DNA of 56,617 nucleotides, counting the filler, from Basidioascus undulatus (lineage: Eukaryota), in NCBI GenBank assembly GCA_000826855.1. It is 3 parts of 3 records of this genome, joined end to end, with 100 filler letters (N's around TTAATTAATTAA, not from the genome) between each part and the next. Parts side by side here need not be neighbours in the genome. Positions count along the whole stretch, not along the records: positions 1 to 18,824 come from JTLS01000447.1; 2 more parts are not named here. One strand, 5' to 3'. Position 1 is the first letter of the stretch. Every line of letters begins with the position of its first letter. The position numbers and the translations under genes are program-made. The notes beneath the pieces are model-generated. The model made no database searches, was not told the origin of the DNA, and was given only the letters and a program-made list of their open reading frames with translations. Shown here piece after piece: positions 1 to 56,617 of the stretch.

Positions 1-296
1 ATCGGAAGGGTGGAGTAGCGGGGGTGGGGGGGACTTGCGTCGGCGGCGGAGATTGGTGCGGAGGACGGCTGGGAGGAAGGAAGAACCTGCGTCGTGGCCG
101 CGTCGGGGTGAGAACGCTAGCCGCGCGCAAGCATGTGGAGGAGCCTCACGCTATACGAGCTGAGCCTTCTGACACAATCCAGTGACCCTAGGGCTGTCCG
201 AAAATCACGGATTGAAAGAACGCAGTCCGGCGCGGCGATGCCCCGCCCGATGGAGGAGGACGAAACTGCACCGAGCCAGCGGCGCACGCGAGACAT
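1..296 (-). CDS. possible 5' part of a gene running off the contig edge (hypothetical)
   Basis: ATG at 296 (MSRVRRWLGAVSSSS, Arg/Ser-rich, presequence-like), a candidate GTGAGG donor near 148 and a CGCAG acceptor near 87; no recognisable domain. Confidence 0.2.
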
Positions 297-3200
297 CGCG
301 CGGCGGAAGCGGGGTTCGATCGAGCGAGAATTGAGAGTGCGAGGGGTTTGAACATGATCAGTTTTTGAATGAAGCAATAGAGGGTAAGTGAGGGGAGAGG
401 ATGCCAGAATGGGATCCACGATGATGGTGGCGTGAAGTTGAAGAGGCAAAAGGCCGTCGCAGGCAGGTCGCTCTTGTTTGCTCGGCGTAGTATAGGCAAA
501 TTTTCATAGCGTGTGCGTAAAACTCGTTTAATGATAAAATGCTCAAAATATATCGAAAGCTTTTCTCATTCATGTATATGGCGCACGCGTACGAGGGCGC
601 GTTTCGAATCCCCCACGGGCATTCGCACGTTCGGCGATTCGCATTTTCGGGACTGACTGCCTTCGCCTTTTTCGGTCATCATCATGAGGAATTTTTTGAC
701 CGTAAACCAGATCTTATATCCCAACGCGGACCTCTCGAGAGCGTCTGAGTTCGCGAGACCGGCTCGCACATCACGATCGTCACCTTCTCACAGACGGTGT
801 CAAATTCCGAAACTCATTTCCGAGCGAGGTTGAGTGAGTAACGCACTTTGGGGCTTAGGATAACCTTATAAATAATTACAATCCAATGGTTCTGGTCCTC
901 AGGGCCGAAAAGGGGAAGTTGGAGTGTTCAGCAGTAGTGGAAGTCCCGCAGACCAGTGCAGACGGACGCCGTTACCTACATCCAGCTCCTTACCACAATG
1001 GCTGTACGACTGGCATCTCACTATGTACCCAAAACTTCTACAGCCTGATATTCAAGCCCTTCAAGTAGGGTAATACGGGGGCTGCGCACTAGAAGGCGGC
1101 ACTGGATATTCGGAGAGCTTGAAGACCGGTACAGTCCGGGACGTCCGCGTTGCTTTCACGAACGATATCGAGCTCGTCCAGAGCATATACAGCGACCTGT
1201 CAAAGAGATTGCGTCAGGACAAAACCACCGGCGACCCTTGGGCGACCCGACCTCCTGTTCTGCGACTTCTGGCGGCGGCCTTGGTGCCGCAGTTTTGCCC
1301 TGTTCTTCCCGGGTGCATATTGCGCAGTCCACATGGCGTCGACGGACACGAGTGTTCCCGGTGTGCCCCGACGACCTCTGCATCTGATTCGACTTCAGCG
1401 CCAGGAGATTGCAGGAGAGCTCGGCTGGAGTCCGGCTCGGCTAGATGGTTTGTGGGGCTCAGTATGCTGTCCGTGGGGGCCCGATAGTCAACCCTTACAC
1501 TGGTGGTCGGTGCCGGGCAGCCGAGTTCAGGTCCCGCAAACTGCTTCTCACCCCTTCTTATACAGGGGTATAGACCTCTGTAGTCTGAATGGCATATATT
1601 CATGATTAAGCCGCTGATGTTCGGAGACCCGAAAGATGGAAGCGCACAAGCGGAGGTGCGAGGAGCAAAGTAGAGGGAAACGGCCTGTGCACCATTAGTG
1701 AGTTTTAGACCGTACATCCAGGGTCGAGCTCAGCATCGAAGCCCAAATCAATCTACGAACATACAACCTGGTCTCAACCACTTCTCCCGAATGAAACGCA
1801 TCAGATCATCGCTCACTGTTCTTTCGTCTGGGGCGTGAACTTGATATCTTCCGTCCCTCCAGCCAGCAGCCTGCCGTTGTCTCCTCTCTGCTATCATCTT
1901 ACGAGTCGCAGGATACCCACGCTCACTACCCATCACTTTCCCTCTCACGTACTCCGCACTTTCCTTCTCCTGCGGCTCGCAGCGTGCTCAGCGGGGCCGG
2001 AGCCGTCATGGTTGCAACACCTTACATGGACGCGGTCGAATACTCTTCGGCGGGTCAAAGGGCTGGGCTGGCCGTAGGTTGTCTGATATTAGGAAGGTAA
2101 AAGTGCGGGGTTGACGACAGTGAGGCTGTCCTGCAGATAATCGGTGCGGCAGGAACTCTCTCCGCGGTCTCTACCTTTAGCCTCCTACTCTACATACTTG
2201 TCAGTCAACTCTTTTCTCTGTTCTTTTTTAAACTTGATATCATTTGAAATAACTGACTGGGAATGTGCAGTGGCAAGGTGTCCTAGCACCACCGTCAAGA
2301 CGAACGGACGTCACGGAGGGCATTCGCAGCTTTCTTCGCTCAAGCCTGGGAGGGTACTTGGCGTCTTTGATCCTTTGCGATTTTGTGCAAGGCGTCGCTT
2401 TTTCCTTCAACTTCAAGTGAGTCAATGCGTCCTTTCGAGACATGCTCTCGCTGACATCGAAGTTCTCCCGGTCGCAGATGGTCTGCGCTGGGACAGATCA
2501 AAGCAAGTCCTGTCTGTAACGCACAGGGTTTGAACTTCACATCTTCTCACATAAATTGAATTGAGCTCACGAGAAAAGGTTCACTCTCTAGGTGGAATGT
2601 CCCAACTCGGGGACCTCGGCAGCGTCGTCTGGAGTCTCTGCATTACCTGCCACACCTTCTGTACGTACACCGCCCCGAACGCATGAGCTAGGATTGGCTG
2701 ATCAAAAGATACGTTATAGCGGTACTCTTCTACACTCGTCGACCCCCGGGATGGGTAGCCCCTGTCGTACTGTTCTGCGGCTGGGTCATCATCATCGTAC
2801 TTCCCATCATCGGACCCACGGTCCTTCAACAGCCTCATCAGTCTTTCTATTCTGTCAGCGGCACCTGGTGCTGGTGAGTTTCGATGGTCAATGACCGGCA
2901 ATTTCGTACTGAACCCATCCACAGGATCAGCACTCCCTACGAGATTCCTCGCCTGTTCTACTTCTACGTGCGTTGTGCCGCACTCGACTGACGGACCGAG
3001 CGTCGACCTGAGGTTGTTCCCATTTCAGATCTGGGCTCTCTTGGATCTCCCGCTCTCAGTCCTTCTTTACGGCCTGATTTGTAAGTGGCAACGGGTCACC
3101 ATCTGGGCTCGAGTCTGACGGCATCTCTCGTCGGCAGATCTCCGCTTCTCTGGATACCTCGTTGTGGAAGGGACGAAGGTCAGCATCGGAAATGGTCGCG

Positions 3201-4837
3201 CTTCTTTGGCCTGCCTCATGCCATGGTCGAGCACGGTCAACCACTCCAGTCACGGCGGCGGTTCGGGCTCTGGCCCGTCGAGTGGACACCGCGGTACAAA
3301 CAACAGCGACGACGCGCCGGTGGGAAAGCATGTCAGGATGGTTGCGAGGAAGCTCATGCTGTAAGTACGCTTTGAAAGGGCGAAAACAGGTATTCACAGC
3401 ATGGTTCCCCATAGATATCCTTTTGCCTTCTTCTTCAACCTCCTCCCAGTGAGCATTGCAAAGCTCGGCCTCATGAGCCGCTGGACTCCGCCGTTCTGGT
3501 GTGTCGACTAGCTCTGCTGCTGAGACGTCCGCTGATACGCCCCGCCCTAACAGGTTCTTCGTTTATGCCGGCGCATCGTTCTCCCTCACCGGGTATGTTT
3601 TGACGCGGACGGGAGGCCCAGAGTTCAAAGCTCATTGCGCTAGGACGGCAGAACTGTCAATGTCGTGCTCTTCCTTTTGACCCGACACAGCTTCATCCGC
3701 AAGGTCCATCGTAACACAAGGCGCATTCACGTTACTACGCAGTGCGTTCCATTCCGTGCATCGTTTCCCTTTCTCGGTAGCTCAATCTTTCCCTCCTCTC
3801 CTGATCAGTCAGTACGTCCATAGCAATCTGATCCCTTGCGTTTCCTGAGGACCGTATATAACTAAAAACTCATGTCCCAGGATTACAATGATCGAAAGCG
3901 ACCGCGAGTTCACGTCCGGCGTGACCGCCACCATGACCCCGAAAGTCCGCATCGACGGGACCACCACTATCGAGCTGCAAGACTTCACTCCCGCTCAGTC
4001 CAACGAGAGGTTGGACCAATATGGGGGGCTCTGTCAGGAAGACCAAAAGATGCATGAGCACGATGGCGACGGCGATTCTATGGCGAGTCGCCAGGCTTTA
4101 GTTCGCTTAGAAACCGGAGGACACTCTTGACCAGGTTCGCATGCACAAAACCATTGCTCTAACCACCATTCTTCTGTCCGACTGTTCGAGAGAAAGTCTC
4201 ACGGAAGACCCTCATTTCCCACTGTCAATCTGTAGTCGTACTGCTGTTGTGCTGCACGAAGCATGGGACATGTCGATAGGCTAAGTCCTTCTGCGCCTAA
4301 TGATGAACGAGCGGCTATTTCACAAGACCTTCGGAGGCCCAGCCTAGTCAAGCCTCAAGTAATATCGAGCGCAGATGGTCAGGCTGGACAGCCACACGCC
4401 TGAAGGTCAATTCCACTTCAAAGGACAGCTGCCGTTATGGCCTCGCTGTACCGCTCTCGAGAATACATAGCTAGTCCTCAAGCTACGTCATATAAGTACA
4501 TAATTTTTCATGCTCTGAAGTGTTTCTGCGCTACTGAGCCGACGACGCTCAAGGCTGAGTTATATGTCGGCATTCTTGGTTCGCACATCCCTTCCCGCTG
4601 GGTAGTGGCCTCTCAGGCCTCTCTTATTGAGTGCCTGGAAGTGTCAGATTCACATGAAGGTGCTTTTTAATGAACAATAACCCTTTTCCGCGTTATCCAT
4701 ATACCTTGGATATTGGGCGGAGACCTGGCTGCTGCTTGCAATGTGGAGCTTGACGCATCTTGACGTGTCTAACGCCAACGGACACGCTATTGGACACGCC
4801 TCTCGGACACCAACCATCATCTTCATCTACCCCCACC

Positions 4838-6320
4838 ATGACCTTGAATGCGTTCGACTTCATTCCAGACGATCCGTGAAATCTTCGAATGGACTCTTTC
4901 CAGCAGCGAGCTGTTCGTCCTTTTCACGCACCGCATCCGTCTCGCACACCTCAAACGGCGGCTGCGGAGCATCGCGCTCTCGCTCATCTACCACGACCTT
5001 CGCTGCCAACTGCCTTTTCGGTCTTCACTGAGCCCGGCGTTTGTGCATGAGGGGCGTATTTCATTCACGCAGAGGGCTACACGTACGTTGGTGGGAAGCA
5101 TGGATTCCCTATCTAAGTAATCCCTATCGAAAATCTACCCGCTCGCGTCGGCAAGGCCTGTGTTTCAACTTGGTCGATCGCATCCGCGCGGGAAGCACAT
5201 CCACCTTTCGTGCAATCACATCATGTCCATTCATGACCATGTCGTACCTTGTCCGAACTTGTTCTCGCTCTCCTTCGTCTCTTACCCGCGACAGGACTTC
5301 ACCTCGCCTGCGCTACGCTTTTCAAACTCGCCGCGGCTCACAGTCCCAGTGGTGTTAACGCTCGTAGTGGATGATCGGCGCCAACTCAGCACGCGGATCT
5401 TCCGCACCCTTCTCTTCGCCGCTTACTCGCCCCTCTCTTCAATCTGGAAGGAAGCGCCTAGCTGGCCTAACCTGGAGACATGCGATATAAACTCCGGCTC
5501 GCCGTATCACACGCGTCCAGCGCGATCTTCTCGTTGATGCGTTGTCTCACCCATCGCCTCTAGCGCCCCTCTTTCCGGCGCTCACAACCGTCCGCTTTCG
5601 TAGAGGATTTCGCTTTGAGGACGACCGTCTCCTCGTCTTCGCGCTGCATGTACGGCACGTTGTCATCAACGGCTCGATGTTCGAGAACGGCTGCATCACT
5701 GCTATCATCGCGCTCTCGCGCCTTCCTCACCTCGAAACCTTCGATATTCAGCCTTCTCGCCTCACATCGGGGCTGATACAGTGCCGCTTCGTCCATGTGC
5801 CGCGTCTCATTGACCTGGGACCTGTGGATGGTGCTTCACTCTTTCCATCAGGCACATGCTTTCCCACAAGATCTGACTCGAGGTGAGCAGGACTCTTATC
5901 GACACGCCTTCAGCTCGGCGCAGAACCTGCGCATCCTCCGTCTTCAAGCCACCGTCGTCGAACATCTCTCCTCTCCGCTCCCTTCGGAAGTTGCGCTCAA
6001 TGAACTTGAGATACCCTGCGCGCATCTCTGCTATGCCGTCGGTCAACGCACCCGTAGATGTTCTACTCGAAGTGTACTCGGAGCACGGCGGGAGGGTTCC
6101 CCTCGAGCGGCCGCAGTTGGAGGTGAGCCTGGAGGCGGGTGAAGGGGCCGTGAATGACCCCTGTTGTTGGTGGAAAGGTGTCAAGAGGAGGGTCCACGGC
6201 GGCGCTCAGCAAGAATGGCGAACGGGTATCGGCGGAACACCAGTTCGCGTTCAGGCACGCGGCACTGTTGTAATATGTAACGGTTTGAAGGTTATTTATC
6301 GGATAAAAGAAAAGTCCTGA
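4838..6320 (+). pseudogene. F-box/LRR (RNI-like) protein, frameshifted
   Basis: MTLNAFDFIPDD switches frame into IREIFEW (F-box LPxEIxxEIF-like). Downstream LRR-like segments lie in different frames: WPNLETCDI, FPALTTVRF, LPHLETFDI, AQNLRILRL, ALNELEI. Confidence 0.55.
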
Positions 6321-7046
6321 TGTCCCCAATGTCGTTACATCCACGGCACGTCAGCTCCCTACCTTTGAGAAAGCATCTTGCTACGCCTCGCAACCATGGC
6401 CCAGTCTGCGCGTACGCAAGTTGCTGTTCTCACAATAGGCTCCGCACTCAAGGGTCGCATAATAATATAATACTGTCCCGATCCTCTTAGTTTCACTCAT
6501 AACCTCATCTCAGCGGTGATCCACTGGAGAATGATCGACAGTCCGGAAGGAGCCGCGAAGCAGACGCTGAGTACTTTCTCCCAGGCAGACTTCAGGAACA
6601 GGATTGGGCAGAGGTGGTTGAGCAATAGCCTGTCATAGCGTTAGCTAACTTTGGGAAGAATCAAATAAAGTAGCTCAATTTCATCTTGTCCACGCACCTG
6701 CCAAGCTTCTGCGCCGTGTCCTGATTGTCGATGTAATGAAGAGTTGAAATGCAAAGTGCTCGATATCTTATTATGAACTCCAACAGAAGGCCAATCCAGG
6801 AACAACCGTGTGCGCTTGCGTGTCATCGGACGCGGAAGAGGACGGTCCGCTTCGGTTCACAAGGCATGCAGCCAATTATTGCGTATGGCTGCGTGTCATC
6901 GGATACCAAAGAGAACGTTCCGCTTGGTACATTGGGACTGCGTAGCTTTGAGTTCAAGGAGACGCCGGTTTGTTACCGCACTCTCATGGTCCCTCTCTTC
7001 CATCCTTCACGCACTGTCGCGCTGCATTAACTTCACGCCCCTCATC

Positions 7047-7938
7047 ATGAACGCCGACCCTGACACGCTCGCTTGGATCTCATGGCGCAACGCTCGCCCG
7101 AAAGAGCACGGGTGCACATTGATCACGCACGAAAAGAAGTACTATGAGCTTGACACATGGGGCGTCAAGACTTGCGTCAAACGTTCGCTTCGCCCAGCGG
7201 AATGGGGGACCAACCTGGTGAGCTTAGCGGTGTTTCAGTCACGCCAGTTCTACCGCATTCAACCCGCTTCACCAAAAACACTGAGTCATTGTTCCCGACA
7301 TCTGCCTCCAACGTCTCCGCAACGAGGCTGCCGCCATTGAGTTCGTCCGCGCCAAAACCGACATCCCAGTGCCTATGGTCCGGTGCGCGTTCGAAGACGA
7401 CGGGGCCTTCTACCTGATAACCGGTCAGTGATTACACGATGCTCCATCCATATCACCATCCAAACTCTGCTCAACCAGTAATCCCTCTCATAGACTTCGT
7501 CGAGGGAGTCTCGCTGGGCAAGCTACCGGATGAGCAGAAGCCGGCGGTCTTCAAGCAGCTCGAGGCGCACCTCTCTACGCTGCACAAGCTCACGTCGACC
7601 AAGCTGGGTGGCCTTGCAGGCGACTGCTGCTTCCCGGTGAAGCTCTCTCCCAATCTCTCGCGCCCCTTCCCCGCAAAGTACCGTGACGCCGACGTCGCCT
7701 GTGGGGAGGACCCATATGTGTTCTGCCACAATGACCTCGCGCAGCACAACGTCTCATCGTCGACCCCGACACGCTCGAGATCAGGGAAGTTCTGGACTGG
7801 AAGTACGCAGGGTTCTATCCGAAGGAGATGGAAGGACTGTTCTACCTCCGCCATGGAATGTCCGCTGCGCTCCCAGACGAGCATGACGACGTCCCCACGC
7901 TGCTAGACATGCTCCGCCGTCTCGAGCTGAAGGCCTAG
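7047..7938 (+). pseudogene. aminoglycoside-phosphotransferase (APH)/kinase-like protein with a frameshift
   Basis: Motifs VKR, RLRNEAAAIEFVRAKTDIPVP, YLIT-(intron)-DFVEG, FCHNDLAQHN, then a frame switch to IVDPDTLEIREVLDWKYAGFYP; stop TAG at 7936-7938. Confidence 0.75.
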
Positions 7939-8943
7939 AGGTGCGCTATAATTGATTTGTCCATCCACGTTATATAGATTGCGTTCGTACCTCTCTGACT
8001 CATCACCTGAGCTAAACATCATTTTAAAAGCTCCGCAATGCTCTTCGCAGAGTCTGGAAATGTTGTTGAACTCTCACCTCATACTTGTTCAAGGTGTTTC
8101 ATATTCGTGGGTTTGACGGACTCTTCTCATCTATCAATACTATTTATTAGCCTGGCAAACGTGTGCTGCACTTCCGTCGCCGGTCACTCTCGGCATCCTC
8201 TCAGAACTTCATGCGCTCTGAAGGCTCGAAAAAGGACTGTGGGTCAGTAATGGATGCAATGCTCACGGAATTACGCGTGGAGACTTACGTTTTGCCAGCG
8301 ACGAGTGGCAGGCCTCAAAGTGAGCAGGGAGCCCTCGAGCCGATGGATGACACAAGATGACAGGTACGCTTCTAGGACTTATAGGTAATTAAACTCGCAG
8401 TGTTCTTGTATTTTAAGAAGACCAGGCCTCGTGCAGTATTACGATTCTAAGGTGAACAGTTACGTGCTTGACAGTTCCCAAGGCACTGTCAGGTTGCACA
8501 CGTTGTTACATGTCGGCCTCGTTCATTTTGCAGTTTCTCCCTCTCTTCCGTTGCAGGGCGAACTTGTGCCATGGTACCAATTCACCTTTGTACCAATGGT
8601 TCCGGGAATCTGCAACTCTTCTGAAGGGCGAGCCAGACAGCCGCCGGTGGTAACACAGACTTTATTGGCGCAGACAAGCATAGCTGATACCTCTCTACAA
8701 CCGCAGTGTTCGCATGCTCGACTAGTTATAAGCAAGAAGACGACCTATGGCTCTTTGGGTTGGAAGGCGTCTCGGGGAGTGGCTCGCTGAGCGAGTCAAC
8801 GCAGCACAATAAGGCTCGGTAGGAGCTTGAGAGAGGAGGAATCTGTGGGCGATATAGGCTTCACCTGAAAGGGTATACAATGGTAAAACAGTGATTGAAC
8901 CGTTGGGACTTGCTTGGCTAGCGCGTAGCCGCCATAGCTCGAG

Positions 8944-8961
8944 GGTGTGTGTGTGTGTGTG
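8944..8961. repeat. (GT)n microsatellite
   Basis: Run of GT dinucleotides seen directly. Confidence 0.85.
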
Positions 8962-9403
8962 AGAGCTCAAGGGTGGTACGCGGTTTTCCGCATCTGGGAA
9001 GATGCGATTGCTGAGATCTCGTCAACCTCAAGGGAATATTCGACAGTGATACTGATATATTATTTGAGCCTATCATGAAGGTCTTTCGAAGCCATGCGGG
9101 GAAATATTCGACAGCGAGGATCCTGAGGCGTCGAGGCAGAACGCATGGTAGCGCTGCAGCCGCAGAGGGGACTCCAAGTCACTGATTAAGTACCATAACA
9201 ACATTCATACTCAAAGCCGGCAGATCAGGTTTCCTTAATGCGCGGCCCGACGAGCACAAGAATGTGTGGTGCGCTGGGCCTCGGGTCGTGCCGCCTCATG
9301 TCCTCGCCTCTCATTGCGCGCATCAGGCGCATCAGGCGCAATGCATCTGCGTAAAATGCAAGTCAGAATATTACTCAAATCCTCGCATCACCGCTCCTAG
9401 TAG

Positions 9404-10344
9404 TTACTGCATCCCCAAGCCAAGCCCGTAGCTACCGGGCAGTACAGCCACCGGCTCCTGCTTATCGCTAACCGACAGCTTCGCGGCCTGCGCCACAAGA
9501 CTATCCCCGAACGTCGCCACTCCGCTCGTGCGGGGGCTGGTATATCCCGGCGCGGGGCTAAACGCCTGGCCAGGGGCGTCCGCGAACCTGGGGCTGGTAC
9601 TCCCCGCCACGGGCGTCTTGTCCGGGTCCACTGCTGCGCCTCCGTTGCCCTCGACCTGCGCACGCCAGTCGCCGCGCTGGGCGGCCCACTTGCCCACGAC
9701 GAACGCCTGCTCGCGCACGCGCTCGACGTGCTCCGTTAGGCGCTGCACGTCCGCGAGCGTCGGCCATCGGGACGGGTTCGCGGCGTGCCCGGCCTGCGCG
9801 GCGGAGAGGACCGTCCGCGCTGTGGAGGAGGGCAGGCCGCGCAGGTACAGGTGCATCGCTTCGCGCTCTGAGAGCGGGACGCAGCGCGCGAGCGCGTGCG
9901 AGAAGAGGTGGTTCACGTGCGAGGAGTAGTCGGCGGCGGAGGTGAAGTCGGACTGTGAGGAGGGGCGTGAGCGGGGGGTGGTTGGGCGGGTGATGCGTAC
10001 AGAGTATGGGGCGAAAGACAAGGCTGGGGGAGGGAAAGGGGAAGGGAGTTAGGGAAAAGAAGACGCACCCTTCGCAAACTGAGCATCATCTCCCGCATCG
10101 CAAACTCCTCTTCCGGTCCCGCAGGAGCCGCAGGCGGACTGCCCGTATTGGGCGTCGGCCTCCCGCCGCGACTTAGACTGGGCGTACTCGCTGGTCCCCC
10201 AGCGCTCGGGCCCGAGCGGTATGCGGGCGGCGGGGTTGCCATTGGAGGGGTTGAGGGACGGCGGTGGTGCTTGGGCGTCGCGGAGGAGGATGGGAAAGAC
10301 GATGTCGAGGCCGAGGCCACTGAGGGCGGTGGGGCGTTCGGCAT
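9404..10344 (-). CDS. 274-aa protein with Pro/Ser-rich N-terminus and a retrotransposon Gag capsid-like domain
   Basis: Exon 1 is 10344-10069, the GTGCGT...CACAG intron is 10068-9953, exon 2 is 9952-9404; they splice in frame with no stops. Core: LSLRRSDFTSAADYSSHVNHLF...LSEREAMHLYLRGLPSSTARTV...WPTLADVQRLTEHVE. Confidence 0.7.
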
Positions 10345-12289
10345 GGCGGATCAAGAGCGAAGGTGGGTCCAAGAGAAAAGAAAGACGACCAGGGAGTTGA
10401 AAGGACTGTTGAGAGTGAGAGTGAAAGGCAGAAAGGCAAGTTGCAAGCCGAGGGAGCCAACATTCCATCCCGAGCTCGGCGCCGCGGTCTCCCAGAATAT
10501 ATCCTCAATCACATGCGCATGAATCAGCGTTAGTGACCATCAAGAAAGTAAGACAAGGCTGCATATAGGAGGGGGAGCTGGGGCTGTGCGAAATGATTGT
10601 TAACAGTCCCGCGCACACGTCTATATGCTGAGGAGCGGCCCCGGCTGCTTTTCTGAATCGCGCCATGGCGTCCCTTGCAACTTAGACCGGCAATTTGGGC
10701 ACGCTTGTTGGAATAAGTTAAGGCAGACACATGTTTCGCTGTTTGATCAACGATGGTAGGGAGAAAAGAAAACGTGGAATAAGAGCAAAAAGTGGATAAC
10801 GACAGACTGACATATGTCAGCCGGCTGCGATTGACATCGTAGACACCGGCGCGCGGCGACAGTCCCGAGCCCGGAAGGCAATATCAGGTGCATGGCGCAT
10901 GCTCTTCTCTTCATTCTTCAGTCATAACATGTGCAAAACTGGGCTGAAGATGCTGAACGAACATCTGGAGCTGGGAAACGACGGGGAGGACATACAGTTG
11001 TTCTCTGACGACAGGGACCAGCACACCGGTTGACGGGAGAGGGGCCATGGCCGTGTGCGGCACGCACCATGCCTGCTGCAAGGCCCAAGGGCAATCCGAA
11101 AAACTGTAAACGCACCCGGAACCGGGTACTCAGGGGGAATCGCAGCTGGATGGGCGTGACTTATAATTATGCCCGTTAACTTTCTTGAGTTACTGCCAGA
11201 CACTGATCATACGTCTTCAGAACTTTGCTTGCCGAGAAGTGAGGCTCCATCTTTCCTTTCCCTCCACTGATGCAGGTTGATTTATTGACCCAGAAATTCC
11301 TCAGCGTAACGATCTCCGAATCTGGTGTAAGATTTTTATATTCAACTCGGGTTTCTTGAAGAGTTGGAAAATGACTAATATACATCTGTGCTTCAGAACC
11401 TTTGCCTTAACTTGACTACCCTGCCCGGCCTACCGAAGAAAGCGCGTCGCAAGGCACCTTATGTCGAGGCAAGCGTTATATCCCTTCCCAATGTTTAGGA
11501 TTTTACTAACCTGGAGTTGTCTGTATAGGCCTGGAACGCAGACGGAACTGGATATGCCAGCGCTTGCTCGGAATATGTGCGTGGACCTGCTGGTTTTGTT
11601 TCTCTTTCTAAACACGTGGGAGCAAAGGGGTCGATGGAAAAAGATCTAAGGTTTCTTTCAACCATTGTTTTTACTCCTTTCATTGAGTCGTTGCACAACA
11701 AATGGTGCATGAACGACACCCTCGCAGACCGCGAGAAGACCTGCTCCTGGAACTGCGCCGCCACGGACGTCCACACCTTCTGTTCTGGGTAAGCTAACTC
11801 TCCTACTGCTTAAATGAAGAAGATACATTTCCTTATTTCAGTGTACTCCTCCAGCGACTGCTAAGACCACGAAGCGGCTGAATCCTCCTCCACTGCTGCT
11901 ACTTCCCCCGCCCCGACTAGAGACTCCCATGGAGACGACAGCGGACCCGTCACCCATGTGGCCAACATCCCATTTGCGACGCTTGCGGTTACGCTGTTCT
12001 TGGCCTTCGGTTCGGCGACGCTCGGCCTCTAGTTTCTCTTTATCCTTCTCGGAGGTGGTCACAGGGCTTTGATAGAGTGGGGTTTGGGGTACCTGATCTT
12101 TTGGCGATTGATGAAGCGTCCTGAATTCCATAGTATGGAATGCCTCTTTGACATCTTGCTTGCGGAGCTGGTTTTCGCGTTCTGTGTCGACTTTCACCGA
12201 CGCGCCGACAAGTGTCATGGCACGAAACTTTAAAACAAGGCTAATAGGGTTCAAGAAGTCAATATTTGCAATGTCCATGTCGGTTCAGC

Positions 12290-15200
12290 TCAAACGACCT
12301 GCGAGTCTAATACTTCGCGATACACAGCTCTGAAAGCCCAGGCATGCCCCCTTCCCGCCTTTGCCCATTCGTCCAACTTGACTGACAATTCAAGACCACC
12401 GCTACTGCTTACCTCCCACTCGATTGCGCCGGGCTCAGCACCCAAAAGCTCGACCTGATCCCCCGGAAGAACGGGTACCTGGCGATTAAGCTCGACGCGG
12501 ACTCGGCCGCGCAGCTGTTGAATGTGATGCTTGGGCGGTTCGAGGAGGATGAAGCAGAAAGAGGTCGGCGTGCGCGTGAACCGCCACGGACCGTGCTCGG
12601 CGCCGAGGTAGAAGAAGGTCTTGTCAAAAATCCTGAGTGTCAACGCACGTTGGGGGTTTGAGTTAAGTGAGAGTACGCGGTTTACCGTGTTGTATATGCA
12701 GTTCCCGGCGTTCTCGAGCCATTTGCCCACCTCCAACAGCCGCTCCGTCATCAGAGGGATTATAGTTCCATCCGCAGTCGGCCCAACATTCAAAAGACTG
12801 CAGCGTTGCCGATTCAGAAACTGAATACCGCGATGCAAGCAAAACGAAAAAACCCACTAGTTGCCGTTCTTGGAGACGATGTCGACAAGGGAGTGGACGA
12901 TCTGTGTGGAGTTGCGGTATGCATAGTCAGGCGTCTCCTCTGCGGAGCAGGGAGCTTTTCGTCAGCAGGCGGAGCAGTCAGATCGGAAGGAAGTAGACCC
13001 GCTGTTGTAGCCGTAGCTTGGAGTAGTATCGATGCCCTACAAGGAGAAAGGTGGTCAGCTTCGGCAGAAGACAAAGTAGTCAGAATAGTGCCAAGAATCC
13101 GCAAACCTCGTTGGTTTCCCAACGCCGTTCCTGTGAGCTACTTTCAGGGTCCTGCGTACACAGATGGAAGCGCGAGCGTGACAGCGCACCTGAATCGACG
13201 CGAACGAGGCGTACTCAGGGGTGTCGAAGTCGGGTAGGGCGCCACATCCTAACAGCGATTTATTCATGGACAGCCAACAGCTGTCCATGAACGGTTGAGA
13301 ACGCACGGTTGTTCAGGGTAACCTGTCTCCCCTCCTTGTCCGCTTGAGCGAACCACTTCCTCGCAAACGTGCGGGTATCGTTAGCGCCGCCAATGTCACA
13401 CCACTACGCGGGAAAAATACGGGTCGGTTAAGGCAGCAGAGGGAGGAAACTGCGGCGCGCACCATGATCTCGGTGCCGAGGTCGGCGAGAATCTCCATCT
13501 GTCGGCGCTGGAGGTCGTGCACGTAAGAGCCGACAGGGATGTAGCCCGTGTACGGCTCGAGTTCGGACGAGTTGTAGGCGTTTCGGGGCAGCATGCCGGG
13601 GAAACGCTCCCATGCATGAGGCTCGTACCTGCAGCGGAATGTGTTAGAGCATGCCAGAGCAACTACTGGCAGCAGCGTCTTACGAAGGATTGAACCTGCC
13701 GAAACCGTCTGTTCAGATCCAGAGCTTAAAATACTCCGGGAGAGCTCTGCGCACCATTCCGGCATAGAAAAGTAGACTCCACGGTGCAGCCCGCCCCGGT
13801 CTTTTGCGGCCTCGAAGAGCTCGTTCACGAAGTCGCGCTGCGGTCCGAGCTTAACGGAGTTGCGGTTGGACGACTCGTGGGTGTCGAAGATTGCGAATCC
13901 GTCGTGATGTTTCTGCACGACAAAAGGATGCGTTCAGTGCAATGCTGAGCAGGGAGAAGCATTCGACGCACAGAGGTCAAGATGAAGTACTTCGCGCCCG
14001 CGCCGAGTATGAGGTCGACCCAAGCGCTGAAACGCGAAGTCGTGAGTGGCCGCGTTTAAGCAACGAAGCTCGGAGGAGACTGACCTGGCATTAAAGTTCA
14101 ACGCAGTAAACTGCGGGATGAAGTCGTTGTAGACAAACTTCGGTCCATATGTCGTGAGATGGTGTGCCTTGTGTGCCGGGTTCGTGTGCTGGTTCCACCT
14201 GCAATCGCGCAGGTGAGCTGTAAAGCATATGAGAGTCTAGAAGATGGTGAGAAAAATGCACCAGTACCACTCTGTGGTTGCCGATAGCGCCATCAGTCTA
14301 TTGCTCAACAGTAGGAGCAAGAAAACGCACCGCCGTAGACGCCAGGTATGGTCCAGGCGGGGACAGCGTACAGCTGTGGAGACCCGCATGAGCGAACTTG
14401 TTTCAGGCTCTTTCGCTTCACGCTTACACCCCAGGGGAAGCTGGTTGTGGGACGATGTCAGTGGTACGGAACGCAGTGTACATTCCCCAGAAGCGAAAGG
14501 CGCACAAGATTCCGAATTTGGCGCCATTCCACTGACGAGACAATGTGGATGAGACCCAGTTCAAGATCCAAGAAGTAGAAGGCGGAGACGCACCCATTCC
14601 GGTGTCTCGTGCTTATCCAGCTCCTTGTCTTTCTCCCAAGTCGGCAAGCCCAGCTCAACGACGAACGGGCTTTCCATCCCTCCGTGCCGATCCACGTTGA
14701 CATAAACCTTCTGAGACCCCATTTCCAACGGCTCCACCAGCACCCTCGCTCGCACTTCGTCCCCTGGCATAACCCGCCAAATTACGCCCTTCTCGAGCGT
14801 CTTCACGCCCTTCCCTACCACGCCCACCTCCCGCTTCCCGACCGCCCAGCGGTCGCGCGAAAGATTCGCCAACGTGACCTCGAGGACCTGCGCACGCTTG
14901 TCACCATATGGTGTCCAGTTGGAGGTAGCGCGGACGGAGCGGACGTGGAGAGGGGTGGTGTCGTGGTTGTGTGGCAGGGAGGGGACGAGTGTGAGCGCGA
15001 AGAGGTGAAGGCGGTTGAAGTTCGGGTTGGGCGGAAGGGTGATGGCCGTTAGTCGAGCGTGGGAGGGGAGGGATATCGAAGAGGGATATATTTGAGAGAT
15101 GTTGTAGTTTCGTTTCGAAGGGCCGGTAAAGTGGTACGGCCTGGCGGTTGGAAAGTGAGCGTGGGACCGAAATGGCAAGATCGGGAATGTGGGCGGACGT

Positions 15201-15966
15201 CTTGATAGCGCCGACATTAAGCCTGGGAAATAAAATAATGTTAAGGTCCCTTGCCTGCAACGTGGGAATATGAAGTAGGCTCACCAGTGTAAAGTCCACC
15301 AGTTCCGCACGAGCACTTCTCGCTGAACAGTGCTACCGTCGTTGAAATGCAACTTTAACACCGCTCCGGTCTCCCCTGTCACGCCCGGTCATTCCTTGTA
15401 AGAATCCACCGAAATATAAGGTTCCGTTCCGGTTATACCATCGAAGAAGTCTCCAGCAGTGAGCATGTGCATCGCGTGCGCATGCACAGGTGGGTCGATG
15501 CGGATCCTTTGTCCATCGGTTACGACGTGATCTGCCTCGGGGTTGTCCCAGTCTGGAAGAGAGAACTAAACGCTGGTGTTAATCAATGATAGACGGTAGC
15601 ATATCTGAGAGAAGACGCACATTCACTCCGCCATGCTCGATCCAACCCCGCGGCAGCTCGTCCGCTGGAAAGCTTCGACGAGCATAATCAAAGTCGACCT
15701 CGCCGTTCTTGCTGGCTGCTTTACTGAAAAGTTTAAAGTGTTTCGGGGCTTCAAAGGCCCGAGACGTTACACTAGACGTGTCCTTCTACTCACTGGTTGT
15801 ACCACCTCTCAAGCGGGATTGGAATCGACTCGAACGCCGTCCCTCGCCCGGGCAGCGGAAGCGGATGCTGCGGTCCTTTGTGGCGGCGAGGCTGCTTCTC
15901 CGTCGGGACCTGAGATTGTAGAGAAAGCGCCGGTAAAAGCGCGATTATAAGTTGTGGGATTCGCAT
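12290..15966 (-). CDS. secreted alpha-L-fucosidase, glycoside hydrolase family 29 (multi-exon)
   Basis: Signal peptide [16 protein letters not shown]. Spliced motifs [52 protein letters not shown] (nucleophile Asp), [13 protein letters not shown] and [10 protein letters not shown]. The exons I traced join in frame via GT-AG introns. Confidence 0.93.
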
Positions 15967-16286
15967 GTTCAGCGCGTGGGAGGAGCACGATCAAGGGGAA
16001 GGGGCAAGATTAGCGAAGGGGCCTTATCCGCTTGTTATCGGGCCGAGGTTACCGAGCCACACAATCAGGGGATGATCCGTGATGGGTACACAAGTGGAAG
16101 ACTGTGCAGATACTTCAGGAGCTGTGAGAAATTGAGAGTAGAACCAGTCTATCCAAAACCATAATGGCTGTGACAGCAGACGAGGTTGAGCCAAGATGCA
16201 GACTTGGGCGATGTCCGTCTCATCGAGAGGTCTGAATGCGAGATTCCCCATGGCATTTAGATGTCTATTCCCCCGCGAACCCTTCT

Positions 16287-16953
16287 TCAGTACTCCCCCA
16301 AGTCCTGCTCATCCCCGTTCTCCTCCAATGCCCTCACCGCCCAGAACGCGCCCTGGTACTCCTGCCCCTTTCCGAAGCCCTTCTTCCAAAGGAGGTGCCC
16401 ATACTCCGCCTTCAACCGAAAGAACCCCTCAAACAGCGTCCGCCCATCCTCTCCCTTCCCAGACCTTCCGCAATTTCAACATCCTGCTTCCCTCGATCTC
16501 GAAGCACGTCTCGTCCTCCACCTCCAGGCGTCCCTCCCACCCCTCACACACGCATCTCCCTCCCCACGGACAGAGACACTCGCGGAAGGCGAGCCGCGAA
16601 TGCTCACGGGCAGAGGCTCCGATTCCATGGGCTCGCCAATTGTGTCGATGAGGAGCGCGCCCGAGGAGAGAGACGAGGATGGGAGGTGGAAACGGCCGGA
16701 GTTGTCCCGCTTAGCCTGGAACTGGAGGATCTTGGCGTGCACAGCGGCGTGGTCGACGGTAGAGCTCGGCGACGGAAGGTACTCTTTGATGAGGAAGGAA
16801 AGATCGCCCGAGTACATGTCGAAGCTCCCGGACCTATGGGGAAGTAGCGGGCGTGCTCAGCGTCGGGATGGCATGCAGGCAAAATAATTCGAGGACCGAT
16901 GCTTGTCAGTTGCTTTCCGGCAAGCTGAGCGGAAAGGAAGTGGATCCGGACAT
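16287..16953 (-). pseudogene. hypothetical protein with an apparent +1 frameshift near 16452
   Basis: Coding-like exons SGSFDMYSGDLSFLIKEYL... and CFEIEGSRMLKLRKVWEG, which continue only after a frame shift as EDGRTLFEGFFRLKAEYGHLLWKKGFGKGQEYQGAFWAVRALE; 5' splice structure unresolved. Confidence 0.5.
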
Positions 16954-18824
16954 GGTGACGGTAGATCCTGTTCTGGTCATCAACGGAAAAGCAAGGTAAA
17001 GATACTGCGCTGGCAGTTAGCCCGGGAAGGACTGATCAAGCTTACATCGAATATATAGACACGAAGACGCGTTGCGACGCGTGTGCAAGGTGTGAACGGG
17101 TCTTACGTCCTCATCGCTTTCATACTAGTTACGGCGGAAGATCACGGCGAATTTTCAACAACAAAATCGTGTAGTTTCAGATTGGGAACCCAGGGATCGG
17201 CTGGAACCAGGTCAAGCAGGTACCAAGTGCTGCGAACGGCAGGCAGCCAACTTCGACATGCTAACGTCATCAGCGCTTTCTCCTGAACTACCCTTTCGCA
17301 AGCAAGAGTTGCTCCTGATAAGGCACTGAATCACGCTGATCCAGTGAGCAGCTTGGGTCCCTTTGTCTTGCGCCCCGTGACGGCGATATCTGAGCATGCA
17401 TCCAGAGCGCCTCTCGACACTACGGCAACAGCTTCAAAATCTTTCACTTGCGGGCTCGGCCAAATGCACCATGTTTTCTGGAACACATTCCTACGTAGGG
17501 GCTTTGCGGTTCGGAAGCCTATTCCTGCTGCACGCCGAGAGCTCGAGCCTGAGCCTGAGCAACAAGGCTCATAGTTCCCTTCTTGCTCCGCCCAGCGAGA
17601 CCAACAATATCGGGCTAGAAACTCCGGAGAAAACGGTTGGCTAATTTAGGACCTTACAGGGTACGAAGGTTCTTGTCCCTGGGAAGTAGGAACAGGATGC
17701 GGAATGGCCCTATCAAGGGTGCCCAGGGTTCTGCGATAAATTGTATGCCCTGCCGTCCCATTCCTAACGCCCTCCCCATAGCCCATCTCCATCTCTAGCA
17801 CCCGAAGCCCACCGGCCCGACCCCTTCTAACCCCTCCCCCGACCGCGCATAATAAGCAATCCTCAAATCTCCTCGTGTCCAGTCGCCACTGTCAAGCCAA
17901 GCGACCGCCTTGTCAGAACAGCTGACATCCCCTCGCCCCTCAATCCTTACGCTATATAGGGAGAACAGGACCTCTTGTCCGGTGCTGCCTTGTGTCTCCG
18001 GTTTCTCCGCGGTCTAAGTCTGGATGGGTGCGGGGAGGTGTCAGGGAGGTGTCAGTTAAAGCAGTTAAAGGTCTTGGTGGCGGCGGCGACCCCATGATGT
18101 CCTCCGCGTCGCATTTCCACAGAAGGGGCGACGACTCTTTGACGTCCACCCCTTTGCCGGAAGTGGTACATCAGCTTTCGAGGTCGGCGATGGAGACGCT
18201 AACCCCGTGGATTATGCGCGCTTGGAGGCACCTGGAGACCTGAAGAGGAAAGAGTGGACTTGGGGTGTAAGAGAGATTGCAGGGGATGATAGGGCAGCGT
18301 GCCGCGTGGCGAAGTGCGAGAATGATGTGGATGTCGCTGGAGGGGGTGTGGACGGACTGACTGAGGACCAACTGACGTTGCCTGGATAAATGGTGCCTTT
18401 GGGAAATTCTGGGGAGAAGGGAGGAGAGGAAGACGAGACGAGTGAGGCGTGCACCGCAGCCGGAAGCGGTTGTCTCGGACTGAAAGCTGAAGCACGAAAA
18501 ACGCGCCAACTCGTCTTCTGGCTCTCTCGACGCCGCACTACATATGTTCATAGAAGAGTACGAGTTCCAGCGGAGGGACTGGTTGACTTGGGCCACGAGC
18601 TACTGCGTGCAGCCGGACAGCGGGCTGCACTGCAGCTCATAAACCGAGGCATGAGATATGAACAAGCTGCTCGATGACGCGTTCATGATGCTCATTCCCT
18701 TGCGCTTCAAAGAAGTACCTAAACTGGAGTTGGACAGTGGGGAAGGCCAGACAGAAAAATGGGGGAAATCCAATTTGAAGAAAGACGGTGGGATCGCCGT
18801 CGCACTTGTTCAAGCCGCCCGGTG

Positions 18825-18924
18825 NNNNNNNNNNNNNNNNNNNNNNNNNNNNNNNNNNNNNNNNNNNNTTAATTAATTAANNNNNNNNNNNNNNNNNNNN
18901 NNNNNNNNNNNNNNNNNNNNNNNN
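18825..18924. other. artificial assembly spacer N44-TTAATTAATTAA-N44
   Basis: 100-bp linker with a six-frame stop cassette, identical to the one at 37742-37841. Confidence 0.97.
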
Positions 18925-18988
18925 TCGAAAGACGGCGTGTTCAAAGTCGCTCGTTACATCGGCAATACGGACGCCTTCGCCAAGATAC

Positions 18989-19423
18989 TCCTCCCCCGAC
19001 TACTACACGAATCTCCAATCGATCCAAAACCTAATGGGGACGATCGTGGCAGCACACGACGCGCTCCTCCCCCTCGTGCCCTACCTCTCGTGGGCCGACC
19101 CCAGCACCACTACCCCAATCCTCCAGCTCACGCTCGTCCTCACCGCGCTTACGGCGCTCGCGCTCCCGCTCGTGCCGATGAGGGGGACGATGCTCGTTGC
19201 GGGATGGGCGGTGCTGGTGGGCGGGCATCCCTGGGTGGCGGGCGTGCTGGCACGCGTGCTTGGGAGGGTGGCGAGGGAGGCGGAGGTCAGGGGCTGGGTC
19301 GGGGAGGTGCGGAGGTGGGTCGAGGAGGATCGGGTGCGGGTGCGGGTGGATGAGAGGAAGGGAGAGGAGAAGGGGAAGGGGAAGGAGAAGGCGGAGGGGA
19401 AGGCGGAGGCGGGCGAGGTATGA
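18989..19423 (+). CDS. Pex24p-family peroxisomal membrane protein (Pex28/29-like), fragment
   Basis: SPDYYTNLQSIQNLMGTIVAAHDALLPLVPYLSWADP, then hydrophobic helices, GGHPW and RRWVEEDR. The N-terminus and a convincing dysferlin domain are not seen. Confidence 0.65.
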   Translation, partial: SSPDYYTNLQSIQNLMGTIVAAHDALLPLVPYLSWADPSTTTPILQLTLVLTALTALALPLVPMRGTMLVAGWAVLVGGHPWVAGVLARVLGRVAREAEVRGWVGEVRRWVEEDRVRVRVDERKGEEKGKGKEKAEGKAEAGEV

Positions 19424-20130
19424 ACTGGGTTATTGAGGAACAGGCTGGCAAGGGTGCGGGCGACGCTCACGCTCACATCCCACTCGATCAATCGATCTTC
19501 TGGTGCTCTGGCATGTGCATCCATCCTTCTCGATACGCACCGTATCATATCATACCGCGTCATCTCGCGCCCGTGGTCTACGCTCCCGCACGCGCGCGCC
19601 TTTTTGAGCATCCCCGTATCGATTCCTTCCACGCTCCAGACGCTCGCACCGCTTCGCTGACCTCTCATCCCCCTCCAACTCGTCCGGGCACCTCGAGTGC
19701 GTTCGGGTCTGGCATTTTGGGGCTGGTGCGAGTGAGGACCGAGAACGAAGAGGGGGTGGGAAGGGGCGCGGGGCGGTGGCTCCCCCACACGCCACTCTCC
19801 CGCATCAAGGGTGCAGCAAGGTAATACTCTGTCCATTCCACTTTCGTCTTGAACTCGATCACTCAATCGTTTCGACAAGGACCCCTGCGTATCATGCTGC
19901 TTCCTTCCACTCGTACTGTCCTTCAAATGCCGCCTCACCATTTTCGTTCCTGATTCAGATCGACTTCTGATTCATTTTGTCGCCCTTCCGATCAGTACAG
20001 CAGCCCCACACCTCGTCCGAGAAACATGCAGCATGAAACATGTGCGATCACGTTTCGTTCTCGTCAAGACTCGGTACAGGCTAAGCAGTGCACGTTGGGG
20101 TGGAAGAACAGTACGAAACCGCCGTCACGC

Positions 20131-20858
20131 TCACTGCTGGCGGCTGCCGCCCTGGTTGAGGTCGAGGCGCTTGCGGTCGCTGTCGGACTGCACGCGGCGG
20201 AAGACGACCTTGTCGCCCTGCTGCTCCCAGTTCGCGTAGCCCGTGAGCTGGTCGTCGCGGCCCCTGCAGCGCTCCACCATAGAACTCAGTACTTCGTGCT
20301 CATCATCAGGTGAAGGGGAGAGGAAGGACGCACTGAAGGTTGCGGGCGTCGGAGAGGGTGCCTGTTGAGCGGGAGGTGGGGTCAGTGTCTAGGACAGGCG
20401 GCGGGGAGGGAAGACGCAGGGGAAAGGGGGAAAGACGCAGGGGAAAGGGGGAAAGACGCAGGGACGGAGGGGAATTTTGATGGGGAAACGTACCCCGCTC
20501 AAAAACGCGCGCCTCGTACTTCTGCTGCCCGCGCTGGCGGTCCTTGATCTGGCAGTGGCCCTTGGCTTTGTCGTTCTCCGTGCGGAGCTGGTCCTTCACG
20601 TTGTCGTGAATGACAACGACGTTGTGGCGCTCGAACTCGTCGCTGTTCCCACGCCGAACCCCACGTCAGCATCCACGAAGCCGGCGAAGAAGAAAGAGGG
20701 GAGGGAGGGGGAAGGGGGACGAACCGGATCTTGTCGCACATCTCGCGGATGAGCTGCGCGGCGTCGCCCTCCTTGCCGTCATACTCGTCCAGGATCTTCT
20801 TGAGCTTCTTCTCGTCGTCGCTACGGTTACCGCCCTGCTGCTGCATGCTGGAAGACAT
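20131..20858 (-). CDS. 147-aa hydrophilic protein of unknown function (copy A, intact)
   Basis: Four exons (20858-20725, 20642-20494, 20361-20334, 20263-20131) with canonical GT-AG introns total 444 nt in frame; a TATA-like TATATAAA lies near 20960; clear paralog at 35935-36611. Confidence 0.85.
20402..20464. repeat. about 3 copies of a 21-bp tandem unit (GGGGAAAGACGCAGGGGAAAG) within intron 2 of copy A
   Basis: Directly visible tandem units. Confidence 0.8.
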
Positions 20859-22449
20859 TGTGTGTGTGTGGTACGAGAGTGTGTAGGTGTGGTTGTGTGT
20901 GTGTGGGTGGGGGGGGCCTGGTGCGCTGGAAGGTTGGGGGAGTGAGTGCAGAGACCGCTTTATATGGACTGAGAAGGAGGGGGTTAGCACTCTCGGGCTG
21001 CTTCCGAGTGCGGGTCAGGGGCGGAAGGCGGCTGGCGGCTGGCGAGCACAGTGTGTAAGGCGGGAGCTGGAAGCCAGACTGCGGGCGGGTCGGGTCGCAG
21101 AGCGTCTTCCGCTTCCGGTTGGCCCGATGATGTAGCGTGCGGGACTGGAAAGATCTGGGATCGAACTTTGGAGACCTACTTGGCAAGTTCACTGTTGCAA
21201 GAGACAGTCAGCAGGCTTTCCCGTGCGCTGAGACGACGACGCAGTGTCTAGCTGAGCGGGGCGTCTGACAGTCTGCAGCCCTCTGTGTGGATGATTCTGA
21301 ACCAAGGCTGATCCATAGCACTGTAAAGATCCGAGTGTTGGGCTGCGACAACTCGTGTGGGCTCGGTCGTGCGATGACTGCACATTACTGAATAAAACTT
21401 TTCACGAGGATGGATATGATTCCGTACCATCCTGATGAGCTTCGAGACGTCCGAGCAAGGCTACGTGCGTGTGCAGCCGCTCATTATCAGAGTACACAAG
21501 CACATACAAAGGCATCTTCTGCAGGAGAGGCCCTGTCGGGATTCAGACTTCATGCTTTTGTCTGTATGTTGGATTTCAGATTGACCGAACTAGCTCTATA
21601 CTTGAACGCATAGCGAAAACGTGCAGTGACAGTGCTGCCTAGGGTCGTTTCGACCTGCGTTCGACTACCATGTCGACGCTTTCGGAACAGGCCCTCATCC
21701 TCGGTTTTAACTTGAATATTCTTTGAATTTACTGCTCTAATGCAGATGGTCTTCCACCCTCCGAAAAACCTTACGGGCTTATACAGGTTCGAAAAAGTTT
21801 TAGAGGCCAAAAGAAGCGAGAGATACCGGGCCCCTGGAGAACATGTCGGCCAGACAAAGGGTTCACCGTTCAAGACCCATCGAGTGTAGGCCAACGTCCT
21901 GCGGTACCATGGAGAAACCGAAAGCACTTTCGATAGTCTCAGTCCCGTAAATGACGTGCCCTTTCGAACAAGAAGGTAATACAGTACATCAGCTCGAGTT
22001 TCAACCAGCGGCAACCCTCGACTGAGTTGCCGTTCTCCTCCGTGCGGTCAAAGAGGGCGCAGAGGAAGCTCTCGTCCTGGTCGAGCGGACCCATGAACTG
22101 GGCCGCGTCAGGCTGGCGGCGCAGGAGGTTGATGAGGGCAGCGAGCTCCGCTGTCTTCTCCATCGCCTGGCGAAGAAGCGCAAGACTCAAGCCCGGTGAG
22201 ATGGAATATAAAAGATAATCCTCTTCTCAAAACACTCACGAGAAGGGCGATGGGGTTGTCTAAGTCGAGGCCTTTGTTCCAGCACCAGGTCTAGCGGGCC
22301 CCCGATCGTGAGTACCCATTACTGCGCACCCGAGTTGAGCAAGGTAACGCTCACTGGGCAGCACGACGGATCTGGGTGACCTCTCTTTCCGGGATTTACC
22401 TCAGTGTTCCAAGACATGATCTGTGGGAGGGGGCGGTACTCAGCCTGAG

Positions 22450-24620
22450 CAGCGAAGAGCGCAGGGGTGCACGACAAGACGACTTACAGGTCGCGGAGAC
22501 GGAGGAGGGACTTGAATACGGATAGAATGTAGAGCTAGTATCTCCAGGAGGTCCTGAAAGTGCTGGGCGTGAGAGGCTGGATGGTGGCGGTTGGAAAGGC
22601 AGGAACGCCGGTGACCGCGTCGCTTTCGACGATCCCGTGCCTTCAAAGCCGTGTACGGCTTTTGTCTGGCCGGAATGCAGTTGGACCACACGGACACACT
22701 CGGCTTGTATCCACGATAAAATCTGGTCGCAATGATTTCTGGAGTGCGGCCAAGTAAAAGTAGAATCACTAACCCGGCATTGAACAACCTGACAAGCAAG
22801 GCCTTCGACTTAAGCCAGGGCATACTTTCCTAGGGAACTCACTTTTCACCTGTAAATCTCGGATGTGGGCAGCTCTTGGTGATATGATCGCAAGAGTGCA
22901 GCTGAGTTGGCCCGCAAGCTCAAGACAGGCAGGATGCTCGACAATCGACGACACGGTACGCCCCGATAGGTACGCCCCGATAGATACAAATCTGTGGAAG
23001 CGACAGGAGAGATTCTTCTCTGCACCTCACGGATCTGGCTCACAGGCCCGACTCGTTACTACCTCGGGATCGTCCCCGCAAACATCCACTTCAAAGGCCT
23101 TAGCCTGCGCATGCAGCGAGCGCTTGCGAAGTGTTGGCAGACGGGTGCAACCCCAAATGCAGCAAGGAGCTGGCTGGCTCCTTCCCCAGGGAGACGCCTT
23201 CCGCTCAAATCGCATGGAGGAAAGACAGAAAACCCGGTCCTCCCAACCCGAGGGGAGCCGCGGGGAGGGAGGACGGGGGATAGGGATTGATAGGGGAAGA
23301 GTTTTTCGGACATAATGGATGCATCTCTTTTTTGTGTATTTCGAATCTGTGACGGCGTATCGAACGCCTGCGTAACTGCTCATCTCCTCAACGTCCATCG
23401 AAACTCACATCGCGTCGGGTGTCCCTGCGCCCTGTCTCACCCCATAGAACTGAGCTCCTTCAGCGTTCATTCAGGGTCATGAAGTGAGTCTTCTGACACA
23501 CCAACCGCGTTGTGGGACCGGTACCGCGCTGCTGTGCCGTATCGGTTCTGCATCGCGGTCGCCATATTCGGCTGTGGAGGGCACGATTGCAAGTGCAGAC
23601 GATAGGACGGGCGACCGACATTTTTAACAATCATAGTCCCTAGTAGTCTAAAACTATGCTGTTTAGAACCCATCTATTTCCTAGATCCTGTCGCGTCTCT
23701 CGCTTTGCGTTAATGACTGCTGCTGTCGAAGTCGTGTTGTGCTCCTTCTAGTATCGTCTCCTTCCCAAGGCTCCGACTTTCCCGGATGTTCGCCTAATAT
23801 TCAACTCCCCTCGTTTCGAGAAGACTACTTTTATTTCAGCCGACTGGACTTTCAGTGCAAGCAGGGATGAGTGTCAGTACAGCCAAGGCAACCCGCGATG
23901 CACGACAGTGCACGAAAGCCCAGCAACTGATGGACAGGCCTTGAACAGATGTCAGCATAGGAACTGTGGATGAGAAATTGAGTGCTCTTGTTCATTTTAT
24001 GGGGGAAGGACGCATACAACGACACTGCGCGTAGCGAATCGCATGGGCGTGCGGTCGATTCCTGATAAGGGGTTTCCGTCCTGCCCGTCTTAATGGATAA
24101 AGGCCTGCCATATTCACCCATGCTTAGGTCGTTTGAGACAGACAAATAAGACCGACAGCGTTAGGTTTCCGCCCCTCCCAACGCGGACAGAACTAGTTCC
24201 CCTAAGTAGAGATGAGAACTTGTGGCCAAAGTAGGCGAAAGGGACTTCATCTTAGAAAGCGATCATGGCTCGTCTTCAAAAATAGTCGGTACAAGTACAT
24301 TCTCTCGGCGTGCGTCGTTTTTCTCGTACCAGCCCGGATGAGGCCCGGCGATCTCTTCCCTTTTCACTCTCCACCGTTGTACGCGAGGACGTTGGGCTCT
24401 TGGCGCCGCCGATCTTGTCTTGGTGGCCAACTTGACGAGGTGGTTGCGAACAGTCTTGGGCGATGTCTTCTGGAGCCTGCTTGAGCAGCCGCAGAGCGTC
24501 AGCCGCTTGAGAAGAGCTGGAGTAAGTGAGCAACGGCGCACGACTCCTTCGAGATGAGCGCGGCGATTAGGCCCGAGATGTGCTTTGCGCCGCAAAAAAA
24601 CAGGGTTAGAACTCAATGCA
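22450..24620 (-). mobile_element. degenerate KDZ-type transposon fragment (CxC6-like cysteine cluster); boundaries approximate
   Basis: VRYAVTD...QPAPCCIWGCTRLP...VCG...RACEPDP...LSCRFH resembles the CxC6 pattern VTDG...PCC...C; many stops and frameshifts. Confidence 0.35.
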
Positions 24621-25899
24621 CGGAGATGTAGATGATTTTATGACCTATTGGCGTCGTCATGCTGGTGCCCGAGAAAGTCTGTGTCGCAGTGGGGCTCTTA
24701 ATCCCGCAGCTGACGATGTCGACGCCGGGGGCGAACTGCCGGGCGAGAATGTCAAAGGCCCGACTTACAAAGGAGGAGCGGTGTTTCTTACGATATCGAG
24801 GAGCTTGCCGAAGTTCCTAAGGGGGGCAAAAGGCGTAGCTACGTACGCGACAGACATAAGTATCAGAATGAGCAAGATCCACGAGAACTCGGCAATGTTG
24901 TCCTTGATGCTGCAAGGTCGGTGTGGAGCTGGGCACTCGTCTCGATCCACTGGCCATGAGTTGCCAGCACCTTACTGAGTGTCCCTATCTTCCTCCACGC
25001 GGCCACTATTGCGGAGTCTTCGACCTTAGGGAAGTTGGAGGACCTCAAAGAGTAGCCATCGCAGGCAAGGACGAGCCTGCACAGCTCGCCTGGGGTCATC
25101 CCTGGGGGCAGCAGCGCCCTCGCGTGCCACTTTGCTGCCACAACGCTGTCGAAGGCGGTCACATCGCTGCTCGAGTTCACCAGTTCAAGGATTGAGGGAT
25201 CGTATGTAACCACCACCGACTTGCCAGTCCCTTCCGTGAGGCGCGACCCCAGTGGGATAAGGGCGACGTCGGGGTGCGCCCACGCTTCGAGTTTCCCAAG
25301 TGCGTCCATGTCCGCACAACCACCCGGTTGTGCACTCTCCGCACTTGAAGACGTCAGCGTAACCGAGGTAGACTGCCCATCGGCTGGGTAGCAAGGAAAG
25401 ACGTACTCGGAGGCGCCGACGGTGATAACGCTGGGCTCGCGACCACTGCGAGAAGGGATTTTTCAGCAGAGAAAACGACGAGCTAGAAAAAAGTTAGTGC
25501 CACGTAGGCGAGGAGGTCGCGGCATCGCTGCTCTCGTTTCCGGCCGCTGCGTGTGCAGTATGAATGCAGTGCGCGAGGGACGTTCGACGACGTTTCAGCC
25601 GTAGACCGAGACGCACCGCAGACCATGTGAACTTCGGCGCGGACAGCCTGACAGGACAGAAATGAGGACAAAGCGATCAGTATCTCTCGACCAAGGGAAA
25701 GAAGGGTGGGGAAATCCGCACTCCAGCCACAGCGTGGTCAAGGGCCTTGGAAACGCTGCCGCCGAGGGACATCGACCCGATCGAAGGACGTCCCGAAGCC
25801 TGGGCGGCCTGCACAACGTGTTCAATTCCGGCGATGACGTCTGGTCGAGGGTGGAAGACGCTTGAGAAGATGGTATGGAGAGAGTAAATGGGAAGACGT

Positions 25900-26787
<888 letters not shown>

Positions 26788-27589
26788 GCTGTGAGTAGGA
26801 GATTGGGTGTCTTGCTTTGGAGAAGTTGTGGTCGACTTTGGATGGGAGGGAAGAGGGAGGAAATGGGTGGTCGCGGTCAAAGGTAAGGAGAAAGTGGGCT
26901 TGGGGCAGCAACGCAGCGGAGTCGTCGTCACGAAGGTTGATCCGCGGCCCCGAAACGTAGCAACTGAACTGCGTCTCGACTTCGAGGGTCAGAAGCGCTT
27001 CTGAATCGAGTTTTCACCAGTTCTCATGGTTTGAGTAAAACCAAAGTGGGTCCTGATTGTACGGCAATTTTTCTGGAGAAACTGTTGCACACATGGAGCC
27101 CTGCGAAGGCGCAGTTACGATGAGTCACGCAGAATGCCGCCTGTGGTGCCATGGCAGAATGTTTTCGAAGAAATGAGAATACAAATGTTTACCCAAATTG
27201 CTTAAACTTTCTGTTATCATGGGCAGGGAGATCCTCACCCGCAGGCAGTCGAGCGGGAACCTGTTCTCCCTCATCCGGACCACGCTGCACGAGCATCAAA
27301 GCTTGGTTTCTCGGTATAATAGTGTTTTCACTCCATAAGAGGTCCTGTACTTCCGTTACTCCAGTCAAATTGAACCGCACTTCCAAGGACGGGTAATCCT
27401 TCAGTTCTGGTTGAAGGTGCGAACTGCGAACGGCACCCGCTGCTGCGCCGGACGAGGTAGTGTCTCTTCATCTCGCCCGCCCTCGCTTCATTTTCAAACA
27501 TGCTTCAGCCGAGGGAGCACGGGAAATCATAGAAACGCAGGCGGGTAAAGCGATGTGATGTCCGGCAACGTTATAATGAAAGACCATCC

Positions 27590-30112
27590 CGATCGAACTC
27601 CCGTCAGTCCACCTCATCCAAGTCCTCGTCGTCTTCCTTGAAGCCCTCTGTTGCTTCGTCCTTCGCATCCTCCTTCGTTTCCTCCAAATCATGCTCCTGC
27701 CCTCTTCCTCCTTCGGCGCGGTCCAGAACTCGGTGTCATAGGCGATCTACGGCACCGGGTCGAGCACAATCGCGCGTGCAATCTCGCCGGCGTTAAGACG
27801 GGCGCGGATGCGCTCGACGACGTGGGCGAGGAATGCGCGAGGGTCGGGCATGTCCGTTTTGTTGGGCTATGAGTAAAACCCCCACATCATGGCGGGGACG
27901 TCGAACGAATCGGCGGCGGTGGCGGCGGCGTCGATGCTAGGTGAAACAAGTGCAAAATATGGAGCTGATTAGTTGCGCTCGTCCGGATGAAGAAAACCTC
28001 AACGACGCACACCTTGCCTGCAGAGGAGCCGCCCTTAGGAATCCGCCTGGAAGTGATGAGGAGAGTGTGGGAGTCGAGCTGGTCAGGTAAGATCTTCCGC
28101 AAAGAGCCGAGCGGGAACGCACGCATCAAGAGCCTTGTAAAGCACTAACGGGCGCGCTTCCTCGTCGGCGGGCCACGTCTTCGCGGCGGTGGCATAGTGG
28201 TGCGCAGCGAGGGCGAGCTCGCCTGCCGACCTGAACAGCTGACCACCTTGTTGCTTCGCTCCGTGCTCGGGAAGCTTGGACGGTTTGGAATAGACGAAGC
28301 CGAACGTTTGGTGCGCGTAGGCGAGGGGGTACAACTGCGGATTGAACCCATCAGTCATCACCAGCGATTCACGCGGAATCTGGAAGGAACGTACTTGGTG
28401 TGCCAAGGGTAAGTGCAGGCTTACCAGGAATAAACTGAGCAAAGGAAAGTGTTCGCGAACGAGGACGCGCGCTGATCAGTGGGGACGTTCGGCCACTCTG
28501 CCCCGTACAAGCTCGATGATCTTCGCCGCGCGCCGGTAGCTGTCAACGGCGGCAACTGTAATGGCGAAGGAGATAAGCTTCTCTTGTTCCGGTGAGGCCA
28601 AGGCAGCGAGCAAAACGCACCGAGATTGTTGTTGAGCGGTCGGTAATCAAGCCTTCGACCAAGCCCGAATCGTATGGCTGACGCAGTCGCGGACGCTCCC
28701 GTTCCGCCCCGGCGTCCTCCACGGCCCCCTGCCGAGCCTGCCACGCATGACGCGCACGACCTCCGCGGCCGGGACGTCGGTATCCGGCGCGCCGATATGC
28801 TTGGCCTCGATGATGATCTGCCGGTCGAGAGTCTTAACAACGTCGGGCCCGACGGCGTACTCGGTGTCGATGACGAAGGCAGGGAATCGGTGACAGAGTA
28901 CACCGCCGGAGAGGCAAGTATAGAGATAGCTCACCTCGGTACTCGCAGATGAGGATGGAGACGAACTCCTGCAGAACCTCAGTCCAGGTCTTCAGGACGG
29001 CAGCGGGTCGCCTGCCGGCGCGCGTAGTAACGACCGACTGGCTGGCCGTCCCGTATTTTCTGGACATCCATGTAAGCACCATTCACATGATTCATGTATG
29101 GCCGTCTCAAAATAGCGCATCTTGAACATCTCGCACATCTCGTGCCAGGGGTGGAAGAGCTGGTACGTCGCCGAGGTGCTAGGGAGCGCCCCCATAGCGT
29201 TCAGCATAGTGCTGGCGCGAGCGACGGGCGGCATCCATTCATAATCGACAGTTCCAGATGAGCCTGACGGATGCCGAGCCTCGATAGCGTTGAAGGCGTC
29301 GCGGAAGCCTTTGCGAACGACATGCTATGATGTATCTGCGTCGGTGAGGGCAGCTCGCCTGCTTACGCTTCCGTGCGTTATTATTCTTCTCGAATTTCGC
29401 CGCTCGTTGGTCTGTAGATATGCGGGTAAGCTCAAGATTACGGACGGGAGAGGTTGTGATGGATGTCTTACAAGCTTCCTTGGCGTCCTCCCATCTCTCG
29501 ACCAGCTCGCACGCCTTGCCCAAGCGCCCGTACGCCTTGGAGTAGTTCTCAACCAGTTGCAGGTCACGAAAGCCCCAGGTTCAGCGGGTCACAGTGTGTA
29601 AAACAAAGGAACAAAGACGATGCTCTGACCTTGACGGCGTTCGTCGTGCTGAGGACGGAGACATAAGCTTTGAGATGGCTCGTGAGCAAGATGCACGCCC
29701 CGAGCGTAACCAGGCAGGCCCATTTCGGGAACAAGATAGCACTGAGAACGGCTCGCATACAGAGTGGCAGTGCCACCGCAAGTATCCTGGGCCGCGGTGT
29801 ACCTACCGAACCCCGAATAGTCCGATCCACTCGAAGTCGAGGAGCACTGGAAAGGGAGACTGGTAGCCTTGCCGGAAGTCTACCTACTTCTTGAAAGCGT
29901 CGACGAATTTGCCTTTGGTGTAGAGGTCCGGTCGAGAAAGATAAGTTCTGCATTGGTGCATCGAGTGATTCGGACGAAACGTACGTCGCCTCGCGCTGCA
30001 GACGAGAGACTGAGCCTGAGTCCGCCACGGCCTTGTCGATTCTTTCGGTGGTCTGAGGGTGCTCATCCTGTGAGCACAGCTGCTTTGGAATAAGCGTAGT
30101 CGAACCTGCCAT
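27590..30112 (-). pseudogene. TPR-containing protein, multi-exon, with frameshifts; 3' end approximate
   Basis: TPR-like segments DLYTKGKFVDAFKK, PLYASRSQCYL and NYSKAYGRLGKACELVERWEDAKEA. C-terminal EWPNVPTDQR..F.NTF and AAHHYATAAKTWPADEE. Extra G in a GGGG run near 28503. Confidence 0.6.
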
Positions 30113-30843
30113 GTACGGAGTGTATGCGAGATGAAAGAGAGTCGAGAGCAAACGAGAGGCCGACGAAGTCGTTTTGGCTGCCCTTCGAATGCGGCAAACA
30201 AAAATTCCTCCCGTTTGCAAGTCTGCTACGACAAAAGTCACCTTTCAAGGCCGCAGCATTTTATTCTATAACGTCTTCATAAAGGTGCGCTTGCACCTCC
30301 AGCTCGACAAAATCAGGAGGGCCGAACCTTGTCGCGGGCTGAACATCGGAGGCGGATGTCGCATCCTAATACCGATCAGATACAAGTTCTGTGTCCAGGG
30401 CAGAACGTGTTCCCGCTGCTGAGTGATATTGTCTGCACCAACCCCAAGCGCAGTTCATTTCGAGGAGAGGGTATGTCGTTACCAACTCGGTATCGAGGGA
30501 AGAAGAGGGTAGGCCCCTCACCGTGCCGATATTTTGCCCAACTCCACAAGACTCAGTGCAGAGCGTACCCCCGACACGGACGAAAATTAAACGCGCAAAC
30601 CATGATATCGCTCGTGATATTGGCGAAAGTCCGAAGGAAGAGGGATATCGTGACGGTGAATGTCGAAGGTAGGTCAAGAGGTGGTAGGGTAGTGTCCGAA
30701 AGTGTCCGAATGGCAAGTGTCCCTCCCTATGTGCGCCTGCAAGTGTCTGAATGGAAAGGGGGTACGCACTACGGCGAAGTGTCCGAAAAACGGAAGAGCA
30801 AGAATCAAGAATCCGAATATGCAAACGAGAACAGAGAAAAAAG

Positions 30844-31988
30844 CTACTGCGCCCACCCTACCCTGCCCATCCTGATGCCCTCCTCGCCGTCCTCCGCACT
30901 CGGACTGCGCGTCATCCGCCCCGCCCCTGGCGGCAGCGCGCCGCCAGGTATGGCGATCCTGAGGTTTGGCCTGGGACTGTGACTGTGACTGTGCGAGGAC
31001 AGCGAGTGGCTGTGTGCGAACAGCGAGGGCGGGGAGGCGGCGCTGAGGCGCGGGCTGGTCGGCGGACTGAAGAGCGGCGCGGCAAAGTCGTCGACGGCCA
31101 TGAGGCTGTTGCGGGGCGCGGCGGGGTGGCGGTCCCGGATGAAGGAGGGCGACGAGTCGCGTCGGCGGTGAGGGGAGCCCTGGGAGGCGACGGTTTCGTA
31201 CGACCCGAAGGCGGCGGCTGGGGCGGGGAGCGGCTCGGGGGGAGGGGTGGGCGTGCGCAGGAGCGTGTGCGCTTCGGCGGGGCGGGAGACGTTGTGCTTC
31301 GTTTTGTCGAAGAACTCGGGCGGATCTGTGAGGGAGGGAAGCGAGATCAGGATTTGATTAGTTAGGGGATGGGAAGGGAGGAGGACAAACAGAACGAGTC
31401 GCGATGGCAAGAGCCTTCCTGCCGCTTCATGAAGAAGCGGGCCACCGCGATGACAATGACGATGACCGCGATCGCGATGACGATGGTCACGACAACCGCC
31501 GCCGGGAAGTACTTGTTCGAGGGCTGGAACGCGCCTGCGACGCCCGCCTTGGTTGGGGTGGCAGAGGCGGAGGAGCTCGTGGAGGAGGCGGAGTCGGTAG
31601 ACGTGTTGGTTGATGTGGAGGAGTCGGAGGACGAGGAGGACGAGTCGGTGGAAGAGGAAGAGTCGGATGAGGAGGACGAGGATGATGAAGAGTCGGATGA
31701 AGAAGATGAGGAGTCAGAGGAGGATGAAGCGGAGGCGCTCGATGAGCTGTCGCTTTCGCTACTGCTGCTGCCGCTGCTGCTATTGTCGTCCCCGGAAGAC
31801 GAGGATGCATCGCCGGAGGAAGAGCTGTCCCTGTCCTGCCGACGCACGATGCGCACCAAGCCCGTCGGACCTGGCAAAGACGGCGCGGGAGTGACGAGAG
31901 CGTGAGGGGTGCCTGGGGCGGCAGGTGAATCGGCGAAGGAAGACGCCGAACAGGCGAGAAGTGCGAGTGCCAGAAGTGAGGCTCTCAT
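30844..31988 (-). CDS. type I membrane protein with signal peptide, Ser/Thr/Asp-rich ectodomain and single TM helix (Mid2/Wsc-like architecture)
   Basis: MRASLLALALLACSASSFA signal; RR site followed by poly-Ser; TM AAVVVTIVIAIAVIVIVIAVA. Intron 31390-31326 (GTTTGT...CACAG) joins to a Pro/Ser-rich tail, giving 359 aa. Confidence 0.75.
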
Positions 31989-32917
31989 CTTCCGTGGCTT
32001 TTGATGGGGTGAGCGTTGAGCGGAACGATGAGATGAGCGAAGAAGATAGAAAGGAGGAAGAAAGAAAGAAGACGAAGGTGCCGCTGCGGCCTGGCAGACG
32101 ATGCCCGTGGGGGTCTAGGGTCGGGATGATGGTATGCTAGAGGAAACGGACGTGAAAAAGATGCCGATGTCAGGTGCTTCGAAGGTCGGAGTATAGAAAA
32201 TGCAAACAGGGGTAAGTCGGCAAGTCGAAGCAAATGAAGAGCTGCTGGGCGCTGCGCGTGCGCAGCGTGGATGATGAGCGAGGATCGAACGGCTGAGGCG
32301 GCAGGAACGGGTTGAGGGTGGCCCTCTGTTCCTCGCTGCGCCAAGCTGTCCGGCGGCCGTCGATAAATTTATAAGTTAAATACATCGAGGCAGAAAAGGT
32401 GTGCATGTTGCCTGGAGGTCACCAGGAGGAGAATATTTGCAGCAAGTCGTTGAGGATGGCCAAAAGGAGAGCCGCAACGGTCTGGTCGATATGACGCGGT
32501 TGAGGGTGGAGCTCGCTGCTCGTCTTCCTCGTCAGCGGCGGGCGCCGCCGGTACGCGTTCTTATTTGACGGTTTTCATTGGCCCCTCAAGGCTTCGTTTC
32601 TTCACGGTACACTGCCCTTCAAGCTTGTACCAGGACATTCTCGCGGTGTAGAGCGTCAGAAATACCCCCAAAACACTTTCCAAAACACAGCTGCTTTATG
32701 AGTAGCGAAACACGCATTGAAACGAAAGTGTAAATAGTCGGCCGGGGAGCCGTAACCGTACGGTCGGGCGTGAACGGAGATCAGGTCCTGCCGGTCGTTG
32801 GGCGTTTTGCGCGCCCTCGCCTTCTCTTGCCAGCACCTCAGGCTCCCTTGTCCTCCGCCCCCCACTCCACCGCACCTCTCTTCCTCGCCGTTTCAGCCCT
32901 CGTCGCCGCCGTTCGCC

Positions 32918-34456
32918 ATGTCTTTCCGCTCGCCCCTCCTCAACGCCGCGTTCCCCATCGCCTCCGTCAGCGAAAAGGCCGACGCCGCCATCCAGCGCAC
33001 CGAGGAGAAGGTCAAGGAGGCCCTCCCCCAGAACGTCGCCCCCACCGGCGCCGGCCTCTACGCCCGCTTCGCCCTTGCTGGTGCCATCTGCTGTGCCGTC
33101 ACGTATGTCTGCAAACAATGTGCTTGAAGCGACCCGAGGTGTACACTGGATGCTGACCCGAAGCACCTTTTTTCATCGTCTTCGATCAACAGCCACGGTG
33201 CCCTCACCCCCGTCGATGTCGTACGTCTTCTTCCTTTTCCTTACAAGGTTTTTGTGGCGGGATGGCATTTTTGGTCGCTCATCACGACCTGTGGCGGCGC
33301 ATGAATAGGTCAAGACCCGCATCCAGCTCGAGCCTGAGGTCTACAACAAGGTGTGTGCCGATCTTCCCTCTTCAGCGTCAACACAAACTAACCTTGCATT
33401 CGCTTCGTAGGGCATGATCGGCTCCTTCAAGCAGGTCGTCCAGACCGAGGGTGCTGGCGCTCTCTTGACCGGCTTCGGGTAAGGCACCCAGCAGGCAGCC
33501 CCAACCAACGCACGGCTCACTCCTGCCCGCACCGCACCGCAGCCCCACCTTCGCGGGCTACTTCCTCCAGGGCGCGTTCAAGTTCGGTGGTTACGAGTTC
33601 TGGAAGAAGCAGGCGATCGACTACTTCGGGATCGAGAAGGCGCGCGAGAACCGCACCGCGATCTATCTCGGCTCGTCTGCCATCGCCGAGTTCTTTGCCG
33701 ACATTGCTTTGTGCCCGCTCGAGGCGACCCGCATCCGTCTCGTCTCCCAGCCCACGTTCGCCACCGGCCTCGTCTCCGGCTTCACCAAGATCCTCTCCCA
33801 GGAGGGTGCTGGCGCTCTCTACGCTGGGTAGGTCTCTTGCCTACCTTCTCTTTATAAGGACAAGTTGGCTGAGACTTGGGGATTACCAGCTTCGGTCCCA
33901 TCCTCTTCAAGCAGGTTCCCTACACCATGGCCAAGTTCGGTGTGTACGAGAAGGTCTTCGAGTCCGCCATCAAGGGCTACGGCAAGCCCAAGGAGCAGAT
34001 CGCCCCCGGCACCCTCTCGGCCCTCAACCTGGGCTCTGGTCTCATCGCTGGTTTCGCTGCCGGTTCGTTACTCCCCTGGCCTTGATAGTTAGGTCCTCTT
34101 GATGCTGATGCTGATGCCTCCGCGCTCGCCCCACTAGCCATCATCTCCCAGCCCGCCGACACCCTTCTCTCCAAGATTAACAAGACCAAGGCCGCCCCGG
34201 GCGAGGGTGTCACCTCCCGCCTGGTCAAGATGGCCGGCCAGCTCGGTGTCCGTGGCCTCTTCGGCGGCATGAGTGCGTCCTCTCGCTCCCCTAAGCTCCC
34301 CCGACCCTCCCCTGCCGCCCACTAACGCTTCCGCCTTATTTTCTCTCAGCCACCCGTCTCGTCATGATCGGTACACTGACCGCCGGCCAGTTCGCGATTT
34401 ACGGCGAAATCAAGCGCGTTCTCGGCGCGACCGGCGGTGTCGAGATCGCCAAGTAA
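32918..34456 (+). CDS. MIR1: mitochondrial phosphate carrier (SLC25A3 family), multi-exon
   Basis: [92 protein letters not shown] and [12 protein letters not shown]; stop TAA at 34454-34456. Confidence 0.96.
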
Positions 34457-35934
34457 ACGAATCTCCCCCCACTCCCTGCCACCCTCCCCACCTTCCCTAC
34501 CTACCTCCCCCTCCCTGACACGACAAAAGCACCTCCTCCTACCCACCCCTGTATTACGCCCCCGTATTTTTCTTCCTTTCCTACTGCACTCTGTTACTAG
34601 CGTTGTGGACCAACCAACCAATAGACGGCCAGGTCCTGGCTTTGAGAATGACTTGCGGGCGTGCCGATTGTGTGTTTGCTTGGGATGTGTGATTCATTTG
34701 TGTGAAATATCTGTGCGGTACAATTCGAGCCACAAAAGAAGAAAAAAGAAACCCTGCCGTTACAGGCGTGGGGTACATGTGTGCTTGGGAGGGCGCGGCT
34801 GCGTCGACCGGCATGCGGAGGTGCTTACCCTTTTCATGTGTGGATATTTGCGTAGGAAAGCTCGTCACGATAAAAATCATGGAATGGCATGGAGATACAA
34901 CAATAGGGAAACAAACACAGATCGTTCTTGGACAACGGTCGACAGTTGGATCAGGCACCGTGACGAGCCAGAAGTCGTTGCTTGTAGTCCGCCTCGGGAA
35001 TTGGGCTTGTCAACTCAGTGGTTTCAACACTCAGGATGTCCTCAATTTTCCCAATAGCGAGAGGTGTGAGATGGAGATGGAAGAGCCTGGAAGCAACGCT
35101 CCCTGGACGGTAGGGATGAGAGTCTGACAGTGCGCAGCGCGCGCAACCACAACGGTCCCAACGGACAAGTCGGTGCTTTTCAGTATACCGATGAATTTTA
35201 TGACATACCTGCTTTCTGATATCCTACCGTGTGCTAGAGGAGGACGGGAGAAGGATGGGGGAGCCTGGTACCGACAGCACAAAACAAAGGAAAGATTTGT
35301 TCCAACGATGTGTAGCGCGGGTGTGGGCTGTCTAGTATGCGATTTGGAACATTTGCTGTTTCGTACGTAAGACTCTTGCCTTCTGTGTATATCATGATGC
35401 AGAGCTTAAAGCTCTCAGTTCTACCTGAACTCTTGAAACTGACATCGTCGCAGAGACTGCGTTCTTTGTCGGCACATCCGCTTCCGTATGCATTGTCCGA
35501 ACTTGGGCGGACGGTATTCATTTCATTTCAGTAAAGCAATCAGTTTGGAGGCCAAAACTCGCGCGTCCATCTGACAGACTGCGGGACTGCGGGACTGCGT
35601 GAACCAGGCGCATGCGGCGACGAATGCGGGTGATGAGTTTCATGCCAGGATCGGTCAGGAATTCAGATCATAGGTTTTCTTTTGTGTGCCGCTGATGCCC
35701 AAGTGTCGCCGCCGTGAATAGCTGGCCGGGATCTGAGCACTTCCCGTGGAACTGTGCGCTTCCGCTTCTGGTTTCATGGCCCACATGATCAGTGCGACGG
35801 GCAGAGAATACCCCCTCGAAGGAAGGTAGAAAAGGACAGCTTGAGTGTTGAGAAACTTCACATCCAGCAAAAAAATCGGTCTTCCCCCTCTCACTCAATC
35901 TACCAACAACCCCTCACACCCTACCATAAGCACG

Positions 35935-36611
35935 ATGTCCTCCAGCATGTCCGGCAACCGTGGGGGCAACGGCGGCAACGACCAGGACAACCAAAAGCTC
36001 AGGAAGATCCTTGACGAGTACAACAACAAGCAGGGTGACGTGACCCAGCTCACCCGCGAGCTGTGCGACAAGATCCGGTGCGTCGCACTTTGAGTGCTTT
36101 CTCTGCGAGCACCTTGATGACTGACCGGCGCTCTGGGGCGGGGGGACTGCAGCGACCAGTTCAACCGCGAGAACATCGTCGTCATCCGTCAGGATGCGGT
36201 CAATTAGCTTCAGACCAACGACGTCCGCGCCAAGGGCCACTGCGAGATCAAGGACCAGCAACGCGGCCAGCAGCGCTACGAGGCTCGCGTATTCGGCGAG
36301 GGTACGTTTCCTCCCGATATTGGAATATTGGAACATGCTGTTTCGCCTCTAATCTCGGGCTGATTGTACCGTGGCTGCTCCCAGGGTCTCTGTCCGACGC
36401 CCGCAACTTCCAGTGGGTTGTCCAAGGCGCTGCTCAGCTGACTTGCTTTGCTGTCCTAGCTAACGAAGCTTGATCCTCTTACAGGGGACGCAACGACCAG
36501 GTTACTGGCTTCGTCAACTGGGAAATGCAGGGCGACAGGGTCATCTTCCGCCGTCCCAACAGCGACAATGACCGCAAGCGCCTAGAGCTCAACCGCAACG
36601 AGCGTCAGTAG
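35935..36611 (+). pseudogene. paralog (copy B) of the 20131-20858 protein with one in-frame TAG
   Basis: Same three intron positions and phases as copy A. AVN*LQT aligns with VKDQLRT, with TAG at 36205-36207 opposite CAG; otherwise open to TAG at 36609-36611. Confidence 0.8.
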
Positions 36612-37741
36612 GCCACCCGGGTTGGATGACCTTCGAAGTGTGAGTTTAACGGATCTATTTTCAATGCCAATTTCTGTGCAGTATGCTGACTTCAGAACGC
36701 TGCAGAAGGACACTTCTTGGGGTCCCTTACCTTCCATGGCCTGCCTGTAAATGAAATGTACCGAGCGATGCACGCCTTTGTGCTCCCAAAAGGTTATTAT
36801 GTCTGAAGGTTGGTAGTAAAGGTTGTGAAAAGGGACAAAAATGTTGGGAGCGAAGAAACTGCCATGATGTCTCCGTAATCTGCTGAAACGCTGAGCAACG
36901 CTGAAGCATATTCACGCAGTATACCTGCGAAATTTCTGACCACCCAAAAAGGCGTCAGAGCCACCCCCACAGACTTCACAGAAAAACACTGGGAAAAAAA
37001 TCCCCGGCATTTAAGGCACTTGAGAAAAGTTGACAGGAACGGTAGCAATCGATTCCAGTACAAGGTCTTTCACAGCACGACTGCGTTTCGTTGCACGAGG
37101 TTTGTGATACCACCACCTCTTTCTCGAGGCGGTGCATGTGCAATAAATTCCGAGCCTCACTGCTGGAGGGCCATCCCCTATCAAGGAGTCGCTTTGGCTG
37201 GCCATGACGTGCCCCGTGCCGCTGTCTTGGCAACGAACACAATATGAAGCAATCACCGGCTCTCATTTACCTAGACGAAAGTGAATCCGAGTGAACTGAA
37301 GGGTCCTATTTGCGGCGCCGCGTGTACAGGCCATTCAAGCGGCTCCCTCCTTAGTCTTTGTCTGTCTCTCGCCATCGAACTTCTAATTTCGCGAGGGGGC
37401 GTTCTGACTGGACAGCATCAGCTGAATTTCAGCCTTCTTATGGTCTTATTATATGGAACGCAGTCTCTTGGCTCGGTTCTGGCCGTTCTGCAAGGCTGTG
37501 TTGCACAGCAAGGATGGTGATGCGAAGCGCAGGCGAATAAGTAACTCTAAGTATCACAGTGACATGGTTTGAAAGGGAAGGGTAATAATTTCAATTCCGA
37601 GGGTCGACAATGAGGGCAAAGGAGCGAGGGGTAAAGAATGTGGTTAAGCCGGCCGAAGGAACAATCAACCCAGGGAGCTGGCTCTGTTTACAGCAGCAGA
37701 GGGATGTTCTCCGCGAAGTACTCGTGCGAGCTGAGGCGGGG

Positions 37742-37841
37742 NNNNNNNNNNNNNNNNNNNNNNNNNNNNNNNNNNNNNNNNNNNNTTAATTAATTAANNN
37801 NNNNNNNNNNNNNNNNNNNNNNNNNNNNNNNNNNNNNNNNN
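37742..37841. other. artificial assembly spacer N44-TTAATTAATTAA-N44
   Basis: Identical to the spacer at 18825-18924. Confidence 0.97.
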
Positions 37842-38246
37842 TACCAGGGGAGGGAAAAGGGTGGAGCGAAAGCGAAGGAGGGGCCGAACACCAACGCACC
37901 TATGGCACCAGCAATCCGTCTGCACGATGCTCAAGCAGTTGGCCTGGCTGACCGCGAGCTGGAGGCACGTCGCCGCGCACGCGGAGATGCCCGTGAGGGA
38001 GGGGTAGCTCGCCGCGCTCGTCTTGGTCGCGCTCCCCGTCGTCGTCACATTGGGCGTGATGGTGATGGGGATGACAGAGCCGGACAGGGTGGTGCTGGTC
38101 ACGATGAGGGATGGCGTCGCGGTGCTGTTGCTGGGTGCGGAGGAGAGGGAGGAGGTAGAGGAGGAGCTAGAGAGGGAGGAGGTGCTGGAGGAGGAGGATT
38201 GGGCGGCGGAGAGGAGGGGGAGAGCCAGGAGAAGGAGAGTGAACAT
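37842..38246 (-). CDS. secreted Ser/Thr-rich protein with a CFEM-like cysteine domain, 3'-partial at the contig end
   Basis: Signal MFTLLLLALPLLSAA, Ser/Thr tract, then YPSLTGISACAATCLQLAVSQANCLSIVQTDCWCH; a probable intron runs into the gap. Confidence 0.75.
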
Positions 38247-39337
38247 TTTGAGTTAGTGGGTGGGGGTGAGAGGCGTGAAGGGTACAGAGGGGAAGGATGA
38301 GAGGAGGAAAGAGGAGGAGGAAAGAGGAGAGGCGCAGCACGGACTGATGATGGACAGGGCCAAGTGTGAGCGGCCAGTGCACGTCAGATGTCACCGTCAA
38401 ATGTCAGTGTCACTCTCTGGCTGCACAACGTCACAGCCTTCTCCTCATTCTCATTCCCCACCCGCCACCATCCTCGCCTCACCTGCACACAAACCACCTA
38501 CATAAATTGCTTTCCACTTTCCTACATAAGCCACCCACAAAAAGGCAGCTAGCCCCGGTCCAGCCGAGTCGAGCCCTCGCGCCGCCTGCGTAATCCCCTT
38601 ACCATACCCATGTACATATTACCACATATAGATTATACATCCGCGCCGAGGAGGACGACATCCCAGCGCCCGGCGCAGCAGCATCGACCTTCAACTTCAC
38701 CTTCGCGTCTCTCCTCGTCCTCCTCGACCGCTGCGTGTTCTTCGGGGCTCGGTCTTTGGACGAAAAAGGACTCGGATCAATTGTTTCTGGAGCGCACACT
38801 GCGATACAGCAGAGTAGCAGGTGGGTACGCCGCGAACCTCTGTGTACAGCAGGCTGCAGCTGCTAGCACTCCTGCTGCTCCCTCGGTGCAAGAACACTGC
38901 TCCCACCGTGTACTGATCATGAATTGACTTGCACTGCTTCCCTCCCCTTCATCCCCTCACCCAGCACCCCCTGTCCCCCCTCCCAGTCCTCCCCGGAAAC
39001 GAAGCATGGATAGCAGGCCTCGTCCTGAATGCTACAGCCTGAAAGATCGTTATTGGGGCCTTCAGTGGTCCCCCTCTCGGCGGAGGACATTGCGGACTTG
39101 CGCGCGAGCGTGGAGGGGGATGTAGTGTGCAGGGATTAGGAGGGGTGCGTGGTGCCTTCATCCCTCTCTCTTTGCTTCCCCCTCTTCCTATCCCCTTCTT
39201 CCTTCTTTGTCTCTTCCTTCCTCTACCCCTCTTCCTCTTCCTCTTCCTCTCCCTCTTCCCTGTTACTCTTCCTTCTACTCTTTCCCTCCCTAGCACTCTT
39301 TCTCCTCATCTTTCTCTTCATCGTGCGTTTTGCACTA

Positions 39338-41190
39338 ATGGCGCTGGGGGAGAACAGGTTCGCCTCCTCCACAGCGCTCTTCAACCACGCCATCCACGCG
39401 CGCTGCCAGGTCCTCGTCCGCCCGCGCTCGGCGGCTGACGTCCCTCGCCGACGACGCGGAAGACGCGCGCATGCGCTCGCCCCCGGCCTCCTCCAACCCC
39501 GCCGCTGCCCCCCGCGCGCGTGGGAACGGGCACGGCTTCGCAGTAGTGACCTTCGGCGCGGGCGTAAAGGGGAAGGATATCGACTTGTGCACTTCGGGGT
39601 CGGTGGCTTCCTCGTACAACTCCTCTTATTCCACTTTCCCCTCCTCCTCCTCCGCGTTCCCCACCTCCTCAGCCACTACTTTCCTCGCTTTCCCCTCTTC
39701 CTCCTCCTCTGCAACCGCATCCACCTCGAACCCCTCCACCAACACCCACGTATTCCGCAGCGCCTTCGCATTCTCCTCCTCTACCGCCTTCCCCTCCTCC
39801 TCTACCAACACGCACCCCTTCGGGAGCGGCCTCCCGACCTACCCCCTTTCGACTCCCTCAGAGCAACCGCAGAAGCACGCGCACGCTCCCGCCCCGCACC
39901 CACCGTACCACGTCCCGCTCTCCGCCTTCCCCGTAGCGGCGGGGAGTTTCTTGGCTGGTGGGTCCCCATTCTTCCTCTCTTCCCCTCTTCCCCGCCCCAC
40001 TTTCGCCTTCCCACCACTTCGAAAAGCGAGCTGACATACTGAGGGGAATGGGGAATGATTGGGGTAGGCGACTTCGGCTTCCTGAGCAGGATGTACGGCC
40101 TAAGCATGGACGCCCTCCTCGAGGCGGAGATCGTCCTCGCCGACGGGCGAGTCGTATGGTGCAGCGAGGAGGAGCCTGGTTCGTCGTCCTCCTTTCTCCT
40201 TTCTCCCCTTAGCCCCCCTTTCCCACCTCCTAGCGTTTACTTTCCGAGTGCAGACTCACTGACTGCCGCAACGGGATGCGGACCCACAGTGCCTCCTCAA
40301 AGACGTCCGCGAGCGCAGCTTCCTAGAGCAGCAGGACAGCGTCGCGAACGTCCTCAAGTCGGGCCACGTGCGGCGGTGGTTCATCAAGGGCGATGTGCGT
40401 CGTTCTCTTCATCCCCTGTCTTCACATCCTTCTTTTGCTTTTGGACGCTCGCTGACTGCTCGTCCGCAGCTCATCCACTCTCTCCCCGACTCGGCCATCC
40501 ATGAGACAGTCGAGAACTTCCTCTCCGTCCCAGACGCATTTGGTCCGTGCCCTCTCCTTCCCTCCCCCCCTCGCCCATCCCTCGGTCCAACCCTTGTCCC
40601 CCTCCCCTCCCGTCCCCACCTTCGCATCAACCCCCCACCCCAACATCCGTCCACGCCGCGGCTGACTCGGGACAGGACGGTGCGCGACGCTAGCGTGGCT
40701 GTTCGAGCTCGCGGGCGGGGCGGTCGAGGACGCGGACGGCGCGGAGGGCACGTTCCTAACCGCGAGCAGCCGGCGTGCGGCGTTCACGCTTGCCGCGCTG
40801 CACCAGTGGCGCGGGAAGGAGGATGACGTGAACTGCGTGGGACCGCCGAGTCGGTGCGTTGCATTGCTCCTCCATACGCTTGAGCAGGAAGGGAGACGCT
40901 GATGCAAACAAGGTCGGGACAGTGGATCCGGGATGTCACCTCGGCTGTGTCGATGGGGGGGCCATTACCTTGCGTGCGTCTCGCGCCCTGATCCAAGTAT
41001 CTCCGTGAGCTGACTCTACCGGTGCGGCGGACCGGACGCAGTTCATCGAGCGCGACGAGCCGCCCGAGCGCATCCGCGCTACGTTCGGCGAGCACTGGGG
41101 GCGCCTGGTCGAGCTCAAGCGGCGCGAGCGGCATGTTCGTGTATAACTTCTGGGTGCGTCCGCCCTCTTCTTTTCCTCCCTACCTCTTCC
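39338..41190 (+). pseudogene. FAD-linked oxidoreductase (PCMH FAD-binding/BBE-like), disrupted
   Basis: LFNHAIHARCQVLVRPRSAADV, VGGF, FGFLSRMYGLSMDALLEAEIVLADG, RRWFIKGD, WLFELAG, AFTLAALHQW and ERIRATFGEHWGRLVELK appear in inconsistent frames with missing segments. Confidence 0.75.
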
Positions 41191-42340
41191 GTCCCTTGCT
41201 GACGTGATGGGTGGGTGCGCAGCCCGGCCCGGAGAGGGAGGAGGCCCTCGCGCAGGCGGATAGGGATGGGGAGGCAATGGGCGCGCAATAATACTGAGAG
41301 CGCTGGACGGTTGCAGGCTTTCTTCTTCTCTTCATTGGCTGGTCCGGGTCCGCCTCCTTTCATGGTTTACGTTATTTCTCTGGCTTTCCATCGCATGCTG
41401 CAGCACCGCAGCTCGCCCCCATTTGGGCGTTCTCTCGCGCAGGAGTGTGAACTTTTTAACGTCATCCCAGGTGATCATCAGCTGTGCACACTGTAAAAAA
41501 AACCCTGTTCTCGTTGCATAGTGGTTACAGCGGCGGGATGTTTTTGTGTCTCGCTCAGGAGTTGATACACACACGCGTGCCAGCCGTCAAAATCAGTGCA
41601 AGGACCATATGCAGGGCTTGGTGGAGCTACTGGACACTGCTCTTGACTGCTCAGCCTGCACGCACTTGTCCAACCGGCTTGTGTGTGTGTACTCCGACTT
41701 CTACGGCAAGACAGGTTGCAGTAACAAGAAGGACAGGTGAGTTCTTTGCTTCTAGTTGATTGTCTTGTTCCCTCCATGTCTTCACCTAACCCCAGCCCTG
41801 TGGCTCCCCGCCCCCCATTTTGCGGACCTCCATTCCACCACCTCCGCATCCTCACCCACAGCTGAGACAAAGACCAGAACAAGGTGCACCCTTTTACTCC
41901 TGATCCTCCTCACCCTCATGAAGCACCGCTAACCTGCAGCTCGGCACCCCTGCGCCCACACTCAGGCTTGCATTTGTGCCCCAGCCTGACCTTGAGTCTG
42001 AGCGGGAACTGCAAAAGGTCAAAAGCAAAGGGCAAGGTGTGCACTTCCTTTTCTATCTCTTGTGATAGTCTGCCTTTTGCTGACTTGCTTGCCTTTCCTC
42101 CGCAGGCTTGGACTCTGGCGGCGACGTGCAAATGGAGAGGCTGTGTTGTGCTGCGGCGGGTGGGGACAGGTGTAGGGGAGGAGAGCTTATATGTGACTTG
42201 GATATTACCACCATTTTCAGCGTTACTATAATTCGTATTGCGTGTGCTGGTCTGGGAAGAGTCTGTGTTTCAGCATTGGAAGAGTCGCAGCCTAGCAGCA
42301 AACATCATGAAATGCTATGGGGAACCGGTTCCTCACACAA

Positions 42341-42974
42341 GCTATTTCCTATGCCCATCCACACGATTTCATCTGATGCGCCTATAAAAGGTCCCATTTT
42401 TCCTGCAGCTGCGCAGCACATCGTTCGGTGGCCGCTGCCAGCAACAGAGTTTCTAATGGACCGTCAACAGCATTTTATCTTTCTGAAGCGCAGCAGCACT
42501 GGCATGAAACTTCTATTGACCATCATACAAATTGAGAATCTGCACCTGATTGACAGTTGGAGAATTTCTGCTGTTCGACTTCCCTCAATCATGCATGATC
42601 AAGCTTGGCCAGGAGGTCTGGCCGGGCAAGGATGGATTGCATAAAGGTCTTGTGTACCTGGTTGGTCATGCGGTGGATATTCTCGAAGATATGGGGCGTG
42701 ATGATCACCTCAAAAGCGGGAGAGACGAGATGCAGCACCGTGGGAAGTTGGACTACAAAACTTCTGCTGCCCAGAACTGTTGATCAGATGCATATTCTAC
42801 TACAAGCAGCAGAAATTTCATCCCAGCGGGGTGCTGCGGGAAGACAAAGTTCTATCGACGGTCAATGAGAAATTCTGCTGCTGCTAAGGGTCCTGAAAGT
42901 TCTGCTGCCTGGCTGCAGGAAAAAAGGGGACTTTTAGACGCCCGTCAGATTAAATTCTGGGCATAGGAAATAGC
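42341..42974. mobile_element. MITE/foldback-like element with long diverged inverted arms
   Basis: GCTATTTCCTATGCCC (42341-42356) is the exact reverse complement of 42959-42974; similarity continues inward for roughly 240 bp per arm. Confidence 0.75.
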
Positions 42975-44269
42975 CTACAGGATGAGCCAGTTCTCCAAAG
43001 CATTTCAAGCTCAGGATCTTTGCTGCCAGGCTGCAAAGCTTCTGATTCTCAGACGCAGACCTCTCTCAGACCAGCGTACACAGCACAAATCATCACAATA
43101 TCATAAAATCTCATCATAATCTAGTTAACAAGTGTCATATCAGTTCTCCTTCCCACCCTCCGTCTCTGCCCAAGCTCTCTGTAGGCACCGAGCTCCCCCT
43201 CGCTGCAAGGCGCGGCTGACTTGCGTGTCGGCATCGGAGTTGGAGCCTGCGGAAGAATACAGCCAGGTCAGCCAAAAGATGGCCAGAAATATAAGAGGTT
43301 GAAACGGAAGTATGCACCAGTTCCTCTTCTCCTTCTCCTTCTGCTGCTGCTGCTGGGGCTCGGACTCGGACTCGAGTTCAGGCTGAGGCACGAACACGAA
43401 CTCGAGCGCAAAGCGCAGAGCAACAGGTCAGCAGTGCTCCATGAGAGTGAGATCAGAAGTGAGGAGGTGCACCTCAACATAATCCTTGTCCCAGCTCTCG
43501 ATGAGGGAATCGTGAACAAGGACAAAGAGTGGACTGAAAGGGGAAGGGGAAGGCCCTACCTGTAGAGGCGTTCTTGATCTGGCAGGTCAGATGGGGATGG
43601 AAGCGGCAGGCGGAACAGACGTCAGCACGGTGTGGTGGATGGGTGTGGATGATGGGAACAGTGGGGAAAGAGCAATGGGGAGAGAGAGCGATGCTGGGTG
43701 AAAGCGATGACGCAGGTGCCGAGTAGAGAAATGAGCGGAGAGGGAATCGGCTCGAAGGAAAGAACTCACCTGTCCTCGACGTCTCATTGCTGCGACCTCT
43801 CTTTCTGCTTTCCTCATTGTTCTCCGCCACAGCCAACCCAGCGTCCACCGTCTCATCCGCCGCCCCCCCTGGCTCGTAGCATGTCTCCACAGCAAACTCT
43901 CTCTTTGTGTTGTAAGTTGTAAGCACTGCAACTTTGCAGTGTAACTATCAAAGGCGTAGGTAACGGCGACGGCAGAGCTGAACTGTGCAGGGTTGGTTCA
44001 GACCTTCCGGTGACACGGCGGCGGCGCTTTCGGCAAACTGTCGGCACACCAGAAAGCTCGCGCGTGGAAGGAGATGGATTGGGGGACGTGGACAACATGA
44101 ACAGGAACGATGACCCGAGGACCGGCATCTGTAGACCCCGACAGCAGCGTCAGCTCACGTCCACAGACAAATTGGCAATGGTTGTGGAAGAGCATGTAAA
44201 GATCAGCTATGCGATGAAATCACCATGCGCGAGACGCCCGCTCCGGGTTGTACAATTGGAGCGTTTGGG

Positions 44270-44620
44270 ATAGCGTTTCGCGCGAACGGTCTGTCCGCCC
44301 ATCGATAGGTTTTCATCACGCCATGCCCCTCCACTGTGTCCTGCGCTATCCGGCGGGGATCCAACGATACGAACATGACGCGAAGACTCACACCTAGAAG
44401 CTAGTGGCATTGGAGCGAGAGGTTATGGAAGACGCTGAACCTGTCGAGCAAGGCTCGTCAGCACCGTAACATGCGCAGGTTTGGCAAATCTGGTTCGGTG
44501 ACGTGGGATGCAGCCAAGGCTGAAACTTTTTGAAAACGTAGGAATCCTCATGAAGATAGGAAGTTTTCGAATGGTATGGGGTATCATCATTTCCCAACAG
44601 AGCACCGACTCGTGCACGGG
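44270..44620 (+). mobile_element. possible Tc1/mariner (IS630-like) transposase remnant
   Basis: Ordered degenerate motifs: NGLS...STVSCAIRR (HTH-like), RQHRN...WQIWFGD (first catalytic Asp context) and RMVWGII (MVWG). Confidence 0.35.
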
Positions 44621-45093
44621 AATGAAGGACTCGATCAACTCACGTGCAAGGCTTCCCCCACACGAGCCACGGACTGTCGGAACTGTTCAGAGCAACACCG
44701 CAGGTCAGGGTCATGTGCGGGATGGTGGAGCATGCTGTCTGCCGTCGCCGCAAGGCACATCAGGTCAAGTGTATGCGGTAGACGCCCATGCGGAGCCTGC
44801 CGACGAGCGGCGGCTCCGTAACACGTTTTCTGATCGTGCTCATCCCTTGACCTTCCCTTCGGAATGAGGACGGTGGATGGAATGAGTACGCACCTGAGAA
44901 TGAAAATAATAAGGACGGAAGTGGTGAGATGGTGAAGGGAGAGAAGAAAGGAAGATGGGAGAGAGAAGACGCTTCCTTTCGGTGTTTAGGGTAGGTTCGG
45001 GCGGGACTTGGACCGGGGGAACTCGCGTGCGGGTTGGGACACGCCCTCATCTCCATCTACCTCTCCCCTCGCTTCTACACCTCCTATACCAGC

Positions 45094-46343
45094 ATGTCTA
45101 CCGCCCACAGGTAGGATCATGTGTTTCGGTGTTCAACCTGCACGCTCTGATCACTTCTCCGGCTCTCCAGGCCGACATGGGACCCCGCTGCGGGCAAGGC
45201 GGACACGAAAGGTGCCTCGCGCCAGTACTCCACGCGCGACATGGCGGCGCACACGAAGCTGAAGTTCCGGTGCGTGTTCTCCTTCAAATCCGTGCGTCTC
45301 TCGTGAGCTGAACCGCGTCGCACACCCACAGCAAGCCCGGCCAGACCTCGCATTCGGACGTGCAGAAGCGCGATCTGCGCGCTGAGCTCCTGCGCGCCGA
45401 AGCTGAGGCGGCGGACAAGAAGCGTAAGGCCGCGGGGCTCCCGCCGCTCGCGCTGCAGAACGGAGGCGGTGAGGAGGGCGAGTCGAAGCGGCGGAAGATG
45501 ATCGAGGCTGCGCGGGGGTTGGACGAGGACGAGGAGGCGCCCGCGCCGGCGGCGGAGGATAAGGGCAAGGGCAAGGCCCCGGCGCAGGATGATGATGAGG
45601 ACAGCGATGAGGACGAGGACGAGGAGGAGAGGTGAGTTTCCTGTGGGCTCGCCGCGGTGGTTGGGGTTGGGCTGATGGGAGTCTGCGGTGGCAGCGACGA
45701 GGACTCGGAGGACGAGACGGCGGAGCTCCTGCGTGAGCTGGAGAAGATCAAGCGGGAGCGTGCCGAGGAGAAGGAGCGCCAGGTGCGTCTTCCGTATTGT
45801 AGACTTCCGCCGCGTCGCTGAACTGTTCCGGGGGTTCACAGGAGCGCGAAGCGTCGGCCGCTGCCTCCGCGTCGCGCGAGGCGGAGGTGGCCCGGGGTAA
45901 CCCGCTGCTGAACCTCGCCAACGCGCTGGGCACGTCGACGCCGGGGGACACGGACAGCGACGCGGCGTCGAGCGTGGGGAGCTTTGCGGTGAAGCGGAGG
46001 TGGGACGACGGTACGTTCTGTTCGACCTCGGCTTGATATCCTGAGGACATGGCTGATATCCTGAGGACATTGCTGACCCCGTGCGGCACGCGGACAGACT
46101 TGATCTTCAAGAACCAGGCGACTGGGTCGGACAACAAGGGAAAGAAGGAGTTCGTGAACGATTTGCTGCGGACAGAGTGTGCGTGTCGCCCGTCACCTTC
46201 ACCCGTGTGATTCAGCGCGTCCTGACAGACTCCTGTTCTCTCATCAGTCCACCGCAAGTTCATGAGTACGCCACGTTGATGCAACGCGTTCGCCTCCCGC
46301 TCTTCACTGACCCGCTTGTCCACCAGGCCGCTTCATCAAGTAG
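45094..46343 (+). CDS. CWC15: pre-mRNA splicing factor Cwc15/Cwf15, multi-exon
   Basis: MSTAHRPTWDPA, AHTKLKFR, EDETAELLRELEKIKRERAEE, GNPLLN, VKRRWDDDLIFKNQA and FVNDLLRTEFHRKFMSRFIK*. Confidence 0.96.
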
Positions 46344-47039
46344 ACGTTACCTCAGACCGTGCTCCGCTGCTACGGACGTGCTTGTTGTATATCCTCCCAT
46401 CCTCCCCATGATACAGCACTTCTATGGACCGTGATGAGGGAACACGACATGCTCGGTGTTGATGGAGTTCGTCACGTCGAAACTTTTCCGAGCCGCACAC
46501 TGGTGCTGCAGCGTTCGAGTTCACTTATCGTCCTATCCTTTCGGTCTGGAGGCCTTGCTGCCTGCTCGATCGTGTCGATCACACTTCTCAGACTGCCCAC
46601 ACGCCAGTGAGGGACCGCGGTGGTGTGAGCCATTTTCGCGTTGATCTGTTCGTCGCTTCATTTCGAGTGTCTCTCACGCTCTCCGTCCCTTTCTTTCCCG
46701 GCGCCTCTCCCTCTTCGTTGCACGACTTTATCGCCGAAGGAGGTGCTTGACACTCAAGTTTGCACATGCAGCGCCCCATATCTATCCTCACCTGGCGCCA
46801 CTCGCCAGCCCGTATGCCTTCTGGGCGCCTCATCCTCCTCTTCTCCTTCAACGCTTCTCGGCTTCTTTCGATTTCACTTGACAGGGAGGTTGGCCAGTTG
46901 ACGGCGCTTTGCGGCCTGATCACAGAGGCTTACCATGTCCGTGTGCCAGACACGCCCACACGCTTGATCACCTATGGACACATATCTTCATGACAGCATC
47001 GAGAAAACGAGCGCTTCAATGCAACGCTCCCCGCATTTC

Positions 47040-48810
47040 TTCGACTTGCTACATCCTGTTCAATTGGCATCGCCGGCAGACGAGCATCCGGCAGTCGCCG
47101 CAGCGCATGAGGAACGACGGAGGTGGTACTGGCAGCTCTCGCACTGGCCACCACCGCCGCGGTAGCGGAAGCCAAAGGGATGCGTGCAAGCATGGTGCCG
47201 ACGACTAGAAAATTTCATGGGCCAGTTCCGTCAGCGTCAAAGATCCGGCAACAAAGGGGATCCGGCCGGCGTACAGGTTCTCGACAGCCTCAGCAATGTG
47301 GCGATCCTGGATACGGGCACCGGACGGTCTCCGAAGTCGACCCCAACCCGCCGTTGGGCTTGGTCCATGAGCCGGTTCTCGTTGAACGTATCACAGGGGC
47401 AGTTTTTCCCTTTGACGGATTCGGGCGGCGTTAGCTTGCCAGTGTGAGCCCAATGCCCCAACGTATTTCGTGCAGGAGCTGCTCCCATTCGGCACCGCAG
47501 AGCAGAACTGATGCCCGCAGCTATGGGGTTGCCTCCCGAAATAAGCCAAACTCCACAAAAGTAGCGGGGAAGTAACGCGCCGGCAGGTCATGTGGAAGCA
47601 GCCGATTGTCAGCTCTACAAGAATGCACTCGTCAATTTGTTCCGCCTCAGTGGTCATACAGATGTGTAGACAAGACGTACTTTTGCCAACCAGATGTCCC
47701 AGGCATCGCCAGCACCTCGAGCGGCGCACAATCTCCTGCCGGCCCCTGCAAGTCCCGCTGCTGTCATGCTCCTGCGCATGTCCCTTGCACACCCTACAAA
47801 CGTTGGTTCCACACTGGTCGCAGACAGCGATCCTGCTTTGCCCGTCGCCCTCTTCAGCGGAGCCCAAATCGAGCACCCGACGTTCGGGCAGTAAAGCTTG
47901 TCCACGGTTTCAAACTCGGGGACAACTTCAGCGAACTCGGCCAGGAACGCCGGCTTGACGTGCGGAGCGATGATCGAGATAGGGAGCGGGACTTTGCAGC
48001 AGCGGACGGGGAGGAGGCTCTGATCCATGAGTGCTTTGGAAAATAGCTCGCGAAGGCAACCGATGTCGTAGCGATGCTGGTTGGCGCAGGGAACGGCGAT
48101 GGTGCGGGAAAGCCGAGTCGCGGCAGATAACGCATTCAGCTCTGTTTCGGGGCAAGAGTCAGGCACACCTAAAGACACAAAAGGAACGATAGGTGGATAT
48201 ACCTGTCCTCCACAGGCCTAAAGGAAGCCAGGACGTTAGTGAGCGAGATCGATGTGAAGGCCAAAATTAAAACTCACCGAGCGACCTCTCTGACCTTGGA
48301 CGGTCCTGCAACAGCCTGTTGGGCAGGAGAAGGGAGAGCAAGGCGCCTCAAGAGATTCTCCCTCAACATCGATGACGACGAGCTAGGACCGACGTGCAGC
48401 GGCTGGGGCGACGACGACCGTGCCGATCCTGGCGGGAACGTTGGCAATGGCCGCCCTGCGGCGAGTGCATGCGCGTACTCCCTGTCCCGTCTGGCCTGCT
48501 TTTCCTCCCCGTTATTCCGGGACAGAGTCTCCTTATCCGCTCGCACAACCTCGTCGAGGCTACGTGCAAGAGCCCGGTCGGACGAAACCTGCTGAACGCT
48601 CTCAAGCTCGGCTTTGTACGCCTTCAACGCCAACTCGCTGTCTGGGCCGGTCTCGCTCTCCGGACGCTTTCCCTTCTGTTTGGCCTGGAGCTCCGCAATG
48701 TCGTCGAGCTGGAGCTTCAGGACAATGAGGAGGAGCTCCTCTTGCTCGTACTGGTCGGCGGCTGTCGTAGACGCCAACGTGGGACTGGAGTGGACGACAA
48801 GGGCAGTCAT
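47040..48810 (-). pseudogene. RBR (RING-IBR-RING) E3 ubiquitin ligase, frameshifted; 3' end approximate
   Basis: N-terminal LQLDDI..KQKGK..DRALARS; RING1 ECVIC..VPC..H.Y..GCL..LF....DQSLLPVRCC; IBR LYCPNVGC..CDQC..VC..CK..H; RING2 VELTIGCFHMTC..CGHQFC. Frame switches near 48110 and 47870. Confidence 0.8.
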
Positions 48811-50027
48811 GGTGAAGTGCGTCGCCGGCGTGGTGTATTGAGAGGGCGATGGCCTCTCGGGAACCTGCAGTCAATACGGAATCAGATCTGCCGCAGAGCG
48901 GAAGCACACTCTCCCGGTGTCCGCCTCAGTCGCGGGACAGCTATTAAGGGCTTTCATATTTGAGAATCCATGAGGGATGCAGTGTCCCTTAATATTGGGC
49001 GTATTTCAAATAATTGCAGAGCATCGGGGGTTCAAGTAGCCCGCGGACCAAGCCAGTTCTGAAGGTGGACTCTCCATCCTCGCTGATTATGCGTTTAGGG
49101 CAGCATCACTCAAGCCGGCCGAACCCAAAAGCCAGCTGTTATCATGTCCATTCGGTTTGCTTGGTTTAATAGAAAACTTGAGGCATCAACACTCCGCAAA
49201 TGCTCAGATCACCGAGAAAGGCAGCACGCAAGCAAGCTATGCCGCAATGGAGAGGCTGGTCAAAAGGTGCCTCCTTAAAGGTTGGTCAGCTTGTCTTACA
49301 TAAATCACAAGAAGGAGTGTTGCAAGGCGTCGTGATCATATTAGAAAGTGCGAAGCGCCAGATGCTGGAGTGCATTTCGCCGATGCCCTCTACCAGGATG
49401 CAGCTCGTTTTCCGAAGCTACTTACTTTGTCAACTTGGGAGTATCGCCTCAAGTTCAAACTTCCAGTGTTACTCACCCACCCCGCCCTACCTGATACTCC
49501 TTTGAAGCGGCAATTGCATTCGTTACTACTCACGAGACGCATCGCTGCACCGGCAGTCCTGCAACAAGACACTGGCGTTGACAGAGAGTATGAGGACCGT
49601 GGAGGAAGAATTATGGATAATACAAGATGCCTTTGTGAATTTAGGTTGATTGCTTGAGGACAACATCAGACTTGTCTCTTCCAGCTGACGAGGCAGCACG
49701 AGACGCTGCGACGCGACTCGGAGGGCTGGGTTGTCCAGTGGATCGAGGTGTTTGTTGCTCAGTCGACGCTTCAGGAGGTCAATTTCACTATTTTTTTTGG
49801 ATCTTTGCTCCTTGTACAAGGTCAACAAATATGCCGAGAGTGCTCACAGACGAAGAATTTCATGGAAAGGTGTCGCGTTTCGAACCATGTCCGTACGGTC
49901 CCGTTCCCCTGGAACATCTCGAGGCCCTCCTCCACAGCTCTGTCCCTCCCTCTCTTCCTTTCGACCTCATCATGTTCAACGCGCCGAGTTCTCTCCCCCT
50001 CCCCCTTCCTACAAGATCCAGAACACG

Positions 50028-51900
50028 ATGTCTTCCGCCACTCTCGATTCCGTGCTGTGCCTTGTCGCGGAGTACATCCACGACTGCTCCGTTGAGCGCT
50101 TCGATGCGCCACTTCAGGCCTAAAAGCCCAAGGATTTCGACATCGCTCGAAAAGCTCTTCTCGCCTTCTGCTTGGTCACTCGATCCATCTGCCGGGACGC
50201 GCAGCGGCTCCTGTCGCTCGTCGCCATCGACGTCCCCGTCTCGTCTCCCAGCCCCACTCGTCGTACTCTTTCTTTTCCCACTCGACTCGATATGTTGCTG
50301 CGAGATGCTCTGGAAAGACGGGAACCTCCATTCTAGGGCATGGAAGCTAACACAGTCTCACACGATTCCAGCACTTCCACTTCGCTCCCACAACATTGAC
50401 GACGCAGACGGCCCCCGAGCTTGCGGACGTCAAGCCTTTCGCTAAACTCATCGCCTCCACCAGCGCGGGTAAAGACCTCGGCAGCCTTTTTATCGATGGC
50501 GTAGCTCTCGAAGGCGCTGTCGCGGACCCCGGGAATGGGCGGCCCGCCCCTTTCGTGGCCGAAGGCGGTCGAGCACCTGCGCATCATCTCGACCGACGCC
50601 CCGCTCGGACTGTTTGAGGCGCTTCCAGTCCAGCAGTGGAACCTCCGTTCCTTTGAATGCTCTTTTCGCGGTACTTTGTCTTGGAAGAACTCCCGCTGGT
50701 TGTGTGCGCCATGCCGGAAAGCGTGAAGGAGTTCATCCTGGACGCCGACGAGGTGGTCATTTCCCAAGGTTGCGACGACAAATGCTGGTGCGATCTCTTT
50801 GACGTTGGTATATGAGTATGCAGGCTCATGTGTATCGTAAGCCATGTCATACTGAGCAGCAGGGTTCTCAACTGACTTGGACGCTGATCGCGGGTTGGAA
50901 AAGCTGATCGGAAAGGCCCAATAGCGTTTGCGCAGATGTGCTCCTTGCAGGCGGGGTATTACAACGGACAGGTACGTCCATGTGCTCTGGTTACACAACA
51001 AGAGAATTGCCTCAATGCAACCTTGCGTTACAGATCTACATTCATCGCGCGTTCATCCGCACTCCGCGCCGACCGTCAGTTACGCGCTTCCCTTCTCTCG
51101 CAACTGCACCAACGCTGCCCGCTCAATGGCGCATATCATAGACCTGTATTCGAGGCGGTGTCCACGGGGCTCGCCCTGCGACCTCACCCAAGTGCGTTGC
51201 CGTTCTGCAACTTCTAGCTCTGCAGCCGATCGTTTCAGGCTTTGCTAACCGCTCCCGCAAAGTCCTTCATGGCCGCAATCGTACTGATCATTAGCGTTTG
51301 GGCTGACAAGAAGAATGGTCTTGTATCTGGAACCTCCGATTTGCAAATGAAGGGTGCGCACACCCTTATTTAATCCCGCGAGCGTGACGGTCGCTGAACA
51401 CTAACTCACAACTGCAGAGCTCACCAGCTGCATGGACTACATCCACTCGCTCGAGAACGATTTCTGGCTTGCCGGGAAGCTCTGGTACGTAATTCGAGTG
51501 GGTTCAGTCTCCTACTTTTTACTCACTTCTGTTCAGACTTTCTTCACTGCTGTGCTTTCGGAGCTCGTGTGTCCCTTTCCTCGGCGAAGCCCCGTTAGTT
51601 GTGGCTTCCAACGCCTGCACGATTTACTGACTCAAACTTCGCAGCCGAACCTCAAGCTCGTAAACGTTCCCACAAATCGTATGAGCTCCTATTGGTCCGC
51701 AAGCACCACGATCCCGCGCTAGACATGGCCACGTGCAAAGGCTCAACTCCGAGCACGTCAAGGACCTGGCGGGCTGGATCGAGTCGCTGGAGCGGGCGAG
51801 GTTGATGACCATTGCAGAGGATGGGTCGACCTGGAAGGAGACGTGGAGAGTGATGCGGGGCATGGGCGGGAGCGTTCGCGACGTCGTGCATGAGGGATGA
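50028..51900 (+). pseudogene. F-box/LRR-like protein, degenerate
   Basis: MSSATLDSVLCLVAEYI (F-box-like), in-frame TAA at 50121-50123, then KALLAFCLVTRSICRDAQRLL and LRR-like NLRSFEC, SVKEFIL and PNLKLVNV. Confidence 0.5.
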
Positions 51901-52408
51901 GCACGACGCAGCCTCTCGTGCTGTCGCATGGTATTCGATTGGACTTTCGTGTTCTTTATATTTCCTCTCGTTATGTACTTCCCCGCTTCTTCTACTCTTT
52001 CAATCTACCGCCCTGCGTTACCAGCAAAACCCAACCAAATCTCCCAGGTTTGTTTTGTGCTTCTCGACAGCCAAAGTCGACCGGTAGCCCTACAGCAGCG
52101 TAGTATGCGCTGCGCAATGCGAAGATGTGTTTCTATTGCTTGCGGTGCAGAAACACAGCGTAAGGTATCGGTACGCTGTGCGGCATTACAGCGAAACATG
52201 CACCCGATCACGCATGTCTGCCGCATATTGCTCAACCGCACAAGTCCGCCGATAGCGTACCACACCCAGCGACAATACGAAGAGAAAATATGCTTTTGTT
52301 GCTTGCGGTGCAGAGAAAACAGATCATTACGCTCTAGCCCATCATCGCGCATCACCATCAACCCACTGCCCTTATCCCCCCTCACCGCCCACCGTCGTCT
52401 GCCACCCC

Positions 52409-54950
52409 TCAGTCCTCGTCCCAGTTGGGATTCTGTTGCGGTGGCGCCAGACCGGCAGCCTGTTTCGTGTGTCGAGCCGAAATGTCAGCATCAGTTAGCG
52501 TGGATGGAGCAGAGGAGGAAACGGACCTTGCTCATGATGATCGAGTCGACGCGGAGCTGTTGCGATAGGGAAGAGCGGGTGAGACGACCGCGGAGAGGAT
52601 CGATAATGTGAAGGAGGGAAAAAAAACGCACCACGCTGACGGCTGCCTCGGTCGCGTATCGGACCGCCCACCACTTGGCCGCGAGGGTGTCGTAGATCTT
52701 CTCTGTCCGGGTGTCGACCGTGCCGTCCGTGCCCGCACCCTGTCCCCCCCGTCCCGATCAACACCTCTTCCAACCCTTCCGGCACCCGCCGCACCCAGCA
52801 AACGCACCTCAATATCCACGCCCACCGACGCGCCGCCATCCGTCGCATGCGCCGCCCACAGCCGACTAACCACCTCCGTCGCGTCGAGCCCTGCGTTCTC
52901 CGCCAGCGTGCTCGGGACAACCTCGAGCGCCTCGGCGAAGCGCTTGATGGCGTGCTGGTTGAGGCCGGGCGTCTTCTCCCCGTACGCCAGCACGGCCTTG
53001 GCGAGCTCCATCTCCGCCGCGCCCGCGCCGGGGACGAGGCGCGCGTCCTTAGAGATGAGCGTCTTGAAAACGTTCACGCCGTCATCGACTGCGCGCTCCA
53101 CGTCGTCCAGGTGGTTCGCCGTCGCGCCGCGCAGGACGACCGTCGCCGTGCGCGTCTTCTCCGATCCGCCGTCTTGCCGGAAGACAGTGACGCGGTCGCC
53201 CCCGATCTCGATCGTCTCGACGACGTCGACCGTGCCCGCCTCCTCGGGCGTCGGCGCACCGAGACGCGCGAGAGGCGTCGCGCCCACCACGCGGCAGAGC
53301 CGGCGCAGCTCGAACTTGGACAGAATCTTGATGACCAGGATGCCGAAGCGGTTAAGGTAGTGCAGCGCGAGATCACCCACGCCCGAGCCGGCGACGACGA
53401 CCTTGACGCCCGAGTCCGCGATCTCCTTGAAGATCTGTTGTAAGGGCGGCAGGGACGTTCAGGGTTGTTTTTAGGTGCCTGGAGAGGGAAGAAGCCAACG
53501 CACCTTCTCCATGTGCTGCTCCTCCCCGCGCGTGAAGTTGAGCATCTCATCCGCGTTGTGCAGGAGCACGGTCCCCTTCGTCTCGGTCTGGGCGACGTCG
53601 ATCCCGCACGTGTACACCGCGACCTTTGCCTTCTCCGCCTTCTTGATCGTGCCTGCCACCCGTGCCCTAGCTCCATCAGCCTTCCTCCCTTTCCATACAC
53701 TCAACCCGTCAAGGACCCAGACGCACCCTCCGCCTCGCGCCCGAACACCATGCCCTTGACCACCCTGCTCTGGGGCAGGCTCCCACCGAGGATCTTGACG
53801 ACGCGCACGTTGTCGACGTTGAACGCCTTCGGGTCCTTCGGCAGGACGGTAAGGACCGCCTCGGCGATGAGACCGCCGAGGAGCCCCTCGTAGCCGTACT
53901 GCTTGGACGCGAGCGCGGGCGCGATCGCCTCGGCGAGGGCGTCCTGCGTGAGCGGGGTGGGGAGGGAGACGATGGAGAGACCTGCGGGGCGGGTTTAGTA
54001 TAATGGGGAAGTGGGGATGAGGGGAGGAGGGCGGTGAAGACGCACCAGAGAGGACTTCGAGAGCCTTGTCCCGCGCCAGCTCGTACCCCTGCACGATCTC
54101 GGACGGGTGCAGACCCATGACGAGGAGATGCTCCGCCTTCTTGAGCAACTCGCCCGCGAAGATGAGGACGAGGTTGGTCGCATCGCCGACCTGCATTGCC
54201 AGCAATCAGGTCAACACTCTCGAGGAGATCGAGGAGAGGGAGAGGAAGGGAAGGGAAGAGGAAGGGAAGGGAAGAGGAAGGGAAGGGAAGAGGAAGGGAA
54301 GGGAAGGGGGACTCGCCTCGGCCTCCTGCTGGCGCGAGGCCATCACGACGAGCTTCGCGGCCGGATGGACGACCTCGATCTCGCGCACAATCGTCGCAGC
54401 GTCGTTGGTAACAAACAGCTTCTCGAGGTGGTTGATGATGAGCTTGTTCCGGCCTGGCGAGGATCAGGGCCAGGCGGAGAGGGAGCAGAGGGTGGGGAAG
54501 ACGTCAGCGAGAGGTTTGGGATGGGGCATTGCGATGGGATGGTCCAGTCAATGAAAGCGAAGGCATCACAGGAGAGTGAGGAAGTCCGAAGCGGATGGCT
54601 CGGCTGTGAAGCGCAGTTCTCATGGGCCGAGCTGGCGACTGTCGACAGAGAAGACGCAGCACCACTTCCTCGTCTCCCCATTCCCGAGCTCGTCCTGCCA
54701 TACGCTTCGACCCCGCACCAAAGAAGCAACTCACCGTTGGGCCCAAAGCTTGTCCGGACAATCTCGCTCAGCTCATTGACAGCCTGGATATTCCTCAGCA
54801 CCGCATCCTCGATCCCTTGCAGGTGCTGTGTCGCCCTCCATCTGCGTCAGCCTCGAGTCCGCTGCCTGCCCCTCGGAACCAGAGCGGACGGACCTTCCCA
54901 CCCGGCTTGAAGAGGTCGATGCCCTGAGACTTGGGGATTTTCAGCGACAT
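52409..54950 (-). CDS. CCT8: T-complex protein 1 subunit theta (cytosolic chaperonin CCT), multi-exon
   Basis: MSLKIPK, TSFGPNGRNKLIINHLEKLFVTNDAATI, VGDATNLV, FNVDNVRVVKILGGSL, TETKGTVLL, LRGATANHLDDVERAVDDG, LVPGAGAAE, C-terminal NWDED*. Confidence 0.97.
54232..54310. repeat. purine-rich (GGGAA/GAGGAA)n simple repeat in a CCT8 intron
   Basis: Directly visible tandem units. Confidence 0.8.
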
Positions 54951-55149
54951 GAGTGAGCAATAAAGGCGGTGACGGGCAACGGAGAAGACGCAGAGCGCGA
55001 CGCGCTTGGGTGAGGTGCGCTGCCGAACGTTCGAGCGACCGCAGTTACGGTCGGAAGGTGTCACTCGATCGCTTGACATCGTTTGACAGCAGTTCTCAGG
55101 GCGACCTGACATGGTCACAACAATACACAACCACGGCTCAAGATGTGAT

Positions 55150-56617
55150 TTGTTGGTTCAAATTAGAGCAATTATGCTAGCAAAACTCCATTTTTGTAAC
55201 CTACCTCTTCTGAGAGCATAAGTGCTGTTCCACCCAGTAGTGGGTGGTCTCCATGACTGTCTAGTGTACAAATCAGCCACCTCAACCTCAAGAAAGACAT
55301 CCAATATATTATTTCTGCACTCATTGTGCTTGAGGAGTGCTGAAAAGAGGATGGCCTGGTGTTGAGGATACACCAGTAGTGTCTGTCTAAGTGTTGCAAG
55401 TCATTCTGGTTGACATCCTAGTCGACATGTCAGTCAACATCTCAGTTGACATGCCAGTGGACATTGCAGTCAACATCCCAGTAAACACTGCAGTGGACAT
55501 GCTAGTCAACATCCCAGTCAACATCCGCGTGGAAATGCCAGGTGACAGAATGCCTTGTGGGTGTCAATTTGACAAATTGGGCTAGAACTGTCAGAATGAC
55601 AGAATGTCTTGTGGTTACCATTCTGACAGAATGTCTTGTTGTCATTCTGACAAAATGCCATGTGGTTGTCATTCTGACAAACAGCTTGTGGTTGTTATTC
55701 TGATGGAATGCCCCACTGTGTCATTCCGACAGTATCCCTTGCTACTGTCATCCTAACAAAGTGAATATAAAATGTCATATTTCTGGCAAGGACTGTTTTA
55801 TGGCATGGACAGTTTTCCATCAGTGGCACTTTCTCTGTCAGTGACAGAATTCTGACCAGGACAGTTTTCTGGCATGGTCAGATCTCTTCCTTGGACAGTT
55901 TTCTGGTAAGGACAGTGTCTGGAAAAGATAGTTTTCTGTCAGTGGCACTTTTATGGCAAGGACAGTTTTCTGTGAATGTCACTCTACTCACATTCTTGCA
56001 TAGACAAGAAATGGGTTGCCTTCTGAAGGAGAACTCAACCTTCCTCAGGAAGGACAGCCTTACAAAAGGACCACCTTCTGAAGAAGCCGCCCAACTTCTG
56101 AAGGAGAAGCCTGCCCTCTGAAGGAGAAACCTGTGTGACCACATCTGAGGTGCAGACAGCCTTGTAAGAGCTGAAGACAAGCCATATCTGAGATGCAGGT
56201 GGTCATGTCTGAGGATCAGCCAGGCCATGGCTGAGGTGCAATCTGTATCAAAGCCACATGCAGCTTGCAACCTTGCTGAAGTGAAAAGCTGCAAAGAAAG
56301 GTGGACATTGGTTTATGGTATGTTCATAATATTGCACTGTAAAAAGTTGAACTTGTCTGAAAGTGCCCTTTTGTTGCAGCTGCGATATGCCAAGAAGAGG
56401 CTTGAGAGAAGAAGATCAAGGCAACAATGCTCTCTTACGAGAGATGGCAGACATGATGAGGTACAGCAGGTCAACCTTCATTCTGCATCAAACTAATGTA
56501 CAAAACATGTCCAGATCTGTGTGGCCCAACTCCTGGACATTGCCCTGCTGTCATGAATACCCTCCCTCCCTTCACCAAGGACATCTACACCCTCTGCTAC
56601 CCTCTCCCTATTGTCAC
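55150..56617. mobile_element. CpG-depleted transposon relic with subterminal-like repeat arrays
   Basis: Abrupt loss of CpG relative to the adjacent CCT8. Arrays of CATTCTGACAGAATG-type palindromes (about 55541-55760) and GACAGTTTTCT repeats (about 55790-55970). WNSTY peptide on the minus strand near 55230. Confidence 0.6.
55409..55540. repeat. 12-bp minisatellite, 11 degenerate units (GTNRACATNNCA)
   Basis: Units GTTGACATCCTA, GTCGACATGTCA, GTCAACATCTCA, GTTGACATGCCA and so on in exact 12-bp register. Confidence 0.9.

Follow-up and report, generated by a model that had tools for sequence, protein, structure and literature searches.

An intron-containing host gene of Basidioascus undulatus, with relatives in Wallemia, whose helical core may derive from a Ty1/copia-type Gag capsid

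The window (the whole stretch of Basidioascus undulatus DNA analysed here, 56,617 nucleotides with its filler) carries on its minus strand a small spliced gene, the product of which is predicted to have a helical core between two disordered arms. We slightly favour the full statement that this is a single-copy, transcribed host gene with a core taken from the C-terminal domain of a Ty1/copia-type Gag capsid (CA-CTD) and co-opted by the host.

The coding frame opens at an ATG (10344-10342) preceded in frame by a TGA (10353-10351), and exons 1 and 2 join on the minus strand to give 274 amino acids with zero internal stops. Exon 2 of this form, in which intron 2 is retained, runs from 9952 to a stop TAA at 9406-9404. 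The features are collected in Table 1. Intron 1 falls between the first helix and the remaining core (...LSLRR / SDF...) and contains CTCAC as a branch-like site; the donor of intron 2 shares bases with the last sense codon and with the same TAA. The G+C content at third codon positions (GC3) of the 274-residue frame is 0.81, compared with a G+C content of 0.52-0.63 in the window. An antisense frame on the plus strand (9432-9926) has a GC3 of 0.86, and because this is equally high, composition alone cannot choose between the strands. The choice is made by homology, which sits on the minus-strand frame, and the antisense frame was therefore rejected as coding. An Rfam search returned zero matches.

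Three contig runs (X1, X2 and X3) were compared with positions 8800-11000 at a likeness of at least 80%. X1 and X2 are genome-sized contig sets, X2 and X3 come from one sample, and X3 comprises 15.7 million letters in 36,764 records, its kind being recorded, as a guess, as 'DNA?'. X1 (two abutting contigs) and X2 (one contig) hold the unspliced locus only. In X3, a contig of 1130 nt (record 4) covers 10476-10069, 9952-9408 and 9346-9170; it skips exactly 10068-9953 and 9407-9347, and both joints are of the GT..AG type. The splice sites are in use whether X3 is cDNA or a processed copy. Were X3 DNA, the contig would mean a processed copy of the gene; none is seen in X2, which shares its sample with X3, so that we read X3 as cDNA-derived. 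None of the runs is labelled as RNA, and expression is what we infer from the spliced contig.

The contig alters the picture at the 3' side of the gene. Splicing of intron 2 removes the stop codon, so that the frame of the mRNA continues for 36 residues, to 310 amino acids; the 274-residue product is the intron-2-retaining form, and the contigs are silent as to which form is dominant. The coding extension in exon 3 has a GC3 of 0.49 and lacks a counterpart in the Wallemia proteins described below, and an upstream ATG on the contig opens a long overlapping frame. The initial annotation had proposed two exons encoding 274 amino acids, with the core motifs split by a canonical spliceosomal intron. 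Of this proposal, the intact frame and the split core stand: the motifs are present, they are interrupted at the junction 10069/9952, and there the contig (from a run of recorded kind 'DNA?') is spliced exactly as predicted. The exon count and the length have to be amended, since the contig has three exons and encodes 310 amino acids.

Table 1. Positions of the gene features and of a neighbouring gene in the window (X1, X2 and X3 are the contig runs described in the text)
Feature	Position	Strand	Remarks
5' untranslated part	10345..10476	-	Covered by the spliced X3 contig, which starts at 10476
Upstream ATGs in 5' part	10468, 10463	-	Frames differ from the main frame (computed)
Exon 1, coding, 92 codons	10069..10344	-	Pro/Ser/Ala-rich arm, then first core helix
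First core helix, residues 78-92	10113-10069	-	Closes exon 1; counterpart of helix 1 in the Wallemia alignment
Intron 1, 116 nt, phase 0	9953..10068	-	GTGCGT...CTCAC...CAG; skipped in X3, kept in X1 and X2
Exon 2	9408..9952	-	Remaining helical core (about 9952-9659) and disordered C-terminal arm
C-arm motif D-x-D-K-T-P ... S-P-[KR]-F	9584..9628	-	From Wallemia alignments
Conserved C-terminal end, aromatic-GLGLG-x-Q	9407..9430	-	All Wallemia homologues stop here too
Intron 2, 61 nt	9347..9407	-	GTAACT...CTGAC...CAG; skipped by the X3 contig
Exon 3	9170..9346	-	Adds 36 residues when spliced, stop ends at 9235; the rest is 3' untranslated
Alpha-L-fucosidase gene	12293-14236		Pfam match

A HMMER scan of 1,835,955,588 representative proteins matched three at E<=0.001, of which only P0004 was kept as a relative. 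P0004 is a hypothetical protein of Wallemia mellicola, 308 amino acids long, to which the core aligned with E 5.3e-9; in BLASTP it gave 36/99 identities (E 3e-16). Over its whole aligned length the spliced window product shares 87 of 241 residues with P0004 (36%), and the identities are distributed over the core (44/111), the N arm (19/53) and the C arm (24/77). The further relatives are P0006 of Wallemia ichthyophaga, the core of which is identical to that of P0004 at 95 of 111 positions, and two unnamed ENA fragments, one of them P0008. The P0006 model carries an upstream part like CHCH/DUF2076, and this fusion is probably a product of the gene model. Two repeat proteins, P0003 (1710 aa) and P0005 (406 aa), were rejected, their matches being confined to the low-complexity tail or to a stretch of 32 residues. 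A profile search with the family alignment (A1) added only the fragment P0008, none of the 403 candidates from a word-indexed search for the exon-2 product was a relative, and in metagenome scans the 183 pattern stretches matched with A1 and the 151 matched with P0004 yielded zero confirmed relatives. The protein libraries exclude the window's own protein, and unannotated genomes are invisible in them; among the representative proteins scanned, the relatives recognizable by sequence are found only in Wallemia.

The features in common with these relatives are the core, the tail motifs, the C-terminal GLGLG end and, in the N arm, a basic site H-[KR]-R-P-S. Full-length intact frames exist in three members, namely the window gene and those of two Wallemia species. 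The alignment to the Wallemia homologue crosses the junction of exons 1 and 2 free of gaps. P0008 departs from the family sequence directly after ...LSLSR, where the next codon is a Val codon (GTN), as would result from an ORF caller running on into an intron placed as intron 1 is in the window gene.

All 271 stop-to-stop ORFs of at least 90 amino acids in the window were compared with Pfam, 140 of them with a limit of E<=0.01 and 131 with E<=0.001. The matches were to ordinary genes, namely the alpha-L-fucosidase of Table 1, TCP-1, Cwc15, a mitochondrial carrier and an FAD-binding domain. None of the 271 matched a family of reverse transcriptase, integrase, protease, RNase H or Gag. Positions 1-22000 contain zero families of direct repeats of at least 40 nt (LTR-like), zero CCHC zinc-knuckle motifs were found, and there is no second copy of the gene in the window or, at a likeness of at least 80%, in X1 and X2. 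Runs of N flank TTAATTAATTAA at 18825-18924 and 37742-37841 and suggest that three pieces are joined in the window, in which case only 1-18824 is a secure neighbourhood of the gene. The observation in the initial annotation that protease, reverse transcriptase, integrase, zinc knuckle and LTR are missing nearby is borne out by these counts. Dispersed copies accompanied by LTRs or pol, which would have pointed to an ordinary transposon, were likewise looked for, and X1 and X2 gave no extra copy and the window no pol or LTR. That this is a host gene rather than a transposon is well supported, because it has relatives in Wallemia, a hint of the same intron in P0008, a spliced contig and a single copy, and because pol and LTR are absent.

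The ancestry of the core is a separate matter. In comparisons with the Pfam library (24,736 models), the best family for two of the four members was PF14223 (Retrotran_gag_2), with E 0.088 and 0.079. On P0004 this match scores 12.7 bits against a gathering cut-off of 27, and is below threshold; residues 68-149 align to positions 79-162 of the 172 of the profile, that is, to its C-terminal half. The exon-1 and exon-2 products of the window gene match zero Pfam families at E<=10. No Gag or Gag-Pol was found among the 1.84 billion representatives at E<=0.001, and no Gag turned up in HMM searches of the PDB sequences, whether the query was A1, the core alignment A3 or P0004; apart from one bacterial regulator (E 0.55), they returned only CHCHD10, a match due to the fused N-terminus of P0006.

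Structural comparisons were made with predicted models, which rest on alignments of no more than four sequences. For P0004, AlphaFold2 gave a five-helix core at residues 61-172 (pLDDT 75-92) and two arms with pLDDT <50; in the window model pLDDT is 69-83 over residues 1-90 of exon 2. With P0004, Foldseek ranked CA-CTDs in all of the first four places among 350,542 PDB chains (Ty1 p22 7nlg, Copia capsid 8vvw, Ty1 p22 7nli and PEG10 7lga; E 0.62-1.4), and the Ty1' CTD, Drt2, the Ty3 CTD and SCAN followed at ranks 25, 26, 33 and 37. However, none of the 281 matches reached E<=0.001, and the list obtained with the window model was not led by Gag, PNMA2 standing at rank 10 with E 3.9. A comparison with capsid structures had been proposed as a check of the Gag reading, and its outcome is thus divided. 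In VIA-align, model residues 66-155 were colinear with Ty1 261-351 at 16-20% identity, and Copia capsid residues 92/100-186 aligned to both models at 18-22% identity with an rmsd of 5.3-7.5 A. The rmsd to CTDs was 5.3-7.8 A overall and 7.3-7.8 A for the P0004 model. The CA-CTD of PEG10, MOAP1, PNMA2 and SCAN are all present in the structural neighbour lists.

Other libraries gave similar results. The top match in the viral library BFVD was a caulimovirid coat protein (E 0.072). In the ESM Atlas, the top three named matches for P0004 residues 60-175 were Caulimovir_coat_dom (0.90) and twice Retrotrans_gag (0.90 and 0.89), with the Gag-type sets DUF1759 and Ty3_capsid coming later. The first set annotated otherwise, at rank 11, also carries Caulimovir_coat_dom, and the first unrelated family was Flu_NS1 at rank 18 (0.85). 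The whole of P0004 was uninformative there, with scores of at most 0.81. The Gag matches span the same stretch of about 85-90 residues, are colinear, and always fall in the C-terminal half of the capsid. These signals are not independent, because all of them read one sequence pattern, which was the reason why the ORF was selected. Gag ancestry of the core is, on the whole, probable, with every signal below its own threshold, and the part that fits best is the C-terminal half of a capsid of the Ty1/copia type. The gene had been annotated as a host-exapted Gag CA-CTD; the host-gene half of that claim is upheld, and its Gag half is carried by sub-threshold signals only.

Co-opted capsid genes have been much studied in animals and are rare in fungi. 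The initial annotation knew of no described fungal equivalent, a statement now out of date given Crtg12-14 (PMC8321522) and DRT2 (PMC10951436). Three fungal co-opted gag genes, all single copy, are reported in the text of Wang and Han (2021; PMC8321522): Crtg12 and Crtg13, derived from Ty1/Copia elements in Dothideomycetes, and Crtg14, derived from a Bel-Pao element in Tremellales and Trichosporonales, fused to PEX14 and with an intron in the gag part. DRT2 of Saccharomyces cerevisiae is described as a restriction factor domesticated from the CA-CTD of the Ty1' Gag (PMC10951436). A kingdom-wide screen for fusions between host genes and transposable elements cites, in its text, the gag case of Wang and Han and no other (PMC10799480). 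The word Wallemia is absent from the main texts of PMC8321522 and PMC10799480, and among the papers listed by a literature search none is, to judge by its title, about a gene of this kind.

The window gene resembles Crtg12-14 as described (PMC8321522) in being a single-copy gene of a fungal host that may come from the gag of an LTR retrotransposon, and Crtg14 also in having an intron and a basidiomycete host. The differences are that those three were, according to the same account, found through Gag sequence similarity, whereas the window gene falls under such thresholds; that Crtg14 is fused to PEX14, whereas the window gene matches no Pex14 family; and that the host lineages of Crtg12-14 are absent from our homologue searches. 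Identity with Crtg14 was rejected, since the window gene has no Pex14 family match and the homologue searches gave no relative in Tremellales. With Ty1 p22/p18 and Drt2 (7nlg, 7nli and 9rxy) the likeness lies in a stand-alone protein around a five-helix bundle, in the window gene a putative CTD, free of the N-terminal domain (NTD), nucleocapsid and pol, and Drt2 is moreover reported as a fungal host gene of Gag origin (PMC10951436). However, p22 and Drt2 are of recent origin and their similarity to the Gag of Ty1 or Ty1' is obvious, whereas the window family has a Pfam match of only 12.7 bits, spans distant hosts (36% identity), has an intron within the core, and carries long, conserved disordered arms. 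As to PF14223 and the Copia capsid (8vvw), no part of the window family corresponds to the N-terminal half of the profile.

If Gag-derived, the window gene would have in common with the animal genes Arc, PEG10/RTL, PNMA and SCAN that a host has put a Gag capsid domain to new use. The animal genes are derived from Ty3/gypsy elements, and most have both capsid lobes. SCAN, which is fused to zinc-finger proteins, is a CTD-only dimerisation module. It is listed as the co-opted gag gene Crtg7 in PMC8321522. In contrast to these animal cases, the window gene has a fungal host, its nearest signals are of the Ty1/copia type, and its domain lies between disordered arms.

The main alternative is that the window gene is a lineage-restricted host gene the helical bundle of which has no Gag ancestry and resembles a capsid through the chance likeness of amphipathic helices; we consider this unlikely, though well worth weighing. 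It is favoured by the fact that all Gag signals stay under threshold, that a structural search independent of Foldseek puts unrelated helical bundles first, and that the PDB sequence searches are free of Gag; moreover, since the ORF was chosen for the same pattern, weak Gag matches are partly to be expected. What counts against it is that Pfam, Foldseek on the PDB, BFVD and the ESM Atlas each rank Gag or capsid first in very large libraries, and that the matches are colinear over the same 85-90 residues or so, always in the same half of the capsid. Gag ancestry itself is not disputed by another reading, in which the gene would be a Gag-derived restriction factor, a CTD-only decoy that poisons particle assembly of resident retrotransposons. 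The CTD-only architecture, lacking NTD and zinc knuckle, would suit such a decoy, the best structural neighbours include the restriction factors p22 and Drt2, and DRT2, as reported, shows that the route exists in fungi (PMC10951436; PMC13709905). Nevertheless, p22 and Drt2 resemble the Gag that they inhibit, whereas among the 1.84 billion representatives no Gag or Gag-Pol matched the window gene at E<=0.001, and a cellular partner would better explain why distant hosts conserve the C-terminal end and the arms, neither of them Gag. We regard a restriction factor as very unlikely.

That this is no functional gene, or is a decaying solo gag left behind by an ordinary retrotransposon, is extremely improbable. 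The exon-3 extension, with its GC3 of 0.49, looks non-coding and has no Wallemia counterpart, and the long overlapping frame opened by the upstream ATG on the contig would also agree with a relic. Against this, two Wallemia species have, like the window, intact frames of conserved architecture, the two introns are of canonical form and a contig is spliced at both, the gene occupies a single place in X1 and X2 at a likeness of at least 80%, and the window is devoid of pol, LTR and Pfam matches to Gag.

Under our preferred reading, a co-opted CA-CTD in a host gene, the core would have its origin in the CA-CTD of Gag from an LTR retrotransposon, with the Ty1/copia type as the closest. The co-option would have preceded the split between the host lineage and Wallemia, and the spliceosomal intron would have been gained later. 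In the predicted product, about 75 residues make up a disordered, Pro/Ser-rich N arm and about 110 a five-helix core, which is followed by a disordered C arm with conserved short motifs and the conserved GLGLG tail. The CTD-like bundle may serve as a module for protein-protein association, as in the solved CA-CTDs. The CTD is reported to form the dimer contacts of the particle, and p22/p18 and Drt2 to bind Gag through it (PMC13709905, PMC10951436). A predicted homodimer of the core scored 0.26 and 0.28 against a mark of 0.32, which carries no weight either way. Since the CA-NTD and the nucleocapsid zinc knuckle are missing, the protein would not build or load particles alone.

In the arms, S/T-P occurs ten times and RRPS once, in part at conserved positions. 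S/T-P sites are, we assume, proline-directed, and the RRxS type a basic kinase consensus, so read from the sequence the arm sites suggest kinase control. These S/T-P and basic sites would tie the core to host regulation. We favour a role as a cellular adaptor, as far as sequence conservation can indicate it, over a role in an arms race, because conservation between hosts at only 36% identity reaches the C-terminal end and the arms, which are not Gag, and because no Gag-Pol is recognizably close, whereas the known CTD decoys resemble their targets.

A bolder joint reading, which we hold to be quite unlikely as a whole, combines an ancient Ty1/copia CA-CTD co-option with a phospho-regulated adaptor and a GLGLG end switched by splicing. 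The co-option would be an ancient one in a basidiomycete line that includes Wallemia, diverged past the reach of the screens that found Crtg12-14. Retention of intron 2 would expose the conserved GLGLG end (274 aa), and splicing of intron 2 would bury it under the extension of 36 residues (310 aa). A stop codon placed within a splice donor would then be a compact means to two C-termini.

The window gene would be a further and more diverged case of the gag co-option already known, not a new kind. If Gag ancestry fails, the gene is still a lineage-restricted one of ordinary kind, its product having disordered arms on either side of a helical core. If it is true, the gene is a basidiomycete case invisible to screens that depend on Pfam thresholds, which would suggest that old co-options are undercounted by them, and Wallemia would offer a tractable system with a small genome in which to study the cellular role of a CTD-only capsid remnant.

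The 1130-nt spliced contig of run X3, which covers the candidate co-opted capsid-like gene (minus strand, 10344..9404), carries two ATGs ahead of the main coding frame. The ATG at 10468 lies in the context GGGATGG and opens a frame of 264 codons on the contig, which overlaps the main frame and has a GC3 of 0.62. This frame may be a regulatory upstream frame, or it may be open by chance in GC-rich DNA, or most transcripts may begin downstream of it. On the opposite strand, the GC3 of an antisense open frame is as high as that of the true coding frame, which shows that strand is not assignable from GC3 alone in this GC-rich gene.

Features around the capsid-like gene and in the rest of the window
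Feature	Position	Strand	Remarks
Antisense open frame, 165 codons	9432-9926	plus	GC3 0.86
Two ATGs in frames other than the main frame	10463-10468	minus	spliced contig begins upstream of both
Three ORFs matching Pfam Alpha_L_fucos	12293-14236	minus	profile positions 60-98, 113-173, 312-344
Nop14-like	31366-31902	plus	weak match
Mito_carr	33469-33828	plus	Pfam match
FAD_binding_4	40043-40501	plus	Pfam match
Cwf_Cwc_15	45312-45632	plus	Pfam match
Cpn60_TCP1	52535-54205	minus	Pfam match

Just upstream of the capsid-like gene, and on the same strand, the three Alpha_L_fucos ORFs each cover a separate part of the profile and belong to an alpha-L-fucosidase gene that is either split by introns or damaged. 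The remaining Pfam-recognisable genes, within 31366-56617, are ordinary housekeeping genes. At both 18825-18924 and 37742-37841, the 12-mer TTAATTAATTAA, which carries stops in all frames, has a run of 44 Ns on either side. The window has the appearance of three joined segments, each about 18.8 kb long, with spacers between them, so that linkage of the capsid-like gene to genes past 18824 may not hold.

In the Wallemia ichthyophaga relative P0006 (441 aa), the N-terminal ~140 residues give a match to DUF2076 (E 1.6e-6) and a weak one to CHCHD10 chains in PDB, and the sequence after residue ~140 belongs to the capsid-like family. P0006 is probably an adjacent gene pair merged by the gene model, rather than a true fusion.
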